Below are positions 1 through 64,000 of a stretch of 64,000 nt of DNA, piece after piece; position 1 is the first letter of the stretch, and the number at the start of each line of letters is the position of its first letter. The stretch is from Escherichia phage Mt1B1_P17. The notes beneath the pieces were generated by a model. The model worked only from the letters and a program-made list of their open reading frames with translations, was not told where the DNA came from and searched no databases. Both the position numbers and the translations under genes were made by a program. The stretch lies in sequence record NC_052662.1; one strand, 5' to 3'.

Positions 1-2
1 AT

Positions 3-347
3 TATGAAGCAGGTTTTGCACAGATTAGTAATGGTGGTAACATAAGTTATGTCGAAACACCAAACTTAAAGAATAACTTAGAAGCTTTGGAGACTTTAGT
101 AGACTACGCTTATGAACATATTCACTATTTTGGTATTAATCAGCCCGTGGATCAATGCTTTAAGTGTGGTTTTCATGGAGAATTTAAGGCAACGGCTAAA
201 GGGTTTGAGTGTCCTGATTGTGGCAACCATGAAGAAGAAACTATTTCTGTAGTTAGACGTGTATCAGGGTATCTTTCTGCCCCTAATTCACGGCCTTACA
301 ACAAAGGTAAAATGCAGGAAGTTTTGCAAAGGGAGAAACATCTTTGA
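3..347 (+). CDS. nrdD: Anaerobic ribonucleoside-triphosphate reductase NrdD, C-terminal fragment (gene starts upstream of window)
   Basis: Frame open from window edge; zinc ribbon CFKCG...CPDCG; glycyl-radical motif RRVSGY near C-terminus. Confidence 0.75.
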   Translation, partial: YEAGFAQISNGGNISYVETPNLKNNLEALETLVDYAYEHIHYFGINQPVDQCFKCGFHGEFKATAKGFECPDCGNHEEETISVVRRVSGYLSAPNSRPYNKGKMQEVLQREKHL

Positions 348-814
348 ATTTTGCAGGATATGAACCTGTAGATCTTATTAATGGTGAGGGAGTTAGGTGC
401 TCCCTCTGGGTTAGTGGTTGTAGCCACGGTTGTCGTGGCTGTTTTAACCAAAAAGCCTGGTCTTATTCTTATGGGAAACCGTTCACTCACGAAAATGTAG
501 AGCAAGTTTTAAAAGATTTGTCAAGACCGTTTGTAAAAGGTTTAACAATTTTAGGAGGAGAGCCATTAGATCCGCAGAATATTTACAATGTTAAAAACCT
601 TATAGAAAAGGTTAGAGACGTTTATGGGTCAAGCAAAGATATAATGGTGTATACAGGATATACTTTTGAGGAAGTGCCTTTGTATATTAAAAATCTTGTT
701 GACATTATTGTAGACGGAAAGTATGAAATAAACAATCCAACTACAAAACCTTTCAGAGGGTCAGATAATCAAAGATTATGGACCAAAACGGCAAGTGGTT
801 GGCAATCAGATTAA
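344..814 (+). CDS. nrdG: Anaerobic RNR activating protein (radical SAM)
   Basis: CX3CX2C cluster motif CSHGCRGC near N-terminus; start overlaps nrdD stop. Confidence 0.8.
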   Translation: MNFAGYEPVDLINGEGVRCSLWVSGCSHGCRGCFNQKAWSYSYGKPFTHENVEQVLKDLSRPFVKGLTILGGEPLDPQNIYNVKNLIEKVRDVYGSSKDIMVYTGYTFEEVPLYIKNLVDIIVDGKYEINNPTTKPFRGSDNQRLWTKTASGWQSD

Positions 815-827
815 CTTAGGAGGTTTT

Positions 828-1019
828 ATGGTTACATATTTTGCTGTAGGAGATAGAGTAGGGACGGCAGGAGAACTTTTGAAGAACAGTGATCGGGACG
901 TTAAGGACATTCTTGCAACCCTTGTGGATATTTTACAAAGAAAAGAGTTGCTTTCTGATCGAGATGTTGCTAAATTACTTGATATCGGAGGAGATGAACT
1001 TCAAAGACTTCCATTTTAA
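828..1019 (+). CDS. Hypothetical protein
   Basis: ORF with AGGAGG RBS before internal ATG at 828; track ORF 795..1019. Confidence 0.35.
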   Translation: MVTYFAVGDRVGTAGELLKNSDRDVKDILATLVDILQRKELLSDRDVAKLLDIGGDELQRLPF

Positions 1020-1034
1020 GTGAGGAGATAAGTA

Positions 1035-1640
1035 ATGCAACATAGTGTAGTAGTCAACATGCCGAATAGTGGGGATAAATCTTTTGGTGTCCCTGCTAAA
1101 AAAGTGTGGAAAGCCCATTTTCATCTTACTTTATCTAACGTTAGTTCTGAAGAGTTGATGAAAGCAGCTAAGATTATTGGTGCCAAATGCACAACAATTG
1201 ATTTACATCGGGATACAAAGTCTCAACGTGATCGTATGTTAACAAAGTATCAAAGCGATCTCGACACTACTTTAATGTTGCAGTGTGTAGAAAAACTTGA
1301 GAATGCAGGTTTCAATGTTGTTCGTTACAAACTGGAACGAATGTTTAAACATGTTGCCTGTGTTCTTTTCATGGATCTAAGTAAAGAAAATTACGGAGAA
1401 GTTCACATTAAGACTTCAGCAAGTGATCCCGAAGTAGAAACAAACTTCTTCCGTATTTCTTCTAATGCTGAAGAAATTGATTACCGATTTTATAATGCTC
1501 GCTTATATTCCGCAGAAGATAAGTTGCGTTTCAATGAAGCGTATGATATGCTCTTGAACAGTGGGATACAGATAAAAGGCTACCACATAGAACAAGTGGT
1601 AGTGGACAGTAATCTTAACTTAGACGCATGGTGGGCTTAA
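1035..1640 (+). CDS. Hypothetical protein, 201 aa
   Basis: ORF with GAGGAGA RBS; one HxTx-like motif (HLTL) but no convincing second one, so a 2H phosphoesterase call is not supported. Confidence 0.5.
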   Translation: MQHSVVVNMPNSGDKSFGVPAKKVWKAHFHLTLSNVSSEELMKAAKIIGAKCTTIDLHRDTKSQRDRMLTKYQSDLDTTLMLQCVEKLENAGFNVVRYKLERMFKHVACVLFMDLSKENYGEVHIKTSASDPEVETNFFRISSNAEEIDYRFYNARLYSAEDKLRFNEAYDMLLNSGIQIKGYHIEQVVVDSNLNLDAWWA

Positions 1641-1641
1641 T

Positions 1642-2298
1642 ATGACTATTAAACATATCTCTTTTGATGTATGGAACACACTGATCACAGCAAACTCCAA
1701 TTACGCAGACATGCGAGCCTGGACTATCGCAAAATATGGAGATATTACGGAAGTGGAAGCAAGAGCAGCTTATAAAAAGATCAAAAAGGAACTGGATAAT
1801 GCAGCACTTCAAGGCAAAGCCGAGTGTGCAGCATACGCCTGGGAAAGACTTGGTTCTGAACTTGGGATAACGCCTTGGAAGTCTGCAAAGCTTCGTTTCG
1901 AGTGTGAACAGTGGTTCCTTAAGTTTCCACCACACGTAGCCGTGGATCTGCCGATGTACTTGCTGTATCTTTCAGGGCGTTATGATTTGAGTATTAAGAG
2001 CAATACCAACTTCATATCAGGGGATATCCTGCGTCGTGCTTGTAAGTTTGATAGTTGGAATTGTTTTGAGTTCACCCATTTCTCGGATGAAGCTTTACTT
2101 TGTAAACCAGATCCGCGATTCTTTGCTCGCACGCTCACGTATTCTCCGATCCCTCTGTTAGGGCACGAAGTGTTGCACGTAGGCGATAGTGAAGAATATG
2201 ATGGAAAATGTGTTGACTTAGGATTTAACTTCTGTCATATTAAGAACCCTAACGACTTACTAGAGAAACTTAAAAGAGGAGAAATTGTAAATGCGTAA
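1642..2298 (+). CDS. HAD-superfamily hydrolase-like protein
   Basis: Motif I-like FDVWNTL (second Asp replaced by Trp), motif III KPDPRFF, motif IV GDSEEYD. Confidence 0.5.
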   Translation: MTIKHISFDVWNTLITANSNYADMRAWTIAKYGDITEVEARAAYKKIKKELDNAALQGKAECAAYAWERLGSELGITPWKSAKLRFECEQWFLKFPPHVAVDLPMYLLYLSGRYDLSIKSNTNFISGDILRRACKFDSWNCFEFTHFSDEALLCKPDPRFFARTLTYSPIPLLGHEVLHVGDSEEYDGKCVDLGFNFCHIKNPNDLLEKLKRGEIVNA

Positions 2299-3118
2299 TC
2301 AAACTCAAATTTTTGCAAATAAATTTGATGACCTGGAAACTGCTACTTTTGATATCCAAGATTATTCAAAATTAAAATTTGGTAGTAACCAAGCTGCGCG
2401 TCGTATGGGTAAAGAATTAGCACTTCAGTTTTTTGCTCAAGTGGCAATGAAACATATTGGGGAACAATTTGTTATCATTCCTTCTCCTTATAACCATGTG
2501 CATAATGCTGCAACAATGATGACAGATCATTTTATTAATTATTTTAATATGTTGCAATCACAATATGATCAAGGTCGTTCAGCAGAACTGGACATTATTC
2601 ATCGTAAAGTTAGCTATATCAACGATTATGGTTTCTTGGATAAAGCTAGTCGTAAGAAACTTATTGATGGGGATACATTCTACTGCAACAAAGAATTCTG
2701 GGGTGATAAGAAGCTTGTATTCATTGATGATGTAAATATCACTGGAACGCATGAAGACAAACTGATTGAGATCCTTGATGAAAATCAAGTTAAAAATGAT
2801 GTTTACTTCTTGTATTTTGCAAAATACGAAGGTAATCAAGCAGATACCGAAGCTAAACTGAATTTTAACTACATTAATACACCAGAAGCGTTTGTTAAAA
2901 TGATTAATGAAGAACGTGATGCACAGTGTCTTGTTCGTCCTATTAAGTATCTTATGGGCCAAAATCATGAAGACTTCAAAATCATTCTTAGCCAATTGCC
3001 ACATTACTATGTAGAGCAACTTTTCTTTGGATGTTTGGGAGAAGGTTACAACCGAATTTCAAAGTATGCTGAAAACTTTGAATTCTTGGATCGTTACACA
3101 AAACAACACATTCTGTAA
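2291..3118 (+). CDS. Phosphoribosyltransferase-like protein
   Basis: PRPP-binding-type motif VFIDDVNITGT; start overlaps HAD gene stop by 8 nt. Confidence 0.45.
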   Translation: MRNQTQIFANKFDDLETATFDIQDYSKLKFGSNQAARRMGKELALQFFAQVAMKHIGEQFVIIPSPYNHVHNAATMMTDHFINYFNMLQSQYDQGRSAELDIIHRKVSYINDYGFLDKASRKKLIDGDTFYCNKEFWGDKKLVFIDDVNITGTHEDKLIEILDENQVKNDVYFLYFAKYEGNQADTEAKLNFNYINTPEAFVKMINEERDAQCLVRPIKYLMGQNHEDFKIILSQLPHYYVEQLFFGCLGEGYNRISKYAENFEFLDRYTKQHIL

Positions 3119-3132
3119 TAAGGAGCTAAAAA

Positions 3133-3606
3133 ATGCTTAAAATGAAAAGAGGTAATCTTATTGATGCCGCTAAAGCAGGTGAAGTAACTGTTATTGCTCA
3201 TTGTTGCAACTGTATGTGTAATATGGGGGCAGGTATTGCCCCACAAATCAAACAAGCATTTCCTTACGCATATGCAGCAGACTTAGACACAATGGCTGGT
3301 GATCAAAGTAAACTAGGTTGTTTTAGTTTAGGGGTGCCAGACGAACAATCAGACCCTTTGGTATATAATCTATACGGGCAATACCGTTACGGATACAATG
3401 CTAAAGGTCGTCAGTTGGACTATGATGCACTTTACGATGCACTAATAGCTATGGCTAACGATTTGCTTCTCCGTGACCAAAAATGTAAGATCGGCTTACC
3501 TATGATTGGCGCTGGATATGCTGGAGGTAATTGGGCTATCATCCAAGTGATGATTGAAGAAACTTTAGTAAAAACAGGTCACGATGTGACTATTTATAAA
3601 CTTTAA
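3133..3606 (+). CDS. Macrodomain protein, TARG1/OARD1-like
   Basis: AHCCNCMCNMGAGIA and LPMIGAGYAGGNW...VTIY segments resemble TARG1 as recalled from memory. Confidence 0.65.
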   Translation: MLKMKRGNLIDAAKAGEVTVIAHCCNCMCNMGAGIAPQIKQAFPYAYAADLDTMAGDQSKLGCFSLGVPDEQSDPLVYNLYGQYRYGYNAKGRQLDYDALYDALIAMANDLLLRDQKCKIGLPMIGAGYAGGNWAIIQVMIEETLVKTGHDVTIYKL

Positions 3607-3618
3607 GAGGAGATTAGT

Positions 3619-3840
3619 ATGGGTGTTTTTGCAGGTATTGTTGCAGTGGTAAGCTTTTTTGTTATTGCTTTTATGCTTAGTTTGATTCCAGCTTGGTTAC
3701 TGTTGCTGGCTTACAACTATGTTGCTGAAGTTATGGGTCATGCAGATATCACTGTCCCAGTAACCTTCTGGACCGTGGTTTGTGTTTCGTTTATTCTGGC
3801 TGTATTACGAGGAATCTTTTCCTCTCATTCAACAAAATAA
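3619..3840 (+). CDS. Small membrane protein
   Basis: 73 aa, two to three hydrophobic helices; RBS GAGGAG. Confidence 0.4.
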   Translation: MGVFAGIVAVVSFFVIAFMLSLIPAWLLLLAYNYVAEVMGHADITVPVTFWTVVCVSFILAVLRGIFSSHSTK

Positions 3841-3843
3841 GTG

Positions 3844-3871
3844 TTGACATAGTTCTTAAAAAGAGTAAGAT
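3844..3871 (+). promoter_or_regulatory. Putative sigma70-like promoter upstream of TerC gene
   Basis: TTGACA, 16 nt spacer, TAAGAT. Confidence 0.35.
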
Positions 3872-3919
3872 ATATCACATGAAGCGGGGAATAGTTCCCC
3901 GCAAAGAGAGGAGAAAAGA

Positions 3920-4894
3920 ATGCAACTTGGTTTCCCAATTATTGATGTAGTTGTTTTAGTTGGTATTTTAGCATTGTCTATTGGTATTGATTTCTTTGGT
4001 CACAAAGAAAATAAAGAAATTTCATTCAAATCCGCAGTTGGTTGGTCGATCTTTTGGATTGGTGTATCATTAGCTTATTATGGTTTTGTATACTTCCAAC
4101 ATGGTGCCGATTTTGCTAACTTGTTTTTAAGTGGATATGTGTTGGAAAAATCTTTGTCGGTAGATAACTTAGTAGTATTTGTAGCAGTATTCGCAAGTTT
4201 TGGTATTAAAAGCACACACTTGCAGCACAAGATTCTACTTTGGGGTATTGCAGGTGCGATTGTCTTCCGAGGTGTGTTTGTAGCAGTAGGCACTTACTTG
4301 TTAAGTTTGGGCTGGTATGTTAATATCTTCTTCGGTGCGGTCATCCTTTTCTGTGCAGCTAAAATGGTATTTGCTGGAGATAATGACGCAGAAGTTGATT
4401 ACTCTAAACACTGGGCTACCCGTATTGTTCGTAAACTGTTCCCTGTATCTAATAAAATGGATGGGGAGAAGTTCTTCACAATCGAAAATGGTGTTCGTGT
4501 AGCAACTCCAGCTTTGGTTTGCGTATTCGTGATGGAAATGGTTGATGTAATCTTTGCAGTAGATTCTGTTCCGGCAGTGATCGCAGTAACACAAGAACCT
4601 CTGCTTGTATTCTCTTCGATGTTATGTGCAATCTTAGGTCTACGTGCTCTGTTCTTTGTTCTTAGTGTTGCACTGAAGTATCTGGTTCACTTGGAGAAAG
4701 CAGTTATTGTGGTTCTGGTGTTTGTAGGTGTTAAACTGATGTATCACCCGTTTGCAGAAACGTTACATGAAAAAATGAGCTTCCTGCCAGCGCACATTGA
4801 TCCAACTATTAGTATGTATATTGTCCTGGGCACATTAGCTCTTGGTGTTATTGCAAGCTTTATCTTCCCTGAAAAAGAAGAAGCTACTGTTTAA
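3920..4894 (+). CDS. terC: TerC-family integral membrane protein
   Basis: Multiple TM helices; signature segment YVLEKSLSVDNLVVF typical of TerC family. Confidence 0.7.
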   Translation: MQLGFPIIDVVVLVGILALSIGIDFFGHKENKEISFKSAVGWSIFWIGVSLAYYGFVYFQHGADFANLFLSGYVLEKSLSVDNLVVFVAVFASFGIKSTHLQHKILLWGIAGAIVFRGVFVAVGTYLLSLGWYVNIFFGAVILFCAAKMVFAGDNDAEVDYSKHWATRIVRKLFPVSNKMDGEKFFTIENGVRVATPALVCVFVMEMVDVIFAVDSVPAVIAVTQEPLLVFSSMLCAILGLRALFFVLSVALKYLVHLEKAVIVVLVFVGVKLMYHPFAETLHEKMSFLPAHIDPTISMYIVLGTLALGVIASFIFPEKEEATV

Positions 4895-4900
4895 TAAATG

Positions 4901-4925
4901 AGCCTCCTTCGGGAGGCTATTTTAT
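4901..4925 (+). terminator. Rho-independent terminator
   Basis: Hairpin AGCCTCC-TTCG-GGAGGCT followed by ATTTTAT. Confidence 0.6.
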
Positions 4926-4936
4926 AGGAGAGACTT

Positions 4937-5287
4937 ATGAGTAATTTTGATGAAATTCAAGAACTTGTTTGGGATTTATCTGGTGATGTGGATTACATTT
5001 CAGATTATCTTTCAAAAGTTTACCCTGGGGTAAGCGTTATGATTGTGACCAAAGATCCAATTAATTTGCCTCCTAATGTTGTAGCTTGTTGTGGAAGTGG
5101 TTCAGGAGAAGTAGAGCCTGTATCTCGTTGGGAATTAACTAAAGCTGTTTCAAAACGAAGCGGTGAAGTTTTGAATATTGATATTGAGCAAATATGGACT
5201 TCTCCAGCAGCCAAATGGAATGATCCAAATGGTTGGGATTTGTTCTTCTGGGATAATGAGACTGATGATGAGGTGTTTTTAAAATGA
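4937..5287 (+). CDS. Hypothetical protein
   Basis: ORF, 116 aa. Confidence 0.45.
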   Translation: MSNFDEIQELVWDLSGDVDYISDYLSKVYPGVSVMIVTKDPINLPPNVVACCGSGSGEVEPVSRWELTKAVSKRSGEVLNIDIEQIWTSPAAKWNDPNGWDLFFWDNETDDEVFLK

Positions 5288-5529
5288 AATACTTGTTGGT
5301 TGTGTTTGAAAATATCTGTTTTGCAATAGGGTTGTTTGTTGTAATTTTTGTATTGACAAGCGTAATCAACGGCAGTAAAGTGAGTTTATACCGAGATGGA
5401 GAGCAACTTTATTGCTTCTCTGGAGATTTCAAACACAGATGTATTAATAGCCAAAACGAGGAAAGCAAATATGAAAAAACTAGCCCTGATTTTAATTGGT
5501 TGTATCTTTTTAACAGCTTGCGAGGATGA
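5284..5529 (+). CDS. Hypothetical small membrane protein
   Basis: ORF with hydrophobic N-terminus; overlaps the lipoprotein gene start, so one of the two starts may be wrong. Confidence 0.25.
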   Translation: MKYLLVVFENICFAIGLFVVIFVLTSVINGSKVSLYRDGEQLYCFSGDFKHRCINSQNEESKYEKTSPDFNWLYLFNSLRG

Positions 5530-5908
5530 AACAAATCCTGCACAATACCAACAACCTCCTCAACAATACGCTCAACAAGGATCTGACGGAGATACAACTA
5601 TTATCAACAATGGTGGCGGTTCTAGTAGTAGCGGTGTTGGTGAGTTTGCTACAGGTATGTTGTTAGGGCATATGATGAGTGGCGGTAGTAATCGTAGCAG
5701 TGGGGATTATAACGATAACAGAACGATTATTAATAAGCATTATAATACACCTAAACCGAAAACTAATTTTTATGGTAAGCCTAAACAAGAGATAAAAACT
5801 TATGAAAAGCCGAGACAAACTTTTAAAACAAATAGTAGCTATACAACTCGTAAATCTTACAATAGCCCTTTAAGTAAAAAGAGTTCATCTCGTAGCAAGC
5901 GACGTTAA
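5471..5908 (+). CDS. Lipoprotein, low-complexity
   Basis: MKKLALILIGCIFLTAC signal peptide with lipobox; RBS GAGGAAAG; Gly/Ser-rich then basic tail. Confidence 0.45.
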   Translation: MKKLALILIGCIFLTACEDETNPAQYQQPPQQYAQQGSDGDTTIINNGGGSSSSGVGEFATGMLLGHMMSGGSNRSSGDYNDNRTIINKHYNTPKPKTNFYGKPKQEIKTYEKPRQTFKTNSSYTTRKSYNSPLSKKSSSRSKRR

Positions 5909-5922
5909 TAAGGAGAAAAACA

Positions 5923-6516
5923 ATGACAATTTCTATTCGTACTTCCATTACAGGTGTTAAAAGTTTGCCTAATGCTTTGCAAATCACACGTGCTTTGAGG
6001 GATACGTTCTCTGCTGTGGATGAGCATAAGATGCTCGATAATCTCTCAAATTGGCCCTATTTCCATTATTTTAAAAATGAAGACGACGAGTTTATAGACG
6101 CTGTTTCTTACGGTTATGATTTCGGTAAGGAGGTTTCCCCTGAAGAATTTGTAGCTACGGTGTTCCCAAACGGTTTGCCTACTCGCAGTAAACGTAAAAA
6201 AGGACCAAAAAACAAGAAACGTGCTACTAATAAAGCTACCATTTTCTTTACTGATGGCACACAATATACGATTAAAGATTTTGAAGAGGTATCTTATACA
6301 GCAGGTGGGAGTCTTTCTTTCTACACCATCAAAAAACAAAACTATACGTTCAGCCATGTTTCTAACATGATTGAAATGTTAGTAGAAGATATTGAAAGCG
6401 TGGCTGTGTTAGGTATGCATAAAAGCTTTTTAATTACAAATATTTCAGATTTCAGTGCAAGTTTATCTGGCCCTGATTTTGAAGCCACGACCACGCATTT
6501 CGCTTTTAAGGTGTAA
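5923..6516 (+). CDS. Hypothetical protein
   Basis: ORF, 197 aa; basic KRKKGPKNKKR patch. Confidence 0.45.
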   Translation: MTISIRTSITGVKSLPNALQITRALRDTFSAVDEHKMLDNLSNWPYFHYFKNEDDEFIDAVSYGYDFGKEVSPEEFVATVFPNGLPTRSKRKKGPKNKKRATNKATIFFTDGTQYTIKDFEEVSYTAGGSLSFYTIKKQNYTFSHVSNMIEMLVEDIESVAVLGMHKSFLITNISDFSASLSGPDFEATTTHFAFKV

Positions 6517-6519
6517 GTT

Positions 6520-7110
6520 ATGCATACCGAGAGAGACTTGCAACTCTTGTGGTGGGAAGTGATGCAGGAAATAAAAGAAGATTTTCCTGTTTACTACAAC
6601 ATGTTACGTGAAGCAGGATATAAAGCTTGTGTTAGAAACAAAGTGAATAACTCTTTCGGTTGGTGCAACTACCGAGATAAAATTGTTGTTGTAAATTGGC
6701 ACTTGCATAAGAACTCCACAAGAGATATGATCGTGGATACAATGAAGCACGAAATTGCTCATGCTATTGATGGTTGTATGGGTAAGTTTAGTAGACACGG
6801 TGCTCATTGGCAAAAACTGGCAGCAGAGTTAGGGGCTAATCCTAAAGCCACTTCCAAAGAGCCGTTGAACCACGAATATAAATATGTTCTTGTTCTGGTA
6901 GATAGGTTTGCGACAAGATGTGTTAGAGGTTATAATCGTAAACCTAATCGCATGTACCCAGGTAAGCAACCTAATATGTGGTTGAAATCAGATAAAGAAG
7001 GGACCGAAGGAAAATTATGGTTGTATAAATGGGACGATTGGGTTAAAGTAGCTAAAGAGTACGGTGTTTCACCATATATAAGAGATGCAGAAGAGGAGAA
7101 TGAAGAATGA
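6520..7110 (+). CDS. SprT-like zinc metallopeptidase
   Basis: HEIAHAI (HExxH) followed by GAHWQKLAAELGA, typical SprT-like arrangement. Confidence 0.55.
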   Translation: MHTERDLQLLWWEVMQEIKEDFPVYYNMLREAGYKACVRNKVNNSFGWCNYRDKIVVVNWHLHKNSTRDMIVDTMKHEIAHAIDGCMGKFSRHGAHWQKLAAELGANPKATSKEPLNHEYKYVLVLVDRFATRCVRGYNRKPNRMYPGKQPNMWLKSDKEGTEGKLWLYKWDDWVKVAKEYGVSPYIRDAEEENEE

Positions 7111-8219
7111 CAAGTCCATTTTTAAAAGCAGCTACTGGCGGTCAGAAGAAGCCTGAAATGAGCGTATTTGCTGCAACAACAGATGCAAGTAAATCTGTAT
7201 TCGCTCCAAGCGTGTTAGATGCCAGTCCTGTTTATGCACCAGCGGCACCGCAAGAAGTTCCAGTTTTGCCTTCTATGACCCGACAAGAGATCGAAGAGAT
7301 TGGGGCAGAGGCAGGAACAACCTTGCGTTCCTTGAATGCCGAGGTGTTAAAACATCAACGTAGTAATCAAGGCGATCAGATGAGTGAACGACTCACAGCT
7401 TTGATTAAACAGGCAAAACAACTTGATCCAAACTCTATTAAACAAAGCAAAGGTATTACTAAACTCATTAAAAAAGTTATGGGTATGAAAGAAGACCTGT
7501 TCGGGGAGTTTGATAATGTTAATAACCGTATTGAAGAGTTGGTAAAGAACCTTCAAATGGATATTCGCAAAGAAGAAGATTCCTTGGTATATCTTGAAAA
7601 GCTACATCAAGCTATTGGACAATATGCTGCAAGTTTGAACCGAGATATGCAGCTTCTAACAGCAACCTATGAAAAAGAAGAACAAGCTTTGGCTGCTCTT
7701 CCAGAAGATGCAGTAGAACAGCGACAAGTGATCCGAGATACTTTGGATCTCTTGGAGATTCGTATTGCAGATTTAAAAGCATTGCGCCTACTGTGTGTCC
7801 AAATGGGACCGCGTGTACAAGGTATGCAAAAAGTTTCTGCAAGCTTAATGCGATCTGCGCGTAACATAGTAAATAATGTTATTCCTGCTTACTCTGCTAA
7901 CTTCTCAATGTATATCGAGAGCTTACGTCAAATGAAAGCAGCAGAGACGCAGAATAACGTTCTTGATGAATTTAACCTGGCAATTAAACTGGGTAGCGAT
8001 CTTGCCACACAGAATCAGATCGAAGCAGCAGCACTGGCTAACCGTCAAGTGTTGGATATTGAAACTCTGCGTCACGATCAGGAAAACTTGGTTAAGATGT
8101 TGGAAGAAACTAACCGCATCAATACGGAAGCCCGTGCTGCTCGTGTTGATTATATTAATGAAGTTCAATCTCTGGAAGACGGGATGGTAGCTGCTGTGAA
8201 ACGAGGGCTTGGTAAATGA
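7107..8219 (+). CDS. TelA-like (toxic anion resistance family) protein, tentative
   Basis: About 370 aa, largely helical/coiled-coil, size and composition fit TelA; no unique motif confirmed. Confidence 0.35.
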   Translation: MTSPFLKAATGGQKKPEMSVFAATTDASKSVFAPSVLDASPVYAPAAPQEVPVLPSMTRQEIEEIGAEAGTTLRSLNAEVLKHQRSNQGDQMSERLTALIKQAKQLDPNSIKQSKGITKLIKKVMGMKEDLFGEFDNVNNRIEELVKNLQMDIRKEEDSLVYLEKLHQAIGQYAASLNRDMQLLTATYEKEEQALAALPEDAVEQRQVIRDTLDLLEIRIADLKALRLLCVQMGPRVQGMQKVSASLMRSARNIVNNVIPAYSANFSMYIESLRQMKAAETQNNVLDEFNLAIKLGSDLATQNQIEAAALANRQVLDIETLRHDQENLVKMLEETNRINTEARAARVDYINEVQSLEDGMVAAVKRGLGK

Positions 8220-8416
8220 GAATCCGTATCTATATAATTGATGAGGACATTGGTGTCCGTTATGATGACGAAAAACGATTCGCGCCGATGGGAGGTATAT
8301 ATCCCCCAAGTGTTCTAGCAGTTTGTCGTGATTGTTATATTTATGAAGGTTGTCGTAACTTCCGTAAATTCGAACTCCTTGCAGATATTGACTTCAATGA
8401 GGAGGAGGAGGAGTAA
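8216..8416 (+). CDS. Hypothetical protein with acidic C-terminus
   Basis: 66 aa ORF ending EEEEE. Confidence 0.35.
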   Translation: MRIRIYIIDEDIGVRYDDEKRFAPMGGIYPPSVLAVCRDCYIYEGCRNFRKFELLADIDFNEEEEE

Positions 8417-8589
8417 TGAAAATACTACGAGTGAATATTGAAACTGCTTGGTGTGGATGCAATGAGGTTGTGGATATCGAAATTGAAGATGATATGTCTC
8501 AAGAGGATATAGAAGATCTTGCACACGAAACCTTTCAGGATTATTGTAATTACGGGTTCCATATTTTAGAGGAGGAAGAAGATGTATAA
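8416..8589 (+). CDS. Hypothetical small protein, 57 aa
   Basis: ATG overlaps previous stop (TAATG); below the ORF-track size cutoff; found by manual translation. Confidence 0.3.
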   Translation: MKILRVNIETAWCGCNEVVDIEIEDDMSQEDIEDLAHETFQDYCNYGFHILEEEEDV

Positions 8590-8980
8590 TCCAACAGGTA
8601 TTCTTTTAAAACTTACAGTAACAGACCCTACTCTTTTCACTAAGTTAGCAAGTGGTGAAGTTTATGAAGTAATGAAAGATGGTGACGGTTGGTGTTATCT
8701 TTGTGGCTACTTCCTCTGTGATGCAGAAGAGTTAGAGTCCATTGTAACTAAAGGTTTTTATGAAGAACCAGGGTTCCGTGTGGAAACTACGCAGAAACCT
8801 GATACCATTACGCTGACTCGACAGGAACTGATCACAATCATTGAAGATGCTTTTATTGATGGCTGGAATACACAAGATAATGACTGGGGTGGACCCGAAG
8901 CTTTTCTGGAACATCATAAAGCTTATGGAGAATTTTGTGAAACCACTGTAGCTCTTGATAATCTGAAGGAGGGTTTGTAA
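8582..8980 (+). CDS. Hypothetical protein
   Basis: ORF, 132 aa; RBS GAGGAGGAAG. Confidence 0.45.
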   Translation: MYNPTGILLKLTVTDPTLFTKLASGEVYEVMKDGDGWCYLCGYFLCDAEELESIVTKGFYEEPGFRVETTQKPDTITLTRQELITIIEDAFIDGWNTQDNDWGGPEAFLEHHKAYGEFCETTVALDNLKEGL

Positions 8981-9543
8981 TGGGTTGTTTTAGCTTTTTG
9001 TGCAAAGAATCGGGCAAAGCTGCCCTTTCTACTTCTTTCGACGGATCACCTTGCTACCTCTTTCTTTTGAAGGACGGTGTTGTTATTGAAGAGATGTATG
9101 GCAACTATGATAGTTATGGTTGTGTTTTCTCTGGAAAGGAGGATGAAAATGGTGTTCGTGAACGATTTGAATGGGCTATGGATTGGAGTAAGGTTTGTGA
9201 TTTGATGCATTCCTCAAATCCAAGGGACGGTATCGCTATGGTGCTGGAAGAGTACTTTACAGGTGAAATCCCTACAGAACAATCTGACGGAGATCCTAAC
9301 CAAGGTTGGGGTGATGGTGAAGAAGATCCAGATTGTTTTTTCAGCACAGAAAAGAATAAGTTTAAACGTGTTGACAACCCTTATCACAAAGTGCATAATA
9401 CTCTCATTGAAACAAAAGATGACAAGATGGAAATTGAAGAAGATGATCCTCTTGTAACACTTCCTATAAGTGAGTTACAAAAGATCACTAAGGAAGCTTA
9501 CGATTTGGGCTTCAAAATTGGTAGAGGAGGTATGCGTGTTTAG
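8980..9543 (+). CDS. Hypothetical protein
   Basis: ORF, 187 aa. Confidence 0.45.
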   Translation: MGCFSFLCKESGKAALSTSFDGSPCYLFLLKDGVVIEEMYGNYDSYGCVFSGKEDENGVRERFEWAMDWSKVCDLMHSSNPRDGIAMVLEEYFTGEIPTEQSDGDPNQGWGDGEEDPDCFFSTEKNKFKRVDNPYHKVHNTLIETKDDKMEIEEDDPLVTLPISELQKITKEAYDLGFKIGRGGMRV

Positions 9544-9814
9544 ATTCAATATTCAAGAAGAAAAAAGTCAGGATTTACCTATTGCTTTCGAAGATCTTGA
9601 CGTAGGGGCCACATTCATGTATTATGATGCCTATGAAGACGCAGGGTTGGATACCTACCGTAACTTGGTGTTCATTAAAAATTCCACAAACAGTGCGATT
9701 TGTATTAATGGATCACTAGCACAACGAGGCTATACTCATTGCATCCCACCAGATACAAATATGGTGGAAGTAGATTTAGAAGTTACCAATATTACACTTA
9801 AGAAGGAGAAATAA
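9536..9814 (+). CDS. Small protein, paralog A of duplicated cassette
   Basis: GTG start 7 nt after GAGGAGG; homologous to 10836..11105 (shared DLDVG.TF and C-terminal ITLK). Confidence 0.45.
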   Translation: MFRFNIQEEKSQDLPIAFEDLDVGATFMYYDAYEDAGLDTYRNLVFIKNSTNSAICINGSLAQRGYTHCIPPDTNMVEVDLEVTNITLKKEK

Positions 9815-9815
9815 T

Positions 9816-10610
9816 ATGTCCGAGAAAATCAGCCTGAAAAAACGTCAAGAAAACCTTGCTTTCTCTCTGAAAAAGAATAAGAACCTGAATGAAGGTAAGA
9901 TTGTTCTTCGTGTAGCATGTGCTCTAGATATTTCTGGTAGTATGCATGGTCTATATTCTAGTGGGGTAGTGAGTGATTTTGTAGGTAAACTGCTTCCTTT
10001 TGGTATGCTGTTCGACGATAATCAACAAATTGATATGTGGGCCTTCAATACGAGTTCCCAAGAGCTTACTCCAGCAACAGCAGACGTTTACGATGACTAT
10101 GTTGGTAAATGTATGCGTAATGTTCGTATCGGAGGTGGAACAAATTACGCCCCTGTAATGGCAGATATCTACGATGAGTATTTTGGCACTGTTACCAAAT
10201 ATATTACCACTAAACAAGTGGTACAAGAGGAGGCTCCAAAGAAAGGCTTCTTTAATCGTCTGCTTGGTAAAACTGAAACAGTGTCTGTAGAGCGTGAAAA
10301 AGTTGTAGCTGTATCTGAACCAGGTGCTGACGTTACCCCTGGTGTTGTATTCTTCCAGACGGATGGTGAGAATGGTGATCCTAGTGCTGTTCGTCGTCTT
10401 ATTGAAGAGAATAAGAATAAACCTATTTATTGGTTCATGGTTGGCGTTGGTAATGAGAAGTTTGGGTTCCTGAAAGAACTGGCAAATGCTTATGATAATG
10501 TTGGTTTTATTGGCATTAAAGATTTAGACTTGACAGATTCAGAGCTTTATGACAAACTCTTATCTGAAGAGTTCGGAGAGTGGGTTGTTAAAGTAGGTGC
10601 TAAAAAATGA
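9816..10610 (+). CDS. von Willebrand factor A domain protein (TerY-like)
   Basis: MIDAS DISGS, downstream GGGTNYAPV and FFQTDGENGD motifs; N-terminus KISLKK like TerD proteins. Confidence 0.6.
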   Translation: MSEKISLKKRQENLAFSLKKNKNLNEGKIVLRVACALDISGSMHGLYSSGVVSDFVGKLLPFGMLFDDNQQIDMWAFNTSSQELTPATADVYDDYVGKCMRNVRIGGGTNYAPVMADIYDEYFGTVTKYITTKQVVQEEAPKKGFFNRLLGKTETVSVEREKVVAVSEPGADVTPGVVFFQTDGENGDPSAVRRLIEENKNKPIYWFMVGVGNEKFGFLKELANAYDNVGFIGIKDLDLTDSELYDKLLSEEFGEWVVKVGAKK

Positions 10611-10855
10611 TCGACGAGCTTGCCTCTCAAGTCATAGAAAATTATTGGCGCGAGAGAGAAGCTTTCATTATGCGCAGTCTCAAAGAGTATTTCATTGGGA
10701 CTGTGCGAATGGAAGATATTGTAAGTAGAGTGGAGATTCATGTATGGCCCGATTATGAAGAATGGGTTGACAAAGAAAATGAAAATGCTATAATTCTTCG
10801 TATATACAAACCGGAGATAACATTAGGAGGAAGAAGTGTTAAACTTCGAAATTGA
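10607..10855 (+). CDS. Hypothetical protein
   Basis: ORF, 82 aa. Confidence 0.4.
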   Translation: MIDELASQVIENYWREREAFIMRSLKEYFIGTVRMEDIVSRVEIHVWPDYEEWVDKENENAIILRIYKPEITLGGRSVKLRN

Positions 10856-11105
10856 TGAGCAAAAAGTAAATAAACGATGCCTTACCATTAAAGATTTGGA
10901 TGTAGGAGATACTTTCGTCTATGAAAATGCATTTGACGAAAATGGTTTAGACCTTAGTGAAATCATTGTTTATTTAAAAGTAGATGATGGGGAAAATGAT
11001 TATTCTGCTGTAGAACTAAACCATCATGCACAATTAGTATCAATCCAAAACACATCTAAGCTTTTGGAAGTAGAATTGACTGTAACTGGTATTACACTTA
11101 AATAA
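10836..11105 (+). CDS. Small protein, paralog B of duplicated cassette
   Basis: GTG start after AGGAGG; homologous to 9536..9814. Confidence 0.45.
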   Translation: MLNFEIDEQKVNKRCLTIKDLDVGDTFVYENAFDENGLDLSEIIVYLKVDDGENDYSAVELNHHAQLVSIQNTSKLLEVELTVTGITLK

Positions 11106-11120
11106 TAGAGGAGACAAAAG

Positions 11121-11723
11121 ATGACTGATAAAATTTCCCTGAAAAAAGGCTCTAGCGAAAAAATTTCCCTGAAGAAAGTTGCTCCGGCTCTGAAAGAACT
11201 GCGCCTGGAATTCTCTTGGAAATCTGATTCTAAACTGGATCTGGATGTAAGTGCACTGGTTTGTCGTCACAATGCCGCTGGTAATCCTGAAATGCTGTCT
11301 GCACGTCATCTGGTTTGCTATGCTAACAAGTTTGATCCTGAACGTTCTACCTTCGCTGGTGACGATGTTCGTGATGGAACTGGCAGCATGGAGCAGATTG
11401 ATATTACTCTGGCTAAAATCTCTCCTGATGCACAAGAGATTGCCTTTGTTCTGACCATTGATGATGATACAGGTCTGAAACGTTTTGGTCATGCTTCTGA
11501 AGGTATGCTTAAAATCTTCGACTCCGAGCGCAATGTGGAAATTCTGGATTTTGACTTCCTGGCTCCTGAAGTAGCTGGCAACACAATCTGCCACGTGGCT
11601 TCCTTGGTTCGTGAAGATGGGGAATGGAAGCTGAAAGCATATGGTGTAGGTAAAGCTGGTCTGGATATTTGTGATGTGGTGATGGCCTTCGGTGGTAAAA
11701 AAGAATGGTATGAATGTCCATAA
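11121..11723 (+). CDS. terD: TerD-domain protein
   Basis: N-terminal KISLKK repeated twice; acidic segments FAGDDVRDGTGS and LTIDDD fit TerD Ca-binding regions. Confidence 0.6.
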   Translation: MTDKISLKKGSSEKISLKKVAPALKELRLEFSWKSDSKLDLDVSALVCRHNAAGNPEMLSARHLVCYANKFDPERSTFAGDDVRDGTGSMEQIDITLAKISPDAQEIAFVLTIDDDTGLKRFGHASEGMLKIFDSERNVEILDFDFLAPEVAGNTICHVASLVREDGEWKLKAYGVGKAGLDICDVVMAFGGKKEWYECP

Positions 11724-11741
11724 TAATTAACAAATGATTTT

Positions 11742-11761
11742 GAGGGGGAGAAATCCCCCTC
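11742..11761. repeat. Palindromic GC hairpin element, copy 1
   Basis: GAGGGGGA-GAAA-TCCCCCTC; near-identical copy at 30063..30080. Confidence 0.5.
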
Positions 11762-11790
11762 TTGCAATAAAGCCTCTATCGTGTTATACT
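11762..11790 (+). promoter_or_regulatory. Putative sigma70-like promoter
   Basis: TTGCAA, 17 nt spacer, TATACT, upstream of cell wall hydrolase gene. Confidence 0.5.
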
Positions 11791-11822
11791 AGAAATTCGT
11801 TAACTTAAAAAGGAGGCAAAAT

Positions 11823-12344
11823 TTGCTGATAAAAAACTTTGTAACAGTTGCGTTACTATCCTTAACTGCTTTTACATTTACACCTGTTGTGGCGAAAGCC
11901 GAAGCTGCAAACGTAAAAACCGCTAAAGTAGTTCACAAATGTACAAAGCAATATAATGATAAAATTCTATTAGCTTGTGCAATTTACGCAGAAGGTCGTG
12001 GTCTGGGTAAAAAAGGAATGAATGCCGTTGGGAATGTGGTAATCAACAGAAGAAATGATACCTACTTCCCTAACACAGTCAGAGGAGTCTTGTTCCAGAA
12101 AGGACAATTCTCATATGCGAAAACTTTTAACGTAACAGAGAAAGATAAGTGGCAGGAAGCAAAAGCAATAGCGGAGCGTTTACTTTATTTAGAGAAACAT
12201 TTTCCTGAATTGCGGTCTGTTTTAGATGTTACTAAAGGTGCTCTATACTTCAAGAAACGGAATATAAGGACACACTGGGAACGTGATATGCGTCTTGTTT
12301 ATCGAGATAAAGTGCATGGTTTCTATCTACCAAAGGGGAGTTAA
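11823..12344 (+). CDS. Secreted cell wall hydrolase, SleB-like (candidate lysin)
   Basis: TTG start after AGGAGG; signal peptide ending AKAEA; core CAIYAEGRG...VINRRND...GQFS. Confidence 0.55.
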   Translation: MLIKNFVTVALLSLTAFTFTPVVAKAEAANVKTAKVVHKCTKQYNDKILLACAIYAEGRGLGKKGMNAVGNVVINRRNDTYFPNTVRGVLFQKGQFSYAKTFNVTEKDKWQEAKAIAERLLYLEKHFPELRSVLDVTKGALYFKKRNIRTHWERDMRLVYRDKVHGFYLPKGS

Positions 12345-12345
12345 A

Positions 12346-12630
12346 ATGCAAGAAGATAATACTGTTGTTGTAGCAAGTTACCTGGTTGTCGGTCTTACCG
12401 AAGAAGACGTATACTACACCCGTAAGCATTTGGAAGCATACGCTACTTTGTTTATGGAAGATGAAAAGGATGTAGATAAATATAGCATTGATATGATCAA
12501 CGACAGTATTTATCCTTGTATGGTTCTTAAAGTAGATGCTGTGTTGTGGGAGCGTTTTGCAAGGACTCATGATGCTGTAGAATGCTCCGCAGTAATGTCT
12601 CAAAACAACATTTTAGGGGAGATTCATTGA
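12346..12630 (+). CDS. Hypothetical protein
   Basis: ORF from ATG after GGGGAG RBS; 94 aa. Confidence 0.4.
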   Translation: MQEDNTVVVASYLVVGLTEEDVYYTRKHLEAYATLFMEDEKDVDKYSIDMINDSIYPCMVLKVDAVLWERFARTHDAVECSAVMSQNNILGEIH

Positions 12631-12860
12631 TGGGAGAAGTCATTGAAGTCAATTTTCGCACTAAACAGAAAGTGCAAAAATATGTCGTTATTAAAAACAT
12701 TTGCGTTGTCTGCTTCAATACAGTAATATACGACTCACGACGCGGAGAAAACGAAAATGAACCTTACATTGAAATTTCTAAGAACAAAGGTCAATGTATT
12801 TGTAAGAACTGTGCAGTAGCTATTAAGGAGGTTGTAAATGAAAACGCTTGGGACCAATGA
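12630..12860 (+). CDS. Hypothetical Cys-rich small protein
   Basis: ATG overlaps previous stop; CVVC...CKNC pattern. Confidence 0.35.
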   Translation: MGEVIEVNFRTKQKVQKYVVIKNICVVCFNTVIYDSRRGENENEPYIEISKNKGQCICKNCAVAIKEVVNENAWDQ

Positions 12861-13029
12861 AACTGGCGAAATCTCTCTTCAAGAAGTGACAAACGACAAG
12901 CTGATTAAACTACGGGATGTAGCTCGTGACCATCTCCAAGAATCTTTTAAAGAATATATGGAAGCACGAGATCGTGTGATCCAGATTCAACAAGAAATGA
13001 TTAAACGTGGGATTGTAGCTGACAGTTAA
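12838..13029 (+). CDS. Hypothetical protein
   Basis: ORF with AAGGAGG RBS; 63 aa. Confidence 0.35.
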   Translation: MKTLGTNETGEISLQEVTNDKLIKLRDVARDHLQESFKEYMEARDRVIQIQQEMIKRGIVADS

Positions 13030-13045
13030 TATAACGGAGGGGAGA

Positions 13046-13609
13046 ATGATTTATTATATTACTCCCTATCTGACAGGAAATATCGGCAAGGCTATCAATA
13101 AAGCCATTGCCGTTCTTCCAGATGATAGTTGGGTGTGTTTAAGAGATACCGATACAATGTTCCTCCTACCTGATCAACCATCTATGCTTGAAGAGCTTGT
13201 TATGTCAAACCCGCCTTTTGATGTAATAGGTGCAACTTGTAACAGGTTAGGCAGTGGTTATCAGCTTTTCTCTAACCAAATTAACGATGATCCAGATATT
13301 CTAAACCATATAGAATATGCTAAGATTGCAAGAGAATATCATAAAGTGAGTGTTGAAGAAGTTCCTTTCGGAACACCTCTGGCAGGTTTCTTCTTGCTTT
13401 TTAGAAAATCATTGTGGAATGAAATTCCTTTCGAAGAAAAATCTATCCAATTCGACTTAATTTTCTCTCGCACTTTACATGAAAAAGGAAAGAGGTTAGG
13501 ATTGATGCGGGGAATGTATCTGTTTCACATTTACAGATTAGGTCAAATAAATCCTCAACGGTCTATACATCATTTATTACACTGTCATGATCACAGTAAA
13601 ACTATTTAG
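13046..13609 (+). CDS. Glycosyltransferase, GT-A-like
   Basis: DxD-type RDTDT and FFLLFRKSLW segment reminiscent of family 2 glycosyltransferases. Confidence 0.45.
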   Translation: MIYYITPYLTGNIGKAINKAIAVLPDDSWVCLRDTDTMFLLPDQPSMLEELVMSNPPFDVIGATCNRLGSGYQLFSNQINDDPDILNHIEYAKIAREYHKVSVEEVPFGTPLAGFFLLFRKSLWNEIPFEEKSIQFDLIFSRTLHEKGKRLGLMRGMYLFHIYRLGQINPQRSIHHLLHCHDHSKTI

Positions 13610-13617
13610 GAGAGAAA

Positions 13618-14301
13618 ATGGAAAATATTAAAATTGGAGTGGGTGTTATCACTGTAGGTGTCCGTCCACTTAAAGACTACCTTGTAACAGATCCACGTGC
13701 AGATTTTCGAGTATTCAACGATCCAGATCGTAAAGGTGTAGCTTATGCCAGGAATGAACTTATGCACCAGTTTTATGAAGAAGGTTATGATTATTGGTTT
13801 ATTTTTGACGACGATTGCTACCCAGTCATGGAGGGATGGGAAACATACTTTGTAGATCAAGCTGTCTCTGGAGGATGGGATTTCTTTGGTATGCCGGAGT
13901 ATTTCAAAGATAAAGTTGTTGGAAGCAAAGGAGAAGTTATTCTCTGGGAACTTGCAATGTGTCAATTTGCAATGTATTCTCGTGCCGTTGTTGAGAAGAT
14001 GGGTTATTTCCGTCCTTACACTCACGGCTATGGTTTTGAAGATGCTGAATGGGGACACCGTTTGCAAGCTGCTGGTTTGAATCATGGTATTCAGGCAACA
14101 CCTTGTCCACTTCGTATCATGGCTTATATCCACCCAGACGATGTTTTTGGAAACAACCCTATGCCTTTTGCTAATCTGACAAAAGAAGAGAAAGAAGCTG
14201 CTATCGGGATTAACTGGGAAGAATATAAAGCATCTTTAGAGGATATTAAAAATGGGAAAATCCGAATTTCCTATGAGGAGGCACTGGCACATGTCAAATA
14301 A
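13618..14301 (+). CDS. Glycosyltransferase, GT-A-like
   Basis: FIFDDDCYP (DxD) and GYGFEDAEW segments. Confidence 0.45.
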   Translation: MENIKIGVGVITVGVRPLKDYLVTDPRADFRVFNDPDRKGVAYARNELMHQFYEEGYDYWFIFDDDCYPVMEGWETYFVDQAVSGGWDFFGMPEYFKDKVVGSKGEVILWELAMCQFAMYSRAVVEKMGYFRPYTHGYGFEDAEWGHRLQAAGLNHGIQATPCPLRIMAYIHPDDVFGNNPMPFANLTKEEKEAAIGINWEEYKASLEDIKNGKIRISYEEALAHVK

Positions 14302-15238
14302 AAAATGGTCTAAACTAAAAATTGATGCAAAACCTCATAGCGGTTGTGACTATCATCGTATTGTTATGCCATTTAACAACAATAATTTTCAACCTAAGAA
14401 AGATATTGTTGTGTTTAACCGTATCCACTCTAAAGGTGCAGAATACGTTTTATCTTTGAAACGTCAAGGTGTTAAGGTTGTTGTAGATTTAGATGATTTT
14501 TACCAACTTAATCCAGAGCATTATTTAGCAAGTCTATACGAGTCAAACACTCATGCTATTGTAGCTATGGTTAAGCTTGCTGATGTGGTTATTGTGACTA
14601 CAGAATATTTGGCATATAAGATCCGTCACTTAAATAGAAATGTCGTTGTGATCCGAAATGCACTTCCTTTTGATAGCGGACAATTCACTTTGTCAAATGA
14701 TCGTTCATCCGGTACCCCTGTTGTATGGGCTGGCGGTGCTAGTCACGAACCAGATTTACGACTAGTCTCTAATACTTTCGATGATGAACTTCTTACTATT
14801 GCGGGATATGAAGCATCACAAAGCATCACGGGACAAGAGTGGATTAAGATTCGCAGAAATTTACCAAATGCCAAATATAAAGCTGCTGTAAAAGATTTAG
14901 ATAATTACATGAGTGTTTACGAAAGTCATGCTATTGCTATAGCTCCTTTGGTAGACAATGATTTTAATAATTGTAAAAGTAATCTCAAAATCCTGGAAGC
15001 TGGAGCAAAAGGTATTCCGATTGTTTGTTCTAAGGTATTACCTTATTTTAACCCTGTAGATGCTCGCGCTGTTGCTTACGCAGAGAATAAAGCAGAATGG
15101 CATTACGAAATTGTTAAGCTTCTTCGCAATCCAAACTATCGGGAAGATCGTGGCTTGTTCTTGGCTGAACATGTTCGAACACATTATAATCTGGCAGATG
15201 CAAACGAGTTGCGACGCCAGGTTATTGAAAGTTTGTAG
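14291..15238 (+). CDS. Glycosyltransferase, GT-B-like, paralog 1
   Basis: SNLKILEAGAKGIPIVCS C-terminal motif; paralogous to 15246..16190. Confidence 0.45.
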   Translation: MSNKKWSKLKIDAKPHSGCDYHRIVMPFNNNNFQPKKDIVVFNRIHSKGAEYVLSLKRQGVKVVVDLDDFYQLNPEHYLASLYESNTHAIVAMVKLADVVIVTTEYLAYKIRHLNRNVVVIRNALPFDSGQFTLSNDRSSGTPVVWAGGASHEPDLRLVSNTFDDELLTIAGYEASQSITGQEWIKIRRNLPNAKYKAAVKDLDNYMSVYESHAIAIAPLVDNDFNNCKSNLKILEAGAKGIPIVCSKVLPYFNPVDARAVAYAENKAEWHYEIVKLLRNPNYREDRGLFLAEHVRTHYNLADANELRRQVIESL

Positions 15239-15245
15239 GTGAAGT

Positions 15246-16190
15246 ATGGGACAAATAATTCTTGACAATCGTAACGGAATCAATTATAGTGTCTGCGATT
15301 TCCATAGGGTAGTGCTGCCTTACTCAAGGCAGTTCTCTTCACAACCTAAATACAACGTTTTCGTTTTTAACGGAGTGCCAACAAAAGGTAAAGAGGGCTT
15401 TTTAGCCCTTAAAAACCTAGGCTTTAAAATGGTTATGGATTTGGATGACTCTTTAGTTATTCCAAAAGGACACATGTTAGAAGGTATTTTTGAATCAGGT
15501 ATTCGTGAACATTTAAAATGGTTTTTAGAGCACAGTGATCTTGTTACAACTACGACACCTGCCTTGCAAGTTGAACTTTCACAATACAATGATAATGTGC
15601 ACATAATCCCTAATGGACTTCCTTATGATGAAGGTCAATTTGTGTTGACCCGTGATCGCTACTCCAAAACTCCATTAGTCTGGGCTGGAAGTGAAACACA
15701 TAAACAAGATTTGGCTATCTTGCCCGATTTTGGTAAAGATCTTACAATATGTGGTTTTCGTAGGGATTCTGAAGTTTTAAGTAGTCGTGAATGGTCTGTA
15801 ATCAGAGAAAATGTAGCACCAACTTGTGTTTATGAAGGTGTAAGACCATATGCCAACTACATGGAATCTTACGATGGTCATCAAATCAGTCTTGCGCCAT
15901 TGATTGATAACGTGTTTAATAATGCAAAAAGCAATCTTAAAATTCTTGAGGCAGGTGCTAAGGGTTTACCTTTGATCTGTTCTCCTCGTGAGAATTATCA
16001 TACACAAGAGTTTAAAGATTTGTTATTCTTTGCTGAAACACCTTCCGAGTGGAAAGATATTACGGAATACTTATTAAGTGCTCCCGATGTTTGCATGGAG
16101 AAAGGATTAGCATTAGCTAAGTATGTCAGGACTCATTATCACATTGATGTGTTGAATGAGCGTCGTAGACTTTTATTTGAGGAGCTATAA
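15246..16190 (+). CDS. Glycosyltransferase, GT-B-like, paralog 2
   Basis: SNLKILEAGAKGLPLICS; shared CD(Y/F)HR, DLDD and VWAG segments with the upstream paralog. Confidence 0.45.
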   Translation: MGQIILDNRNGINYSVCDFHRVVLPYSRQFSSQPKYNVFVFNGVPTKGKEGFLALKNLGFKMVMDLDDSLVIPKGHMLEGIFESGIREHLKWFLEHSDLVTTTTPALQVELSQYNDNVHIIPNGLPYDEGQFVLTRDRYSKTPLVWAGSETHKQDLAILPDFGKDLTICGFRRDSEVLSSREWSVIRENVAPTCVYEGVRPYANYMESYDGHQISLAPLIDNVFNNAKSNLKILEAGAKGLPLICSPRENYHTQEFKDLLFFAETPSEWKDITEYLLSAPDVCMEKGLALAKYVRTHYHIDVLNERRRLLFEEL

Positions 16191-16468
16191 TGATTAACAC
16201 TTTTGATTTTGAATACACCACTCGTAACGGGAAAGCCTTAGTTGTGGAGGTGGATTACTATTATGAAGAGCCTAACCCGCTTTCTCGTGAAAGTGATTGG
16301 GATTACCACGGAGGGCTTTTAATTGACGGTATTCGTTTTTATGAAGGCTCTACAGAAGTTTTTGAAAAAGATTTAAATGTAACTGTAGCAGAAATTGCTT
16401 TCCAATTTAGAAAGCATATGGAAGAACTAGAAGCAGAATATATGATGGAGACTAACGAACCATTTTAA
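16190..16468 (+). CDS. Hypothetical protein
   Basis: ORF, 92 aa; start overlaps previous stop. Confidence 0.4.
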   Translation: MINTFDFEYTTRNGKALVVEVDYYYEEPNPLSRESDWDYHGGLLIDGIRFYEGSTEVFEKDLNVTVAEIAFQFRKHMEELEAEYMMETNEPF

Positions 16469-16480
16469 CAGGAGAACAAA

Positions 16481-18259
16481 GTGTCGCACATTATAACTAA
16501 ATATGGATTTGATGTTGATCTTAGCAAGGAAGGGCATACAGGTTGTCCGCGCTGCATGAAAAATGGCAAGGATCGCTCTCGTAATAACCTGATGGTTTAT
16601 GGATTAGATTCTAATGGAGAGCATAAAGGTGCTAAGTGCTTTGCGTGTGAATACACTATTCCTAGCGTAGAATGGTTACGAGAAAATGGTGAAGTTTTAG
16701 AAGAAGAGGAGGAGATTGTGGGTTCGGAATTTAATAAACAGATTCATCGTAAAATTGTTCAAGAAACATCAACCAACCCACGTGGTTATCGAGGCATTAA
16801 AGAAAAAGTTTCATCTTTCTATGGTGTTCGTTATGAATACCGTCAGGAAGGGGATCAGATGGTAGTAGAAAGTTGTTTATATCCGACTACTATCGGTAAA
16901 GAATTGGTTGGTTTTAAGCGTCGTATTCATCCTAAAGATTTCAGTAAACCTATTGGTCAAGTAGGTAAAGATGTAGATCTTTTTGGACAAATTCGTTTTG
17001 CAGACCGTTCTCATACTGTGGTAATTACAGGTGGTGAACACGATGCTCTGGCAGCTTATCAAATGCTATCTGAAAACTTGGACAACAAGTATGAACTTCC
17101 AGCAGTAGTTAGTGGCACAACTGGTGAAACCAGTATGTATAAACAAGTTCAGGCACAATATCCTTTCTTTGAAAAATTTAAGAAGATTATTGTTTGCATG
17201 GATAATGATAAAGCAGGTAATGAGGCATTTGAAAATATTGTTAAGGTGCTGCCTCGTAACAAAGTCTACCGTATGCAGATGGATCTTAAGGATGCCAATC
17301 AGTATCTGGAAGAAGGTCGTGCAAAAGATTTCGTAAAAGCTTTTTGGAGTGCTCGTCTATACACCCCAGCAGGTGTTTATGCTTCTAATGTCTTGTATGA
17401 AGCTGCATTAGAATGCTTGGAATCCAAGATGATTACCTTGCCTCCTTTTATGCGTGTAGCTGCAAACATGCTGGGTGGTGGTTTAGTAGAGGAAGAGATT
17501 ACAGTCATCCTGGCAAAGACCAGTATCGGTAAAACTTTGATGGTGAACGAGATCACCAAACATATTATTGTTGCGCACCCAGAACATACCCTAGGTATCC
17601 TGTCCTTGGAAGCAACTTATAAGAAATATTCTCGTAACCTGTTGTCCTCGTTCCTGCATATTCCTCTACACAGGAAAACACCGGAAGAGAAATTTCAAAT
17701 CTTGGAAGAGAATAAAGAAAAAATCCTAGATTTTTACGAAAGAGAAGATGGATCACCACGTTTTTATGTATGTGATGATCGTGGAGCAGATGTGGAGTCT
17801 ATCAAAGAAAAAGTTTTGGAGATGATCATCTATTTTGGAGTAACAATTCTTGTTATCGACCCTTATTCTGATTTGCTTTCTGGTATGGATGTTCAAGCCC
17901 AAGAAGAGTTAGCAACATGGTTGAAGCGCATTATGAAAGAGTATGCTATAACTATTATCGTCATCTCACACGTTAAGAAATCGGCTAATGGTGGCAATGA
18001 ACACTTAACAGAGGACGATGCAATGGGTAGTAGTTTCTTGGCTAAAGGTGCTGGTATTACCTTGGCTTTGGAACGAGATAAAGCCGCTGAAGACCCTGTA
18101 GAACGCAATACGACTCATTGCTTTATCCTAAAAAACCGTGAGTTCTCGGAAACTGGTCCGGCAGGGCAGTTTTACTATGACATTAGAACTGCAACTCTGC
18201 ATGACAAAGAGCAGTATTTCAACAATCCTGCTAATTTGCCTACGGATAGCAACTATTAA
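16481..18259 (+). CDS. DNA primase-helicase
   Basis: GTG start; N-terminal zinc finger CPRC...CFAC; Walker A ILAKTSIGKT and Walker B-like LVIDPYSD in C-terminal half. Confidence 0.7.
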   Translation: MSHIITKYGFDVDLSKEGHTGCPRCMKNGKDRSRNNLMVYGLDSNGEHKGAKCFACEYTIPSVEWLRENGEVLEEEEEIVGSEFNKQIHRKIVQETSTNPRGYRGIKEKVSSFYGVRYEYRQEGDQMVVESCLYPTTIGKELVGFKRRIHPKDFSKPIGQVGKDVDLFGQIRFADRSHTVVITGGEHDALAAYQMLSENLDNKYELPAVVSGTTGETSMYKQVQAQYPFFEKFKKIIVCMDNDKAGNEAFENIVKVLPRNKVYRMQMDLKDANQYLEEGRAKDFVKAFWSARLYTPAGVYASNVLYEAALECLESKMITLPPFMRVAANMLGGGLVEEEITVILAKTSIGKTLMVNEITKHIIVAHPEHTLGILSLEATYKKYSRNLLSSFLHIPLHRKTPEEKFQILEENKEKILDFYEREDGSPRFYVCDDRGADVESIKEKVLEMIIYFGVTILVIDPYSDLLSGMDVQAQEELATWLKRIMKEYAITIIVISHVKKSANGGNEHLTEDDAMGSSFLAKGAGITLALERDKAAEDPVERNTTHCFILKNREFSETGPAGQFYYDIRTATLHDKEQYFNNPANLPTDSNY

Positions 18260-18278
18260 GGGCTTCGGCCCTTTTATT
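18260..18278 (+). terminator. Rho-independent terminator
   Basis: GGGCTTCGGCCC hairpin followed by TTTTATT. Confidence 0.6.
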
Positions 18279-18289
18279 AAAAATACCTG

Positions 18290-18318
18290 TTGACAACTTT
18301 ACGGCAGAGACTTATACT
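18290..18318 (+). promoter_or_regulatory. Strong sigma70-like promoter
   Basis: TTGACA, 17 nt spacer, TATACT. Confidence 0.6.
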
Positions 18319-18351
18319 TGTCTCATCAACCAAACAAGAGGAGAAGTAAAA

Positions 18352-18783
18352 ATGCGTATGACAATCGATCTGAATGCAAAAGTTAAAGCTGCTGGTGCTC
18401 TGGGTGCTGGTGTTATTAAACACAAACAAGCGTTGGCATTTGCCATCCCACATATGATTGTTGAGGATCATCCTGAAGAGTTTGCTGTAAAAGTTGTTGA
18501 GAACAATGTTTCTGTTATTGAACATATCCCAACTGGACGTTCTTACCGTGTTGTTTCTTCTAAAGGTTTCCGTTTCGATGTAAGCCCTTCTTTCACAAAA
18601 GGTGCTGGTCGTAGTAAAGTGGGTATTCTTTCTTACAAATATTATATCGATAAAGTTGCAGATGGTGTTGCATTCTGTCGTGTAAGTGAAGGTAAAGTAG
18701 ATATCATCTTTAAAAATACTAAAAACATGGTTATTTCTGATGATGGTAAAGTTGACCTCACTATTGAGTTCGCTAACAACTAA
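18352..18783 (+). CDS. Hypothetical protein
   Basis: ORF, 143 aa, downstream of consensus-like promoter. Confidence 0.45.
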   Translation: MRMTIDLNAKVKAAGALGAGVIKHKQALAFAIPHMIVEDHPEEFAVKVVENNVSVIEHIPTGRSYRVVSSKGFRFDVSPSFTKGAGRSKVGILSYKYYIDKVADGVAFCRVSEGKVDIIFKNTKNMVISDDGKVDLTIEFANN

Positions 18784-18792
18784 GGAGGACTA

Positions 18793-19587
18793 TTGAGCAA
18801 GTTGAACACACTTGATCAATATTACACTAACCCCGCTTATGCGGGGTTCTTATGTGATAAGATCAAAGAAATTTTTGGAGAGGAAGCTAACTACGTAGAA
18901 CCATCTGCGGGAGAAGGAGCTTTCTCTTCTTGTTTTAAAAACATAACTTCTTTTGATATTGACCCTAAGTTTGAAGATTGTATTGAGGCAGATTTTTTAG
19001 CTCAATCTGTTGAGTCTGTTGGTAGTGTAACTGCTTTTGTCGGTAATCCTCCATTTGGAAAAAATGCTAGTCTTGCCATTAAATTCTTTAACCATTGTGC
19101 TGAAATGCTGGATAACGAAGGTGGTATTTGTTTTATCTTGCCTCGCACATTTCAAAAAATCTTTTTTGCACACAAGCTAAATCCCCATATGCATCTTCTT
19201 TACGAAGAAGAATGTCCAAAAGGATCTTTTATTCTTCATGGAGAACCTTGGGATGTTCCTTGTGTATTCCAGGTATGGATTAAACGCAACGAGAAGCGTT
19301 CTCCCGTTGTTTTAGGAGAGAATCGACTATTCGTATTAGGTAACAGTAAAGACTACGATATAGCCGTTAGGAGAGCGGGAGCAAGTGCAGGTAAAGTGTT
19401 ATCAGAAGAAGATTCTTTATCTGAAGCATCTACCTATTTTTTAAAAGCCTTGACTTCTGATCTTAAAACGCGTATCATTGAGGCTTACCCGTTACTTAAA
19501 GCTGAAGCTAGTAAAACTGCGGGAGTAAGAAGTTTAAGTTTAAAAGAACTTCAGTGGGTTCTGGAGAACATTAGAAAGGAGGAATAG
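18793..19587 (+). CDS. DNA N6-adenine methyltransferase-like protein
   Basis: TTG start after AAGGAGG; SAM-binding-like EPSAGEGAF and catalytic NPPF motif. Confidence 0.5.
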   Translation: MSKLNTLDQYYTNPAYAGFLCDKIKEIFGEEANYVEPSAGEGAFSSCFKNITSFDIDPKFEDCIEADFLAQSVESVGSVTAFVGNPPFGKNASLAIKFFNHCAEMLDNEGGICFILPRTFQKIFFAHKLNPHMHLLYEEECPKGSFILHGEPWDVPCVFQVWIKRNEKRSPVVLGENRLFVLGNSKDYDIAVRRAGASAGKVLSEEDSLSEASTYFLKALTSDLKTRIIEAYPLLKAEASKTAGVRSLSLKELQWVLENIRKEE

Positions 19588-22184
19588 TGAGTAAGTTTAC
19601 ATGGGATATTGAAGCAAACGGATTGTTGAATAATGACACTATTGATTATTTAGCTAGTCCTTATCGTCTCAAAGACACATTTCAAATGCACTGTATTGTC
19701 TTAGAGAACCATGAAACAGGAGAAATAGTAGCTTTCCACGATGGCCCTAAATACATCTTTGATGGGCGTCCTTATGAAGAGTCAGATGGTAAATACACAT
19801 ATGTTCTTAAAGAGTATGTGGCGCAAGATTACACACATTTTCAACTAAAAGATTTCCCAGATTTTATTAATCATGAAGGTTATTTTAAAGACAAGCCTGA
19901 ATATCTGGTTGAAATGGCTGTGGCTCACAACGGTATCAACTACGACTGGTTGGCTACAAAACTGTTTTATGGATTAGATTACAGTGTTAAATATAATACG
20001 TGGGGCAAAAATAAGGTAAAACTTATTGACTCCTTGATTTTGAGTAAAGTGTTAAACCCAGATCGAAAGATTGAGGGCAAATCAGGACATAGCTTGGCAG
20101 CACTTTCTCGAAAAGCAGGTGGTGATGTAAAAATAGATTTCCGTAAAGAGATTCCAGAAGAAGATCGATTTAAGACTTTTGCTGCGGATATGCTTTATTA
20201 CTGTATCTATGACAACAAAGCCAATACGAGCGTATATAATTACCTTATGGAAGAATGGGGTGATTATGATAAATGGGAAGGTCCATTTGAACTTGAACAA
20301 CGTGTAGCAGACATTATTACACGCCAGGAACACCGTGGGTTTGCTTTTAACATGAAACAAGCAGAAGAGAACCTTGCTTTTTTGGATGCAGAAATGGAGC
20401 GTCTTCGTTTACTCGTTGAGCCTATTTTGCCACCTAAACCAGCAACAAAAGGTTATCTTAAGGCTTTTATTCCACCTAAGTTGCAAATTAAAAAGAACTT
20501 AGAGCCAACTAACCATATGATCAATTTTGCTAAGAAACATGATGGTCATTTGGAAGAGAGGGATGGCGATTGGTGGTTAGTTATGTTGGGGAAAGAGTGG
20601 AAACTGCCAGTTGCAGCAGATGAGCCTCTATGTGATCCTAACATTCCTGCAACATTGAACGATACAACCCATATTAAAAACTGGCTTGTAGGATTAGGTT
20701 GGGTACCGTCTGAATATAAAGATAAAGACTTGACTCTTAAATCTGGCACCAAGATTAAAAAGAGCGAGGAAGAACTTCAGAAAGGTATTCGAGCTTACGT
20801 TGAGCAAACCCTATCTTCTAATTTTTGTCAGGATCGTTGTGATCATCTGGAGTGCACACCGGAAACCCTGGAAAGGAAGATTCAAGAGCGTATAGCAAAA
20901 GGTAAAGGTCGCGGTCTTAAAGTATTGACTAACCCGTGTTTTACCAAAGGTCAGGAAAAAGAAATTTGTCCTAACCTGCAAGCTTTGGGTGAGAAGTTTC
21001 CTTATGCTACACAGATTGTAGAATACTTAACGTATAAGCATCGTAGGAACTCTATTTTAGGTGGCGGTGCTGATTGGGAAGAAGATGAAGAAGATCAAGA
21101 ATACGATAAAGGTTTCTTAGCCGCAGTAAGGGCGGATGGGCGTATTCCTACCCCAGCCGCTACATGTGATGCTGCAACCTCTCGTATGAAGCATAGATCT
21201 GTAGCTAATATTCCTCGTGTCACATCTTTGTTTGGATGGGAGATGCGTAACTTGTTTGGTGTAGAGGTTCCTAAATACTTCCAGATCGGCTACGATTTCG
21301 ACTCTTTGGAAGCAAAAATTGAATCACACTACTGTTGGCGGTACGAGCCGGAGCCACACGAATATTGTAACGCTCTGTTGTTAGAGAAACCTAATGATGT
21401 TCACACAATGATGGCAAAACGTATCACTGAAACTATTGGACGTAAATTTGAACGTAGTCCTGCTAAATCTGTTAAGTATGGTATTACCTATGGTGCACAA
21501 GCCGACAAGGTTGCTAAAACAATTGGTAGCGATAAGTTTACAGGTCAATTGGTGTTTGATGCTTTCTGGGAAGCTGCATTCCCATTGGCGCGTCTTAAAG
21601 AACGTTTAAACGATTTCTGGGTTAAGACTGGTAAACAATATGTTTTGGGTATTGACGGTCGTAAGGTTCCTACTCGTTCTGCTCACGCGATTCTTAACTC
21701 TCTATTCCAAAGCGGCGGGGTTATCTGTGCTAAACGTGCAATGGTTATTTATGACGACATGATCGAAGAAGAAGGGCTAAGTGTTGACTTCTTTAAAGAT
21801 GACTGGAAGAATAAAGACTTCGTGCAACAAATGATCGCATATCACGATGAAGCCCAGCTTGAAGTTTCTCGTAACCTTGTAGAATTTAAATGGTTTTCAC
21901 CTGAATCATTAGGTTGGAAGAAAGTAGACGATCCTGAAGAACAAAAGAAAATTGATAAAGAATGCCTTGCTAAAGTTGAAGAATGGAAGCATAATAAGGA
22001 AAAAGAGACGGGACAAATTTGGGCTAACATTCATGAATCTCCCAAAGGTGGATGGTTTACAGCCTATAGTCGGGCAGGTGAACTCGCTGCTTTAGCTGTT
22101 ACTAAGGCTGGAGAATTTTACAATCTTAATGTTCAGCTTACTGCCGGATATGATGTGGGTAACTCCTGGGCATCCTGTCATTGA
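19587..22184 (+). CDS. DNA polymerase, family A, with 3'-5' exonuclease domain
   Basis: GTG start; Exo I-like DIEANG near N-terminus; KYGITYGAQ (motif B-like) and YHDEAQLEV (motif C-like). Confidence 0.75.
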   Translation: MSKFTWDIEANGLLNNDTIDYLASPYRLKDTFQMHCIVLENHETGEIVAFHDGPKYIFDGRPYEESDGKYTYVLKEYVAQDYTHFQLKDFPDFINHEGYFKDKPEYLVEMAVAHNGINYDWLATKLFYGLDYSVKYNTWGKNKVKLIDSLILSKVLNPDRKIEGKSGHSLAALSRKAGGDVKIDFRKEIPEEDRFKTFAADMLYYCIYDNKANTSVYNYLMEEWGDYDKWEGPFELEQRVADIITRQEHRGFAFNMKQAEENLAFLDAEMERLRLLVEPILPPKPATKGYLKAFIPPKLQIKKNLEPTNHMINFAKKHDGHLEERDGDWWLVMLGKEWKLPVAADEPLCDPNIPATLNDTTHIKNWLVGLGWVPSEYKDKDLTLKSGTKIKKSEEELQKGIRAYVEQTLSSNFCQDRCDHLECTPETLERKIQERIAKGKGRGLKVLTNPCFTKGQEKEICPNLQALGEKFPYATQIVEYLTYKHRRNSILGGGADWEEDEEDQEYDKGFLAAVRADGRIPTPAATCDAATSRMKHRSVANIPRVTSLFGWEMRNLFGVEVPKYFQIGYDFDSLEAKIESHYCWRYEPEPHEYCNALLLEKPNDVHTMMAKRITETIGRKFERSPAKSVKYGITYGAQADKVAKTIGSDKFTGQLVFDAFWEAAFPLARLKERLNDFWVKTGKQYVLGIDGRKVPTRSAHAILNSLFQSGGVICAKRAMVIYDDMIEEEGLSVDFFKDDWKNKDFVQQMIAYHDEAQLEVSRNLVEFKWFSPESLGWKKVDDPEEQKKIDKECLAKVEEWKHNKEKETGQIWANIHESPKGGWFTAYSRAGELAALAVTKAGEFYNLNVQLTAGYDVGNSWASCH

Positions 22185-22202
22185 TCTAACGTATTGTTTT
22201 AT

Positions 22203-22224
22203 AAGGGGCTTCTGCCCCTTTATA
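22203..22224 (+). terminator. Rho-independent terminator-like hairpin
   Basis: GGGGC-TTCT-GCCCC followed by TTTATA. Confidence 0.5.
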
Positions 22225-22233
22225 GGAGAAGAT

Positions 22234-22425
22234 ATGAGTTACGATTTAGATTATTTTGGTATGCCTTACCTACCAGATGAATTTGAAGGCGAAGAAGAAC
22301 GTGAATGGGACGATGGGGATATCCGTTGTTGGTCTTGTGGTAAAGATATGTCTTATGAACAACATATGCACAATGATGGTTTCTGCATACATTGTTATAA
22401 TGAAATTGATTTGGAGGAAGATTAA
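22234..22425 (+). CDS. Small Cys-rich protein
   Basis: ATG after AGGAGAAG; CWSCG...CIHC pattern; acidic C-terminus. Confidence 0.35.
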   Translation: MSYDLDYFGMPYLPDEFEGEEEREWDDGDIRCWSCGKDMSYEQHMHNDGFCIHCYNEIDLEED

Positions 22426-22592
22426 TGGGAAATGGTATCATGATTTGCTATAAAATTGTGCGTATTGTCGGAGACGAAGTTACCACTCGGTATTTTATGA
22501 TAGAGTCTCAAGCCGATGAGGTTTATAATGACTGGCTTGAAAAAGGTGGATACGATTTTGTATCTAAAGAAACTTTCCGTTTAGAAGTATAA
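22425..22592 (+). CDS. Hypothetical small protein, 55 aa
   Basis: ATG overlapping previous stop, GGAGGAAG RBS; below ORF-track cutoff. Confidence 0.3.
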   Translation: MGNGIMICYKIVRIVGDEVTTRYFMIESQADEVYNDWLEKGGYDFVSKETFRLEV

Positions 22593-22602
22593 GGAGAAAA
22601 CA

Positions 22603-22821
22603 ATGCGTAAATTAGTGAGCTTTAATGTTTCAATTCTTGTTGATGAACAAAATGAAGATGTTATTAAAGGTCTTGCAAATAAGATTGCAGGTGGAATGAC
22701 GGAAGCTGAAGTGTGGGAAGAATGTGCTCGACTTTATGAGGAAGGTGTTATTGAGGTCTTGGGGGATGAGATTAATATGGACGATGTTGTAAAAGTAACT
22801 GTGGAGCGTATCAATGACTAA
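22603..22821 (+). CDS. Hypothetical protein
   Basis: ORF, 72 aa; RBS AAGGAGAA. Confidence 0.4.
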   Translation: MRKLVSFNVSILVDEQNEDVIKGLANKIAGGMTEAEVWEECARLYEEGVIEVLGDEINMDDVVKVTVERIND

Positions 22822-23407
22822 ATCAAAACAAATCAATATTGCCAAAGAAATTCTTACCGTATTAAAGATCGCTGATCCTAATTCTGTCTTGGCTGGCGGT
22901 GCTGTTCGTGATTGGCGTATTCTTGATATTGCTGGACGTGATCTGGATTTCTATACATCCCTTCCTGCACATCGGACTGAAGAACAAATACAAGGATTAA
23001 TTGCATCTGCTTTAATGGGAACCAATATTCGTAAACTAGGAAACAAAGAGGCTTCTGACAATTATGAAGGTGTTACTGGTCTTAAACACGTTTTTGAGTT
23101 TGAACGTGATGGTCAGCTTTGCAACCTTATGATTATGGAACCAAGCGTAATGACAACCTTTCTAAATGAGTTCGATCTGTCCATCTGCCAGGCTGCATTT
23201 GATGGGAAGGACTGTTATTATTCTAAAGATTTTGAAACAACCTTGGAAACAGGGATCTGCTTCTTGCACAAAGATGTTAGAGAAGATGCCAAACATGTTA
23301 TTAAAATTGCTACACGTTTTCCATATCTTCGTTTTGTGAAAGAGGTTAAGGTTCCACGTCCACCTCAAGTAGATACCAGATTGGAAGAAGATGATATTCC
23401 TTGGTAA
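22814..23407 (+). CDS. Minimal nucleotidyltransferase, CCA-adding/poly(A) polymerase class II head-domain type
   Basis: GGAVRD followed by DLDF, then EFDLSICQAAFD, as in class II tRNA nucleotidyltransferase heads; only 197 aa. Confidence 0.55.
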   Translation: MTKSKQINIAKEILTVLKIADPNSVLAGGAVRDWRILDIAGRDLDFYTSLPAHRTEEQIQGLIASALMGTNIRKLGNKEASDNYEGVTGLKHVFEFERDGQLCNLMIMEPSVMTTFLNEFDLSICQAAFDGKDCYYSKDFETTLETGICFLHKDVREDAKHVIKIATRFPYLRFVKEVKVPRPPQVDTRLEEDDIPW

Positions 23408-23452
23408 TTAAAGCTTGACAATATTAAACATTTTATGATAGGATAGCATTCA

Positions 23453-23845
23453 ATGACTGAACGTTCTAAGATAGCTGTTGAAACTGTTTATGGAAACTAT
23501 ACCAGTTTGACACTAGTTGAGAAAAATGTTGTAGGTCTTGACAACTCTTTTTATTTTCAAATTTTGGTTATTCAAGGTGGAAACAAGAAGCTAACTGCTC
23601 GTGTTGAAACCTCTGAAATAATTGAAACCACTGTTACAAACAAAGAATTCATTTCACTGCAAGATACAATCCGAAACGTTATAGACGAAGAAGGCAAAGC
23701 TGCCACAATTAAACTCGGAGGTTTCCCAGTGCAAATAGTTCATTTTCCTAATGGTGAAATTGGAGTTGGAATAGGTAAAGGTAAATACCTGTTAGAGCAA
23801 GATGATATGGAAAGACTCCGCTCTTTCTGTGCAAAATTAATGTAA
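23453..23845 (+). CDS. Hypothetical protein
   Basis: ORF, 130 aa. Confidence 0.45.
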   Translation: MTERSKIAVETVYGNYTSLTLVEKNVVGLDNSFYFQILVIQGGNKKLTARVETSEIIETTVTNKEFISLQDTIRNVIDEEGKAATIKLGGFPVQIVHFPNGEIGVGIGKGKYLLEQDDMERLRSFCAKLM

Positions 23846-23861
23846 TGTAGAGGAGATAATA

Positions 23862-24794
23862 ATGTCCGTAATTAATACTGAAACTGATCGTAAAGGCAAA
23901 ACCGTAACTTATGCAACTGGTATCGTAGACTACGTTAAACTGGATAAATTCGCTGAACCTAAAACTTTTCATTGGGAAGGAAAAACGATTGTTTCAACTC
24001 ACCGAGCTTCTCTTGTTCTGAAAGAGAAAGGTGCTAAACCAGATGAGAAAGGTGTTTGGATTTCTCTTGGTGACATTGAACTGAAAGAAGGTTATGAAAA
24101 CCTGCAAGTCAAAGAAGGTGATAATTGGATCACTATTGAAAAAGGTGTAGAAGTAAGTATTGATATTGATCGCGTTGATAATAAAGGCGGTAAAACTTAC
24201 TACAATACTAAAAAATCTCGTATTACAGTATTGTCTACCGATGGTGTTCAGAAGTCTAACAAATCTTCTGGCAATAAAGGTTCCAACGATGCTGCTCCTA
24301 AGCAGTCCTATAAAAAACGTGATACCGTAGGCCTGGAAACTGGTCACGCAGTAAATGGTGCACTGGAACTGATTCGTAATGGTGTTAAAGGCGATGCTTT
24401 CGATATCGCTGGGGTTGTTCAATCTGCAACTGTCACACTGAAATCGGAAATTGCTGAATCTCGTGGCGTTGATATTAATGATTATGATCTTGGGGCGTCT
24501 GTTGGTCACGCTATCCTCAATGCTTGTAAAGACCATACCATTAAGACTGTATCTGTAGAAGATTTGATTGACTCTGCTCGTAAAGTTCTAGCTTTGTCTG
24601 ATAAAGTTGCTGCTGCCATTCGTGGTTCCGTAGAACAACCTAAGAAAGAAGAGAAGAAAGAAGTTAAAAAGCCTGAACCACAACCAGAACCAACTCCAAG
24701 TAATCAAGAAGAACCTCCAATGGACTTCGATGATGATATTCCATTTGCCCCTATTGGACTGCAATATGGTCGAAACTTCCTGCATTGCTTCTAA
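23862..24794 (+). CDS. ssb: Single-stranded DNA-binding protein
   Basis: C-terminal acidic tail DFDDDIPF matching bacterial SSB tip; Pro/Glu/Lys-rich linker before tail. Confidence 0.55.
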   Translation: MSVINTETDRKGKTVTYATGIVDYVKLDKFAEPKTFHWEGKTIVSTHRASLVLKEKGAKPDEKGVWISLGDIELKEGYENLQVKEGDNWITIEKGVEVSIDIDRVDNKGGKTYYNTKKSRITVLSTDGVQKSNKSSGNKGSNDAAPKQSYKKRDTVGLETGHAVNGALELIRNGVKGDAFDIAGVVQSATVTLKSEIAESRGVDINDYDLGASVGHAILNACKDHTIKTVSVEDLIDSARKVLALSDKVAAAIRGSVEQPKKEEKKEVKKPEPQPEPTPSNQEEPPMDFDDDIPFAPIGLQYGRNFLHCF

Positions 24795-25260
24795 GGTTTG
24801 TTTCAAGTGCGGGGTGTTAAAGCCCCTCACTGAATTTTACAAACATAAAGCTATGGCTGACGGTCACGTCAATAAATGCAAAGAATGTAATAAGAAAGAT
24901 GTTAAACAGAATCGTAAAGATAAATCTGAATATTACAAAGAGTATGATAAAAACAGAGATCAGACCCCAGAGCGCAAAGCTTTAAAAGAGGCTTACGCAA
25001 AAGGGAAAGGTAAAGATAAGGCTAATGAAGCTAAGAAACGTTACATCGAAAAGAATCCGAAAAAACGTTCTGCTCATATAGCTGTAGGTAACGCACTACG
25101 AGATGGAAAGTTAATAAAACAACCTTGCCAAGTGTGTGGGTCTGTTGATGTTCATGCTCATCATTGTGATTATGATAAACCGTTAGATGTTCTATGGCTG
25201 TGTCCTCTGCACCATGAAGCTTGGCATCAAGAACATGGGGAAGGGTTGAACGCTGAATAA
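24766..25260 (+). CDS. HNH endonuclease
   Basis: Zinc finger CFKCG...CKEC and HNH core HAHHCDYDKP...WLCPLHHEAWH; start uncertain (may be 24853). Confidence 0.55.
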   Translation: MVETSCIASKVCFKCGVLKPLTEFYKHKAMADGHVNKCKECNKKDVKQNRKDKSEYYKEYDKNRDQTPERKALKEAYAKGKGKDKANEAKKRYIEKNPKKRSAHIAVGNALRDGKLIKQPCQVCGSVDVHAHHCDYDKPLDVLWLCPLHHEAWHQEHGEGLNAE

Positions 25261-25265
25261 AAGAA

Positions 25266-25290
25266 AGGAGCCAAATGGCTCCTTTTCTTA
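25266..25290. terminator. Bidirectional terminator between convergent plus and minus blocks
   Basis: AGGAGCC-AAAT-GGCTCCT hairpin flanked by T-runs on both strands. Confidence 0.55.
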
Positions 25291-27960
25291 TTTATAACCC
25301 GAAGGAATATTGTTATAATCAGAAAGTTTTGTGCAATACCTGAATAGGTAACTATTAGCTACTCCACCTAATGTATTTGTTAATGTTGTTCCTGTTCCTG
25401 TAAGATTTGTGCATCCACTAAAGAAAGAAGATAATGCTCCACGTTTACCACAAACAGTTAACCCTGGGTTGTCATTAAAGATTTTATTAAAATCTGTAAG
25501 TGCTAAACAACCTTGGAATGTAGCTGTTAAAGAGGTCACTTTCGTTGGAATATTATCAAACATTCCTGCTGGAACTTCTGCAAGAGAGGTGCAATCTTTA
25601 AAGGTGTAAGAATATCTTGTAACTTTTGATAGATTCTTAAATAAATCTGAAGGAATAGATGTTAAAGATGTACAACCTTCAAACGTGCTTGACATTGTTG
25701 TCATTGAAGGAAATAAAGTATCACTGAATAATCCTTCAGGGATAGCTGTCAAACTTGTGCAGCCAGAGAAGATACCACTTATAGATGTTCCGGTGTAAGA
25801 TGTGTTACTAAAACAATCAGAAGTTATTCGTCTTAAGTTAGCACAACCTTTTAAGAATTGTGAGGCTGGACTTGTAGAATAACCAATTCTGTTGCCGCCC
25901 CATAATTCTAAAAGATCTGGATTTGCTTCCATAGACACATCAACACTATTCACTACTGAAGCACTTGCAAATTCAATAGCCAGTCTATATTCTCCTGCTG
26001 GATAACTATCCACTGTAGAGAAAGCTTTATTTCTAAATATTACTTTATTTGAAGGTATTACAACGTCATCCACCTTAACTACAAAGTTAGCTGGTGTGAC
26101 AGTACCCGATAAAATTGGGAACGTAATTGCCCCATCTGCCGAGTGGTTGAAATATCCGTTTAGAACCGTTAAACTACTACTCGGAGATGGAGCTAACTCC
26201 TTTCCCGCAACAGCATTCACCGTTAAATAAGAACTATCGGAAGCGGTAACAACACCTTGATACGTAGCTGTGCAACCAATCCTACAACCACCATCACCAA
26301 CACCAGTTATTACACCAGTTGTAGGATCTACTGTAGCAACACTAGGATCTGTAGTTGTATATTCAACAACCATGCCAGGTAAGCTTGCTGCCCCTGTTGG
26401 CGTTATTTCTGCTACCATTGTTTGTGTTGTTCCTACATCCATCGCAGATAAGCTAGGAGTGTAAACGCTCAATGTTGAAGCATATCCTCCAGAGGTATCT
26501 GATAAAGTTGTTCCTTCAGCGTTTAAGGCTGTCATACCTGCATCAAAACCACCTTCTGCATGGAAAGTCATTAAACCAGTAGATGATATTGTCATGTTTG
26601 CAGGGGCAGAAGAAGTGTATTTAATATTGAAAAGTTTACCTCCTTCTGGGCTAACAGAATGTGTCAACTGTTTAGTTCCACCTACAATACAAATTCCTAA
26701 AGAATCTGTAGTTAAGCCAGTTGCCAGAATATCACCCGTAATCACGGAGCTTGCTATTGGTGTGAATTTATTATAGTTTAGACCACTATTGAACAGATAA
26801 GAGGCTTTCCCATCTTTCCAAATACCGGAATAATACATATCTCCATTATAAACGAAAAAGGTTCCTTGATAACCTAATTGGTTAGTAATATCCATATTCA
26901 GCGTATGAACGCTTGTGAGCTTGTTTATATCCCAGGAACCCACTCCTTCAGGTTTAACTGGTTTTCCCACTTGGAGTGGATCTCCGCTCGCAGAATCATA
27001 CCCCAAACCTAAGTTTGCAGTATAGTTCTTACCAATAGCCCACAAGGAATTATTGATCCCAACGAAAAAAGAGTGGCGGCTTGGTGGAAATTTCCATGTT
27101 GAGAAACCTGCTGCAAAGGTATCCAGTTTAGTGTAGGTTGTTTCTGTATTAGACCTGACATATAAGTAGTTTACCGTGCCCGTACCACCGGAGGTATCTC
27201 CTACAACTATTGTCTGGGAAACTGTATTGATGTAATCTTTGACATACACTGTTTCAGTAGTGGATATCGTGGCATTGACAAAAGCGGTTGTTGTGTTATT
27301 ATTACCTGCTAAACCTTTACTGGCTCCACAAACACGCAAGGTTCCCACATTGTTGACATAAGAGCATTGGTTGTAACCTGCATCAAAAGCAATTGCTGCA
27401 CTTGTTATCTGACGAGGAGTAGAAACCTCGTTAGTAGTACTTGCACCTAAACTACCTACTGTGTTTTGACCTGATCCATAAAGAACACCACTATTCATTA
27501 ACCAGAGAGTGTTGTTATATCCTCCCTTAACCTCTTTAAGATTGGCTAAAGAGATAGTCCCTGTTATTACAGATGGAAAGCTGGTCCAAGTAGTTACACA
27601 TGCGTCCGTACCACCTGCTGCTATAGATCCTACCAATCCTGCTGTCAATCCTGAATATTGCCATCCCCCACTGTTAGTTTTAATAACAAAACAACGATCT
27701 GCGGTAAACACATCCGCTACTACAGTAGAAGCTAAGTGGAAATTATTGAATCGTGCACTACGAGTTCCATCTGCAATCTCACCAAAAAGGTTTGCGCCTT
27801 GAGTAAACAATCTACCATCATTAAGCAAAATTGCTAAACTGCTGTTAGAATTACCAGCATTATCTGGGTAATCTAAAGTGATTACTTTTTTAACAATACC
27901 TGCTGGCAGAGGAACGACACCAGTGCTGGTCATAATAGTAAATATTGGAATTGGAAACAT
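25288..27960 (-). CDS. Tail fibre/adhesin with RCC1-like repeats, Big_2-like domain and C-terminal BspA-type leucine-rich repeats
   Basis: Repeats such as NSGVLYGSGQNTVGSLG; Ig-like segment; C-terminal repeats CTSLTAIP / CTSLTSIP / CTSLAEVP. Confidence 0.55.
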   Translation of the reverse strand: MFPIPIFTIMTSTGVVPLPAGIVKKVITLDYPDNAGNSNSSLAILLNDGRLFTQGANLFGEIADGTRSARFNNFHLASTVVADVFTADRCFVIKTNSGGWQYSGLTAGLVGSIAAGGTDACVTTWTSFPSVITGTISLANLKEVKGGYNNTLWLMNSGVLYGSGQNTVGSLGASTTNEVSTPRQITSAAIAFDAGYNQCSYVNNVGTLRVCGASKGLAGNNNTTTAFVNATISTTETVYVKDYINTVSQTIVVGDTSGGTGTVNYLYVRSNTETTYTKLDTFAAGFSTWKFPPSRHSFFVGINNSLWAIGKNYTANLGLGYDSASGDPLQVGKPVKPEGVGSWDINKLTSVHTLNMDITNQLGYQGTFFVYNGDMYYSGIWKDGKASYLFNSGLNYNKFTPIASSVITGDILATGLTTDSLGICIVGGTKQLTHSVSPEGGKLFNIKYTSSAPANMTISSTGLMTFHAEGGFDAGMTALNAEGTTLSDTSGGYASTLSVYTPSLSAMDVGTTQTMVAEITPTGAASLPGMVVEYTTTDPSVATVDPTTGVITGVGDGGCRIGCTATYQGVVTASDSSYLTVNAVAGKELAPSPSSSLTVLNGYFNHSADGAITFPILSGTVTPANFVVKVDDVVIPSNKVIFRNKAFSTVDSYPAGEYRLAIEFASASVVNSVDVSMEANPDLLELWGGNRIGYSTSPASQFLKGCANLRRITSDCFSNTSYTGTSISGIFSGCTSLTAIPEGLFSDTLFPSMTTMSSTFEGCTSLTSIPSDLFKNLSKVTRYSYTFKDCTSLAEVPAGMFDNIPTKVTSLTATFQGCLALTDFNKIFNDNPGLTVCGKRGALSSFFSGCTNLTGTGTTLTNTLGGVANSYLFRYCTKLSDYNNIPSGYK

Positions 27961-27974
27961 TTAAACCCTCCATA

Positions 27975-27997
27975 AAAAGAAAGCCCCTTTCGGGGCT
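27975..27997 (-). terminator. Rho-independent terminator-like hairpin
   Basis: AAGCCCC-GAAA-GGGGCTT on minus strand followed by TCTTTTTAT. Confidence 0.5.
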
Positions 27998-28001
27998 TCT
28001 G

Positions 28002-30026
28002 TTATCGTGTTACAACAACCATGTCCACGATATCACCCACACCAGGATACGTTAATTGCAAAATTGTTACTGCGTTAGCAGTAGTTGCTATTTCTGTATC
28101 ATTTAGTGCTCCATAAGACGCATCTAGTGTAACCGTGTGTCCCGTTGTATCTTGAATCAAATAAATCATTGCTGAAAACGCTTTAGGTTTTGTAGAGCCA
28201 GTGACACCAGGCCATGCTCCAACTGTCAGAGCGTCAGTTACTGTAACAACATACATATTGGAAGTTCCAGAAGGAGTCCAAGATGCTCCAGAGTTGGCAG
28301 TAGTTGTTTCAAGTTCCATGAAACCTGCTGTAACTTTAGTTGGTGTTATAGCTTCCGTAGGATCTGATCCTGATATTTCGATCCAGTTTCCATCAGAACG
28401 ACCATACGTCAAGCCGTCTTGAGGGGCTTCTGGTATACTAGGAAGAGTTCCTATAAGCGTCCACGTAGAAGAATCTGTTTTCTTAAACACTGCTCCAGTG
28501 GTAGTATTGAAGGCGTAATCATTGATAACACCGTCTCCTGCGACTGGATTAGTTGTTGCTACAAACCACTGTGCGCCGTCCTTACCGTTGGTCCCATCAG
28601 TACCGTTGGTTCCGTTTGTTCCAGGATCACCCTTATCTCCTTTATCCCCTTTTTCACCTTTGTCGCCTTTAATACTTCCCATGTCAACAAAAGATGCGGA
28701 ATTGGTGTCTTGATCGTAGGTATAGATGTAAAGATTACTAGTGTCTTCAGTTAAGTAAGCATCACCATAGTTATTGTAAACAGGGAGAGCTTCACTGTTC
28801 GGAACATGACCTTTAGCTGTAATTGATGTTCCTCCAAGACTGCCAACATTCATCCATTCCGTAGCATCTTGGACCCAAACATACAAATCATTATTAATTT
28901 TATATGCATCACCTACTTCTCCAGTCGGAGGAAGTTCAGCTTCGCTGTTCAGAACCCCGATAATCTCTAAGCCTGATCCTGTTGCACCAACTGGTCCTTG
29001 TGGACCTAATTCACCTTGTGGACCTTGCTCTCCTTGATCACCCTTGTCTCCTTTTGGACCTTTAAGCGAGGCAATGAAATCTACTTCTGTCCCTTCATTA
29101 CCAGCATCCAGCCAACTTTGATATGCAGATTTCCCTTCATCTCCATCTGTTCCATCTAGACCGTCTTTACCTGCCTCACCTTGTGGACCTTGAGGACCAA
29201 CAATATTACCCATGTTGACCCAAGCTGTCCCATTGGAGACATAAAGATTACCATTGATAGAATAAGCTTGGCTTACGTTTTCAGAGTTAGGTTGTGGTAA
29301 GTTACTTGTAGAAGGCAAATCCCCACGATAATCAAAACCGTTGGCGTTAACACCAGGTGCTCCCTGTGGCCCTGTAGGACCAACATCGCCTTTATCACCT
29401 TTTATAGAGGTAAGAAAATCATAAACAGATCCTGTATTACCATCTGCCAACCATACCTCGTAAGCTGATTTACCTTCTGGCCCAAGAGAAGAAATAAGTT
29501 TCCAAACAGAACCATCCCAAGCGTAGATTACATCACCTACGATATAACCATCCCCTGCAACGTTACCTGTAGATGGTAGTTCACTAGTGCTTGCTAATGA
29601 TCCTTTAATATTAAGTTGAGCACCAGTGTCCCCTTTCAAAGAAGCAAGCCATTGTGCTTCTGTTCCAACAAAACCATTATCAAGTGCGATCTGATAAGCC
29701 GATTTACCAGCTTCAGGTATTGTTTCCGACAGATCATCAATCTGTTGCTGCATTGCCGTAAACTTGGCATTGATAATTGCTATATCATCGGCGGTCCCAA
29801 CACTTTGCCATGCAAGGGAAGAAATACCACCTGTGGTGGCTGGCGTAGAGTTTGCTGGAACTACTTTAGGAAAAGTTCCTTTCCATTGGTAATAATTCCC
29901 TTCTGCTGCTAACAGCAAAACTTCACGGGAATTACGTAATGTAAAACCTGCCTCAAAGCTGCGACGTTTTCGATAAGTAGCTTCTACCAGATCGGCTATC
30001 GCACTATTAGGTCTTGTTAAATTCAT
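28002..30026 (-). CDS. Collagen-like repeat tail fibre protein
   Basis: Multiple G-X-Y runs such as GPKGDKGDQGEQGPQGELGPQGPVGATG and GDKGEKGDKGDKGDPG. Confidence 0.55.
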   Translation of the reverse strand: MNLTRPNSAIADLVEATYRKRRSFEAGFTLRNSREVLLLAAEGNYYQWKGTFPKVVPANSTPATTGGISSLAWQSVGTADDIAIINAKFTAMQQQIDDLSETIPEAGKSAYQIALDNGFVGTEAQWLASLKGDTGAQLNIKGSLASTSELPSTGNVAGDGYIVGDVIYAWDGSVWKLISSLGPEGKSAYEVWLADGNTGSVYDFLTSIKGDKGDVGPTGPQGAPGVNANGFDYRGDLPSTSNLPQPNSENVSQAYSINGNLYVSNGTAWVNMGNIVGPQGPQGEAGKDGLDGTDGDEGKSAYQSWLDAGNEGTEVDFIASLKGPKGDKGDQGEQGPQGELGPQGPVGATGSGLEIIGVLNSEAELPPTGEVGDAYKINNDLYVWVQDATEWMNVGSLGGTSITAKGHVPNSEALPVYNNYGDAYLTEDTSNLYIYTYDQDTNSASFVDMGSIKGDKGEKGDKGDKGDPGTNGTNGTDGTNGKDGAQWFVATTNPVAGDGVINDYAFNTTTGAVFKKTDSSTWTLIGTLPSIPEAPQDGLTYGRSDGNWIEISGSDPTEAITPTKVTAGFMELETTTANSGASWTPSGTSNMYVVTVTDALTVGAWPGVTGSTKPKAFSAMIYLIQDTTGHTVTLDASYGALNDTEIATTANAVTILQLTYPGVGDIVDMVVVTR

Positions 30027-30062
30027 TTATCTCTCCTATCATTAGACCATTCTATTGGAAGA

Positions 30063-30080
30063 AGAGGGGGAAATCCCCCT
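30063..30080. repeat. Palindromic GC hairpin element, copy 2
   Basis: GAGGGGGA-AA-TCCCCCTC between fibre genes; matches 11742..11761. Confidence 0.5.
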
Positions 30081-30088
30081 CTATTCCA

Positions 30089-33000
30089 TTAGGTTGTTGG
30101 CACATCTACTACTGGCGTTGGGCGAATAACCGCAGTATTACCTACAGAAACATTACTGGAATCATTAGGTATGGTTTTAATTCTAACTCCAGCACTTGTA
30201 GGCGTTACAATTGGATCTGCAATGTCTATTTTAACTGGGTTAGTCCACGTATCATTATCTTGATAAGGTGCACGAGTAATAACTGTGTCCAAATCTGCTC
30301 CACCTACGCCAGCACCAGGAATACGGATACGTGTCCCTGCTGACAGAGGGTAATGATACAACCAAGAAGCATTTGTTGCTGTCCCGTTAGGAGTCAAGTT
30401 CTGTGTCAGGAAGGTATCTCCTGCCTGTGTAGCTCGAATACCGAAAGCTGGGATATCTGGAATATATGCCCCACTTGTTGTTACAAGGAAGAACGTATTA
30501 TCCGCCTTGACTATCATATCACCTTTGTCAAACTCTTTCCCTGTTGGGAAATGCATTCCATCAATGTTTCGACTAGGATTAGGCTCTAAGTAATAAACTT
30601 TGCCAGTTGTTCCTACAATAGCTCCAATACCACCTGCGATATTGGTATACATATTAGCTTCAACATTACAGTTGACACGATGAATATCCGAGTAACGGCA
30701 ACGGCTCCACTGTGGACGACCAGTAACCATCGTCTTGCCATCTGGGTAACAGTTTACGTTAACCATTTCAAGAACAGATTTTTCTCTACGGAAGAATCCA
30801 TCATAAAATGTCCCTGGACCAGATTCAGGTTGACCAACACAATCGAAGATATTACAGGTGATGTTAGACATTGAAAGCCAAGAAGCTATACCGAACAACT
30901 GCAATGCAGCGCAACGAATATTTTCAAAGCTAACTCTGTTTTCATAACCTGGCCCAGCGGAAACTCCTGCAAAAACACGCCCAGTTTTGGTGTGAATATT
31001 ACGAACAGAATAGTTAAAGCATGGGTTTGAAGGTCTACCCTGTGCCGGAACTACCGGATTACCCTCTTCGTCCAGAACTGCGTTAGTTCCCCACTCCAAA
31101 TAAATCATACGGATATTACTTGCAAGTGTGCTACCGTCTGTTTTAGGCTCTCCGTAAACACCGTCAATCGTAAAATCTTTACTTCCATACATTACAACTG
31201 CGCCAGTTGCCAAACCTGTCCCAACAGATACGGTTTGATCTGGATCGCCATGAATGTTTTCGATAGAGATATTACGACCAACTTCTACGTGGACAATCTG
31301 ACGACAACGTTTTGCAAAAACGTTACGAATTGTAATATTCTTGCAATATTGATCATCAGGGATTCCGTAACCATATGGTCCTTTACCAGCTACACCGATA
31401 CCGATACCCCAGTTGGACAGAGGAATAGGAGCGTTAGTCCCATCGATATTAGACAGGTAAATATTCTCAATCACACAACCATCGTCATAATGTTTATTGA
31501 TGACGTTCAGTTCTATTGCATCACCTTGCATGTCCATGAAGGTAAGGTTACGGAAGACACCACGTGTTACTGGTTCCCCTGTTCCTTGTTGAAGGATGCC
31601 ATACAACCCGTTTTTAAAAGTACAGTTATCAATTTCAAAAGTACCTGATATTGGGTTGCCTTGGAATACCAAGCTACCAACTTGACCTGGGCGAGGAGCA
31701 CCGTCCCACAAACAATCGAACATGCGCACAGCACCACCCCAATACATAACACGAGAGTTACGGAAAGTTGTGCCTTCTACTGTAGCATTCTGCACACGAT
31801 AGTCGCGTTGACCACGGAACACACCACCACGCAAAGTGATATCTTGAATATCAAAAGAGCTTGTCGTGAAAGTCATATCGCAACCGTAAGCATCGAGAAT
31901 CTTACTTTTCGAAGCTTTTGCTGCTAACAGTGCCGCCTGGAAAGCTGCTTCTGGTGTGGTATAGGTAGTTTTATTGTTAGCAAATTCTGACAAGTAGACA
32001 ACATCGAATAAATCGTTGTATGTTCCACCACGAGGGGTTAACAGTCCTTCTGTATTGGTCAGAACCCATGCGTTTGGACCTAATCCACCGCTTGTCTCTA
32101 ATGTGTCAGAGGCCAAAATACTTTTTGGTAAACTTCCAGCCCAACGATAACGACCAGCACCACGTCCAATCGTCTGATTTTTAGCTGTCAGAGTTACATT
32201 ATTACCAAAGCTTGTAGGCAAATGGACAAACTGTCCACGTTCAACAGCTAGTGCAGAAAGATCTACAGACCCTCCAGAATAAGTCATTACTCCAGAAACA
32301 GACAAAGATGTTAAAGTTCCTGTGATGTTAGGAGGTAATGTGTAGGAAGACTGTGCTACCGGATCATACAGAGCTTTAATCCCTGTTAACGATTGACCTG
32401 CTGTTGCGTAAGCCACCTCATTATCTAACAAACCATATTTACGAGCAATAGTTTGCAGAGGGACTTTATCCATGCTTTCTGTTAGTTCTTCCGTTTTTGT
32501 TTCTAAACTAACAAGACGGTTCTCTAGATTAGGATCTGTATCTGCTGAAGCTACGATTTTACCAATATAAGCAAAAAGCTTGTTTGGCAGTCCTGTTGCA
32601 GGATCGTGTCCCAAAGGTTCAGATAAGATGATCTTACTATCTTCTATACGGAAAGCTTCCCCCAGAACCTGAATAACACCATTGATCGTAACAATAGCAC
32701 TATCAAAGATGTAAGGAGGACTGATTACTGTTTCATAACCAGTTGCACCAGAATATACCCAAGGTGTGACTTCTGTTGCCAATTGTTCTGTCTTCAATCC
32801 CCACAATACCCAGTTGTTATCTCCTACTGGAGTACCTTGCATAGGGATTGGGTTTACCAATGTAGCATTAGGAGCATAATAATAACCGCTCAATACCCCA
32901 TTCTGAAAATAACGTAGTTGGTTAAAAACCGTTTCATTTGTGCCTTGCGCCCAATCCAATGGGCTTTTAAAGAAAAAGTTATCAACAAGGGCTTTTCTCA

Positions 33001-33142
33001 GGGTTGGTATCAACCCTGATTCTGTCTCAATACTTTCTGTCGCACTTCCATTAATAACATCATGAAGTTGATTGGACGAGAAAATAACCAGATCTACGCC
33101 CTGTTCAAGAGACGTTGCTGGATACGTTGGGAATGTTGCCAT
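30089..33142 (-). CDS. Large tail spike/fibre protein, probable parallel beta-helix
   Basis: 1017 aa; repetitive N/G/T-rich beta-strand segments typical of beta-helix spikes. Confidence 0.45.
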   Translation of the reverse strand: MATFPTYPATSLEQGVDLVIFSSNQLHDVINGSATESIETESGLIPTLRKALVDNFFFKSPLDWAQGTNETVFNQLRYFQNGVLSGYYYAPNATLVNPIPMQGTPVGDNNWVLWGLKTEQLATEVTPWVYSGATGYETVISPPYIFDSAIVTINGVIQVLGEAFRIEDSKIILSEPLGHDPATGLPNKLFAYIGKIVASADTDPNLENRLVSLETKTEELTESMDKVPLQTIARKYGLLDNEVAYATAGQSLTGIKALYDPVAQSSYTLPPNITGTLTSLSVSGVMTYSGGSVDLSALAVERGQFVHLPTSFGNNVTLTAKNQTIGRGAGRYRWAGSLPKSILASDTLETSGGLGPNAWVLTNTEGLLTPRGGTYNDLFDVVYLSEFANNKTTYTTPEAAFQAALLAAKASKSKILDAYGCDMTFTTSSFDIQDITLRGGVFRGQRDYRVQNATVEGTTFRNSRVMYWGGAVRMFDCLWDGAPRPGQVGSLVFQGNPISGTFEIDNCTFKNGLYGILQQGTGEPVTRGVFRNLTFMDMQGDAIELNVINKHYDDGCVIENIYLSNIDGTNAPIPLSNWGIGIGVAGKGPYGYGIPDDQYCKNITIRNVFAKRCRQIVHVEVGRNISIENIHGDPDQTVSVGTGLATGAVVMYGSKDFTIDGVYGEPKTDGSTLASNIRMIYLEWGTNAVLDEEGNPVVPAQGRPSNPCFNYSVRNIHTKTGRVFAGVSAGPGYENRVSFENIRCAALQLFGIASWLSMSNITCNIFDCVGQPESGPGTFYDGFFRREKSVLEMVNVNCYPDGKTMVTGRPQWSRCRYSDIHRVNCNVEANMYTNIAGGIGAIVGTTGKVYYLEPNPSRNIDGMHFPTGKEFDKGDMIVKADNTFFLVTTSGAYIPDIPAFGIRATQAGDTFLTQNLTPNGTATNASWLYHYPLSAGTRIRIPGAGVGGADLDTVITRAPYQDNDTWTNPVKIDIADPIVTPTSAGVRIKTIPNDSSNVSVGNTAVIRPTPVVDVPTT

Positions 33143-33145
33143 TAA

Positions 33146-33481
33146 TTACCCCTTATTCTGTGTACGTTTAACTATGTCATCTAGCATCATTTGGATAGTC
33201 GCATTCTTGAGGTCCATAATCTTTTCAATTTTTTGCTCAAGAGTGTTATTATTTGCCATTAATGTAGAGTTAATTTGATTTAGCATCTGGGTAAGTTCGG
33301 CTTTAGTTGCATAAGTTGATTCAACAAAGACCAACTTCTTCTCTAGCTCTCGACTTTTCTCCTCCATTTCCTCAAGATCAGAGCCGAATTTATCCATTTT
33401 TTGTTTGAAAAAGAACCAGATGACTCCGATTAAAGGGATTATTGCATCCTTTGCAAGTCCCCATGCTTCTTGAAATTCCAT
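33146..33481 (-). CDS. Membrane-anchored coiled-coil protein
   Basis: Hydrophobic segment AIIPLIGVIWFFF then charged helical region; function unclear. Confidence 0.35.
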   Translation of the reverse strand: MEFQEAWGLAKDAIIPLIGVIWFFFKQKMDKFGSDLEEMEEKSRELEKKLVFVESTYATKAELTQMLNQINSTLMANNNTLEQKIEKIMDLKNATIQMMLDDIVKRTQNKG

Positions 33482-33490
33482 AATGATCCC

Positions 33491-34036
33491 TTATTCCGTT
33501 GGTAATGTAGGCCAATCTATAGTGTAAGGATAGTCTTTTTGAAGCGGAACACGGTTTAGTTTAACCACATAAACTTGAAGATTTTTAAGATAAGCTAATT
33601 CATCTTCAGTAGCCATTTCTAAATCTTTAGCATACTGTAAAGGTGTTATAAGTGCTACCGCTGTTTCTTGTAAAGAGCGAATTTTTGCACTAGCTTGTGT
33701 CATCAACTCTTCACGGGAATACTCTTTATCCTTAAGAGTCAAAGTTTCTAAATCCAGAACCTTGTTTCTAATATCCTCAAAAGTGTCTATATTAAAGTCC
33801 ACTTGTGCTATAGAAAGATCTTCAGGGCAAAGTAATGTAGGATCAGTGTTCCAAAACACAATACGATTTTGATCGTCAAAAACGACTTTCATTTTATCGT
33901 TATTGAATTCTGTGCTACGTAAATCATACCAATCGTAACCTTGATCGCAACGAAGAAAAAGAATGTTCTCTACTTCTACCAATTCTTTTAGTTCGGGATC
34001 TTCGGGAATATATCTTTTAAAATTTGTAAATATCAT
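33491..34036 (-). CDS. Hypothetical protein (possible fibre assembly factor)
   Basis: ORF, 181 aa; position between fibre genes. Confidence 0.35.
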   Translation of the reverse strand: MIFTNFKRYIPEDPELKELVEVENILFLRCDQGYDWYDLRSTEFNNDKMKVVFDDQNRIVFWNTDPTLLCPEDLSIAQVDFNIDTFEDIRNKVLDLETLTLKDKEYSREELMTQASAKIRSLQETAVALITPLQYAKDLEMATEDELAYLKNLQVYVVKLNRVPLQKDYPYTIDWPTLPTE

Positions 34037-35098
34037 TTAGCCTCCGATATCGTACCAGTTTCCGTTAACGTTGCGCTGGAGGCGTTTGAAATAAACCCCA
34101 CCGATGTTATCCGCAGAACTACGCCCTGTTTCCTGGACAATAATACCAGAAAGAACATAACCAGAAGAACAGATATAAGTCCAAGAAACTTCGTTCCCTG
34201 GTGGATAATACACACCTTGGCTAGTGTAACGAATATCTCTTACAAAGGTTCCGTTAGCATAATTGTAGTTGTTTGTAATCTGACTTTGATGATTACTTTC
34301 TACATTGTTTATACGGGAAGAGAGGTTGCTGTTAACACTATTCAGGTTGTTTTGAACAGTGTTAATATTCGTCTGCAATGTGTTCTGAAGAGAAGTCAAA
34401 CGAGAGTTCAGATAATCTAAGCGAACTAAAGCATTTCCGTTAGAAGTATCTTGTCCACTATTTGATCTTGGACTGTCTATTAGAACATAACCTGCATCAT
34501 ATAAACGAACACCTGCTGATACACTACCTGTACTAGGATTTCTACGATAAATATAAAGCTGACCTCCACTTTGGTATTCGGCAGAAATCTCACCATTAGT
34601 TTGTCCTGCAAAGTTTTTGAAAAACAGTGTCGCAGGATCTGTTGTGGAAGTACCGTTAACATAAACATCACCACCATAAATAGCACCACCCGCATCACGT
34701 TTTACCAACACGTTTGGTGTTACTGTTGAACTAGTGGCATCTGTAATGTTTGCCGACAAGTGATTATGACTGTTATCTTGAACTTGGATAGATAAAGTAA
34801 CTTCTTTATTACCATTCCAAGTAGCCTCACCAGTAGCATCACCTGCCATTGTAATCTTAGTTCCAACTAAAGGCAAGTAAGTATCAGGTAAAGTTGGAAG
34901 AAAGTCATCCACCAAATAGCGAATCCATAAACCGATATTATTAAGAATCCAGTTCATTTCTTCGCAAGTCATGATTTGACCATAATCCATACCAACTGTG
35001 CGGATGGTTTCTTTAGGTCTAATTTTGTTTGTGTTTAAAGTTCCTGGGAGCGTTACAGTTTGTGTAGCCCAGTCAGGATAATATATTGGCTTCGCCAT
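34037..35098 (-). CDS. Tail fibre-like protein
   Basis: 353 aa, Asn/Ser/Thr-rich repetitive sequence; gene order. Confidence 0.4.
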   Translation of the reverse strand: MAKPIYYPDWATQTVTLPGTLNTNKIRPKETIRTVGMDYGQIMTCEEMNWILNNIGLWIRYLVDDFLPTLPDTYLPLVGTKITMAGDATGEATWNGNKEVTLSIQVQDNSHNHLSANITDATSSTVTPNVLVKRDAGGAIYGGDVYVNGTSTTDPATLFFKNFAGQTNGEISAEYQSGGQLYIYRRNPSTGSVSAGVRLYDAGYVLIDSPRSNSGQDTSNGNALVRLDYLNSRLTSLQNTLQTNINTVQNNLNSVNSNLSSRINNVESNHQSQITNNYNYANGTFVRDIRYTSQGVYYPPGNEVSWTYICSSGYVLSGIIVQETGRSSADNIGGVYFKRLQRNVNGNWYDIGG

Positions 35099-35107
35099 TT
35101 AAACTCC

Positions 35108-35737
35108 TTAATCTATTTGCTTGAGAAGCGTACACATGCGTCCTGTTTCATCCCCAGTAGATTCCATGTACAGGGAACCTAAACCACCAATACCATGAGG
35201 CGGTTTGGTAGCATAATAAGAACTAAAACCAAAAGCTGATCCTGCTTTTGCTCCAAGACGGTAGCTACTAATAATAGGGAAAACACTTAGCAACTGCTCT
35301 AAAGCTTGATCAGATTGAAGACACAGGTTGTAGAAAAACACATCAAAGGTTTTATTCAAACCTACGTAAGTATTAAGCGTTTCACGCTCTGTTCCTGTGA
35401 AACGGGCGAAGATATCAATTATGTCACCACGAGTCCCCGATGAGGCTACGCGGTAAGCCCTGATTTTTAATATTGTTCTATACTCTTCATCATCAGAGCC
35501 ATTACGTTCGATCCCCATTTCTTCTCCTAAGATATCTAGGTATTTGCCTGTGGCTGTGGAGATCAAGCGGTGTTTAGCAAGATAGATCATTGCCTGATCT
35601 ATCTTTTGCTTTTCACTGGATACGATGTAGAGGAGCTTGACAATGTTAGGAGAAGATTTAAAATCTTCAATCAGAAGGTTTTTAACGTCTTCATTGATAC
35701 TGGCCCAAGTTGTTACATGGTCAACACTCACTGCCAT
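35108..35737 (-). CDS. Virion structural protein (baseplate/tail module)
   Basis: ORF, 209 aa; gene order. Confidence 0.35.
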   Translation of the reverse strand: MAVSVDHVTTWASINEDVKNLLIEDFKSSPNIVKLLYIVSSEKQKIDQAMIYLAKHRLISTATGKYLDILGEEMGIERNGSDDEEYRTILKIRAYRVASSGTRGDIIDIFARFTGTERETLNTYVGLNKTFDVFFYNLCLQSDQALEQLLSVFPIISSYRLGAKAGSAFGFSSYYATKPPHGIGGLGSLYMESTGDETGRMCTLLKQID

Positions 35738-35739
35738 TT

Positions 35740-37227
35740 TTACACTCCATACTCGTAAGAAATGTTATCAAGGTCAAAAGAAGGGACAACATTATAAGCA
35801 GGAACTATATTATTCTCTGTATATTTACTGTCATCCTCAGTATTAAGTTTAACATAAACACGAAGAGAAGTCAAGCGTCCAAAAGCAAGTGCTGCATAAA
35901 TAACACCTTTGATTTGATCGTTCGTTACTGAAGAACCTAATTCAAAATAAGCTTGCAGGTTTTGTAAAGCTTCTACAATGTTTTGTTTTTCTGTTCCACT
36001 TAAAGTTGTTCCGTTGACAGTTTGATAAACAAGTTTTACGGAATATGTAGCAGAAGCACCAGGAGAAAAACGAATAATTTCTTGTCCTCCGTCTTCCGTT
36101 GTAACAGTTATGTTGGTTGTTCCATGTGTCAAACTGTTGATTGGTTTAGTTTTGTAAATAACTTCAGCAACTTCTTCAGCACTCCCTCCATAAACTATAG
36201 TCTGGAAAGTCATAGCCGGAGCATGTTCTTGATCATGTAACGTAGGGTTATCGTAAATCTTCACCTTAGTAACACCATCTGTAAGTAGCAGAGCTTTCAC
36301 AATAGCTGCTCGTGTCCCTGCGTTAGCTTCATCAACATTGTCATTGAAACGAGAGCGGAATTCTGCGTCTGTCTCAACATCTCGACCAGGAGAAAATGAA
36401 TAGAAGTTACCGCTGTCAAGATAACCTGTAAAGGTAGAAGATATTCCTGTAATAGACTCCACACCAACAGGATTGTATCCTTTCTCTGCTGCAACTACCG
36501 GAATCTCACTCCACTTGGTTCCAACCGGAACACTAGCATAAAATTTAATAGGAGTTACCAGTCCCACTGGAGTATCACTGGTTAAAGAAGTAAAACCAAT
36601 TGATAAGTTACCTGAATCAGAAAATACAAGACTACGATCAGCTTCTGTTAAATTTGCCTTGATAAAAGTTTCAAGATCGGTTATAAATGTAGAAGAACCA
36701 GGTGCAAGTGTTTTACTGTTTAGTCCTCCATCCACCGCACTTTGTGCATAAAAAGTAATATTTGGAACACCTGTAGCAGTTGCATTAGCACGAGAGATTT
36801 GATAAGCTGCAATCTTAGCATTCAACATAGTTGGTGTGCTAACATAATAGTTCATATCACTATCAGAGTTGAAGTAAATATCCGTGCCTAGCTCATAAGT
36901 CCAAGCTGCTTTGTTATTACTCTTAACATATGCATAACCTGTGCTTGCTGCTGCCCCTGCTCGATAGAAACCACGTTTAGAAAAGATTTCGTCAAGATAA
37001 ATACCTTCTGCACCATCCAGTGTTTGAGTATTATAGACCCCTTGCATACCTTCCCACAATGTGTAATCTGTGTATGCAATTATTCTAAACAGTTGTCCGA
37101 TCACAGTATCTTCCGAAGTGGCTGCATCTGCACCAAATGTGTTTTTTACTGCTGTCATATAGTTGTTTAGAACATCATCAAAAGTCGGGATTACAAACCC
37201 CGCATCTGTCAAACCATATTCATCCAT
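35740..37227 (-). CDS. Baseplate structural protein
   Basis: ORF, 495 aa; gene order in tail module. Confidence 0.4.
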   Translation of the reverse strand: MDEYGLTDAGFVIPTFDDVLNNYMTAVKNTFGADAATSEDTVIGQLFRIIAYTDYTLWEGMQGVYNTQTLDGAEGIYLDEIFSKRGFYRAGAAASTGYAYVKSNNKAAWTYELGTDIYFNSDSDMNYYVSTPTMLNAKIAAYQISRANATATGVPNITFYAQSAVDGGLNSKTLAPGSSTFITDLETFIKANLTEADRSLVFSDSGNLSIGFTSLTSDTPVGLVTPIKFYASVPVGTKWSEIPVVAAEKGYNPVGVESITGISSTFTGYLDSGNFYSFSPGRDVETDAEFRSRFNDNVDEANAGTRAAIVKALLLTDGVTKVKIYDNPTLHDQEHAPAMTFQTIVYGGSAEEVAEVIYKTKPINSLTHGTTNITVTTEDGGQEIIRFSPGASATYSVKLVYQTVNGTTLSGTEKQNIVEALQNLQAYFELGSSVTNDQIKGVIYAALAFGRLTSLRVYVKLNTEDDSKYTENNIVPAYNVVPSFDLDNISYEYGV

Positions 37228-37487
37228 TAGTCATCCTCTTTGGTAGATTGTGATCTGCCCCAGCGTAAATCAATAAGATTTTTCATGAGGCGAGAAGGGG
37301 TTATCATGAAAACAAAAGCCCAACCCATCCATTCAGGAATTTCTTTTTCTATTCCTAAAAAGATAAACATGCCCGTCATAACCGACATGCCTACAGCGTT
37401 CCAGACTTTTGTAGAGCTTACCCCGTTGCCAGGGTAAGTGCAGAACATTCCGCGAATAAATTTTTTAAAACCACTTTCTTTAGGCAT
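37227..37487 (-). CDS. Small membrane protein
   Basis: 86 aa with hydrophobic helix VMTGMFIFLGI. Confidence 0.3.
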   Translation of the reverse strand: MPKESGFKKFIRGMFCTYPGNGVSSTKVWNAVGMSVMTGMFIFLGIEKEIPEWMGWAFVFMITPSRLMKNLIDLRWGRSQSTKEDD

Positions 37488-39543
37488 ATACTGTATCCTG
37501 TAAATAAACGTTCAAAGGCACGTTACCCATATAGAAAACTTGGGATTGAGAATTAACTACCGTGATGGAATCGTGCATTATTTGAGGATAGGCCCATATA
37601 TATTGTGTAAGTCCATTGAACTTATTGGCGTTCAACACTATATTACCTATAATCATTTTCCAAAGATACGTGCGGTAGTTTGATTCAGGATCAAAGCCAT
37701 ACAAAGGTGCAAGAGTAGCATCTGGAACAAAACCTGCAAGATAATGTATCTTATCATAACTAAAACCTAATTGTTCATTAGGTATTGTGATAGCGTCAAA
37801 AGATTTTTCCATCTTACCTTCCAACAACCAGTCATAACATTCTGAACAATAAAAGTCGAAGTTTTCTGGTATGTAATAATCTTTAGGGAAGTTAACAAAC
37901 TCCATCATACCGTTACCTAAAATGGATGGCACAAATGGTAATAATGTAACTTTAGCTCCAGGATAGGCTAATCTAGTATCTGTTGCAAACTTTGCAACTC
38001 TTAATCCTAGTTTACGAGACAAAAATGCATAGTATTCGTCAAACGGTGTTCCTGTTTTATAATTATCTATTGTTCCTACATCTTGTGCAAATAAACCTGT
38101 TTCTGTGTTGAATGCTAGTTTAGTAGTGTAATCGTATATACAAGGCATTTTACTTGCTGTATTATACCACCACCAAGGTTCACCAATTTGAATGACGACT
38201 GGAATATTGTTAGCTTGAGAAATAGATGCTATTTTGTTAATAACATTTTGCAAATATTTCATACCTTCATCAATTGTTGGAGATAACACATAACTAGGCG
38301 GCTCATAGCCTGTTGCTGCAAGAGCATCGTTCCAATCATGTTGAACCCATTCTACAGGACAAACTGTGCTCATCAACTCAAAACTCAAAGAGTTCATTAT
38401 TGTGTAGCCATTTTCATTAGCTATAGAATGGAAACTGTTAAGCCAAGCTTCTGTAGCCGGATTCAGGAAAACAGATCTATTTAAAGCCCAAGATGTTCCG
38501 TTCCATGAGAACTCATAATAGTGAGACATTCCGTTGTAATGGTTAATCATTCCACGATAACCTAGTGCATATGTATTATAAATAACTCTTTCTGGAGTCA
38601 GGTTATACATATCATCATAAGATGTGCACATGCGAATATCATGTTCAGGCTGGACAAGGTTGCTGACTTTCATCATACTATAACCAGAGGTAGGTTCAAG
38701 AAGAGTGAAAGTAAACCAAGCCTCTTGACTGTCAATAGGTACAACCTCTTCTATTTCTTCATACCTTGCTGTAATCAAAGAGAAGAAAATATTATCTACA
38801 GCACTCATATCCAAAGGAATATCATTATTAGGGCCAGAAAAGATATTACCAAAATCTAACTTGATTGTAGCTGTTTTACCATCTTCTGAAATATCTGAAG
38901 CGTAGAATCCTAAACTGACATAATGAACACTTTTATCCAGGAGAGTTACAGTCAAAGTCGGCACCAAAGGTTCTTCTTTAAAACCTGGCATGTTTTGACT
39001 AATTTCCATTTTAAACCAAAGTTTATCTGAACTTAAATCTGTGTGGGGTAAATACCCAACACCTTTGTGATCATATTTGTCAACTGTGCTCCAGATAACC
39101 CCTGCCAAACCTGCTGTTGTTCTGTTTACAAATCTTGCAGTAAAAGAGTCTCCGTGAGATACAATAGAACAACTTTCAGTTGCTTGAGAATCTATTGTCC
39201 AATACATAGGAGAGAACATTTTAACATCTTTTGTAGTCCAAGTTATTGGAGTAGTATTTTCTTGGATAGTAGTTATAATACAATTGATGGTTGTTTCAAC
39301 CATCATATTATTTTGACTAATCCCTGAAACTTGGAGGGAGAAGTTAAGATCTATTGAGTTCTTTGGTCGTTCAAATACTTCAACCACAATGGTAGCAGAA
39401 TCAGCATCATCAGGGAACACAAGTGTTCCCGATTTTGCAATATAATCTCTACCAGCGACTGCTGTTCCATCAACAGTCGTGTAGTTAAATGAACTCGCAT
39501 TTACTCTCTTGTCTCGCGTGACAGTAAATATAGCTTGTTTCAT
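37480..39543 (-). CDS. Tail/baseplate-associated protein
   Basis: ORF, 687 aa; Trp/Tyr-rich, possibly carbohydrate-interacting. Confidence 0.4.
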   Translation of the reverse strand: MKQAIFTVTRDKRVNASSFNYTTVDGTAVAGRDYIAKSGTLVFPDDADSATIVVEVFERPKNSIDLNFSLQVSGISQNNMMVETTINCIITTIQENTTPITWTTKDVKMFSPMYWTIDSQATESCSIVSHGDSFTARFVNRTTAGLAGVIWSTVDKYDHKGVGYLPHTDLSSDKLWFKMEISQNMPGFKEEPLVPTLTVTLLDKSVHYVSLGFYASDISEDGKTATIKLDFGNIFSGPNNDIPLDMSAVDNIFFSLITARYEEIEEVVPIDSQEAWFTFTLLEPTSGYSMMKVSNLVQPEHDIRMCTSYDDMYNLTPERVIYNTYALGYRGMINHYNGMSHYYEFSWNGTSWALNRSVFLNPATEAWLNSFHSIANENGYTIMNSLSFELMSTVCPVEWVQHDWNDALAATGYEPPSYVLSPTIDEGMKYLQNVINKIASISQANNIPVVIQIGEPWWWYNTASKMPCIYDYTTKLAFNTETGLFAQDVGTIDNYKTGTPFDEYYAFLSRKLGLRVAKFATDTRLAYPGAKVTLLPFVPSILGNGMMEFVNFPKDYYIPENFDFYCSECYDWLLEGKMEKSFDAITIPNEQLGFSYDKIHYLAGFVPDATLAPLYGFDPESNYRTYLWKMIIGNIVLNANKFNGLTQYIWAYPQIMHDSITVVNSQSQVFYMGNVPLNVYLQDTVYA

Positions 39544-39551
39544 TTTACCCC

Positions 39552-42428
39552 TTACTCGGTAACGTCCACACTAATGTTTGCCATTGTCAAAACAGTAAGT
39601 GCAGGAATATTGCTCGAATCCAAAACAGGTAATGCATTTTGGGGATTAAGTTTTTTGTATAAGGCATACAACCCAAAACCACGTAACAACTCTCCGGCGT
39701 GGAAGCCAAAGAAGACTCCGTTATCACTGTCTGGTCTAGGAGCAGCACTCCAACAACCATTCATAACGTGATTAGGACCAAGAACAATATAATTTTCCTG
39801 AATAAGTTCAAAACAGCGATCTGCTACTATTTTAATGTTAGGAATTTCTGAATCATATCCAGCCATCCCCATTATAGCACATCCCGCCATAAAGAGCGCA
39901 GACATGTGACTTGTAAAGTCATCTACAGGCGCAGCCACTTCTCCGTTGGGATAAAATATTGTTGGTGTTCTTCCTTCGTTGTTATCTTGGAACCACTTCA
40001 GATAATTGATCCAGTTTTTACAAACTGTTAAAAGTTTTGCAGGAACTTCTGCTCCTCGTTGCTTCAGTTCGTATACTGTATGACACGCACAGAAGAATGC
40101 TCGTGCTTCATAACCATCCCAAGCTTTATCGTTCCAATGATACATTGTGAACTCATTCTTGTTTCCATATTTATGAGCATCCCAACGATCCCAAACATAA
40201 GCTTGTGCCATTGGCCCAGGCATCACAGGGGCAAACTTATTATAAAACCACATTTGTGAATCATATAAAAAGTCTATACTGTTGTTCATACGAACCCAGT
40301 CAATATCTCTCCCTTTAAAACAATATAAGGATGGGTATTGATAACCTGGGTAAGGAATACCACGCCAACCATCATACAATGCTGTGTTAGGATCACTGAT
40401 ATTGGAAAATGGAATGATTCCTGGAGTATAATTCAAACTATCAAGTTTGTAGTCCAGTATCGTACAATCTCCAAGTTTTGCTGTATAAGGCTTTTCAGAC
40501 GAAACTGTAACCCTGAAGTACATTGTGTAATCATCGCCAGTGGCTGAAGAATACAAAGATGGGATATCGTTAACGCAATAAAAGTCGATTGCCCCTGTCA
40601 AACCATTTGCAGGTTCAGAATCCAATGCAATGTTAATCTGATCAACAGCAGTCAGGTTTATTGACGAAGGTTTTGTCTCTGTGTCATTGTGATTAGGTTG
40701 CCAAGTACTTAATTTGAAATCAGCAGGACTTAAAGCTTTAGTAACCCATGCAGAATTTGTTTTTTCTAACATGGCCCACCATCTCCAACCTGCGGAATCC
40801 GTAATAGTGATGTTAAAATCATCTGCGTATGAACGATACGTAATAGATTTTAAATTGGTTGTTTTAGTTGGTGTTAACCAAAACCCAATAGTAAAACCAC
40901 CATCTGAATCCATATTAGCAGAAACTATCTGATCACTATTTGTCCCAGCAATACCAGTTGCATATTTATATTGTATCACAGTATTGCTTCCCCAGTCAAC
41001 AATGATTCTAGGTTCAGCAATAATATATACACCACCTCCAGGAGGTTCAGTGCGCATAAAACTGGATAAAGGTATATCCATCTTAGTCATATTAGCTGCA
41101 CCAAGAGGTAAGCCACAACGATATGTCACTGTGTCTGTTTCACTCTTAGTCTTGCTTAATTCTAACTCTGGACGGAAAAGAACACCTTCCCCTGCATCAT
41201 CTACGCCTTGAAACTCAATACGTAGTTTTGAATTCTGATCCACTCTGAACCAAACTGCTTGTTGTTCTAGAGTTGTTTGTGCTGCAACATCTTGGCGAAT
41301 TACTGTGTATCCTAACTCGTCACGAGAATATTTAGGTATTGCTGTAGATGGGTATGAGTAATCATACGAGATACCATCTGTAAAAGGAATTATTGCTGTC
41401 GTAGATCTACGGAAGAATTTATCAAACATATCGATGTTTGAGTAGTCTTGACACAACAACAAAGAAGATTGCCAGCAAAGCCAATATTTTCTCTCTCCTG
41501 TGATCTGATACATCAAGTAGTTTGCATCACACCACCACGTTTCAGCATCGGAAGCATTATCTTGATAACCTAACTCTACCGGAACGTTTACAGGACGGTT
41601 ATGCCACATCTCATTACGTTTAAGTAGATACCCACCGTGTTCTACAGGGTTGCATGTAGCGTAGTTGAATTTATAGTCCCCGTTCACAGAAGCATTTTTA
41701 AGTTGCACTGTTCCATATTCTGCGAAGCTGTGCCCTGTAGATAAAATATTACCGTCCCAATCAACTTTACGTCCTAGACGATCTATAATCCATTCAACGT
41801 CCCACTGATCTCCATATTCTTTCCAGTTGGTTGAACCATCTGGGTTAGTTGCATAAACTGTTGCGTTAACGGAGTTCCAACCAAGATTGCCATTGAAAGC
41901 AAACCAAGCTTTATCTAAGTATTCCCCCCAATGCGGTGCACCTTTAGGAATAACAGTCCTTCCGTTAATCCAAGTCATCATGCTACCTTTGAACCCGCCG
42001 TGCGTAGGATACCCATCATCTGTGAGAGGGTAATGTGCTAAACGTGGTTCTTTACCATTGATGATCCAATTGGGACGATATTTAGCTGGAGGATCAGGAA
42101 TAGGTTGGCCCCCGAAGAAGTGATCTATATAGGCTTGCCAATACTTCTCGGCAGATTCAAGATATTTTTTATCCCCTGTAGCCAAATATGCATAAGCAAA
42201 ACCAGTGATAAGCACAGATTGACCTTCGGTAGTAGCGTCACCGTTTGGTTGCCCTTCCTGCGCTGTCCAGTTAATAAAGTGTCTGTTGTTCGCCAATACG
42301 TTTTGTGGGTTGATAATGTAATGCTGAACCGTAGGATCTATGGTAAGCCCAGTATTTCTTTCCAAAAACTGAACCAACCCTTCAATCAACTGAAACGTGT
42401 TGTCAATATTGTGCTTAACTCTTGACAT
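39552..42428 (-). CDS. Tail/baseplate-associated large protein
   Basis: ORF, 958 aa; gene order. Confidence 0.4.
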   Translation of the reverse strand: MSRVKHNIDNTFQLIEGLVQFLERNTGLTIDPTVQHYIINPQNVLANNRHFINWTAQEGQPNGDATTEGQSVLITGFAYAYLATGDKKYLESAEKYWQAYIDHFFGGQPIPDPPAKYRPNWIINGKEPRLAHYPLTDDGYPTHGGFKGSMMTWINGRTVIPKGAPHWGEYLDKAWFAFNGNLGWNSVNATVYATNPDGSTNWKEYGDQWDVEWIIDRLGRKVDWDGNILSTGHSFAEYGTVQLKNASVNGDYKFNYATCNPVEHGGYLLKRNEMWHNRPVNVPVELGYQDNASDAETWWCDANYLMYQITGERKYWLCWQSSLLLCQDYSNIDMFDKFFRRSTTAIIPFTDGISYDYSYPSTAIPKYSRDELGYTVIRQDVAAQTTLEQQAVWFRVDQNSKLRIEFQGVDDAGEGVLFRPELELSKTKSETDTVTYRCGLPLGAANMTKMDIPLSSFMRTEPPGGGVYIIAEPRIIVDWGSNTVIQYKYATGIAGTNSDQIVSANMDSDGGFTIGFWLTPTKTTNLKSITYRSYADDFNITITDSAGWRWWAMLEKTNSAWVTKALSPADFKLSTWQPNHNDTETKPSSINLTAVDQINIALDSEPANGLTGAIDFYCVNDIPSLYSSATGDDYTMYFRVTVSSEKPYTAKLGDCTILDYKLDSLNYTPGIIPFSNISDPNTALYDGWRGIPYPGYQYPSLYCFKGRDIDWVRMNNSIDFLYDSQMWFYNKFAPVMPGPMAQAYVWDRWDAHKYGNKNEFTMYHWNDKAWDGYEARAFFCACHTVYELKQRGAEVPAKLLTVCKNWINYLKWFQDNNEGRTPTIFYPNGEVAAPVDDFTSHMSALFMAGCAIMGMAGYDSEIPNIKIVADRCFELIQENYIVLGPNHVMNGCWSAAPRPDSDNGVFFGFHAGELLRGFGLYALYKKLNPQNALPVLDSSNIPALTVLTMANISVDVTE

Positions 42429-42901
42429 TAAATAACTCCTGCTAAAACTAAGCTACCTGTCCAAGTTGCTCCATTATCATAACTGATAAACTCAAAAGTG
42501 TCTGTTGCACCTTGACGATAACTCAAAACTGGGGAACGACCAAAACTCCATTTTACAGAAGAAGGCCATACGACTTTATTTGCACCACTTCCTTGACGCA
42601 AAGCTAAAGTAAAGTTTAAAACTGCATTTGTTGCTACTGGAATATTAGTAAAACTAATTGTGCACGTTGCAGAAGATAAAGTTGCTGAAAAATATTCTGC
42701 TGAACTAATATCTAATGCCAGGGTGCTAGTTACTGTTCCCCGCGCATTCAGACGGTTTCTAGTTACCCCTGCACCACTCAACAGCACTTTCAAAGAAGTT
42801 TTCTTTGTTATTCCAGCCTGATCTGTTACAAAGAAATCTGTATCAGACACAGAGGTTGTTTGTGTAAGATCAGAAACTTTGATCGTAGTTAAATCTGCCA
42901 T
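42428..42901 (-). CDS. Virion structural protein
   Basis: ORF, 157 aa; start overlaps upstream stop. Confidence 0.35.
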   Translation of the reverse strand: MADLTTIKVSDLTQTTSVSDTDFFVTDQAGITKKTSLKVLLSGAGVTRNRLNARGTVTSTLALDISSAEYFSATLSSATCTISFTNIPVATNAVLNFTLALRQGSGANKVVWPSSVKWSFGRSPVLSYRQGATDTFEFISYDNGATWTGSLVLAGVI

Positions 42902-43527
42902 TACTCTTCTACTCCTGTCATAGCTGTTATACCGAAATTATTGTTTGTAGCTAATGCATCACCTTTTTCGTTAACCATGATTCTTTCCACTGCTGACTCT
43001 GTAGACCATTCATTCCACCAAGTAGAGTAGGTATCACGTGGCAAACCAACAAAGTTGATAAAGCGATAAAGTCTATTCGAATTCTCAACAATACTGTAAG
43101 CTTCACAAGTGATCGCTGCATTGTCTTCACCAGCTTCAGGGTAAATAAACTCTTCAGAAGGTTGAGTATTGAATATAGATGTTACTGTATCTGCTCCAAC
43201 TGTGACCATAACTGTCATTGAGTAATAACGTTGATCCATGTCATAAGCAGATTTATAACTGTTTATTGTATCTATGTAAACGTTTTTGGCAATCTCTGCT
43301 AAAAATATTCTGTCTACAATATCTTTCTTTCTAGCAACACCAATAATCTCTTGTAAGTAAGGAACACCGAAGTTAGTATTTAAAAACCACTCCCCACGAT
43401 ACGTGTTCAGAGTTATCCCAAGAGTTTGTGCTGCAATTTCTGTTCTGGTTGTAGTGAGGACCAAATCCCCATCATCCATGATGAGGTCGTTGTTTGGTCC
43501 AAGTTTTAAGTCAAAAGGGATTCCCAT
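42901..43527 (-). CDS. Baseplate protein
   Basis: ORF, 208 aa; gene order. Confidence 0.35.
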   Translation of the reverse strand: MGIPFDLKLGPNNDLIMDDGDLVLTTTRTEIAAQTLGITLNTYRGEWFLNTNFGVPYLQEIIGVARKKDIVDRIFLAEIAKNVYIDTINSYKSAYDMDQRYYSMTVMVTVGADTVTSIFNTQPSEEFIYPEAGEDNAAITCEAYSIVENSNRLYRFINFVGLPRDTYSTWWNEWSTESAVERIMVNEKGDALATNNNFGITAMTGVEE

Positions 43528-43528
43528 G

Positions 43529-44263
43529 TTAGGCTCCTGTTGGTTTTAAGGACTCGGCACTTGAGCTACCGCTCTGAATGTTACGAACCGTGTGCGTGTG
43601 AGTATGGAATCCGATGCCATTACCATCTGTCATCAAACCGTTCTGATCTATTTTAAGACCATTGATATCTGCCACGCCGCCTTTGAAAGTTAAATTACCA
43701 CCTTTTAGATCCAAAGTCCCTGTGCCATCTGTAATAGTAATACCAGAGGTAGTAATATCTATTTTCATCCCTTGACTATTCCATATTGAAATATTACCTG
43801 TAGGGTCGAAAGAAGCGTACGTGTTTTTGTTATTAGAAATAACTACCTTTTCAGAATCTACAGCTTCTGTTGAATCTGTTCCTGTAGCTATTTTGGGAAT
43901 AAAACAAATAGGGTATAATCCACAAGGCTGCATAAAAGTGGATGATGAAGAAGTTTCCCCACTAGTTTGCAGTGCATTAGAAGGATCTCGTTCAGAAAAT
44001 ATAACGGTCCCTAAATCTCCTGATTTAATAGGGAATGAGATTCTTCCTGTCCCACCACCATTAACCATGAAAGGAACATCTTCAAAAGTAGGATAATCTA
44101 TTTCATCTTCACTAGATCGTGTGTTTTTAACAATAGATTCTAAGGTGACAGTCTTAGCACCATAATTAACGCCAGTCACACGGACTGGCAAGGCTGTATG
44201 GACTTCTGCTAATTGTTCTGTCATTAAGCCACGCATTGCTGTGACAAAATTCAATGCATCCAT
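43529..44263 (-). CDS. Baseplate central spike-like protein
   Basis: 244 aa; Gly-rich repeats and HTHTH near C-terminus. Confidence 0.35.
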   Translation of the reverse strand: MDALNFVTAMRGLMTEQLAEVHTALPVRVTGVNYGAKTVTLESIVKNTRSSEDEIDYPTFEDVPFMVNGGGTGRISFPIKSGDLGTVIFSERDPSNALQTSGETSSSSTFMQPCGLYPICFIPKIATGTDSTEAVDSEKVVISNNKNTYASFDPTGNISIWNSQGMKIDITTSGITITDGTGTLDLKGGNLTFKGGVADINGLKIDQNGLMTDGNGIGFHTHTHTVRNIQSGSSSAESLKPTGA

Positions 44264-45273
44264 TATTTCTCCTTAGTCATTATTTCAGACACGGATACAC
44301 ACTCCACTTCAGTAACCCACTCTTTACCTTCTTTATCTCCGTTGTGAGAAACAGAAACTACTTTAAATGGACCATCATAATCTCGGCTTTTTAACCAGAT
44401 TGTTTTTTCTGGTAATATTGCACCATTCATTTGGCATTTGAATTTAACACCATCTGTAGGTTTCTTTGCCTTCTTAGATGACTTGGTAACTTTTTTAGTA
44501 GGTTTTATATCGTTGTGGAATGGTTCTGGACTTCCTATCAGACCAGTTTCAGGGCTAATGTAGGCGCTACGTGCACTAGACATTTGTGAACGAGGAGTGA
44601 CATAAACAGATCCATCTTGTATTGACACATTGTGATCAATACTTTTACAAATATGTTCTAGGTAATGTGAAGTGTTTCCACACATAGCTGTTGCTGAGGA
44701 TAAGGTTTGATCATTATCTACGTGTATATTACCTTCTGTAGTTCCTAAATCCTTTACCAAATCTGTCACAACACGTTTGATTTTAGTTCCTTTTGGATAA
44801 CTGCGGCTTGTTCTTGCTTCTGCAATGTTAATACCGCCATCCAAACAGTGTAAAGTGGTTTTCCTGTCTACCGAGTCAAAAGTATCACTAACCCACTGGA
44901 TAGTTCCTTTGAAGACCATAACCAACTCTTCACCTTCGTATCCTACCGCTAAAGCAACAGCCAAGTTATTTCGGATACCACGGTTTATATAGTTAACAGT
45001 ATCATCCGAAAGGTTATAAACTACAATCTCTGCTTGGTTAGGATCTTTGTTATTATCTTTCTTAATACTGAAGGTTATTTGATGGTCTTGCAACAAATAC
45101 AAATTAGAAGAGGATTTTTCTGTTGTTCCTAACTTGGTATCCAAATCTACTGTAGATTTAAATGCCGAGTTCTTAGTTCTCTTCTGTATTGTGTTTGTGG
45201 CAGAACCAATTAATAATTTGTATGCCCTGTTTAAATTAGGGGCAGGAGCTTTTGTATACTCTCTTTCTGCCAT
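44263..45273 (-). CDS. Baseplate hub/tail protein
   Basis: ORF, 336 aa; gene order. Confidence 0.35.
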   Translation of the reverse strand: MAEREYTKAPAPNLNRAYKLLIGSATNTIQKRTKNSAFKSTVDLDTKLGTTEKSSSNLYLLQDHQITFSIKKDNNKDPNQAEIVVYNLSDDTVNYINRGIRNNLAVALAVGYEGEELVMVFKGTIQWVSDTFDSVDRKTTLHCLDGGINIAEARTSRSYPKGTKIKRVVTDLVKDLGTTEGNIHVDNDQTLSSATAMCGNTSHYLEHICKSIDHNVSIQDGSVYVTPRSQMSSARSAYISPETGLIGSPEPFHNDIKPTKKVTKSSKKAKKPTDGVKFKCQMNGAILPEKTIWLKSRDYDGPFKVVSVSHNGDKEGKEWVTEVECVSVSEIMTKEK

Positions 45274-45282
45274 ATTATCTCC

Positions 45283-45696
45283 TTACGCCTGATTAGGTTT
45301 GTTATCAATATAAACCAATACAAAACGTTTATCTCGACCTGTAGTTGTATACCCAGGACGACCATTAATCTTAACTGTATCTACTATATACAATTGACCA
45401 TCTGGCACACTTTCAAGATATTTATAAGGTTTAAGAAGATCTAAACCATTTGTAACTTTGAAACTTATACTTGGATCATCTCCAGATAATCCAATCTGAC
45501 ATTGCCAAGACTCGTCCCTAGTGTTCCACCTTAAACGAATGTCATAATCAACTCCATCCAATGTAACTGTATATGTTTGATCAGGATACTCTTCAGTTTT
45601 CAGATACCATGCAAAATAAGTAGAATGGTCCTCTAGATAAACTGCACTGTAGCCTGTATTACTTGTAGACCTTGTTGTTTTAGAATAAGTTGTCAC
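45283..45696 (-). CDS. Tail protein
   Basis: ORF, 137 aa. Confidence 0.35.
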   Translation of the reverse strand: MTTYSKTTRSTSNTGYSAVYLEDHSTYFAWYLKTEEYPDQTYTVTLDGVDYDIRLRWNTRDESWQCQIGLSGDDPSISFKVTNGLDLLKPYKYLESVPDGQLYIVDTVKINGRPGYTTTGRDKRFVLVYIDNKPNQA

Positions 45697-45698
45697 TA

Positions 45699-46400
45699 TT
45701 AACCTCCGTTGTTTGTTGGGGTATTAGTAGCTTCAGCAGTTCTTACTGTAATATCTGACTTAGGACCATTCGAAGCAACTTGACCTTTCACATCACCACC
45801 AGTCGATTTATTTGGTGCTGTTTTTACAGCAATAGCATTAGTAGTGGCCTTAGAAACGAGACGGATTTGTTCAAACTCTAAATCAAATTGCATAGCAAAT
45901 TCAGATTTATAATCATAAGAGTAGCCTTTGAGAATAACATTTTCAAAAGTCCTGTGTTCTGTCAAAAGAACTATTGGTTGTCTTGACTCAAATATTTGAT
46001 CTAGATATTCTATTGCTTGAGAAATCCTTGCCCCATTTACACCTGCACTGTATAATTGATCTCGCATAAGCCGAATTGGTGTTTCGGTAATTATACCTGA
46101 AAGTTTAAATCTGTTGTTTTTTATTTGAACGTGGTCACTTACATCCGATCCTGATTCTACTGGAAAACTTGTAACATCTGCCTCACGAGTTACACCTACT
46201 TCAGGGACCGAATCGAAAGTAATTGCTTTAAAGTTTTGAATGTATTGATCACTTGAACTATTATAAACACTTGCTAAAATGCAGAAACCATTATCACCCT
46301 TTACAGTAGATGCCGAGGTATTTTTATTCTCGGTAGAGTTGATTTCCTGTTCTGCCTTATAGACGGCTCTCACCGACTGTTGTGGAGTCATTGCTGCCAT
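45699..46400 (-). CDS. Tail protein
   Basis: ORF, 233 aa; first gene after tape measure. Confidence 0.35.
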   Translation of the reverse strand: MAAMTPQQSVRAVYKAEQEINSTENKNTSASTVKGDNGFCILASVYNSSSDQYIQNFKAITFDSVPEVGVTREADVTSFPVESGSDVSDHVQIKNNRFKLSGIITETPIRLMRDQLYSAGVNGARISQAIEYLDQIFESRQPIVLLTEHRTFENVILKGYSYDYKSEFAMQFDLEFEQIRLVSKATTNAIAVKTAPNKSTGGDVKGQVASNGPKSDITVRTAEATNTPTNNGG

Positions 46401-46458
46401 GATAACCTCGTAGTAATGATAATGCCAAAAGGAAGATGCAAGATCTTCCCATATTGAT

Positions 46459-46488
46459 TATTGTAACACATATAGAAACTTCGTGTCA
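46459..46488 (-). promoter_or_regulatory. Putative sigma70-like promoter (minus strand)
   Basis: Minus-strand TTGACA, 18 nt spacer, TACAAT. Confidence 0.45.
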
Positions 46489-46494
46489 AGGGAA

Positions 46495-46520
46495 ACGAAA
46501 AAACCCCGCCGAAGCGAGGT
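46495..46520 (-). terminator. Rho-independent terminator after tape measure gene
   Basis: Minus-strand CCTCGC-TTCG-GCGGGG followed by TTTTTTCG. Confidence 0.6.
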
Positions 46521-46526
46521 ATTTTA

Positions 46527-48515
46527 TTAACCACCAGTGTTAGATTGTCCACTTAGAGTTGAAAGAGATAAACGTTGGAAAATGCTATTTCCGCTATTTT
46601 GAATTCTTGCATCAAGAATATTTCCAAACTCGGAAGAAGGACTGATCGTAACTTTGATAAGATCACTTGGTATTGCTACCGTATTCTCAACAACAGGTTG
46701 ATTACGAGCCAAACTTACGTTAGGTGTATAGGCTGATTCACGTAAATCTTCAAGAGGATTACCAAATCCAAAAGCACGTGTCCTTGTTTGTTCTCCTCTC
46801 CACATACGACCAATATCTTGTGTATCAATACCTGTTAAATTGTACAACCAATCTGCTACAGGATTGCTGTCTCCACTTTGCGTTGCCTCGTATGCTTTTT
46901 GTGCCATAGATTTATTAGGATCTGTGTTGTCTCCGAATGTATCTGGGAATGTTTCTTTAAGCCAATTGGTAAAAGATCCGAAACCATCTCCCAATTCTTT
47001 AGCAAAACCTCCTAATTGAACTGTTGTCTTACCGAGTTCTTCACCTAAATCTTTGGCAAACTGATCTAGCACTTTAACGTTATCCAACCAAGAATCATCT
47101 TTAGGTAACGCTTTCACAAAACCCTCTAAGAAGTGGTTCTGCATACCTTGACCTACAAGCTGAACTGTTGCAGCAAAACGAGTAAACTCCTTAGAAGCAT
47201 CTATTTGTTCTTGAGTTAATGTTGCACCTGTTCTTTGAAGCATTTTCAATACTTCATTGTATCCTTCGCCGTTTTTACTAAACATTCGTTGGTAGTGCAT
47301 AAGGTCGTCACCAAGGTTTTCAAGAAGTCGCCCGATTTGAGCAGAGTTCATACCTCGACGTTCACCTTCATTAACAGTAGCCTGAATAAAAGCTAAAGGA
47401 TCGTTCTGTAAAGGTTTAAGCTGTTCTGGATTCCATCCAAACAAGTTCATAATGTCATTTATGCCATTATCACCGCCTTTCCACTTCCCTTCTTTCTCAT
47501 TCCATTTTGAGGCTAAAACTGTATTACCAAGACGTTCACGAACGTCTTTAATATTATCTATTGACTTAATAATATTTGCAGAGTCTACACCGTTCTGTTC
47601 ACCCCAAGCTGTCATTGCCAAAATAGCGTTGGCGTTTGTCTGAACGTTTTCAGCACCACGACTTACAAGTTTAATTCTTTCGTTAGTATTCATCAACGTG
47701 TTACCAACTACAGAACCACCTGCAAACAGCCCAGCACCTATTAAAGAGGATGCAATCATGCGTGGATTAAGACCTGCTGCACCTTCTTTTAATTGTCCAT
47801 ATCGACGATCACGATCACGTTTTTGTTGAGCTAATTCACGCTTACGGTTGCGTTCTATATCTCTAAGTTCACGATTTCGCATACGTATACGCATTTTAGC
47901 TTCTGCTTCTAGCTCTCTACGAATACGGCGACGACCGCGAACCTCGTCTTCTATTTCAGCATTCTTTTCACGATGAGATCTGCGTAAGGCATCTAACTGG
48001 TGAGCAAGAGCTTGGTTCATACGTTGAAGAGTTATTTCACCCTTTTTGTATTGCTCTACAGCTTTACCCATAACGTCTCTAGCTTCTTGCATAGCGCCAG
48101 GACTAGCTTTACTAAATGCTCTTGCTCGATAGTTAAAGTTCTGCAAACGAAGATTACCTAAATCTTCCCTACGTGCTGCTGCTTTAGCTTCGCGTTCAGC
48201 AGCTTTACGAGCTTTTTCTTCTTCTCTTCCTTGCGGGGTTTTAGGAGTTCTAGGTCTACCAGATCCGCCTACAGGAGCACCCGCTCCAGCGGGAGTAGGT
48301 GCTCGCATAGGTTTTTGACTTTGAGTTTGAGCTTTCTTAAGTTCACGCTCAATCTCTTTCATTTGTTGTCTAAACTTGGTCATGTTCATAGTGGGTTGCA
48401 TTTTATTTGCAAACTTCTGAACACTCAACACGGCATCTTTTGCTTCCTTGAGACTGTTCTTGTCCACCTTAAACGTAACCACGTTACTAATTTTGGAGGC
48501 GTTAATTTCTAACAA
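46527..48515 (-). CDS. Tail tape measure protein
   Basis: 662 aa; helical low-complexity repeats (ARKAAEREAKAAARRE), hydrophobic segment; follows chaperone pair. Confidence 0.55.
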   Translation of the reverse strand: MLEINASKISNVVTFKVDKNSLKEAKDAVLSVQKFANKMQPTMNMTKFRQQMKEIERELKKAQTQSQKPMRAPTPAGAGAPVGGSGRPRTPKTPQGREEEKARKAAEREAKAAARREDLGNLRLQNFNYRARAFSKASPGAMQEARDVMGKAVEQYKKGEITLQRMNQALAHQLDALRRSHREKNAEIEDEVRGRRRIRRELEAEAKMRIRMRNRELRDIERNRKRELAQQKRDRDRRYGQLKEGAAGLNPRMIASSLIGAGLFAGGSVVGNTLMNTNERIKLVSRGAENVQTNANAILAMTAWGEQNGVDSANIIKSIDNIKDVRERLGNTVLASKWNEKEGKWKGGDNGINDIMNLFGWNPEQLKPLQNDPLAFIQATVNEGERRGMNSAQIGRLLENLGDDLMHYQRMFSKNGEGYNEVLKMLQRTGATLTQEQIDASKEFTRFAATVQLVGQGMQNHFLEGFVKALPKDDSWLDNVKVLDQFAKDLGEELGKTTVQLGGFAKELGDGFGSFTNWLKETFPDTFGDNTDPNKSMAQKAYEATQSGDSNPVADWLYNLTGIDTQDIGRMWRGEQTRTRAFGFGNPLEDLRESAYTPNVSLARNQPVVENTVAIPSDLIKVTISPSSEFGNILDARIQNSGNSIFQRLSLSTLSGQSNTGG

Positions 48516-48535
48516 AGTATGTTCCTCGTGTTGGA

Positions 48536-48754
48536 TTAAACAAGTTTCTTAAACAAATCTGACATTTTATTTGTCTGGTTTTGATGTTTTCTCTTTATTG
48601 AAGTGTCTTTAACATACATGGCTTCAACATACTCTTCGTATGTTAAATACTCATATAGTTTTAAAAGATAATCTACACCGTAGTTATCCAATGTTTTCAG
48701 TGTTTCCGAGGTATCTTTAACGACTTTGCAAAGAATAACCTCATACCACTTCAA
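48536..48754 (-). CDS. Tail assembly chaperone, frameshift extension ORF
   Basis: In -1 frame relative to 48802..49284 and open back to the slippery site. Confidence 0.4.
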   Translation of the reverse strand: MKWYEVILCKVVKDTSETLKTLDNYGVDYLLKLYEYLTYEEYVEAMYVKDTSIKRKHQNQTNKMSDLFKKLV

Positions 48755-48801
48755 AGTAAGGGTTTTCGTTGCTATGTCGATAGCATGTTCAATCGCAGGT
48801 G

Positions 48802-49284
48802 TTAATTTGCTGCTAAACTCGTCATCGCCTGAAGCTGTGTGAACAGTTTTCCGAAACCTCGTTTGAAAAAAGGGCCGTAGTTTACCTCCAGAACTTTAGC
48901 AGTAAGATCTAACACTAGTTCTGGGTGAGCCATAAATAATTCATCAAAATTTTCTGCAACGTTATAACCGTCTTGAGTATAAACCTCATCTAAAATTTTA
49001 CGCAAAAAGACAGTTAAATTCTTTTCTTCCAAACCTGCAAAAAGTTGGATCAATGCCATAGCAATACGTGACTCAAGGTCTTCGTCTGCGGACATTGTTG
49101 CTGTGCTATACATAGTCATAGGAACAACCAGAACACTACCTAATTCTGGAATCCTGTCAAACACTTTAGATGGACTCCACTTCATAATACGGAAAGTAAC
49201 AGATCTGTTTCCATCTAACGGAATCTCAACTACTTCTTCTGGTCGAGCATATTTTTGAATTGTGTTATCTTGTTCTTGTGACAT
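48802..49284 (-). CDS. Tail assembly chaperone
   Basis: 160 aa acidic protein directly upstream of tape measure; contains slippery site 17 codons before stop. Confidence 0.5.
   Translation of the reverse strand: MSQEQDNTIQKYARPEEVVEIPLDGNRSVTFRIMKWSPSKVFDRIPELGSVLVVPMTMYSTATMSADEDLESRIAMALIQLFAGLEEKNLTVFLRKILDEVYTQDGYNVAENFDELFMAHPELVLDLTAKVLEVNYGPFFKRGFGKLFTQLQAMTSLAAN
48865..48874 (-). other. Candidate -1 programmed ribosomal frameshift slippery site
   Basis: Minus-strand CCC TTT TTT C, heptamer T_TTT_TTC in zero frame; -1 frame has no stop until 48536. Confidence 0.45.
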
Positions 49285-49297
49285 ATTTTCCTCTCTA

Positions 49298-49324
49298 ATG
49301 ATAAAAAGGGCATTTCTGCCCTTT
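49298..49324 (-). terminator. Terminator/attenuator hairpin after tail tube gene
   Basis: Minus-strand AAGGGCA-GAA-ATGCCCTT followed by TTTATC. Confidence 0.45.
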
Positions 49325-49329
49325 ATTTA

Positions 49330-49809
49330 TTATTGAATTGTCAGAGCAGAGATTGAGTTAAGGGTGCTCAAACCTACACCAACTTCATTACGCAGAAGGC
49401 TTGCATCTTTAAGACCAATAACCCATTGGTTCTCTGTAATCATTTCGCCAATAGTATCTTCAGGCTGACTTTGAATCCATCCAATCGTGCTAATGTAATA
49501 GCCACGTGGGTCTTCTAAATAAACACTGAACGCTACTTGACGAGTAGAATACATTGTTTGTGCATATGTTGCAAGTACTTCGTTAGCTGGAGATGTGCGT
49601 TGCAAAGACATTGTGAGTGTTCCCAAACGGTTACGACTCAAAGCTAGTGAAACGTCGCCATCAGTCCCTGCATAAGGGTTGATAATATCGTTAGATTTAG
49701 CAATAACGATTTTAGTATCAGCCGCAAAACCCCACGGTTCCCAACCACCTAATGAAAGGATAACTTGAGATGGGTCGTAGGCCATTACGCCAGTAAGCAT
49801 TTTATCCAT
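49330..49809 (-). CDS. Tail tube protein
   Basis: 159 aa; between sheath and chaperones. Confidence 0.45.
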   Translation of the reverse strand: MDKMLTGVMAYDPSQVILSLGGWEPWGFAADTKIVIAKSNDIINPYAGTDGDVSLALSRNRLGTLTMSLQRTSPANEVLATYAQTMYSTRQVAFSVYLEDPRGYYISTIGWIQSQPEDTIGEMITENQWVIGLKDASLLRNEVGVGLSTLNSISALTIQ

Positions 49810-49855
49810 TATAGATCCTCTTTATTTTGATAACGGGGGCTTAACCCCCGCCGTA

Positions 49856-51229
49856 TTAGTTTGCAGTACGGTTAGTCAGGACGTTGACCTGAACTTTAAC
49901 GTAATGGAAGAAGCCAGCGTAAACATATTCAATCTTCATCCCATCTACCAGACGAGCATTGATTTGCGCATCGGTCATATCGGCACGAGAAGGAATATAA
50001 ACAATAGGTTTCAGATCGACACGCAAACCAGTCTCTTCAGAAGTAACAACTTCATTAGCGATGGAACCGTTGAGGATACCTACTTGGATCGGGTTAGCCA
50101 GAACAGCTTGTCGAATCAAAGCCAGACCGTTTGAAGTAGCACGAACACCACCACCCAGCATAGACTGTTGTTTAAACAGTGTAAACAGTGATTCTTCTGT
50201 GCGAGCTTTAAACCACAAAGCATGAACAACATAGTCAACAAAGAAACCGCTAACCATCAATCCATCACGATAGAACAGAGTTCCATGCTCTTTACGATAG
50301 ATGTTGCCGTTCTGTTGAACAATATTGTTTTCCGAAGTCTGATCCAGTTTCTCGATCTCTACACCTACCAGTGTTTTACCGTGAAGAGTAGTTAAACCAG
50401 GTTGACGAGAACAGATTGCACCAACAACTGCTGCTTCTGGGAATACAGAATCTGCATCGGTCATCCACAAAGCAAAGCAAGTGTTATTATAACCGAGGTC
50501 ATTCAGTCGTTCCAGAACGTTATCTTCTGCTTTCGTTTTAATTCCAGGTTCAGAGCTAGAGAAGAAGTAAACTTTATCATTCTCTTCTACCCATGCAGCC
50601 AAAGCTAGAACATCTTCTGTTTCATGGGAATCTGAAAGGGTCCAGAACCAGCTACTATCGATATCATGCAGAGCAGCAATATCTTCCGTAATAGCATTAG
50701 CATAGACAGTTTCTTGAGTGAAACCTGTGCTGTCAATAGAACCAAACTTACCTTCTACTGGAGTGAAAGTCATTGCAGCGCCGTTGTTAGCTACTGTAAA
50801 CAGTGGGCCATAAACAAGATCTGCATTGATCATTTCAGTCAGACCAACTACAATCTCTTGTGCAGTTGCAGTGTCATCAGCAATGAATTTAAATTCTTTT
50901 TTCTTGGTACCATTTTTGATGGTAATTGTGTAAGTTGCACTATCTTCTACGATTGGAGTTAGAGTAAAGTTTGTAACTTCACGCTTACCAACCATGACTT
51001 GATCTGGTGGGAACAAACCGTTAAACAGTTTGACTGCCATAATATACGCTGGATCATTTAATCCATAACCTGCTTCCAAAAGTGCATCGGAAGAAGAGTA
51101 ATATTGAATCGCTTCGCCAGTTACGTTCTGACCTGTAAGGATCAGGGGAATATCGAACTGGGTTTCACGAATTGATGTAGCACCATACAGTAAAGTTACG
51201 GTTGCTACCTTTTCACGAAAAGTTGCCAT
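49856..51229 (-). CDS. Tail sheath protein
   Basis: 457 aa; immediately upstream of tube gene. Confidence 0.5.
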   Translation of the reverse strand: MATFREKVATVTLLYGATSIRETQFDIPLILTGQNVTGEAIQYYSSSDALLEAGYGLNDPAYIMAVKLFNGLFPPDQVMVGKREVTNFTLTPIVEDSATYTITIKNGTKKKEFKFIADDTATAQEIVVGLTEMINADLVYGPLFTVANNGAAMTFTPVEGKFGSIDSTGFTQETVYANAITEDIAALHDIDSSWFWTLSDSHETEDVLALAAWVEENDKVYFFSSSEPGIKTKAEDNVLERLNDLGYNNTCFALWMTDADSVFPEAAVVGAICSRQPGLTTLHGKTLVGVEIEKLDQTSENNIVQQNGNIYRKEHGTLFYRDGLMVSGFFVDYVVHALWFKARTEESLFTLFKQQSMLGGGVRATSNGLALIRQAVLANPIQVGILNGSIANEVVTSEETGLRVDLKPIVYIPSRADMTDAQINARLVDGMKIEYVYAGFFHYVKVQVNVLTNRTAN

Positions 51230-51263
51230 TTATGCTCCTGTTAGAAACTTAATTCCAATGAGT

Positions 51264-51923
51264 TTATTCGGTAGGGTTGTTAAATAATGATCCATTTTGA
51301 TTGACTGACGAGTATTCGCCTGGAACCAAAGTAATTGCATAAACCCTGTTTAGAATTAAATCTAAAGGGATAGGATCATTGTAACTATCTCTGAATGAAC
51401 GGATGTGCATGTTGATTGCTTCTATTGGTGTAGTAGCAATATCTTCAATACTCATACGAGTGTTGAACGTCATAACCATACGCGCTCTTAATTCAGTCTT
51501 ATCTCCGTCTACAATTGTATTGGCTTGAGCTATATTGGAGGCTCCTAAAAAACCAAGACCTTTAGAATAGAGATGTTTGTATTTTAATTCCTCTGCACCA
51601 CGGAGAGCAGCCAGAACATAGCTCATCAAAGTGGTAGGTCTTCCACGATAGGCTACAAGTTCAATCTCGTAGGTATTATCCATCTCGTAGGAATACATAT
51701 CATTTTGAATAGAGCTTCGGTAAGACCAACCTCCAGAATCGCTGGAAGTGATAATACGTAGTGCTAGGTAAGGAGTATCCGGTTTAATGAATGGCTTATC
51801 CATAACATAGACTGGCAACCCCACTAATTCTTGAAGGAAGCCACCTATATTTAAGTAGATGGCATTTTCGTATGCTTCTATTTGTTGGTAAATATTAGCC
51901 AAAGTTTCCTCCTTCTGTTCCAT
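51264..51923 (-). CDS. Head-tail joining/tail completion protein
   Basis: ORF, 219 aa; gene order. Confidence 0.35.
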   Translation of the reverse strand: MEQKEETLANIYQQIEAYENAIYLNIGGFLQELVGLPVYVMDKPFIKPDTPYLALRIITSSDSGGWSYRSSIQNDMYSYEMDNTYEIELVAYRGRPTTLMSYVLAALRGAEELKYKHLYSKGLGFLGASNIAQANTIVDGDKTELRARMVMTFNTRMSIEDIATTPIEAINMHIRSFRDSYNDPIPLDLILNRVYAITLVPGEYSSVNQNGSLFNNPTE

Positions 51924-52344
51924 AAGACCAGGAGTTGTTTTGATCGTCTAATATTGCAACACAGTGATGATGGACTAAGAAAGATGTTCTGGTCCAATCT
52001 TTAAGGGAATAAACAGAATACCATTTACCATCTATCAATATCTGATCTGATAACTGTTCTGTTCCTTGTTGTAACCCCTTCATTTCTGTTTTAGTCCAGA
52101 AACTATATTGAGCCTTAGATCTGTAACCTTCGGGTAGTGCATTCAGTGTTTTACCAGATATCGGTTGTAAGCTTGCCGCTTCAATAGTAAATGGTTCATA
52201 TTCTACACTACTTTCTAAGTTAGCAATAACTGAACCAACGGCCTCTTTGTAGACTCGTCTACGACCTTGGTATTCAGTTAGATCAAGGAGAGTAAATTGA
52301 TCTAGTAACACTTGTATCTCCTTTTTAGTATACATCAAAAACAA
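51895..52344 (-). CDS. Neck/head-tail connector protein
   Basis: ORF; track start is TTG, an in-frame ATG lies 9 nt downstream (52335). Confidence 0.35.
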   Translation of the reverse strand: MFLMYTKKEIQVLLDQFTLLDLTEYQGRRRVYKEAVGSVIANLESSVEYEPFTIEAASLQPISGKTLNALPEGYRSKAQYSFWTKTEMKGLQQGTEQLSDQILIDGKWYSVYSLKDWTRTSFLVHHHCVAILDDQNNSWSYGTEGGNFG

Positions 52345-52356
52345 AGTTTATGCAAG

Positions 52357-52845
52357 TTATTTTTTAGACTTGCTTTTTGTGATTTTTGTTTCGATTGCAT
52401 TTATCATGTGTGCCGTATCTATTAAGATATGATTAGAATAGTTGCCTTTATCTTGTCGTATCTTAATTGTCACAGGAGATAAAGGACGATAACGTTGCAT
52501 TGCAATCGCTTGAGCTATTCCTTCTCTAGAGGCTCTCGCTATAGGCTCAAAAACAGCTAACCCGACATTATTCAGTAAGTAATTTGCAAACACCTGCTTC
52601 ATCTTTTTAGCGATATTGTTCTGTGAGATAACAGCACCATCTGTTATAAAAGGGCGAGCAGGTATGTTATTTGTTTCATTACCATATTGTTGAATAGCTG
52701 CTATTGCAGGAATAGTGAGATCTGATTCAGGATGCCTTTTGTTTGTTAAAAAACCAGCTTCGATTTGAACTTGTTCAAGGTCCATCATCTTTTTGATAAT
52801 GGTTTCCCAATCTGTATCGTCACCTGGTAAGATCTCACTTTCCAT
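52357..52845 (-). CDS. Neck/head-tail connector protein
   Basis: ORF, 162 aa. Confidence 0.35.
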   Translation of the reverse strand: MESEILPGDDTDWETIIKKMMDLEQVQIEAGFLTNKRHPESDLTIPAIAAIQQYGNETNNIPARPFITDGAVISQNNIAKKMKQVFANYLLNNVGLAVFEPIARASREGIAQAIAMQRYRPLSPVTIKIRQDKGNYSNHILIDTAHMINAIETKITKSKSKK

Positions 52846-53393
52846 TATTTGTCCCTACGATAAAAAGAAACAGGTCCGTAATTTCGCAAATAATTAACGT
52901 TGCGTGTATTACGATCAACACTTGCAACATTACCAAGACCATTTACAGAGTTAGGATCGCTGTTTACTCGATCAATCTCACGAGCATCCACACCGCCAAT
53001 AAGAACTTTGCTGGTTGCTCCTCGTCCTGCCGTGCACCCAGGGATCACCATAAGACCATTTAAATAGTTATGATAGATATCTTCCCACGGAGATTTATAA
53101 GTGACTTGACCGTTGTTAAATTTAACTTCAACTTCGACTTCACCCATCTTTTCTCTGCGGGACATAGCTCCTCCTGTTTGAGTACTGTTGTTAAGAACAT
53201 CGTTGTTCCATAAATACTCTAAAACAGAAATCAAGCTGTTCCACAATACTGCACACTTATCCTTATCTTCATTCCCTATGATATCAATCCAAGTTTGGAT
53301 GATCTGAATCAGCATTGCATCTGGCAATACTTCTTGAGAAGGGTTATAAACAAGAATTCGGATCAGTGGTGCCAACTCTACCGCATTCAGCAT
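52845..53393 (-). CDS. Head completion/adaptor protein
   Basis: ORF, 182 aa. Confidence 0.35.
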   Translation of the reverse strand: MLNAVELAPLIRILVYNPSQEVLPDAMLIQIIQTWIDIIGNEDKDKCAVLWNSLISVLEYLWNNDVLNNSTQTGGAMSRREKMGEVEVEVKFNNGQVTYKSPWEDIYHNYLNGLMVIPGCTAGRGATSKVLIGGVDAREIDRVNSDPNSVNGLGNVASVDRNTRNVNYLRNYGPVSFYRRDK

Positions 53394-53402
53394 AAGCCCA
53401 CC

Positions 53403-53801
53403 TTATTTTTTACGAAGGGAACGTTTTTTAGCTGGAGTGTCTACCGCTTCTACTTTTAAAACTTCTTCTTTGATTTTTACAGGTGCATAGTCTTCGTAAC
53501 TTACAAGATAGTAACCCATGTGTTCTTCACTTGCAAAAGGATGCACAAGAATACCTGTTTCTTCTCTCAAACGCGTGAGGAAGTGAATGAAGTTTCCACC
53601 TAATGCAATACGACCATCTTTCAGATAGAAAGACATTGGTGGCGCAGATACTAATGTTTTATCAGCATCAATCAGTGGTGAAAGCGATTCGAAATCACGA
53701 ATCATTTCGTGATAACTAAAGTAACGTTTCAATTCTGGGTTTGACATATCAATCTCCTCATTGTAAACTCTTATTGTAAACAGAAAAGGCTCGCCCATCA
53801 C
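53403..53801 (-). CDS. Hypothetical head-associated protein
   Basis: ORF, 132 aa. Confidence 0.35.
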   Translation of the reverse strand: MMGEPFLFTIRVYNEEIDMSNPELKRYFSYHEMIRDFESLSPLIDADKTLVSAPPMSFYLKDGRIALGGNFIHFLTRLREETGILVHPFASEEHMGYYLVSYEDYAPVKIKEEVLKVEAVDTPAKKRSLRKK

Positions 53802-53831
53802 GGACGAGCCTCTAATATTAACAGAGTTCTA

Positions 53832-54833
53832 TTAAGCCGTAGTCAGTTTAACTACCAGTTCTGGACGGGTGTTAACTGCGAGCAGCGAGAATTCAGACTG
53901 AAGCTGAATAGTGCGGTGCTGGCTGATCATGAAGGTATACAGTTCACGAGCCTGGGTGTTAGCCAGTTCTGGAGTATCCGCAGGAGCGTAGTGCGCCTGG
54001 AACATACCTTCGATACCCATAGGCAGAACATATGCTTCACCAGCAGGGATGTTACCGTGGATATCTTCAATGTAAGTTACACCGTTCCATTCGAACACCT
54101 GAACATCCATGTTACCGCTAAGGCGGTCACGCAGAAGGTTAGGAGTTCCCTGGAAATACTGATATGCCTGGCGAACAAATGGAGAGTTAACCAGAGATGC
54201 GAAAAACTCACGAGAACACAGAGCTACGATACGGGTAGCGGTAGAGCCATCTTGTTTAGTATCGATGATGTAAGCACGAGCTTCTTGTTCGATAGTGGCT
54301 GCTGGAGAAACAGTGGTAGAAGCAAAGTCTACAGCAACAGATTTCTGGGTAGCACCCCATTCGGTATACCAGTTGTATGCAGAGTTAGCTGCACCACCTA
54401 CGCCGTTATAGGCACGACCCATAACTGCTTCTGCAAAGATTTTCTCTTTGGTTTTTGCTACGTCACGCAGAATCTGGGACATATAGCGGTTAACAACTTC
54501 AGCGTCTGTGCGCAGAGAGTCATTGATTCCTGCCATTGCAAAGCTACGGAAAGATTGAATATCTTGAGCTTTGATGTTTTTATCCAGAGGGAAGAACGGA
54601 ATGCGGAACGCTTTCAGTTCTGGATTTTTCATGGTCAGGAAGTTACGCTCACCACCACGCTCACGAGCGGAGATCAGAGCATCTTCAGCTTTTTCTTTAC
54701 CAATTTCAATAGCGGTAGTTGAATGATAGTCAACACTGAACAGATTCAGGCTGGCAATCAGTGTATCAGGGGAATCCTGAAGTTCGATCATAGGGCTGAA
54801 ATCTACAACCTGATCTAAAATTACTGCTGGCAT
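53832..54833 (-). CDS. Major capsid protein
   Basis: 333 aa; downstream of portal and scaffold in head module; preceded by strong RBS. Confidence 0.5.
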   Translation of the reverse strand: MPAVILDQVVDFSPMIELQDSPDTLIASLNLFSVDYHSTTAIEIGKEKAEDALISARERGGERNFLTMKNPELKAFRIPFFPLDKNIKAQDIQSFRSFAMAGINDSLRTDAEVVNRYMSQILRDVAKTKEKIFAEAVMGRAYNGVGGAANSAYNWYTEWGATQKSVAVDFASTTVSPAATIEQEARAYIIDTKQDGSTATRIVALCSREFFASLVNSPFVRQAYQYFQGTPNLLRDRLSGNMDVQVFEWNGVTYIEDIHGNIPAGEAYVLPMGIEGMFQAHYAPADTPELANTQARELYTFMISQHRTIQLQSEFSLLAVNTRPELVVKLTTA

Positions 54834-54854
54834 TATATTAATCTCCTATTAAAA

Positions 54855-55253
54855 TTAAGAAGTGAAAACGACTTTTTCGGTCAGTTTCAGATCATGTGTT
54901 TCCAGTGCTGCTACGCCAGCGTCATCTACCAGGGAGCCATCTTTGTAGTATACTGCAAAGCGGTTCAGAGTAAGATCACGTACGCCAACAACTGCGGTGA
55001 AAGTGTCACCTACTGCTACATCGTCAATACCGAACAGAGCATCAGTCCAAATCAGAACTTTAGCAGCATCGGCAGCTTCAGCTTTAGCAGCTTCAGTGTT
55101 GTCAGCTTTCAGGATAGAACCAATTTTCATGGTTGCTGTTTTAACCAGGTTAACTTCACGTACACAGTGTCCAAGGTCAGAGCTAAACACTCCACCCAGA
55201 ACCAGGTGTCCGAATTCCTGGCGAGAGTTAGATAAAGTAATTCCTTTAGCCAT
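54855..55253 (-). CDS. Capsid-associated protein (decoration or stabilisation)
   Basis: 132 aa between scaffold and major capsid genes. Confidence 0.4.
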   Translation of the reverse strand: MAKGITLSNSRQEFGHLVLGGVFSSDLGHCVREVNLVKTATMKIGSILKADNTEAAKAEAADAAKVLIWTDALFGIDDVAVGDTFTAVVGVRDLTLNRFAVYYKDGSLVDDAGVAALETHDLKLTEKVVFTS

Positions 55254-55272
55254 TTAATTTAATCTCCTAAGA

Positions 55273-56388
55273 TTATTGTTTCTGGGCTTTTTTAAGTTCA
55301 GCAGCTTTCTGACTAATCAGTTCAGAAGAAGATTTAGCTACAGGTTGAGTATTGATCACGTCAACACCACGTTCTGTTCCAAATTCTTTCTTAACTGCGT
55401 CCACTTCTGCACGTGCTTTTTCGAATGCTTTGACGATAGTTTCAGCGATATCTTTATTGTCTACCAGATATTTAACGAGAGCTTCAACTTTGTCTTCTTC
55501 TACGAAAGAATAGGATTTAACAACAGTTGTATATTCTTCTTCGATACGAGCTTGTTCAGCTTTACGAAGTTCTTCTGCTTCCTGTTCTGCCTTAGCGATT
55601 TTTTCCTGTGCTTCAAGTTCTGCGGCTGCACGTGCATCTGCGGCTGCTTTTTCTACAGCTTCAGCGATCTGTGCTTTCATCAGTTCTTGGAATTCAGCAG
55701 ATTTCAGGAATTCTTCTTTGTTGATATTTTCCAAAGGGGTTTCTCCTTTATTGATTCCAGTTGTGTTTGCAGATTTATCACCTGCGGGGTTAGCCTCTGC
55801 ATCCACAGAGTTTGTATTAGCTTTAGCGTGAGCTTTCACTAAATAATCTTTAACTTGACTTTGTTTCAAGGAACTCTTAACGAGATTACTCAAAGCATCG
55901 TCTAAAACGTCCTCAAAGAAATCAATGGAGATCATTACATCACCATCAACAACTTGATAATCAGTAACACGAACAACAGGTTTAGCAACCTCTTCAACTT
56001 CAACATTCAGTCCGTCAACTTTAAAGCCAACAGAGAACATACCGTTATCTGAACAGAAAATTGCAACGTTCGCATCGAAGTCAGCATCAATAACGTAAAC
56101 CCAATCCCAACCAGCTTCAAATTTTTCACGCACTTTTTCAGAAATGCGATCCATCACTTGTTGAATATAGCTTTTACGTAACTCTGTAACATCTTCTCCC
56201 ATTTTAGTGAGAGCTTCTAACTTTTCAAAAGTTATGTCTGGAGATCCGTCTGACTTAAATAAAAGGGGGGTATTGTAACCAGATGCCGCTCCACCTTGAA
56301 AATCAAAAGTGTAAGCAATATGAGCACCTAGTGACTCTTCCGTAGCTTTTCCAGAAAAGTCTACGTTAGTTAAATATGTATTTGCCAC
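55273..56388 (-). CDS. Scaffold-like protein
   Basis: 371 aa with C-terminal charged coiled-coil (AAELEAQEKIAKAEQEAEELRKAEQ). Confidence 0.4.
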   Translation of the reverse strand: MANTYLTNVDFSGKATEESLGAHIAYTFDFQGGAASGYNTPLLFKSDGSPDITFEKLEALTKMGEDVTELRKSYIQQVMDRISEKVREKFEAGWDWVYVIDADFDANVAIFCSDNGMFSVGFKVDGLNVEVEEVAKPVVRVTDYQVVDGDVMISIDFFEDVLDDALSNLVKSSLKQSQVKDYLVKAHAKANTNSVDAEANPAGDKSANTTGINKGETPLENINKEEFLKSAEFQELMKAQIAEAVEKAAADARAAAELEAQEKIAKAEQEAEELRKAEQARIEEEYTTVVKSYSFVEEDKVEALVKYLVDNKDIAETIVKAFEKARAEVDAVKKEFGTERGVDVINTQPVAKSSSELISQKAAELKKAQKQ

Positions 56389-56390
56389 GA

Positions 56391-56870
56391 TTAGTCCTTC
56401 TTGACTTTAACGCCCATTGCGCCTATACTCAAACCTTTAAGAACGCCGTCTTTACGAGCTTGATATAATTCAGGGTCGTTGAATTGGATTTTAACGAGGG
56501 GAGTTCCTTCCACAACGAGTTCGTCACCAATGTAACAATCGACTTCATTTACCCAAGCTTTAATTGGAGAAAACTTATCGGTGTTCTTCATGTGACCAAG
56601 ATTACCACTAATGTTGGTAATATTCTCATTGAAGTTGTCAACCATCTTCCTGATTTCCAAATCAGACATGCGCTCTCCGTGGAGATCGTCTTCTTCAGGT
56701 GGACAATACAAGACCTCAATAACCTGCATCTTTTCTTCATCAAATTTATTTTGTTTGACTAGAGTTTCAGGTTTTTGAGATGGTATAGAATCTTGTTGGG
56801 ATTCAGAATTCTCTTTAAAACCAGCGAAGGTTTTGAAGAGTTCCCACAGTGTATCTTTATTGAGTTCCAT
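56391..56870 (-). CDS. Head morphogenesis protein (possible prohead protease)
   Basis: 159 aa; between portal and scaffold. Confidence 0.35.
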   Translation of the reverse strand: MELNKDTLWELFKTFAGFKENSESQQDSIPSQKPETLVKQNKFDEEKMQVIEVLYCPPEEDDLHGERMSDLEIRKMVDNFNENITNISGNLGHMKNTDKFSPIKAWVNEVDCYIGDELVVEGTPLVKIQFNDPELYQARKDGVLKGLSIGAMGVKVKKD

Positions 56871-56963
56871 TTGAAACCTCTTAAAAACAGATATCCCATA
56901 AATCTTAGTCTACAGGATATTTGTTGTTTTGTCAATAGAAAAATTAAAAAATATTAAATATTT

Positions 56964-58529
56964 TTAATTCGACAGGTTTTGTGCTGAAGGATCTAAAGCA
57001 GAAACAGTATCAGATGTTCCAGTTCCCGCTGTAGCTAAACCATCTCCTGATCGTGAAGTTTTGTCAGGCATATAGTTATCCATGAATTCAAAGAATTTCT
57101 CTTTATTGGCAACAATATCATCAGGGATGCGATATTCAAAACCAATTTTTTCAAGAAACTCGTTAATAACTTCTGGGGTTAAAGGTATTGCACCAGAGGC
57201 TACCAACTGCTGAATAGCTTTAGCATTTACTTCAATATCAGGATCACCCATTTCACCACTGACAAACTTAGGCATATCTTCATCAGAAAGGAAGATATTG
57301 TTTAGTCGTAGTGTTTGAGGGATCAGTTGAGAGTTTATAGCTTCTACAACAATATCTACATCTCGCTCAATAAAATGAGACAATAGTGTTTGTTTGTTGT
57401 CAGAAAGCGCAAAACTTCCTGCGTCACCATCACCCATAATCAACACACCCGCACCAAAGCGGTTATAAATATCCAGTTTACGTTGTTTGATTAGTGCTTG
57501 AGTGTCAAACTGTTTACCCGTGCCATCAACACCTTGGAATACAAGATCGTATTGACGCATCACTGTGCCTTCATAAACGTCTGAAGGCAACACCATGTAG
57601 GCTTGCTCACCAGAGTGCAGGTTAGCGATGTTGGCTTGGAGAACTCGAAGAGATTGTGCTTCATCCCCCGCAGGATCTAAAGATGCCCTGTTTAGAATGT
57701 CACTTGGAACCTTAAGAACTGGCATACCGCCTAAATCTTTAGATACCCCAATAACCTCAAATTCCTGAATAAGAGATTTTTCACGCCAGCTACGATATAC
57801 AGCTAAAAGCGGACTAACTCCTAATGGGTTATTCTCTGTAATGTTGCTACCAACAAATAAAACTTTACTGAAAGGAATTTCTTTAATACCCGTTTCTAAA
57901 GTTGTATTACCTGGAGCTAACATCGTATTGGTGATATTCTGGTTAACAGATAGAATAGAACGTCCGTCTGCCGAATATGTAAAAGGTTGAGCCATGTGAA
58001 GAGTGTCTTGTGGTCTAAAAGCCAGTTTGGTTAATCGCCAATACCCAAAGTAAGGACTTTTAGGGTCTTCATCCAACTCATAAACTTTCTCTGCGAATGC
58101 AAAACCGTATTGCTTATATGTCAAAAGTGATCTAACATATTGACGTAGAGGGGCTTGCATATTGCGCAACATGTAATCAATAAACTTAGCAGCTTTTCTT
58201 GACTTTGCCGAGTTTACATTGTATTTTATCTTGAAATCAAAGAATGCTCTATCTACAAAGATATATGTAGCGTCAAGAGCAGTAGCTACATCAGGGTCTT
58301 CACCCATCTCTTTAAAAGTGCGAATACATTCTGGGAAACGAGTCTCATAAGGTTGCATGAAATTCGTAAATGCTTTGATTGAGTTTAATCCGATCGTTCC
58401 TATTTCAGGTGACAGGAGTAACGTTTTCTCTTTCTCTGCCTCTTTTGTTGGAGAGAGAGCAGCTTTATTTGCAGCACCTTTGTCCCAGTATTCTGACTTT
58501 TTAGTGTACGTTCTTTTTCCTGTTGACAC
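56964..58529 (-). CDS. Portal protein
   Basis: 521 aa immediately downstream of large terminase. Confidence 0.5.
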   Translation of the reverse strand: MSTGKRTYTKKSEYWDKGAANKAALSPTKEAEKEKTLLLSPEIGTIGLNSIKAFTNFMQPYETRFPECIRTFKEMGEDPDVATALDATYIFVDRAFFDFKIKYNVNSAKSRKAAKFIDYMLRNMQAPLRQYVRSLLTYKQYGFAFAEKVYELDEDPKSPYFGYWRLTKLAFRPQDTLHMAQPFTYSADGRSILSVNQNITNTMLAPGNTTLETGIKEIPFSKVLFVGSNITENNPLGVSPLLAVYRSWREKSLIQEFEVIGVSKDLGGMPVLKVPSDILNRASLDPAGDEAQSLRVLQANIANLHSGEQAYMVLPSDVYEGTVMRQYDLVFQGVDGTGKQFDTQALIKQRKLDIYNRFGAGVLIMGDGDAGSFALSDNKQTLLSHFIERDVDIVVEAINSQLIPQTLRLNNIFLSDEDMPKFVSGEMGDPDIEVNAKAIQQLVASGAIPLTPEVINEFLEKIGFEYRIPDDIVANKEKFFEFMDNYMPDKTSRSGDGLATAGTGTSDTVSALDPSAQNLSN

Positions 58530-58630
58530 TTGTTCCTCCAGTCAGGTATAAAATCGTTAAGGCAAGGCTGTATTATATACAACCTCACCTATCTAGTTAT
58601 AATACACTTTAAAGTGACTTTTGTCAACAA

Positions 58631-64000: not shown

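Follow-up and report, generated by a model that had tools for sequence, protein, structure and literature searches.

A Gln-type macrodomain protein of an Escherichia phage is a candidate counter-defence enzyme of the Tk.4/Adpp family

Gene organization at the locus

The window analysed here is a stretch of 64,000 nucleotides from Escherichia phage Mt1B1_P17 (NC_052662.1). In the region of interest, identity amounts to 99.6% with Escherichia phage vB_EcoM_ESCO37 and to 98-99% with phage tuntematon; both are, like the phage studied here, phAPEC8-like E. coli myoviruses (Phapecoctavirus), with a size of about 150 kb. An earlier reading of the sequence alone had located a macrodomain gene at positions 3133-3606, and an open reading frame of the plus strand, coding for 157 amino acids and preceded by AAGGAG 7 nt upstream, is found exactly there (Table 1). 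The gene can be termed an orphan in that no DarT gene lies beside it, its neighbours coding for a PRTase_3 protein and a 73-aa membrane protein.

The genes surrounding the macrodomain gene are co-directional and closely packed, with an 8-nt overlap between the HAD and PRTase_3 genes, 14 nt between the PRTase_3 and macrodomain genes and 12 nt between the latter and the next gene. Such packing is compatible with co-transcription, and the HAD, PRTase_3 and macrodomain genes are probably co-transcribed, as judged from this arrangement. A promoter and terminator scan for the limits of the operon gave no terminator-like site ahead of position 4901; its site counts were not above shuffled expectation, the hairpin following the TerC gene alone being convincing. 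Since the macrodomain gene lies within a rightward block also carrying nrdD/nrdG, primase-helicase and DNA polymerase genes, its location in an early or middle region is plausible. As for the gene immediately upstream, Anantharaman, Iyer and Aravind reportedly defined PRTase_3 in 2012 as a Ter-operon-associated PRTase. Sequence searches of the PDB with the PRTase_3 protein, the HAD protein and a 201-aa protein returned nothing informative. An upstream gene suspected of encoding a 2H phosphodiesterase was checked, and this identity was ruled out.

Table 1. Features of the macrodomain locus, in coordinates of the window
Feature	Position	Strand	Remarks
HAD hydrolase gene	1642-2298	+	Weak Pfam HAD match
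ComF-like PRTase_3 gene	2291-3118	+	Pfam PRTase_3, E 2e-41
PRTase_3 stop codon	3116-3118	+	Followed by the 14-nt spacer, then the macrodomain ATG
AAGGAG, Shine-Dalgarno-like	3120..3125	+	7 nt 5' of the macrodomain ATG, inside the 14-nt PRTase_3-macrodomain spacer; read from the sequence
Macrodomain CDS	3133..3606	+	ATG at 3133, TAA at 3604-3606; 157 aa, single domain; Tk.4/Adpp family (PHROG 335)
His23-Cys24-Cys25-Asn26, "AHxxN" loop	3199..3210	+	His23 and Asn26 invariant in 56 homologs and in all context groups
Gly32-Ala33-Gly34, GxG ADP-ribose-binding loop	3226..3234	+	Ala33 at the position of SCO6735 Lys34
Asp50 to Gly62, motif D50..T53..G56-D57..K60-L-G62	3280..3318	+	Invariant in the phage family
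Gln83, codon CAA	3379..3381	+	At the catalytic Lys of TARG1 (K84) and DarG (K80); equivalent to SCO6735 Gln85
"Mobile loop" YRYGYNAKGRQ, residues 84-94	3382..3414	+	Basic R85, K91 and R93; length as in the long loop of SCO6735
Gly126-Ala127-Gly128-Tyr129-Ala130, phosphate-binding loop	3508..3522	+	Gly128 equivalent to SCO6735 Gly128; Ala130 at the position of TARG1 Asp125
Small membrane protein gene, 73 aa	3619-3840	+	First gene 3' of the macrodomain gene
TerC/Alx-family membrane protein gene	3920-4894	+	Downstream of the macrodomain gene
Terminator-like hairpin	4901-4918		After the TerC/Alx gene
SprT-like protein gene	Between the 4901-4918 hairpin and TelA		Downstream of the macrodomain gene
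TelA gene	7107-8219		Downstream of the macrodomain gene
vWA-TerF-like protein gene	9816-10610		Downstream of the macrodomain gene
TerD gene	11121-11723		Downstream of the macrodomain gene

Fold and family of the encoded protein

The Pfam Macro model (PF01661) recognizes residues 23-135 of the protein just above the curated threshold (22.3 bits, cutoff 22.0; E 1.3e-4), and many homologs bear a precomputed PF01661 annotation. The PHROG 335 profile ("phosphatase") matches with an E value of 7.7e-54, and the CDD label for the family is Macro_Poa1p_like. Among proteins of the PDB, phmmer retrieved SCO6735 (2.5e-12), BT1257 (1e-8), the DarG of T. aquaticus (1.7e-6), TARG1 (2.8e-6) and, as a partial match over residues 7-92, Poa1p (1e-3). 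The AlphaFold2 model, generated from an alignment of 56 homologs, reached a pLDDT of 94.6 and a pTM of 0.90, with the lowest confidence in the mobile-loop region (block mean pLDDT of 82). When compared to the PDB using Foldseek, this model matched TARG1 best (E 4e-12, TM 0.78-0.87), followed by BT1257, DarG, Poa1p and SCO6735; 219 matches were obtained at E <= 1e-3 and all those shown are macrodomains. Both the G32-x-G34 and G126-x-G128 loops are conserved in the 56-homolog alignment, the GxG motif being a hallmark of the macro fold (PMC9503650). By its sequence and modelled fold, the ORF product is a macrodomain of the TARG1/DarG class, a resemblance far stronger than chance would give.

Within this class, the protein shares with DarG the fold (Foldseek E 2e-10) and the equivalent of DarG Asn22. 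The PADLOC DarG model covers the whole protein (E 5.6e-10), albeit through model positions 1-144 of 329 only, and the NCBIfam antitoxin_DarG model stays far below its threshold (34.9 bits, cutoff 250), with a match to residues 3-49 only. Unlike DarG, which has a second, DarT-binding domain and a neighbouring DarT gene, the 157-aa Mt1B1_P17 protein is a single domain with neither. On sequence grounds it is not a DarG. A PADLOC match to an AbiEi antitoxin (E 5e-13) was rejected, as it found no corroboration from Pfam, NCBIfam or the fold.

Relatives of the protein were detected by tblastn in the records of 2,921 phages, among them T4-like, rV5-like, Vi01-like and Felix-like phages and phages of Pseudomonas and Vibrio. 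The Lys-type DarG-like phage macrodomains, to which PhiKZ gp104 belongs, are a distinct and smaller group, with 267 records. By sequence, the Mt1B1_P17 protein belongs to the PHROG 335 phage family, which contains two characterised members. The first is Tk.4 of T4 (34% identity by BLASTP, E 6e-21). The second is Adpp of Vibrio phage Gary, whose Cilsick ortholog (98.7% identical to the Gary protein) shares 40% identity with the Mt1B1_P17 protein (E 3e-34); identity reaches 47% with the macrodomain protein of the M5.1 NARP1 cluster.

These two members were assigned different functions. On a DarTG2 host, HIDEN-SEQ singled out T4 Tk.4 ("AdfM") as its sole hit, and genetic evidence from the same preprint indicates that a clean tk.4 knockout is DarTG2-sensitive (bioRxiv 10.1101/2025.11.20.689424). 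The name AdfM was also given to the Lys-type PhiKZ gp104 (PMC13309987), which belongs to the other clade. Gary gp137 ("Adpp"), encoded between Adps and Namat, converts ADPR-1''-phosphate to ADP-ribose, a step that lets NARP1 rebuild NAD+; RES-domain NAD+ phosphorylases, among them the defence aRES, generate ADPR-1''-phosphate, and the anti-aRES effect requires Adps, Adpp and Namat, all three (bioRxiv 10.64898/2026.01.28.702374). A metabolite-processing role is in this way proven for a relative within the NARP1-AP pathway, with partner genes that differ from those at our locus and are missing from the phage studied here.

T4 Tk.4 resembles the Mt1B1_P17 protein in being a single domain of about 155 aa with the segments AHxCNC..MGxG, NLYxQ and P(R/M)IGAG..GNW. 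It differs by a mobile loop shorter by 5 residues and by its location in the tk-vs genomic region, and the anti-DarTG2 phenotype is known for T4 only. Gary Adpp is the closest validated relative and its active-site residues are identical to those of the Mt1B1_P17 protein. In contrast to our locus, however, it is encoded with Adps and Namat on either side, both required.

Active-site residues

The sequence-only reading had called the protein TARG1-like on account of a series of short segments (AHC...MGAGIA and PMIGAG...W...IEE...VTIY). All are present, namely AHCCNCMCNMGAGIA at residues 22-36, PMIGAGYAGGNW at residues 123-134, IEE at 141-143 and VTIY at 152-155, and they align with the TARG1 counterparts AHCISEDCRMGAGIA, PRIGCGLDRLQW, IEE and ITVY. 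The label is correct as to class, by both sequence (phmmer) and fold (Foldseek), but not as to the catalytic Lys/Asp dyad, which is absent. Human TARG1/OARD1 (PDB 4J5S), the protein structurally closest to the model (TM up to 0.87), has about 25-29% identity; its Lys84, the residue that attacks C1'', and its Asp125 are replaced by Gln83 and Ala130. Because of these replacements, the Mt1B1_P17 protein would not use the TARG1 chemistry, and "TARG1-like" is a misleading label where chemistry is concerned, an annotation shortcut that is corrected here. The assignments of Gln83, Ala130 and Asn26 agree in three independent alignments; that of Gln83 was obtained from pairwise HMMER alignments and MAFFT, and the residue is conserved in at least 90% of the 56 homologs.

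The replacement of the Lys and Asp that the earlier reading had looked to as catalytic does not amount to inactivity, since the active enzyme SCO6735 has Gln there, as do T4 Tk.4 and the phage family as a whole. A Gln at the Lys position is common to T4 Tk.4, a Vibrio phage protein and the cellular proteins SCO6735 and BT1257. Given this sharing with T4 Tk.4 and an active enzyme, together with its conservation, Gln83 is not a product of decay. By comparison, DarG (K80) and PhiKZ AdfM (K78; PMC13309987), for which the same task of erasing DarT2 marks is proposed, have a catalytic Lys where the Mt1B1_P17 protein has Gln.

SCO6735 of Streptomyces coelicolor (PDB 5E3B) is the top sequence match among solved structures, with 32% identity. 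Although neither of the TARG1 catalytic residues is present in it, this enzyme is efficient at removing ADP-ribose from thymidine in DarT-modified single-stranded DNA and rescues E. coli from DarT; the mutations Q85A, Q85E and N27S abolish its activity, and G128E impairs it (PMC9411070). The residues tested in SCO6735 (H24, N27, Q85 and G128) correspond to H23, N26, Q83 and G128, each of which is either invariant in the 56 homologs or conserved in at least 90% of them. His23 also aligns with His23 of yeast Poa1p, and Asn26 with Asn22 of DarG and Asn26 of Poa1p; functional data on the equivalents of His23 and Asn26 are available (PMC9411070, PMC13309987). The two proteins further share a long mobile loop of equal length, a part of SCO6735 that takes part in DNA binding (PMC9411070). 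Unlike the phage protein, SCO6735 is cellular and DNA-damage-induced. Its DNA-holding Lys34 and Lys89 are replaced by Ala33 and Gly87 in the phage protein, whose loop carries R85, K91 and R93. The motif spanning Asp50 to Gly62 was not found in SCO6735, BT1257, DarG or TARG1 by alignment.

Poa1p (PDB 6LFQ), an ADPR-1''-phosphate phosphatase, resembles the phage protein in structure (Foldseek E of about 1e-8) and through the His23 and Asn26 equivalents. It differs in that its sequence match is weak and partial, and by Ser30, where the Mt1B1_P17 protein has Asn30. Position 30, the counterpart of Poa1p Ser30 (PMC12846349), is simply variable in the phage family, with Thr in most members and Arg in Adpp.

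To compare roles, 70 non-identical family members were sorted by genomic context. H23, N26, C27, G34, A36, D50, T53, G56, K60, G62, N79, Y81, Q83, Y97, G126, G128 and W134 do not differ between the context groups, the Adpp type and T4 among them. No residue separating phosphatase-type from DarT2-eraser-type members was found among these 70 members. In a rough neighbour-joining tree built without bootstrap, the phage family forms one clade that includes the Mt1B1_P17 protein, with SCO6735 and BT1257 as sisters and DarG and TARG1 outside. The Vequintavirinae proteins make up the sister clade to that of the Mt1B1_P17 protein. Since T4 Tk.4 falls among NARP-associated clades, the tree is no guide to function.

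Genomic context

The neighbourhoods of related genes were inspected in 80 IMG/VR loci whose macrodomain proteins are 41-89% identical to the Mt1B1_P17 protein. Clear Adps and Namat genes are found in 6 of them, and about 27 further loci carry Nampt-like and/or Prs-like genes within 8 kb. One of the Nampt-like loci, from a jumbo-phage relative, is an NAD/ADP-ribose island comprising Nudix, Nampt, NADAR, macrodomain, HAD_SAK_2, SIR2 and Prs genes, and in jumbo-phage relatives a NADAR gene lies directly upstream of the macrodomain gene. An RNA ligase 2 gene is located 1-2 kb downstream of the macrodomain gene in about 12 of the 80 loci, which are Vequintavirinae-like.

A single macrodomain is encoded in the window, as is the case for the complete genome of tuntematon. 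The latter also encodes a NADAR protein (E 2e-24) and a Sir2-like protein, both outside the counterpart of the window. Neither the window nor the complete tuntematon genome yielded a homolog of Adps or Namat by tblastn with two queries for each (best E > 0.1). Rnl2 is likewise missing from both, and Tpt1/KptA was not found in the tuntematon genome. NADAR proteins are AdfN-type erasers of DarT1 marks, and T4 pairs AdfN with AdfM (PMC11825919). The presence of both a NADAR protein and a Tk.4-type macrodomain in the tuntematon lineage mirrors the situation of T4.

Proposed function and alternatives

From its sequence, the Mt1B1_P17 protein is very probably an active hydrolase for C1'' substituents of ADP-ribose with a Gln-type site. 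The free-standing macrodomain would cut the group at C1'' of the distal ribose and release free ADP-ribose. Asn26 would position Gln83, which would hold the ribose ring oxygen as in SCO6735, and a backbone-held water would perform the chemistry.

As for the role of this activity, we favour, with a probability of about 0.5, the removal from phage DNA of the ADP-ribose that DarT2 attaches to thymidine, in the manner of an orphan antitoxin. Host DarT2 would mark thymidines of single-stranded phage DNA, and the enzyme would strip off the ADP-ribose so that replication goes on. This is the likeliest role because NARP1 genes are missing and because a NADAR gene is present in tuntematon, as in T4. 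The long basic mobile loop, comparable to that of SCO6735, is in its favour. Two observations count against it: Adpp (40%) is closer to the Mt1B1_P17 protein than T4 Tk.4 is (34%), and the DNA-binding Lys34 of SCO6735 is Ala33 here. An anti-defence role reversing ADP-ribosylation was also suggested by the sequence-only reading; this suggestion is backed by experiments on relatives, since the T4 tk.4 knockout is DarTG2-sensitive and SCO6735 removes the modification from DNA thymidine (PMC9411070).

The gene can be regarded as a real, fairly ordinary counter-defence candidate of a known phage family, given that relatives occur in about 2,900 phage genomes and that two of them defeat bacterial defences. 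This family of about 2,900 sequenced phages was given two incompatible-looking functions within months, as the anti-DarTG2 AdfM and as the anti-aRES Adpp. A macrodomain protein that keeps all the catalytic residues and has no NARP1 partners is a clean test case for family bifunctionality. Therapy of avian-pathogenic and other E. coli is a potential use of phAPEC8-like phages, and a likely DarTG2 eraser accompanied by a NADAR gene may help to predict their host range.

Alternatively, the protein could act as Adpp does, converting ADPR-1''-phosphate to ADP-ribose and helping to restore NAD+ and so to overcome an aRES-type defence, which we hold to be possible although unlikely. This reading draws on the closeness to the biochemically proven Gary Adpp, through its Cilsick ortholog, and to the M5.1 protein, and on active-site residues that are every one common to the Adpp type. 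The "phosphatase" and Poa1p-like labels of PHROG and CDD point the same way. Since about 33 of the 80 loci lie beside NAD+ salvage genes, metabolite processing may even be the main job of the family. However, the published anti-aRES effect depends on the three genes together, and for two of them neither the window nor the complete genome of tuntematon has a homolog. Moreover, ADP-ribose alone is not known to be turned back into NAD+ in E. coli. Dephosphorylation of ADPR-1''-phosphate is probably retained as an activity, as in Adpp. By itself and without the NARP1 enzymes it would not rebuild NAD+, and for this reason the DarT2 role is better supported.

Both activities may also be combined in a dual-purpose counter-defence enzyme, a rather improbable proposal. 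One site would cleave the phosphate of ADPR-1''-phosphate as well as the thymine N-glycosidic bond of DarT2-modified DNA, with partner genes alone setting the role, and in phAPEC8-like phages the enzyme might also feed free ADP-ribose to a new HAD/PRTase_3 route tied to their Ter-like membrane genes.

A connection of the macrodomain protein with the adjacent PRTase and HAD genes, also put forward by the sequence-only reading, found no support. In the fullest form of this idea, the protein would be an operon partner of HAD/PRTase_3, and perhaps of the Ter-like genes, and would supply or process a metabolite derived from ADP-ribose or phosphoribosyl as part of a new pathway related to nucleosides or NAD. 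The tight co-directional packing upstream of the first terminator-like site is consistent with such a partnership, to which we assign little probability. The order HAD-PRTase_3, macrodomain, TerC and TelA is moreover kept in five diverged viral contigs, with macrodomain identities of 48-89%, and a Nudix gene lies 250 nt from the HAD-PRTase_3 pair of a Rhizobium phage. Yet these five represent all the macrodomain loci with the pair among the 80, and the nearest sister lineages (L009, L015-19 and Vequintavirinae) have the macrodomain gene without it. The PRTase_3 and macrodomain genes may be as little as 14 nt or as much as about 950 nt apart, with other genes lying in between. Conversely, the HAD-PRTase_3 pair is conserved in 155 phage records, and no macrodomain was found within 7 kb on either side of it in any of three distant phages (of Xanthomonas, Rhizobium and Brevundimonas). 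As the pair and the macrodomain gene are each common without the other, an obligate partnership is disfavoured. Functional coupling was rejected in view of this and of the variable spacing, and the sequence data do not demonstrate a link of the protein with the PRTase and HAD genes.

The protein might otherwise clean up ADP-ribose by-products of the phage itself, such as O-acetyl-ADP-ribose or the protein or RNA ADP-ribosylation made by its Sir2-like enzyme, or Appr-1''-p from RNA repair. The Sir2-family gene of tuntematon, the SIR2 and HAD_SAK_2 genes near the macrodomain gene in jumbo-phage relatives and the RNA ligase 2 genes of Vequintavirinae-like loci would fit this reading. TARG1-class enzymes deacylate O-acetyl-ADP-ribose, and the JGI label on homologs refers to this deacylation. 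Nevertheless, such a role is very unlikely: the Sir2-like gene is located about 98 kb from the macrodomain gene in tuntematon, whose genome has no Rnl2 or Tpt1/KptA, and the upstream 2H phosphodiesterase was ruled out. T4-type RNA repair is not known to form a 2'-phosphate and would therefore yield no Appr>p. A linkage with RNA ligase 2 itself was dismissed, being seen in Vequintavirinae-like loci while Rnl2 is missing from tuntematon.

Least probable of all is a non-catalytic ADP-ribose binder that soaks up or senses ADP-ribose-based signals, for instance His-ADPR or cyclic ADPR isomers: the TARG1 Lys/Asp pair is lost and macrodomains can function as readers, as exemplified by the ThsA macrodomain, which binds His-ADPR, but the same Gln-type site is catalytic in SCO6735 and Adpp, and Asn26, Gln83 and Gly128 are strongly conserved.

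Sequence motif and nomenclature of the phage macrodomain

The macrodomain of the window carries the motif D50..T53..G56-D57..K60-L-G62, which shows no variation in the phage macrodomain family, whatever the context group, and which SCO6735, BT1257, DarG and TARG1 all lack. The name "AdfM" was coined twice independently, once for the Lys-type, DarG-like macrodomain gp104 of PhiKZ (PMC13309987) and once for the Gln-type macrodomain Tk.4 of T4 (bioRxiv 10.1101/2025.11.20.689424). These two proteins are not orthologous, and transferring annotation from one to the other would be misleading.

Features of the window and of related loci
Feature	Location	Strand	Remarks
201-aa protein, phrog_22504	1035-1640	+	PADLOC "AbiEi" antitoxin model matches
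HAD hydrolase and ComF-like PRTase_3	1642-3118; also L091, L092, L093 (outside the window)	+	fixed two-gene module
Macrodomain family motif	3280-3318		aa 50-62
Promoter-like site	3844-3871		TTGACA-16-TAAGAT, immediately 5' of TerC
TerC/Alx family	3920-4894	+	E 3e-95 to TIGR03718
Terminator-like hairpin	4901-4918	+/-	GC-rich palindrome AGCCTCCTTCGGGAGGCT, then T-tract
SprT-like metalloprotease-domain protein	6520-7110	+	Pfam E 4e-9
TelA	7107-8219	+
vWA-TerF-like protein	9816-10610	+
TerD	11121-11723	+
Eight tRNA genes	62209-63650	-	Met, Ile, Pro, Gln, Gly, Thr, Asn, Ser
NADAR, tuntematon	L090 18632-19144	-	outside the window
Sir2 family, tuntematon	L089 24757-25380	+	outside the window
NAD/ADP-ribose island, 206-kb jumbo-phage contig	L045 4568-14058

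The HAD-PRTase_3 module and ADP-ribose/NAD genes in related phages

The HAD-PRTase_3 module is present in 155 phage records with the HAD gene 5' and the gene ends overlapping, and its distant carriers include phages of Xanthomonas, Rhizobium and Brevundimonas (36-51% identity); the Rhizobium phage has a Nudix gene 250 nt downstream of it. Besides the macro gene, the genome of phage tuntematon, from the same lineage as the window, holds two ADP-ribose/NAD-handling genes, coding for a Sir2-family protein and for a NADAR protein that shares 36% identity with a NADAR from a jumbo phage (E 2e-24). The island of the jumbo-phage contig groups genes for Nudix, Nampt, NADAR, macro, HAD_SAK_2, dCMP deaminase, SIR2 and Prs proteins. 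Its macro protein is 51% identical to that of the window, the NADAR stop codon directly abuts the macro start codon, and about 20 related contigs appear alike in this island.

Genes and signals around the macro gene

The four Ter-like genes span less than 8 kb inside a replication/nucleotide-metabolism block, and the macro gene of Pseudomonas phage M5.1 likewise lies near TelA, vWA and TerC. The SprT-like gene is the immediate upstream neighbour of TelA, with overlapping ends. Starting 7 nt past the TerC stop codon, the hairpin is the sole convincing terminator-like site within the first 9 kb of the window.

The 201-aa protein is encoded ahead of the HAD gene. Two "AbiEi" antitoxin models of PADLOC match almost its full length, at E 4.7e-13 and 4.4e-12; searches of Pfam and NCBIfam returned no match. 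Its predicted structure (pLDDT 82.6) has a two-lobed, ferredoxin-like fold, and the model matches neither AbiEi nor 2H phosphoesterases. H28, H30, T32, H124 and K126 are its invariant residues. The tRNA genes form a cluster at the window's right end.

Follow-up and report, generated by a model that had tools for sequence, protein, structure and literature searches.

Paralogous Small Proteins Encoded Directly 5′ of the TerF-Type vWA and TerD Genes in a Phage Ter System

Organization of the Ter locus

The DNA analyzed here, a 64,000-nucleotide stretch termed the window, represents a phAPEC8-like E. coli phage (Phapecoctavirus) and is 99.8% identical to Phapecoctavirus genomes. All of the features described below lie on its plus strand. 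A HAD-like hydrolase (1642-2298; a weak HAD match with an E-value of 4e-4) and a ComF-like PRTase_3 (2291-3118; PF15610, 2.2e-41) constitute a Ter-associated metabolite module. They are followed by the membrane protein TerC (3920-4894; PF03741, E = 9.9e-39), an SprT-like metallopeptidase with an HEIAH motif (6520-7110; PF10263, E = 4.2e-9), and the 370-residue upstream Ter member TelA (7107-8219; PF05816, E = 3.2e-33), which also matches phrog_5890, “tellurite resistance”. The 3′ part of the locus encodes a TerF-type vWA protein of 264 residues (9816-10610; PF10138, E = 1.6e-37) and a TerD-domain protein of 200 residues (11121-11723; PF02342, E = 3.2e-28). From the HAD-like hydrolase to TerD, the Ter genes occupy one strand and span ~10 kb, and their order is identical in the related phage loci L002-L005 and L020. 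With TerC, TelA, TerD, and the TerF-type vWA co-located and accompanied by the PRTase and the HAD-like hydrolase, the region 9371-11761 is assigned, by sequence, as the 3′ end of a phage Ter system that is complete and composed of HAD hydrolase, PRTase, Macro, TerC, SprT-like, TelA, TerF-type vWA, and TerD components. Of the eight operon proteins compared with PADLOC, only the SprT-like protein gave any defence-system match, a marginal one to SspF; an Rfam search over 6000-12500 detected no RNA family, and TRF found no tandem array.

At this 3′ end, the vWA and TerD genes are each preceded by a small gene. The first, small1 (9536-9814), encodes a 92-residue acidic protein of the A type, and its GTG start overlaps the end of orf187; the second, small2 (10836-11105), encodes the 89-residue B-type paralog of small1. 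Both GTG starts had been noted in a preliminary description of this DNA, and both are preceded by a strong SD sequence, GAGGAGG at 9525-9531 for small1 and AGGAGG at 10824-10829 for small2. As also described there, each small gene is followed by one that encodes a protein with a KISLKK start: the ATG of vWA lies 1 nt past the small1 stop, with the vWA SD within the last codons of small1, and the ATG of TerD lies 15 nt past the small2 stop.

Promoter-like sequences are found upstream of both small genes. P1 (9371-9399; TTGACA-17-CATAAT), which matches 11 of 12 positions in a consensus scan, is located inside orf187, 137 nt 5′ of small1. Its hexamers are identical in phi92, and it is kept as TTGACA-17-GATAAT in an intergenic region of phiWec181, where orf187 is absent. 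P2 (10767-10794; TTGACA-16(TG)-TATAAT), 42 nt 5′ of small2, is a perfect extended sigma70 consensus and the sole exact TTGACA-N15-19-TATAAT in the 64-kb window (0.06 expected); L001, L007, and L009 share it, and no other block of its region is better conserved. These consensus matches and their conservation suggest that P1 and P2 act as promoters, and each unit is predicted to have its own conserved sigma70-type promoter. P2 falls in the 3′ part of orf82 (10607-10855; phrog_22387, 8e-58), a reading frame that runs over the vWA stop at one end and the small2 start at the other. It is found only in two-copy (Phapecoctavirus-like) lineages, with 58.5% identity in phiWec181 and counterparts of 80-81 residues in L007, L009, L018, and L020. 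A derivation of orf82 from a duplicated orf187 was rejected, as the two show no homology (E = 0.056). Downstream of TerD, a GC-rich hairpin, GAGGGGGA-GAAA-TCCCCCTC (11742-11761), has an RNA fold of -18.5 kcal/mol (z = -2.5) and a weak U tract; it is a candidate terminator, for which a terminator scan made no call. The first of two expression units would comprise P1, small1, and vWA, followed by orf82, and the second would comprise P2, small2, TerD, and the hairpin.

Bacteria, plasmids, and phages widely carry Ter systems, which are thought to be protective against chemical stress and incoming phages, by a mechanism that is obscure. As reportedly laid out by Anantharaman, Iyer, and Aravind in 2012, this stress-response/exclusion system has a hub of TerC, TerD, TerF-type vWA, and TelA and a metabolite module of PRTase and HAD. 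According to two later accounts, Ter systems, some of them “relatively complete”, occur in phages and have a proposed role (Iyer et al. 2021; PMC7824862), and a Ter system with a proposed role is present in Klebsiella phage phiKp34 (PMC8386662). The component set of the “relatively complete” phage systems is the same as the HAD-like, PRTase_3, TerC, TelA, vWA, and TerD set of the window (PMC7824862). The window differs from the described systems in having, directly 5′ of vWA and again directly 5′ of TerD, a member of a small-protein family for which an SH3-like fold is predicted; this family goes unmentioned in the passages on phage Ter systems (PMC7824862, PMC8386662). A literature search on the small family or the Phapecoctavirus Ter genes returned nothing. 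Ter systems in phages are already described, and the small-protein family is without a described function.

The vWA and TerD proteins and their N-terminal motif

The vWA protein scores 130.1 bits against the vWA-TerF-like model PF10138 (cutoff of 29.4) and contains a MIDAS-type DxSGS motif, ALDISGSM at residues 36-43, that is conserved in homologs. The Pfam match begins at residue 31, such that the N-terminal 30 residues, KISLKKRQENLAFSLKK, are outside the model. TerD scores 98.9 bits against PF02342 (cutoff of 25.3), with residues 5-179 covering profile positions 3-177 of 187, and residues 5-183 align with the solved TerD structures 2kxt and 3ibz. Klebsiella pneumoniae TerD (2kxt/2kxv) and the Streptomyces TerD-like protein 3ibz are collinear with phage TerD over about 178 residues (E = 1.5e-15 and 2.9e-14, respectively). 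In one stretch of the 2kxt/3ibz alignment, the Ca2+-binding region looks only partly conserved (“gddvrdgtgsme” versus “gdnrtgegdgdde”).

The N termini of vWA and TerD read MSEKISLKK and MTDKISLKK, respectively, and the similarity of the two proteins is confined to their first ~20 residues; only residues 1-29 align, with an E-value of 0.013. Beyond this short motif the two downstream genes show no homology, and by their Pfam assignments vWA and TerD are unrelated domain families. The KISLKK of TerD aligns to VSLSKGGNVSLSK in 2kxt and 3ibz, and the N-terminal VSLSKGG-NVSLSK of solved TerD aligns to phage ISLKKGSSEKISLKK. Phage TerD therefore contains the paired [IV]SLxK...[IV]SLxK units, which are collinear with those of 2kxt/3ibz and conserved in 14 phage orthologs. 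Unlike in the solved TerD proteins, its two N-terminal units are separated by an insertion of two residues, and its versions of the motif are rich in lysine. K[IV]SLKK opens every examined vWA and TerD ortholog, whether or not a small gene lies upstream, and the N-terminal motif of vWA is conserved in phage and bacterial homologs. In bacteria, [IV]xLxK...[IV]xLxK precedes the vWA domain in standalone proteins and in TerD-vWA fusions. The TerF-type fusions (P0068-P0071; Paenibacillus and Acinetobacter loci L025 and L038) contain the same vWA family, PF10138, and carry [IV]xLxK...[IV]SLxK units before the vWA domain, similar to the phage vWA N terminus; the phage differs in that TerD and vWA are separate genes, with vWA first. 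KISLKK is accordingly assigned, from these alignments, as the canonical TerD N terminus and as an N-terminal extension common to the whole TerF-type vWA family, bacterial members included; it is an ancient motif shared by both that lies outside the vWA Pfam model. The vWA and TerD genes are directly adjacent in the related phages L002, L003, and L004, which lack the small gene, and the pair is thus independent of the small genes.

The junctions between each small gene and its neighbor had been described as repeated DNA, and the KISLKK-coding 18-mer as present twice in tandem in TerD. One part of the first claim holds: the 64 kb contain two exact copies of ATTACACTTAA and no more, one at 9791 and one at 11091 (0.08 expected). 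The 18-mer AAAATTTCCCTGAAAAAA is exact at 11130, has one mismatch at 11160, and has three mismatches at 9825 (0.36 matches expected). The last of these is the KISLKK 18-mer of vWA, AAAATCAGCCTGAAAAAA (9825-9842), in which serine is encoded by AGC versus TCC in TerD; with three mismatches and the other serine codon family, the first junction has no literal copy of ATTTCCCTGAAAAAAG. TerD does contain two 18-mers (11130-11147 and 11160-11177), the second with its single mismatch, but they are spaced by 30 nt, a 10-codon period, and not placed head-to-tail. They correspond to the paired VSLSK...VSLSK at the TerD domain start, and the apparent tandem repeat is assigned on this basis as the ancestral paired motif. 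An SD, an ATG, and K[IV]SLKK before vWA or TerD are also observed in L002 and L004, which have no small gene, and in L006, L008, and L010, which have one copy, such that the junction similarity is present without duplication. The likeness of the junction DNA is attributed to an SD and an ATG followed by codons for the same basic peptide. A -1 frameshift at CTGAAAAAAG was also considered and is ruled out by the reading frame, in which the A-run is AAA AAA after G and not a 0-frame A_AAA_AAG heptamer.

Relationship and distribution of the small proteins

The small1 and small2 proteins are 34% identical end to end (93 aligned columns; BLASTP E = 2e-14), and both match phrog_11278 (4e-51 and 7e-45, respectively). 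This bears out the paralogy proposed in the preliminary description, since the similarity runs over the whole length and is not restricted to low-complexity N termini. The DLDVG.TF core reported for both is present in both; the reported ITLK ending is that of small2, whereas small1 ends in ITLKKEK. No third family copy was found in the window. A motif pattern, F..L..G.TF...GLD....K...A..LN, and a length of 87-93 residues are kept in the family down to 23-30% identity. Compared with phiWec181, the small proteins are 52% and 43% identical and TerD is 91% identical, and dN/dS is 0.2-0.36 for the small genes versus 0.05 for TerD. By these measures, the small genes are judged to be real genes under purifying but relaxed selection.

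The family is present in 125 phage records, all of Stephanstirmvirinae-type phages, with two places per genome in Phapecoctavirus and one in phi92-like phages. A HMMER search of 1.84 billion representatives yielded only ~14 standalone clusters of 87-93 residues, and no family member was matched in 23 bacterial vWA-TerF loci. IMG/VR scans retrieved one spurious high-GC locus without Ter genes (L017) with P0089 and nothing with P0093. Giant Ig-repeat proteins, which scored to E = 6e-25 in the representative search, were rejected as homologs: they belong to the separate repeat families He_PIG, DUF11, and HYR, each score adds together as many as 22 short “vGDTFxY”-like strand-motif matches, and the small protein is predicted to be a small barrel and not an Ig sandwich. 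Genomic context was inspected in the window and about 17 independent loci, with a local HMM census added. Each member with inspected context is on the same strand, 0-35 nt 5′ of vWA (A copies, 1 nt or overlapping) or TerD (B copies, 11-35 nt). B-type genes directly 5′ of TerD are observed in phiWec181, L009, L018/L020, L010, L011, L012, L015, and L016.

In a neighbor-joining tree of these ~90-residue proteins (300 bootstraps), support is 91% for a clade of Phapecoctavirus and phi92 A copies, 79% for the Phapecoctavirus B clade, 95% for a distant B clade, and 60% for the split between A and B. The two copies of the window never pair in this tree. Between small1 and small2, dS is about 1.3 (saturated) and dN is 0.78, and A versus B comparisons in three genomes give dS values of about 1.3-2.7. 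The paralogs within a genome are thus neither closest to one another nor similar at neutral sites; they group by position. The two genes are accordingly assigned, from tree and divergence, as old paralogs of a phage-restricted, fast-evolving family. The grouping of A with A and of B with B holds across phage lineages and would place the duplication before these lineages diverged; lineages with a single copy or none are ascribed either to loss or to arrival of the second copy by recombination. The locus is mosaic, with small1 closer to phi92 than to phiWec181 and TerD and TelA the opposite; given mosaic gene trees and an A|B split of only 60%, duplication in situ and lateral acquisition fit alike.

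It is possible, if on the unlikely side, that the second copy did not arise in situ and that orf82, P2, and a B-type small gene were acquired by recombination and inserted between vWA and TerD in a Phapecoctavirus ancestor, from a donor lineage that already had its small gene 5′ of TerD. B-only lineages do exist (L010, L016, and L012), orf82 and P2 occur only with small2 in two-copy lineages, and phi92, the closest single-copy relative, has only a promoter-bearing spacer between vWA and TerD. The low GC content of the small2 region (0.32, the lowest of the locus) and the mosaic identities across the locus point in the same direction. However, the B-only lineages are without orf82, no donor of the whole module was found, and the B copy of the window shares no more than 28-32% identity with the copies of those lineages. 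In addition, the phi92 A copy nests in the two-copy A clade, a placement that loss of B in phi92 would explain just as well.

Proposed role of the small proteins

The AF2 model of small1 shows a confident, compact fold, tentatively predicted to be an SH3-like β-barrel. An alignment of nine sequences gave a pLDDT of 39, and the confident model was obtained only after divergent metagenomic members were added. Foldseek comparison of this model with the PDB gave no match, and comparison with BFVD gave only the family itself and weak matches to uncharacterised phage proteins. The predicted fold may be likened to generic SH3-like small β-barrels, such as the ribosomal L2 SH3-like domain, the C-terminal domain of DtxR/IdeR and FeoA, the KOW domain of EF-P/eIF5A, Tudor, and HspQ. 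The net charge of family members ranges from -2 to -11, and the first 25 residues of vWA and TerD each carry +5; this complementarity is weak evidence, because other small ORFs of the operon are acidic too.

The best overall explanation, and the one that is probably correct, is that the 3′ end of the Ter system consists of two units of like build in which old paralogs serve as accessory subunits. The small acidic predicted barrels would each be made with the downstream partner through tight translational coupling and would most likely bind vWA and TerD, possibly via the shared basic N-terminal motif. Such binding would help to assemble or regulate the Ter complex, which, per the published model, serves superinfection exclusion or stress protection. 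A point against it is that some related phages manage with a single small gene and others lack it altogether, so that the small proteins are dispensable for the core Ter hub.

A less likely reading is that the small proteins are independent morons, with an anti-defence or host-takeover role, for example, that ride in the Ter operon without a link to vWA or TerD. The proteins are fast-evolving, acidic, small, and phage-restricted, none is encoded in 23 bacterial vWA-TerF loci, and they are dispensable in some relatives, as might be expected of morons. Yet across the window and about 17 independent loci, the only place taken by family members is the one next to and 5′ of vWA or TerD, a third copy is missing from the window, and free-riding morons do not usually keep so strict a position through such deep divergence. 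Within the accessory-subunit explanation, a more specific and comparably doubtful proposal is that the A and B barrels are dedicated partners that recognize the basic [IV]SLKK paired motif of TerD and TerF-type vWA, the motif being a common docking tag for Ter assembly and each client having one specialised adaptor that is co-transcribed and translationally coupled. If true, this would be the first tangible way into the assembly or regulation of the Ter hub proteins. Should the small proteins bind the N-terminal motif, they could usefully probe how the Ter complex assembles; if they do not bind it, they are just another uncharacterised phage family.

It is quite improbable that the small ORFs act mainly in cis, as translated leaders that bring ribosomes to the vWA and TerD starts and whose protein products are functionless. 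The very tight spacing (1 nt or overlap for A and 11-35 nt for B), the vWA SD inside the last small1 codons, and the fast protein evolution are consistent with such leaders. The conserved length and motif pattern at 23-30% identity, dN/dS values below 1, and the confident AF2 fold argue against them, and vWA and TerD have good SDs of their own and are expressed without leaders in L002 and L004.

The preliminary description had proposed a recent segmental duplication of a cassette of small gene and KISLKK gene, whose partners then diverged to vWA and TerD; the small genes are indeed paralogous, the units are spaced by about 1300 nt in register, and both have a promoter and junctions sharing an SD, an ATG, and KISLKK coding, but this origin is exceedingly unlikely and for the downstream genes already refuted, as PF10138 and PF02342 are different families, each with bacterial orthologs, the vWA/TerD similarity stops after ~20 residues, the same junction and N terminus occur in phages without small genes, dS between the small genes is saturated, and the paralogs group by position across genomes and not within a genome. 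A common-cassette origin of the vWA and TerD genes is thus an attractive evolutionary story that is wrong. The architecture that replaces it is one of two units, each predicted to be promoter-driven and each joining one protein of the Ter hub to a small protein that evolves fast. In phage-therapy genomes of the phAPEC8 and phi92 type, the Ter region is benign and partly annotated already.

Relationship of the small genes and of their partners

All Ter-locus genes treated here lie on the + strand, and the 2.5-kb region is 99.3-99.8% identical in many phAPEC8-like Escherichia phages (Phapecoctavirus, Stephanstirmvirinae). The gene order is orf187 (8980-9543), small1 (9536-9814; GTG start, SD GAGGAGG), the vWA gene (9816-10610), orf82 (10607-10855), small2 (10836-11105; GTG start, SD AGGAGG) and the TerD gene (11121-11723), followed by a GC-rich hairpin and the gene for a SleB-type endolysin. 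In phage phi92, an extra gene of ~200 aa (gp171, L006 5288-5890), absent from the window, separates TerD from the endolysin, and a distant relative, L004, likewise has an extra ~200-aa gene at this position (7428-8051).

The preliminary description read the locus as a duplicated two-gene cassette, a small gene plus a gene whose product starts with KISLKK, with partners that then diverged. Its observation is confirmed, and its interpretation is right only in part: the small genes are paralogs, and no two-gene cassette was duplicated. The small proteins align end to end (34% identity, E 2e-14) and both belong to phrog_11278; of the shared ITLK terminus, only that of small2 is exact, as small1 ends ITLKKEK. 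The partners, a 264-aa vWA-TerF-like protein (N-terminus MSEKISLKK; Pfam PF10138, E 1.6e-37) and a 200-aa TerD (N-terminus MTDKISLKK; PF02342, E 3.2e-28), are members of unrelated domain families, and their BLASTP similarity is confined to residues 1-29.

The repeated junction words are real: ATTACACTTAA occurs twice (0.08 expected), and the KISLKK 18-mer three times at <=3 mismatches (0.36 expected). In the vWA gene, the 18-mer carries 3 mismatches and encodes serine by AGC rather than TCC, and the two TerD copies, described as a tandem, are 30 nt apart and form no tandem array. The TerD KISLKK...KISLKK segment aligns to the N-terminal VSLSKGG-NVSLSK of the solved TerD structures 2kxt and 3ibz and thus represents the ancestral start of the domain. 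The Pfam model for vWA begins at residue 31 and leaves out the N-terminus, KISLKKRQENLAFSLKK; conservation of this segment nevertheless extends to all phage homologs and to standalone proteins of bacteria (e.g. SINLKKQAAKIVLEKK), and it recurs as the linker in TerD-vWA fusions (e.g. ISLSKQRLISLEKTAP). A M..K[IV]SLKK start with an AGGAGA-type SD is found in every vWA and TerD ortholog of 14 related loci, including those with no small gene (L002, L004) or only one (phi92, Klebsiella phage 05F01, L010), so the junction similarity reflects constraint rather than a duplication scar. This constraint is on the SD, the ATG, the same basic peptide and AAA lysine codons. In L002, L003 and L004, vWA and TerD are directly adjacent, and a local HMM search found no small-family member at these three loci.

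Distribution and age of the small genes

By tblastn, the small family is present in 125 phage records, all from this phage group. Two copies are carried by the 63 phAPEC8-like genomes (95-99% identity band) and by phiWec181/PsgM04F, and one copy by phi92-like genomes and 05F01. When 1.84 billion representatives were searched exhaustively with HMMER, the gain was no more than a dozen or so divergent clusters (87-93 aa). The profile also hits giant Ig-repeat proteins of bacteria (He_PIG, DUF11, HYR; matches P0074, P0076, P0078-P0086 and others) by way of numerous short matches to DLDVGDTFxY, which inflate E to 1e-25; these hits were judged a motif-level artefact.

Family members occupy either position A, directly 5' of vWA (phi92 gp174, 05F01, L013/L014), or position B, directly 5' of TerD (L010, L011, L012, L015, L016). 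In an NJ tree (300 bootstraps), the A copies of two-copy lineages group with phi92 (91%) and their B copies with one another (79%), the copies of the distant B-only lineages make up one clade (95%), and support for the A|B split is 60%. Within single genomes, A and B copies are saturated at synonymous sites (dS 1.3-2.7), so the small gene was duplicated long ago. The order A, vWA, orf80-82, B, TerD recurs in three diverged two-copy lineages (the window, phiWec181/L009 and L018/L020). The two-copy state may be ancestral and followed by losses, or a module of orf82, its internal promoter-like site P2 and small2 may have been acquired laterally. Identity values across the locus are mosaic.

In Escherichia phage EF1-1 (PQ571289.1, L001 6071-6413), otherwise 99% identical, a frameshift or a sequencing error divides the small1 ortholog between two reading frames, and its annotation covers just the 65 aa read from an internal ATG; the small2 ortholog is labeled "RNA ligase", a label without support in this analysis. 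Host names that fit poorly among the matches to the locus are those of a Campylobacter phage, Acinetobacter phage vB_AbaM_ABPW7, Pseudomonas phage PsgM04F and Klebsiella phage ZCKP1. The ABPW7 DNA is 99.8% identical to the E. coli phage locus, the small1 protein is 98.9% identical in Campylobacter phage B15 and ZCKP1, and PsgM04F stands further off, at 43% to small2. These host labels look doubtful, or the records look like coliphage contamination.

Predicted promoters

The sole exact TTGACA-N15-19-TATAAT in the 64 kb (expected 0.06) is P2 (10767-10794), an extended sigma70 consensus (TTGACA-16 with TG-TATAAT) inside orf82, 42 nt 5' of small2. P2 is kept in phiWec181 and L009, within a stretch of which it is the most conserved block, and suggests strong transcription of small2-TerD by host RNAP. 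A second site, P1 (TTGACA-17-CATAAT, 9371-9399), lies inside orf187 and is identical in phi92; phiWec181 keeps it as TTGACA-17-GATAAT in intergenic DNA (L007 2146-2174) after the loss of orf187, so the promoter is conserved independently of its host ORF. In phi92, which is without small2, the vWA-TerD spacer contains TTGACT-17-TAAAAT. The predicted sites 5' of each small gene would make it the first cistron and the Ter hub gene the second, with gaps of 1 nt (A copies) and 11-35 nt (B copies).

The Ter system and a proposed role for the small proteins

Upstream of vWA and TerD lie genes for TelA (7107-8219) and a SprT-like peptidase, and further upstream those for TerC (3920-4894) and a ComF-like PRTase_3 (2291-3118). 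Within 1642-4894 are also a HAD-like hydrolase (weak match) and, upstream of TelA, a Macro-domain protein. This component list is that of a Ter system, here present in fairly complete form in a non-jumbo phage of 150 kb; a Macro domain does not figure among the Ter components in the available text of PMC7824862. That text describes Ter operons, both abbreviated and fairly complete ones, from jumbo and "certain other related smaller" tailed phages, and proposes a role against superinfecting phages. A Ter operon is also reported for Klebsiella phage phiKp34 (PMC8386662), and phi92 gp172, gp173 and gp178 were auto-annotated as Ter proteins (PMC4690881). As a phage Ter operon, the system is of a known kind, joined by an undescribed, putatively accessory small family in the form of two positional paralogs. 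A radical-SAM/Fer4_12 protein (E 3e-42) encoded at the window start (344-814), upstream of the Ter genes, may be a NrdG- or QueE-like activase.

All members of the small family are acidic (net charge -2 to -11), and the N-terminal 25 residues carry +5 in both vWA and TerD. The small genes are under purifying selection (dN/dS 0.2-0.36), with a non-synonymous rate ~10x that of TerD (dN 0.41-0.51 vs 0.05). The analysis establishes the domain identities, synteny, paralog age and the conservation of the motif and of the promoter sequences, and gives a predicted fold for the small proteins. The small proteins would be accessory subunits made along with vWA and TerD; they probably bind these partners, perhaps through the basic N-terminal motif that both have in common, and would influence how the Ter complex assembles. 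In the literature, this complex is proposed to act at the membrane, in exclusion or in protection from stress. The proposal of accessory subunits rests on a strict link of position that holds across deep divergence, on translational coupling and on complementary charges; it is weakened by related phages that carry one small gene or lack the family altogether.

Two further repeats were observed. The vWA gene contains an internal repeat (10071-10105 and 10152-10186, 81 nt apart, 74% DNA identity) encoding PATADVYDDYVG and PVMADIYDEYFG, both copies of which are kept in homologs. A few kilobases downstream of the Ter locus, adjacent glycosyltransferase-like genes (14252-15238 and 15246-16190) are paralogs (41% identity over 303 aa, E 7e-77) and represent a genuine tandem gene duplication.

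Follow-up and report, generated by a model that had tools for sequence, protein, structure and literature searches.

Four consecutive genes at positions 13046-16190 of the analyzed stretch of phage DNA (the window, 64,000 nt in full) are near certain to encode glycosyltransferases, here named GT1 to GT4. Our best guess, with a rough probability of 0.4, is that the four enzymes assemble an oligosaccharide and that its acceptor would be one or more structural proteins of the virion. A non-DNA acceptor is probable; virion proteins are the leading guess for it, held at less than even odds. This is a fourth role beyond the three listed in the initial annotation (DNA base glycosylation, host surface glycan modification, and decoration of a Ter-module metabolite), and it fits the gene contexts at least as well. 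All four genes are already annotated as glycosyltransferases in RefSeq, and their identity as such is not new. The window belongs to a phAPEC8-like E. coli phage of the genus Phapecoctavirus and is 99.9% identical to phage ESCO37/REC.

All four ORFs were present on the + strand and tightly packed, as first described. GT1 (13046..13609, 187 aa) and GT2 (13618..14301, 227 aa) are separated by 8 nt, GT2 and GT3 (14291..15238, 315 aa) overlap by 11 nt, and GT3 and GT4 (15246..16190, 314 aa) are separated by 7 nt. The GT3 ORF begins at 14252 in the mechanical list, and translation almost certainly begins at the ATG at position 14291, because this codon sits 9 nt past a GAGGAGG Shine-Dalgarno sequence and agrees with the RefSeq annotation of phage tuntematon. 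GT4 is translationally coupled to a small acidic ORF of 92 aa (16190..16468, + strand) through a 1-nt ATGA overlap, and 12 nt separate this ORF from the primase-helicase gene (16481-18259). The genes for an N6-adenine methyltransferase (18793-19587) and a PolA-type polymerase (19587-22184) lie downstream, and the ORF coordinates thus bear out the reported head-to-tail order. No terminator was predicted on the + strand between 11.7 and 16.6 kb, and the packed glycosyltransferase genes share one transcription unit with the primase-helicase gene. The 92-aa ORF matches phrog_4240 (function unknown; E 6e-33), and ORFs of 85-92 aa occupy the same slot between the GT-B gene and the primase-helicase gene in KP13-26, JohannJBalmer, L013, L014, and L015. 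No counterpart was evident in the temperate-phage versions of the gene cassette described below, and the membership of this ORF in the cassette is uncertain.

The proposed division into two GT-A-like and two paralogous GT-B-like proteins was supported by profile and fold evidence, and the profile searches did not point to non-glycosyltransferase families, the outcome named beforehand as speaking against the assignment. GT1 is a minimal GT-A enzyme with a single Rossmann-like alpha/beta/alpha fold and the conserved DxD motif for metal and nucleotide-sugar binding. Its RDTDT motif (R33-D-T-D-T37) is real, with D34 and D36 invariant in 22 homologs. GT1 had no match in Pfam or NCBIfam and so reached no curated glycosyltransferase family cut-off; none of the other three enzymes or their small neighbors matched NCBIfam either. 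A link of GT1 to glycosyltransferase family 2 (PF00535/PF13641) would be transitive only, via two remote members of the GT1 family whose GT1-like regions scored 44 bits on PF00535 (P0089; cut-off 23.3) and 42.9 bits on PF13641 (P0205; cut-off 27). The fold matches of GT1 include STIV A197, mimivirus R655/R699, and SpsA.

GT2 matched two PHROG families annotated as glycosyltransferases, phrog_2456 (E 1e-78) and phrog_1579 (E 6e-13), and three Pfam GT-A families at sub-threshold scores: TAGT (19.5 bits, cut-off 27.5), Glyco_transf_7C, and Glycos_transf_2. The FIFDDD motif noted earlier lies at residues 61-66; its D64, D65, and D66 do not vary among 17 homologs, and neither do E141 and D142 of a conserved YGxED motif. 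These residues and matches support the assignment of GT2 as a putative GT-A-like enzyme of the DxD type. The profile-profile comparison of GT1 with GT2 was not significant, and the two are therefore not called paralogs. When GT1, GT2, and GT4 were compared directly with the sequences of PDB chains, nothing meaningful was returned, and profile searches of the same chains gave noise for GT1 and GT2 and weak matches to enzymes of family GT4 for the GT-B alignment.

GT3 and GT4 belong to the GT4/CgeB-like group of GT-B enzymes, with two Rossmann domains and an inter-domain cleft in each. They are paralogs, as the initial annotation held (41% identity, tblastn E about 1e-66), and both carry the SNLKILEAGAKG(I/L)P motif, in which K228 and K232 are invariant and E235 nearly invariant among 29 homologs. 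By eye, E235, within LEAGAKG, corresponds to the second Glu of the EX7E motif of retaining family GT4 enzymes; the position of the first Glu, eight residues earlier, is Ala and adjoins the invariant K228. GT3 matched phrog_7162 (E 6.5e-149) and reached 20.7-22.6 bits, below cut-off, on the Pfam families Glyco_trans_1_4 and Glyco_trans_1_2, and GT4 barely passed on PF13524 (25.2 bits, cut-off 25), a family that includes members named 'Spore protein YkvP/CgeB'. Several homologs of GT3 and GT4 have precomputed matches to PF13524 or PF00534. GT3 has a basic N-terminal (acceptor) domain (pI 9.5, charge +6), and GT4 is acidic and divergent.

GT3 is 51-61% identical to the single-copy GT-B proteins of Klebsiella phage KP13-26, a Serratia prophage, and myovirus contigs, and clusters with them in a neighbor-joining tree; it is the ortholog of the lone GT-B in all other versions of the cassette. 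GT4 was found only in records of Stephanstirmvirinae (Phapecoctavirus and Justusliebigvirus), almost all labeled as E. coli or Salmonella phages, and is a duplicate confined to that lineage.

By the homologs retrieved, the core set of GT1-, GT2-, and GT3-type genes is a mobile module of two to four glycosyltransferases, depending on the phage. In unrelated smaller phages, it lies in late or head-gene regions with no replication or Ter genes alongside. In the Serratia prophage, GT1, GT2, and a GT-B gene are sited between lysis genes and HNH/terminase; in L008 and L019, GT-B and GT2 lie between terminase and portal; in the lambdoid L009 and L010, GT2 and GT-B lie between the Q antiterminator and holin-lysozyme genes. 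A larger island in L012, whose terminase is closest to those of Synechococcus phages, combines several glycosyltransferases and an FkbM methyltransferase between capsid and portal genes and ends with a GT1 homolog. A 152-aa protein encoded between the L008 glycosyltransferase genes was considered as a C39-type peptidase, a guess for which Pfam gave no support. Adjacency to head genes is weak evidence of function because the temperate-phage sites are classic insertion hot spots for accessory genes. The nearest relatives of some cassette phages infect Aeromonas, alpha-proteobacteria, or cyanobacteria, and the hosts thus apparently extend past the Enterobacterales, which favors a target carried by the phage itself.

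The number and variable composition of the glycosyltransferases (two to four) argue for the assembly of an oligosaccharide and against one inactivating transfer. This bears on the proposal that the enzymes act on a small molecule or a non-virion protein, such as a predicted nucleoside-like product of the Ter/PRTase module, a defense signal, or a host protein. A Ter module (HAD, PRTase_3, TerC, TelA, vWA-TerF, and TerD) does lie directly upstream at about 1.6-11.7 kb, the Ter-then-glycosyltransferase order is kept in relatives, and enzymes with small-molecule acceptors (sucrose-phosphate synthase, BshA, and TreT) are among the best fold matches. However, the Ter genes are set apart from the cassette by a gene for a cell-wall hydrolase and by several small ORFs. 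The suggested role in decorating a metabolite of the Ter module finds no support, because no Ter gene accompanies the cassette in at least five other phage contexts, and we regard small molecules and non-virion proteins as the least probable acceptors.

For the virion-directed oligosaccharide, the glycosyltransferases would add several sugars in succession to give a short rhamnose-containing chain. At least one of these sugars would be L-rhamnose, drawn from dTDP-L-rhamnose made by the phage enzymes RmlBACD. GT3, the conserved enzyme, whose acceptor domain is basic, would probably start the chain on the acceptor, and the other enzymes would extend it. The acceptor would be one or more of the capsid, decoration, and tail proteins, so that the particle would bear a glycan coat.

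The complete dTDP-L-rhamnose pathway is annotated outside the window, as rmlB-rmlA-rmlC-rmlD in tuntematon (gp240-237). Among phage records searched with tblastn, the RmlD query matched 155 and the GT4 query 139, with 105 Escherichia-named records in each, a co-occurrence inside one subfamily that is phylogenetically non-independent. ESCO37 has cleanly lost rmlB and rmlA only and keeps rmlC and rmlD. The two lost steps can be supplied by E. coli RffG and RffH of the enterobacterial common antigen (ECA) pathway. In contig L015, a gene for an NDP-sugar 4,6-dehydratase/epimerase is inserted between GT1 and GT2.

The ESCO37 loss also bears on modification of host envelope glycans, since RmlC and RmlD would then consume dTDP-4-keto-6-deoxyglucose, an ECA precursor. 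Soluble glycosyltransferases at the cytoplasmic face of the inner membrane would, on this account, modify undecaprenyl-PP-linked units or the LPS core (ECA, O-unit, or core), and the receptor would be altered or depleted so that superinfection is blocked or progeny are kept off debris. GT3, with its basic N-terminal domain, would be well suited to an anionic membrane surface, and an exclusion function fits expression with early or middle genes. ECA and the outer-core glucose of LPS serve as receptors for relatives of these phages (PMC8594841). The four enzymes appear to be soluble and cytoplasmic, with no hydrophobic segment at the transmembrane level (maximum 19-residue Kyte-Doolittle score 1.65), and they come without flippase, polymerase, or Gtr-type partners, which counts against an envelope target. 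In GtrABC O-antigen glucosylation, the enzymes are integral membrane proteins and the sugar is bactoprenol-linked. The Gtr systems of temperate enterobacterial phages are likewise phage-encoded, alter the surface glycan, and block superinfection, but they differ from the four enzymes here in their membrane location. Surface LPS remodeling is also slow relative to a short lytic cycle. Weak consensus scans of the L009 and L010 cassettes found no sigma-70-like promoter or terminator of their own, features that lysogenic-conversion genes usually have, and this too speaks against an envelope target; such scans of the window and of two temperate-phage cassettes were otherwise uninformative and revealed no obvious self-contained promoter-gene-terminator unit. 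To our knowledge, the Aeromonas, alpha-proteobacterial, and cyanobacterial hosts of the nearest relatives of homologous cassette phages have no ECA, and these relatives count further against this target. The host-surface role in the initial annotation keeps some plausibility as a possible function of the enzymes; it is the main rival of virion proteins as the target but ranks below them, and we consider it rather unlikely. If the host envelope is the target, the cassette would mask receptors by a new route that relies on soluble enzymes.

Glycosylation of DNA bases, such as the rhamnosylation of a hydroxylated pyrimidine as a means of evading restriction or other nucleases, was proposed by Olsen et al. 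2020 (PMC7552041). It is in keeping with the position of the glycosyltransferase genes inside the replication module and of the tuntematon rml genes in a nucleotide-metabolism module adjoining NrdAB and ThyX. A further point in its favor is the ThyX homolog, which at 332 aa is unusually long and, with a Pfam E of just 5e-8, unusually divergent. The weak matches of GT2 to TAGT (E 1e-3) and to phrog_842, the T2/T6 beta-glucosyl-HMC alpha-glucosyltransferase family (E 8e-6), point the same way, but they are below cut-off and limited to a generic nucleotide-binding/DxD stretch (residues 32-70). The same holds for the likeness to TET-associated glycosyltransferases (PF20691, TAGT): GT2 and its homologs match this family weakly around the DxD motif, for GT2 at residues 32-68 only, and, unlike in TAGT systems, no TET/JBP gene was found nearby or among the scanned proteins. 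Neither a ThyA-type hydroxymethylase/hydroxylase nor a TET/JBP or other base-hydroxylating enzyme was found in the whole-genome annotation of tuntematon, which lists only ThyX, or in a Pfam scan of 20 of its larger proteins, which recovered the Ter/PRTase module, an NT5C-like nucleotidase, and the divergent ThyX. A Dcm-like gene is annotated far from the cassette, and our own Pfam scan of it gave nothing.

The T-even DNA glucosyltransferases (T4 AGT and BGT) and the RB69/DLP3 arabinosyl-5-hydroxycytosine system are alike in using soluble phage GT-B or GT-A enzymes, sometimes in series, and systems of this type are accompanied by a phage-encoded nucleotide-sugar pathway (PMC13326640). They differ in having a ThyA homolog that makes hm-dCMP or 5ho-dCMP, in place of which the tuntematon annotation and 20 scanned proteins gave ThyX only, and in their restriction-resistant DNA. 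HincII cuts the DNA of five Phapecoctavirus isolates, whereas three other phages of the same study resist (PMC10269720). Bas60-62, phi92-like phages of the sister genus, are 'exceptionally susceptible' to restriction-modification systems (PMC8594841), and Bas61 and Bas62 succumb to Druantia III and ARMADA II, two systems that in the view of the authors of that finding recognize unmodified DNA. A modification that is sparse and site-specific would go unnoticed in the restriction tests made to date. Small lambdoid, HK97-like, and other phages also carry orthologous cassettes, with no base-hydroxylating gene in the retrieved flanks, and the lambdoid phages depend on host replication (O/P genes in L009). 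The GT4 fold clearly matches T4 AGT and BGT, but generic cellular enzymes of family GT4 are closer; among the best 50 BFVD matches (13 of them unnamed), no T-even DNA glucosyltransferase was named, and the neighbors were generic phage and giant-virus glycosyltransferases. The failure to find a hydroxylating enzyme in the annotation and the proteins scanned, the cleavable DNA, the restriction-sensitive sister phages, and the small cassette phages together disfavor DNA as the acceptor, which we consider improbable. The field is thereby narrowed, with bulk DNA modification unlikely and the cassette independent of the Ter module.

Glycosylation of virion proteins has virus-encoded precedents in the capsid glycans of chlorovirus PBCV-1, the fibril glycans of mimivirus, and STIV A197. 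Such viruses carry small, lineage-variable sets of soluble glycosyltransferases, in some cases together with sugar methyltransferases and their own rhamnose pathway. The L012 island between capsid and portal genes resembles them in its several glycosyltransferases and FkbM methyltransferase. The present enzymes share a fold with those glycosyltransferases but no relationship at the sequence level, and, unlike in these systems, the genes of the present phage lie among replication genes and not structural ones. In mycobacteriophages, Ser/Thr-rich tails can be glycosylated; no such C-terminal tail was seen by eye in the major capsid and decoration proteins, which counts against them as acceptors. 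Glycosylation of the mycobacteriophage capsid and tail tube, a further precedent, was reportedly described by Freeman et al. 2023.

No published report of a glycosylated virion protein in these phages, or of a functional test of these genes, was found. The cassette of this phage sits among early/middle replication genes rather than late genes, a position that counts against virion proteins as the acceptor. For phages that infect Gram-negative hosts, we know of no system described earlier that glycosylates virion proteins. As a tentative and rather doubtful generalization, Stephanstirmvirinae coliphages and scattered other phages may coat their virions with a lineage-variable, rhamnose-containing oligosaccharide built by the portable GT1/GT2/GT3 cassette. 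Such a coat would matter for how antibodies recognize the particle, for its binding to mucus, and for its stability. Phapecoctavirus and Justusliebigvirus are broad-host-range phages and common candidates for phage therapy, and they carry eight glycosylation genes (four glycosyltransferases and rmlBACD). If the virion surface is the target, this would affect the immunogenicity of phages used in therapy as well as their pharmacokinetics and mucosal retention, and virion glycosylation would extend beyond actinobacteriophages.

On the spore surface of Bacillus subtilis, SpsA, CgeB, and the SpsI-L rhamnose genes decorate a protein shell. The combination of a GT-A enzyme (SpsA), a CgeB-type GT-B enzyme (GT4 matches PF13524), and a dTDP-rhamnose pathway is similar, by analogy only; the spore system is a bacterial developmental one, and there is no sign of common descent with the cassette. 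The capsid structure of phi92 is PDB 21uy.

Over positions 12800-16500, identity reached 99.9% with Escherichia phages vB_EcoM_ESCO37 and REC and 98.5% with phAPEC8, values by which the window is assigned to Phapecoctavirus (Stephanstirmvirinae), a lytic myovirus of ~150 kb. The four glycosyltransferase (GT) genes proposed in the initial annotation were recovered as + strand ORFs at the positions claimed: GT1 (13046-13609), GT2 (13618-14301), GT3 (14291-15238), and GT4 (15246-16190). The start of GT3 is almost certainly 14291, preceded by a GAGGAGG ribosome-binding site, and not 14252. The quoted GT motifs were present in the window proteins and conserved among homologs, and GT3 and GT4 were paralogous as proposed (41% identity). 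The observation of four GTs was confirmed, but it is already annotated in public records. All four genes are labelled 'glycosyltransferase' in RefSeq tuntematon (NC_052660, gp113-116) and phAPEC8 (NC_020079), and the two larger genes are labelled 'putative disaccharide synthase' in BASEL phage JohannJBalmer.

All four proteins are glycosyltransferases. Each matched PHROG families annotated as such (E 1e-79 to 1e-149). Pfam backing was weak: GT4 alone reached the cut-off (PF13524, 25.2 bits against 25), GT2 had three GT-A matches, all sub-threshold, and GT1 had no match. The structures of GT4 and GT1 were therefore predicted from homolog alignments, and both models were confident (pLDDT 94.2 and 92.5, respectively). 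An exhaustive profile search for the GT1 family returned 989 clusters, many of them fusions with methyltransferase or additional GT domains. Two remote members were sampled (proteins P0089 and P0205), and in both the GT1-like region itself exceeded a Pfam cut-off for glycosyltransferase family 2 (PF00535 or PF13641). GT2 is very likely a GT-A enzyme, judging from its PHROG matches and from two invariant motifs, DDD and ED. No membrane segments were predicted in any of the four proteins; GT2 and GT4 are acidic, and the N-terminal domain of GT3 is basic.

The GT genes are adjacent or overlapping, and no + strand terminator was predicted between them and the primase-helicase gene; the simplest reading is that GTs and replication genes form a single transcription unit. 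In every myovirus version of the cassette, a very acidic 92-aa protein (in the window 16190-16468, + strand; phrog_4240, pI 4.2) is encoded between the final GT-B and the primase-helicase. Upstream is a Ter-type stress module (1642-11720, + strand) encoding a HAD hydrolase (1642-2295), a ComF-like PRTase_3 (2291-3115), a phosphatase (3133-3603), TerC (3920-4891), an SprT-like protein (6562-7107), TelA (7107-8216), vWA-TerF (9816-10607), and TerD (11121-11720), all on the + strand. The small + strand ORFs on either side of the vWA-TerF gene (9470-9814 and 10836-11105) are paralogs (local alignment score 122) with the motifs DLDVGxTF and EVxLxVTxITLK in common. The Ter-then-GT order was kept in phi92-like contigs (L017/L018), myovirus contig L013, and Klebsiella phage KP13-26.

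Cassette versions were recovered via homologs from metagenomes and genomes. KP13-26 carries GT1 and one GT-B at the same position as the window phage, and myovirus contigs L013 and L014 carry GT1, GT2, and one GT-B. In locus L015, an NDP-sugar 4,6-dehydratase/epimerase is inserted between GT1 and GT2, and in locus L011 a GT-B is accompanied by two more GTs and an aminotransferase of the DegT type. GT1, GT2, and GT-B lie between lysis genes and HNH/terminase in a Serratia sp. M24T3 prophage; GT2 and GT-B lie between the Q antiterminator region and holin-lysozyme in lambdoid contigs (L009/L010); GT-B and GT2 lie between terminase and portal in L008/L019; and in L012 an island of multiple GTs and an FkbM methyltransferase, with a GT1 homolog at its end, lies between capsid and portal genes. 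The L012 terminase was nearest to those of Synechococcus phages, and the L008 terminase to those of Aeromonas, Paracoccus, and Rhizobium phages; hosts of cassette-bearing phages appear to span several bacterial groups. The initial suggestion that the GTs decorate a Ter-module metabolite does not hold up, since the cassette moves between phages independently of Ter genes. In a distance tree, GT3 grouped with all single-copy GT-Bs, and GT4 formed a separate, more divergent branch common to Phapecoctavirus and Justusliebigvirus, a placement by which the ancestral unit was of GT1/GT2/GT3 type and GT4 is a later duplicate.

Two to four soluble GTs of variable membership, sometimes with sugar-modifying enzymes, are the signature of stepwise, lineage-specific assembly of a short glycan. 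As candidate acceptors, virion proteins and the host envelope remain. In smaller phages, the cassette was always in late or morphogenesis regions with no obvious promoter of its own; this position and the apparent host spread give modest support to a target that the phage carries along, which would be virion proteins. Elsewhere, virus-encoded GTs with a rhamnose pathway glycosylate capsids or fibrils. The major capsid protein (53835-54833, - strand) matched PDB 21uy chain N (Phi92_gp124; E 1e-201), so a phi92 capsid structure exists that can be inspected for glycan density. A host-envelope glycan as the target carries real weight, given that several of the best fold matches act on lipid-linked acceptors, GT3 has a basic acceptor domain, and ECA and LPS core are recognised by these phages.

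A full dTDP-L-rhamnose pathway (rmlB-rmlA-rmlC-rmlD) is encoded in the tuntematon genome ~70 kb away from the GTs, adjoining NrdAB and a divergent ThyX; it lies outside the window. The ThyX gene, also outside the window (tuntematon locus L004, 703-1698) and annotated as FAD-dependent thymidylate synthase, encodes a long product (332 aa) with a weak, partial match to the ThyX profile (E 5e-8, residues 22-174) and adjoins an NT5C-like deoxynucleotidase gene. In the window's closest relative, ESCO37, a clean deletion (OM386659.1, 33.6-34.6 kb; L016, 9661-10563) left rmlC and rmlD and removed only rmlB and rmlA. E. coli itself makes dTDP-4-keto-6-deoxyglucose via RffH and RffG for ECA synthesis, so the deletion removed redundant steps alone, which suggests that the rhamnose branch is still used.

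Two papers have drawn attention to the rml pathway; in one of them, Olsen et al. proposed that hydroxymethylated nucleotides are rhamnosylated (PMC7552041). Among the serious readings, DNA glycosylation by the GTs, the most exciting on offer, has the least support. No enzyme able to create a hydroxylated base was found in the annotation of the tuntematon genome or in a scan of 20 of its larger proteins, nor any base-hydroxylating gene in the retrieved flanks of lambdoid or other small phages; lambdoid phages, moreover, replicate via host machinery. In fold, cellular GT4 enzymes are nearer than the DNA glucosyltransferases, and published restriction data point the opposite way; in the second paper, Maffei et al. 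found phi92-like phages 'exceptionally susceptible' to restriction-modification systems 'despite a putative dTDP glycosylation machinery' (PMC8594841). These points weaken the reading; the GTs might still modify DNA sparsely, at specific sites.

Records labelled as Campylobacter phages B15, A110a, and C3, Acinetobacter phage vB_AbaM_ABPW7, and Klebsiella phage ZCKP1 showed 98-99% identity to E. coli Phapecoctavirus/Justusliebigvirus genes (RmlD or GT region); these look like doubtful host labels or phages carried over on E. coli. Pseudomonas phage PsgM04F has the same rmlC-rmlD pair at an identity of only about 66%.

Follow-up and report, generated by a model that had tools for sequence, protein, structure and literature searches.

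Escherichia phage Mt1B1_P17 encodes, among its replication genes, a small nucleotidyltransferase (NTase) whose predicted fold is that of a class II catalytic head and whose C-terminus is a conserved tip, DDIPW, resembling the acidic end of SSB. The window analyzed here is a stretch of 64,000 nucleotides of this phage (NC_052662.1). The NTase belongs to a large, almost exclusively phage-borne family and is remotely homologous to the anti-defence protein Gad2. We tentatively favor the reading, which we would not yet call probable, that it is a stand-alone, Gad2-related catalytic domain of class II type, tethered by its SSB-like tail and acting at replication sites, not in the maintenance of tRNA CCA ends. 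The SSB-like tip, the link to Gad2 and the replisome context would then be new leads on a gene already annotated as "nucleotidyltransferase".

The NTase ORF begins with ATG, 7 nt downstream of a GGAG Shine-Dalgarno sequence, overlaps the preceding ORF (22603..22821) by 8 nt, and ends in ...RLEEDDIPW (Table 1). GenBank labels the product 'putative tRNA nucleotidyl transferase / poly(A) polymerase'. An initial annotation, made from the sequence, had pointed to GGAVRD, DLD and EFDLSI...AFD motifs in a protein less than half the length of a full CCA-adding enzyme. All of them are there, as L26-AGGAVRD-33, D43-L-D45 and E119-FDLSICQAAFD-130, in 197 residues compared to 412 for E. coli CCA.

Table 1. 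Coordinates of the NTase gene, its motifs and neighboring features in the window
Feature	Position	Strand	Remarks
Family A (T7-like) DNA polymerase gene	19587..22184	+	Upstream, same co-directional block; annotated DNA polymerase I in relatives
Mini NTase gene	22814..23407	+	197 aa + stop; class II-like head and first neck helix, flexible linker, DDIPW tip
Motif A, aa 26-47, LAGGAVRDW...RDLDFY, predicted catalytic D43 + D45	22889..22954	+	Invariant residues in 43 sequences
E95 (VFEFE strand), candidate third carboxylate	23096..23098	+	Inferred from h[DE]h pattern
Motif B-like segment, aa 120-127, FDLSICQA	23171..23194	+	Counterpart of RRDLTINA without both arginines; order and spacing as compared with E. 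coli CCA
Motif D-like helix, aa 155-170, VREDAKHVIKIATRFP	23276..23323	+	E157-D158-x-x-H161 for EDxxR, plus family signature K164...F169-P170
Variable linker, aa 179-192, predicted disordered	23348..23389	+	pLDDT, low identity, indels
C-terminal tip D193-D-I-P-W197, SSB-Ct-like short linear motif	23390..23404	+	Identity 0.96 in close clade
Conserved 130-aa ORF (phrog_16560) between NTase and SSB-like gene	23453..23845	+	Syntenic in phi92 (gp157), L008, L016, L018
SSB-like protein, 310 aa	23862..24794	+	OB-fold domain, 4-helix domain, disordered acidic tail
DFDDDIPF motif of SSB-like protein, aa 288-295	24723..24746	+	Internal here; aligned to tails of solved bacterial SSBs
Bidirectional terminator-like hairpin	25263..25286	.	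Closes polymerase-to-HNH gene block

Motif A is the sole region with a sequence match to PF01743 and to the CCA enzymes in the PDB. It contains the class II pattern GGxVRDxxLG....DxD, with LAGGAVRDWRILDIAGRDLDF aligning to E. coli CCA, and in an alignment of 43 family sequences residues A27, G28, G29, R32, W34, D43 and D45 are invariant. The broader signature of the Pol-beta-like superfamily, hG[GS]...[DE]h[DE]h...h[DE]h, is likewise recognizable: A27-G28-G29 and D43-L-D45-F are invariant, and V93-F-E95-F is present, with E95 invariant in the close clade and found in 28/43 sequences (65%) across the family. The protein also has the alpha/beta fold expected of an NTase.

In place of motif B, RRD[FL]T[IV]NA, the window protein has N118-E-F-D-L-S-I-C-Q-A, with no arginine at all; F120 (42/43), C125 (38/43) and S123 (30/43) are conserved, and D121 is not conserved family-wide. 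On the basis of spacing (36 residues from B to D, versus 37 in E. coli CCA) and of a helix at 160-168 in the predicted structure, we infer that residues 155-170 are the equivalents of motif D. The EDxxR of that motif, which serves as the amino-acid template reading C and A, appears here as E157-D158-A-K-H161. At position 161, 26 of the 43 sequences have H and 16 have Y; D158 is not conserved, and the best-kept residues are K164 (42/43), F169 (39/43) and P170 (42/43). The folded region runs to about residue 178, corresponding roughly to the first 145-150 residues of E. coli CCA, and the core is acidic (pI 5.6). Motif E and the tRNA-binding body and tail domains of class II enzymes are absent.

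Assignment of the protein to a class II head, as initially proposed, is borne out by structure prediction and not by profile scores. The predicted fold, which stays inside the Pol beta NTase superfamily, is that of a class II (CCA/PAP-type) Pol-beta nucleotidyltransferase head; the nearest solved structures are CCA-, CC- and A-adding enzymes, with small-molecule NTases scoring far lower. Against PF01743 the window protein reaches 13.9 bits (cut-off 23; best family member 20.6), against TIGR02692 it reaches 12.6 (cut-off 438.8), and it falls below threshold on every curated Pfam/NCBIfam model tried. The PADLOC models of defence and toxin NTases (CD-NTase, AbiEii/MenT, MNT) gave no match. Single-protein sequence searches of the PDB, Pfam and NCBIfam were set aside, the matches being sub-threshold or spurious (e.g. 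the PYL1 receptor).

The family comprises 1,045 representatives, almost all from phage, with a typical length of ∼190 aa. Nearly all of the 150 listed among these representatives measure 175-235 aa, and thus the small size is a family trait rather than the result of truncation. Cellular matches amount to only 3 metagenome-assembled contigs among 185,579 cellular genomes.

Gad2 (Gabija anti-defence 2; PF26128) is a 400-aa protein, ORF_159 of Bacillus phage SPbetaL7, that is toxic to bacteria on over-expression (Yirmiya et al., 10.1101/2023.05.01.538930). When the NTase family was compared with this one Gad2 sequence, hhalign returned a probability of 85% (E 6e-6) over 120 columns (Gad2 aa 14-136), compared to 24 columns for E. 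coli CCA and 44 for PAP. BLASTP aligned window aa 115-183 with Gad2 aa 100-165 (E 0.001), a B-to-D region that includes the K...FP signature; the Gad2 counterparts are FDFTVCMGA at the motif B-like segment and ...RILKF..TAFP at the motif D-like helix. Precomputed PF26128 'Gad2' matches are carried by 17 of 58 relatives, firm for P0016 and only 'faint' for P0009, which is 60% identical to the window protein. These alignments set the family closer to the Gad2 N-terminal domain than to CCA enzymes, a remote relationship that covers the NTase domain only and was drawn from a single Gad2 sequence. Since the enzymatic route by which Gad2 counters Gabija is unknown (PMC12904381), the designation 'Gad2-like' predicts little. 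We also considered a split Gad2, with the 130-aa downstream ORF as the missing C-terminal half, and rejected it, as BLASTP found nothing (best E 0.5).

The genomic neighborhood is that of DNA replication. Across 72 diverse viral loci, raw counts place PolA within 7 kb of the NTase gene in 36 and within 1.5 kb in 27, and a primase-helicase within 7 kb in 48. Synteny of PolA and NTase is seen in phi92, in loci L007, L008, L016 and L018, and in the unrelated podovirus fHe-Kpn01. Between the polymerase gene and the NTase gene of the window there are no terminator-like sites. A scan for sigma-70-like promoters gave 16 sites versus 16.4 in shuffled sequence, and the one decent site (23415-23444) is not relied on here. 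The NTase would probably be expressed along with the replication genes for primase-helicase (16481..18259), T7-like PolA and the SSB-like protein.

The tip is the most conserved stretch of the NTase. Mean identity within the close clade is 0.96 for the tip, with synonymous codon changes, compared to 0.55 for the linker (aa 176-192), where indels also occur. As this difference from the preceding linker shows, the tip is under selection. Over aa 181-197, pLDDT is 57 and then 43. The tip thus has the hallmarks of an SSB-Ct-type element: the protein ends in acidic residues and then [IVL]-P-aromatic (...L-E-E-D-D-I-P-W-stop), and this end is borne on a poorly conserved, disordered linker. Among the 235 window ORFs of at least 50 aa, only the NTase and the SSB-like protein have D-[IVL]-P-[FWY] near the C-terminus. 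More broadly, [IVLF]P[FWY] termini are found on 14/234 family members (about five lineages) versus 15/1,227 neighboring ORFs (Fisher p 4e-5), and 14 of those 15 are acidic SSB-like tails. Acidic tips ending in W also occur on putative SSBs of vibriophages; for one of these, a W-tipped protein of 232 aa, sequence searches of Pfam, PHROGs and the PDB gave no SSB assignment. The tip EEDDIPW, whose resemblance to the acidic end of SSB was noted at the outset, is more than chance. In the literature that we searched, no nucleotidyltransferase is described as having a tip like SSB-Ct.

The model for such a tip was initially placed on the SSB-like protein of the phage itself, as a DDDIPF terminus. The motif is indeed there, and PPMDFDDDIPF matches the SSB-type tip of enterobacteria residue for residue, but it is internal rather than terminal, being followed by 15 residues (APIGLQYGRNFLHCF). 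At least 80 of 120 homologues do end in this motif, and so does the counterpart of the protein in a related lineage (L008, L018; ...DFDDDIPF). Co-variation between the NTase and SSB tips is weakly informative, as both are nearly constant in the close clade (DDIPW with DDDIPF). For the sole divergent NTase tip, DDSFPW in P0003, the contig breaks off within the SSB-like gene, and where distant members have other tips (L003, L005, L007), the locus has no SSB within reach.

Most family members have no such tip, which is limited to one clade and a few sporadic lineages. The NTase of phi92, in the same subfamily, ends in ...NNEEFKI, and the vibriophage NTases likewise lack the tip. Given this, it follows that the tip cannot be essential to the core function of the family. 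This distribution could also mean that DDIPW is an autoinhibitory or stabilizing intramolecular element, or a lineage feature with some other partner, its likeness to DDDIPF being coincidental. The terminal W in place of F and the internal position of DDDIPF in the SSB-like protein of this phage would agree with that, as would the precedent of SSB, gp2.5 and gp32, whose acidic tails likewise double back onto the binding cleft of the same protein. We nevertheless regard a tip unrelated to SSB mimicry as doubtful. Termini of this type, W-ended ones included, are almost confined to SSB-like proteins among the neighboring ORFs; no other part of the NTase is as well conserved as the tip, which is preceded by a variable, disordered linker; AF2 leaves it undocked on the core (pLDDT <50); and it co-occurs with an adjacent protein bearing a host-type tip.

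Under the reading that we tentatively favor, D43 and D45, probably together with E95, would bind two metal ions, and a (d)NTP would donate a nucleotidyl group to the hydroxyl of an acceptor, most likely the 3'-OH of a nucleic acid. We propose the flexible acidic tail as the route by which the NTase is brought to its site of action, because the protein has no body or tail domains to hold a substrate and its core is acidic. The free-carboxylate end ...EEDDIPW would copy the SSB tip DDDIPF and dock in SSB-tail pockets, with host proteins that interact with SSB as one possible site and the polymerase or helicase of the phage as the other. Phage T7 offers a precedent for such a tail on a non-SSB replisome protein: the acidic, Phe-ended tails of gp2.5 and gp4 both dock on T7 polymerase. 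By analogy with Gad2, the most likely role would be a modification at replication or ssDNA-SSB sites that serves counter-defence or host takeover, rather than upkeep of tRNA CCA ends. The toxicity of relatives (Gp22 of Klebsiella phage fHe-Kpn01 and SPbetaL7 Gad2) fits with an active enzyme acting on host targets. A more specific version, which we consider a long shot, is that the counterfeit SSB tail admits the NTase to the phage replisome or to the SSB interactome of the host. Its targets there would be the 3' ends of DNA, or else a defence protein or an SSB partner, and their nucleotidylation would blind immunity that senses DNA ends (Gabija, RecBCD-linked).

Toxicity could also be read as a sign of host shutoff through RNA. 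A minimal poly(A)/poly(N) polymerase might tail host mRNAs, or block tRNA acceptor ends as MenT does, destabilizing transcripts or halting translation. However, the toxicity data come from distant relatives and not from the window NTase, the NTase shows no sign of an RNA-binding domain or a basic surface, and the models of defence and toxin NTases gave no match. Moreover, the SSB-like tip and the persistent adjacency to PolA would be left unexplained, and we judge RNA tailing improbable. Slightly less probable still is that the NTase AMPylates or otherwise nucleotidylates a small molecule or a protein (for instance a defence protein, or a host nuclease or helicase that interacts with SSB), with the tip serving only for delivery to that protein. 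The nearest structures are clearly RNA 3'-end polymerases, the motif B-like segment expected to contact ribose is kept, and no candidate target was identified.

Repair or maturation of tRNA 3' ends, the role suggested initially, ranks last. After host nucleases or toxins had damaged the CCA ends of tRNAs, whether of the phage or of the host, the mini-NTase would put back C, C and/or A and so aid late translation. A phage with a tRNA array might use such an enzyme; the closest solved folds, the near-perfect motif A, the E157-D158 that resembles the start of motif D, and the GenBank label all point this way, and the polymerization specificity of class II enzymes is carried by their N-terminal catalytic cores. 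Yet 3'-CCA is encoded in all 8 tRNA genes of the window, a CCA enzyme is available from the host, and one 47-kb vibriophage has a family member but no tRNA genes. The missing body, tail and motif E, the lost arginine pair of motif B, the H/Y at the motif D arginine with its Asp not conserved, the acidic core, a sequence closer to Gad2 than to CCA/PAP enzymes, and a gene linked to replication modules rather than to the tRNA array ∼39 kb away leave this role poorly supported, with nothing specific in its favor.

Small class II-like NTases are common in virulent phages, with about 1,000 sequence clusters, and often lie directly beside a DNA polymerase gene. A conserved docking peptide of SSB type would make their site of action testable, at SSB-partner proteins or the replisome, and an 8-residue tip peptide would be a cheap reagent for finding partners. 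If the tail is confirmed, SSB-tail mimicry would no longer be limited to SSBs and T7-type helicases but would include an accessory enzyme, and the routine annotation 'tRNA nucleotidyltransferase', which present evidence does not support, would be redirected. Were the counterfeit-tail version true as well, it would provide a first mechanistic handle on how Gad2-type NTases act against defence, and the first case of SSB-Ct mimicry delivering an enzyme.

Among known systems, the class II tRNA NTases and bacterial poly(A) polymerase I share the head fold with the window NTase (PF01743 head; E. coli PAP 3aql, T. maritima CCA 3h37, B. stearothermophilus CCA 1miv). Motif A (GGAVRD...DxD) is almost identical, and motifs A, B and D come in the same order and spacing. 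Given the matching fold, motif A and motif arrangement, two-metal nucleotidyl transfer chemistry is presumably common to both. The window NTase differs in its length (less than half), in lacking motif E, body and tail, in the missing motif B arginines and the replacement of the motif D Arg by His/Tyr, and in its acidic core and SSB-like tip.

Stand-alone CCA-head proteins have precedents in S. pneumoniae NP_344798.1 (PDB 2la3, 191 aa) and fHe-Kpn01 Gp22 (182 aa); unlike the window NTase, neither has a terminal SSB-like tip. For 2la3, a sequence match to the window NTase was not detectable, and Gp22, which is toxic to bacteria (PMC7291057), is only a distant sister of the family (hhalign 55%). 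Phage KP34, tried as another route to the toxic Gp22, was dropped, as its first 22 kb contain no NTase.

Gad2 and the window family have in common a phage-encoded NTase domain with AGGA..., DxDxY, FDx[ST][IV]C and K...FP, and toxicity on over-expression is described for Gad2 and for members of the family. The C-terminal region of Gad2 (∼230 aa), and with it the ∼400-aa architecture, is absent from the 197-aa protein. Gad2 comes from an anti-defence locus in a temperate phage of Bacillus; the window NTase belongs to the replication module of a virulent coliphage and has an SSB-like tip, none being reported for Gad2. Finally, whereas the NTase is an enzyme with no OB fold and has a terminal Trp for the canonical Phe, its tip shares with SSB-Ct (DDDIPF) and the T7 gp2.5/gp4 tails an acidic run, an I-P-aromatic end, a disordered linker and strong selection.

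The ORF for the 197-aa nucleotidyltransferase (NTase) belongs to a Phapecoctavirus-type coliphage (phAPEC8-like, Stephanstirmvirinae), and its region is 95–99% identical to that of 64 GenBank phages. A GGAG ribosome-binding site lies 7 nt upstream, the ORF shares its first 8 nt with a small ORF ahead of it, and the product ends in ...RLEEDDIPW. Because public records already name the gene 'nucleotidyltransferase' or 'putative tRNA nucleotidyl transferase / poly(A) polymerase', it is in itself no discovery and is ordinary as annotation; its tail, its link to Gad2 and its replisome context make it a moderately interesting, readily testable lead.

Word-indexed searches returned 12 and then 58 relatives of the NTase, and an exhaustive profile search yielded 1,045 family representatives (50% clustering), of which 333 had E ≤ 1e-10. 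With few exceptions these are stand-alone proteins of 175–235 aa, and hence small size is the family norm. Carriers include Phapecoctavirus, phi92-like phages, Vibrio phage ICP1 and Zobellviridae vibriophages; among 185,579 cellular genomes, only three metagenome-assembled contigs showed the family signature. PADLOC defence models gave no match. The ICP1 homologue may be truncated or split, as it spans only ∼69% of the family domain (e.g. MW794191.1 118485–118936; HQ641353.1 120313–120681) and is annotated in some records as two hypothetical proteins.

All NTase motifs quoted in the initial annotation were found in the ORF, and the nucleotidyltransferase fold proposed there is supported. PF01743 scored 13.9 bits, below its cut-off of 23 and matching motif A only, and NCBIfam gave weak CCA-enzyme matches. 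A PDB search with a 43-sequence family profile retrieved class II CCA-adding enzymes and PAPs with E values no better than 0.002 and alignments confined to residues 8–54. We mapped motifs against the E. coli CCA enzyme by order and spacing (Table); motifs B and D are 36 residues apart, compared to 37 in E. coli CCA, whose two motif B arginines are missing from the window protein. Across the 43 sequences, no substitution occurs at A27, G28, G29, R32, W34, D43 or D45 and few at K164, F169 or P170; E95, a putative third carboxylate, is present in 28 and D158 varies. Position 161 is His or Tyr, with the base-reading Arg in a single sequence. The fold extends only to about residue 178, so the protein has no motif E and neither a body nor a tail domain. 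Overall, the NTase is a class II-type catalytic head, probably an active one, in which the defining elements of CCA-adding enzymes, nucleotide-templating residues as well as tRNA-holding modules, are missing.

Table. Features of the window and of the NTase
Feature	Coordinates	Strand	Remarks
264-aa ORF	18793–19587	+	
PolA ORF, 865 aa	19587–22184	+	family A DNA polymerase
NTase ORF	22814–23407	+	197 aa
130-aa ORF	23453–23845	+	phrog_16560; between NTase and SSB-like gene
SSB-like gene	23862–24794	+	
SSB-like gene 3' end	24723–24791		host-type tip DFDDDIPF, then 15-aa extension APIGLQYGRNFLHCF
HNH / endonuclease VII-like ORF	24730–25260	+	phrog_2340, E 1e-48
Terminator	25263–25286		closes co-directional block
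Eight tRNA genes	62209–63650	-	Met, Ile, Pro, Gln, Gly, Thr, Asn, Ser
Motif A	NTase aa 26–47		near-identical in E. coli CCA
Motif B	NTase aa 120–127		FDLSICQA; E. coli CCA RRDLTINA
Motif D	NTase aa 157–170		E157-D-A-K-H161-VIKIATRF-P170; E. coli CCA E130-D-P-L-R134-VLRVARF

The initial annotation also proposed that the enzyme could repair or mature tRNA 3' ends. All eight phage tRNA genes encode a 7-bp acceptor stem, discriminator base and CCA, and their maturation therefore requires no CCA synthesis; the host, moreover, has its own CCA enzyme. No tRNA genes were found in a complete 47-kb vibriophage genome carrying a family member. The NTase core is acidic (pI 5.6 versus a family median of 5.9). 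Given these data, the missing tRNA-binding and templating elements and the linkage to replication genes described below, a role in tRNA repair is possible but unsupported.

In the window, the co-directional block runs primase-helicase, PolA, three small ORFs, NTase, 130-aa ORF, SSB-like gene and HNH endonuclease, and no terminator was found between PolA and NTase. The PolA–NTase arrangement recurs in phi92, in the relatives' loci L007, L008, L016 and L018, and in the unrelated podovirus fHe-Kpn01, whose toxic Gp22 NTase, encoded by a gene overlapping the polymerase gene end, is a distant sister (hhalign 55%, E 1.2e-4). Among 72 diverse viral loci that encode a family member, a primase-helicase lies within 7 kb of the NTase in 48 and a family-A polymerase in 36, 27 of these within 1.5 kb; a rough chance expectation is only a few percent within 1.5 kb for one polymerase gene per 45–150-kb genome. 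The 130-aa ORF shows strict synteny between the NTase and SSB-like genes in Phapecoctavirus, phi92, L008, L016 and L018, and may be a third component of this module.

The 264-aa ORF abuts the PolA ORF with a 1-nt overlap, a split shared with L016, while ZCKP1, vB_Ec-G1 and phi92 are annotated with one polymerase of ∼1,100 aa, and neither the 264-aa nor the 143-aa ORF is present in L008 and L018. The split could reflect a frameshift or an indel, or the N-terminal part of the polymerase could be a mobile module. The HNH ORF begins within the end of the SSB-like gene and is found in the window, ZCKP1 and nieznany, whereas most close relatives lack it and show an alignment gap at its position; it looks like a mobile homing-endonuclease insertion.

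The resemblance of the NTase tail to an SSB tip, noted initially, is borne out. In the ten closest relatives (59–98% identity) the last five residues are DDIPW, with one DSFPW, whereas the linker before them differs in both sequence and length. The tip has a mean identity of 0.96, compared with 0.55 in the linker and 0.80 in the catalytic core, and its codons show synonymous differences from lineage to lineage. Similar tips occur sporadically elsewhere in the family (NDFPW, PDDIPW, ESIPY, KPIPF, NNIPF), as do other acidic-aromatic C-termini (EEFEF, EEIEF, WDEEF). Termini of the form [IVLF]-P-[FWY] are found in 14 of 234 non-redundant members versus 15 of the 1,227 ORFs of ≥100 aa in their neighbourhood (Fisher p 4e-5). 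Because 14 of those 15 have an acidic tail of SSB type, W-ended DDVPW and DKDIPW among them, such a terminus is close to diagnostic of SSB-type proteins in these phages. The family has acquired it in several lineages. As the phi92 NTase (...NNEEFKI) and most other members lack an SSB-like tip, it is a lineage-specific addition outside the core function.

The neighbouring SSB-like protein carries PPMDFDDDIPF, the very sequence seen at the tips of solved enterobacterial-type SSBs. Of 120 homologues, at least 80 terminate exactly at D-x-[IVL]-P-F, and ∼26, including those of the window, phi92 and vB_Ec-G1, append a conserved [AS]P[IVL]GLQY... module; relative to L008, coding sequence replaces the stop codon after the tip. 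Possibly the 15-aa extension acts as another docking motif, either masking the tip or adding to it. With the SSB-like tip so extended, the NTase bears the only free-ended tip of this type in the phage.

Vibriophage replication modules encode 223–232-aa proteins (L012 29748–30446, minus strand; L044 727–1416; L050 4134–4805) between exonuclease and polymerase genes, with acidic W-terminated tips (GEDIPW, GDDVPW, DKDIPW). These proteins are probably SSBs of the gp2.5 type, and family and PDB sequence searches gave no match confirming this; if they are, SSB tips can naturally end in Trp instead of Phe.

A precomputed Pfam match to PF26128 ('Gad2' in gene tables) was present in 17 of 58 relatives. 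Gad2, a 400-aa SPbetaL7 protein that cancels Gabija, is a predicted nucleotidyltransferase and toxic on expression (10.1101/2023.05.01.538930); how it works was still listed as unknown in a review of February 2026 (PMC12904381). Using its sequence from Supplementary Table 7 of 10.1101/2023.05.01.538930, hhalign aligned the NTase family to Gad2 over 120 columns (probability 85%, E 6e-6), versus 24 columns (35%) for E. coli CCA and 44 (65%) for E. coli PAP. BLASTP aligned Gad2 100–165 to window residues 115–183, with a common K...FP signature. By these alignments, the family is a remote, shorter relative of the Gad2 N-terminal domain. The window protein has no counterpart of the Gad2 C-terminal half, nor is one encoded by the 130-aa ORF next to it.

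The initial observation is thus confirmed; of its interpretation, fold and tail resemblance are supported and tRNA repair is not. The best-supported account, held with somewhat more doubt than confidence, is that a stand-alone class II-type NTase of a Gad2-related, phage-restricted family would operate alongside the replication module, tethered through its SSB-Ct-like peptide and probably serving counter-defence or host takeover. Among the papers searched, none described a phage enzyme, other than an SSB, with a tip of the SSB-Ct type. The nearest precedent is T7, where gp2.5 and gp4 have common acidic, Phe-ended tails that dock on the T7 polymerase.
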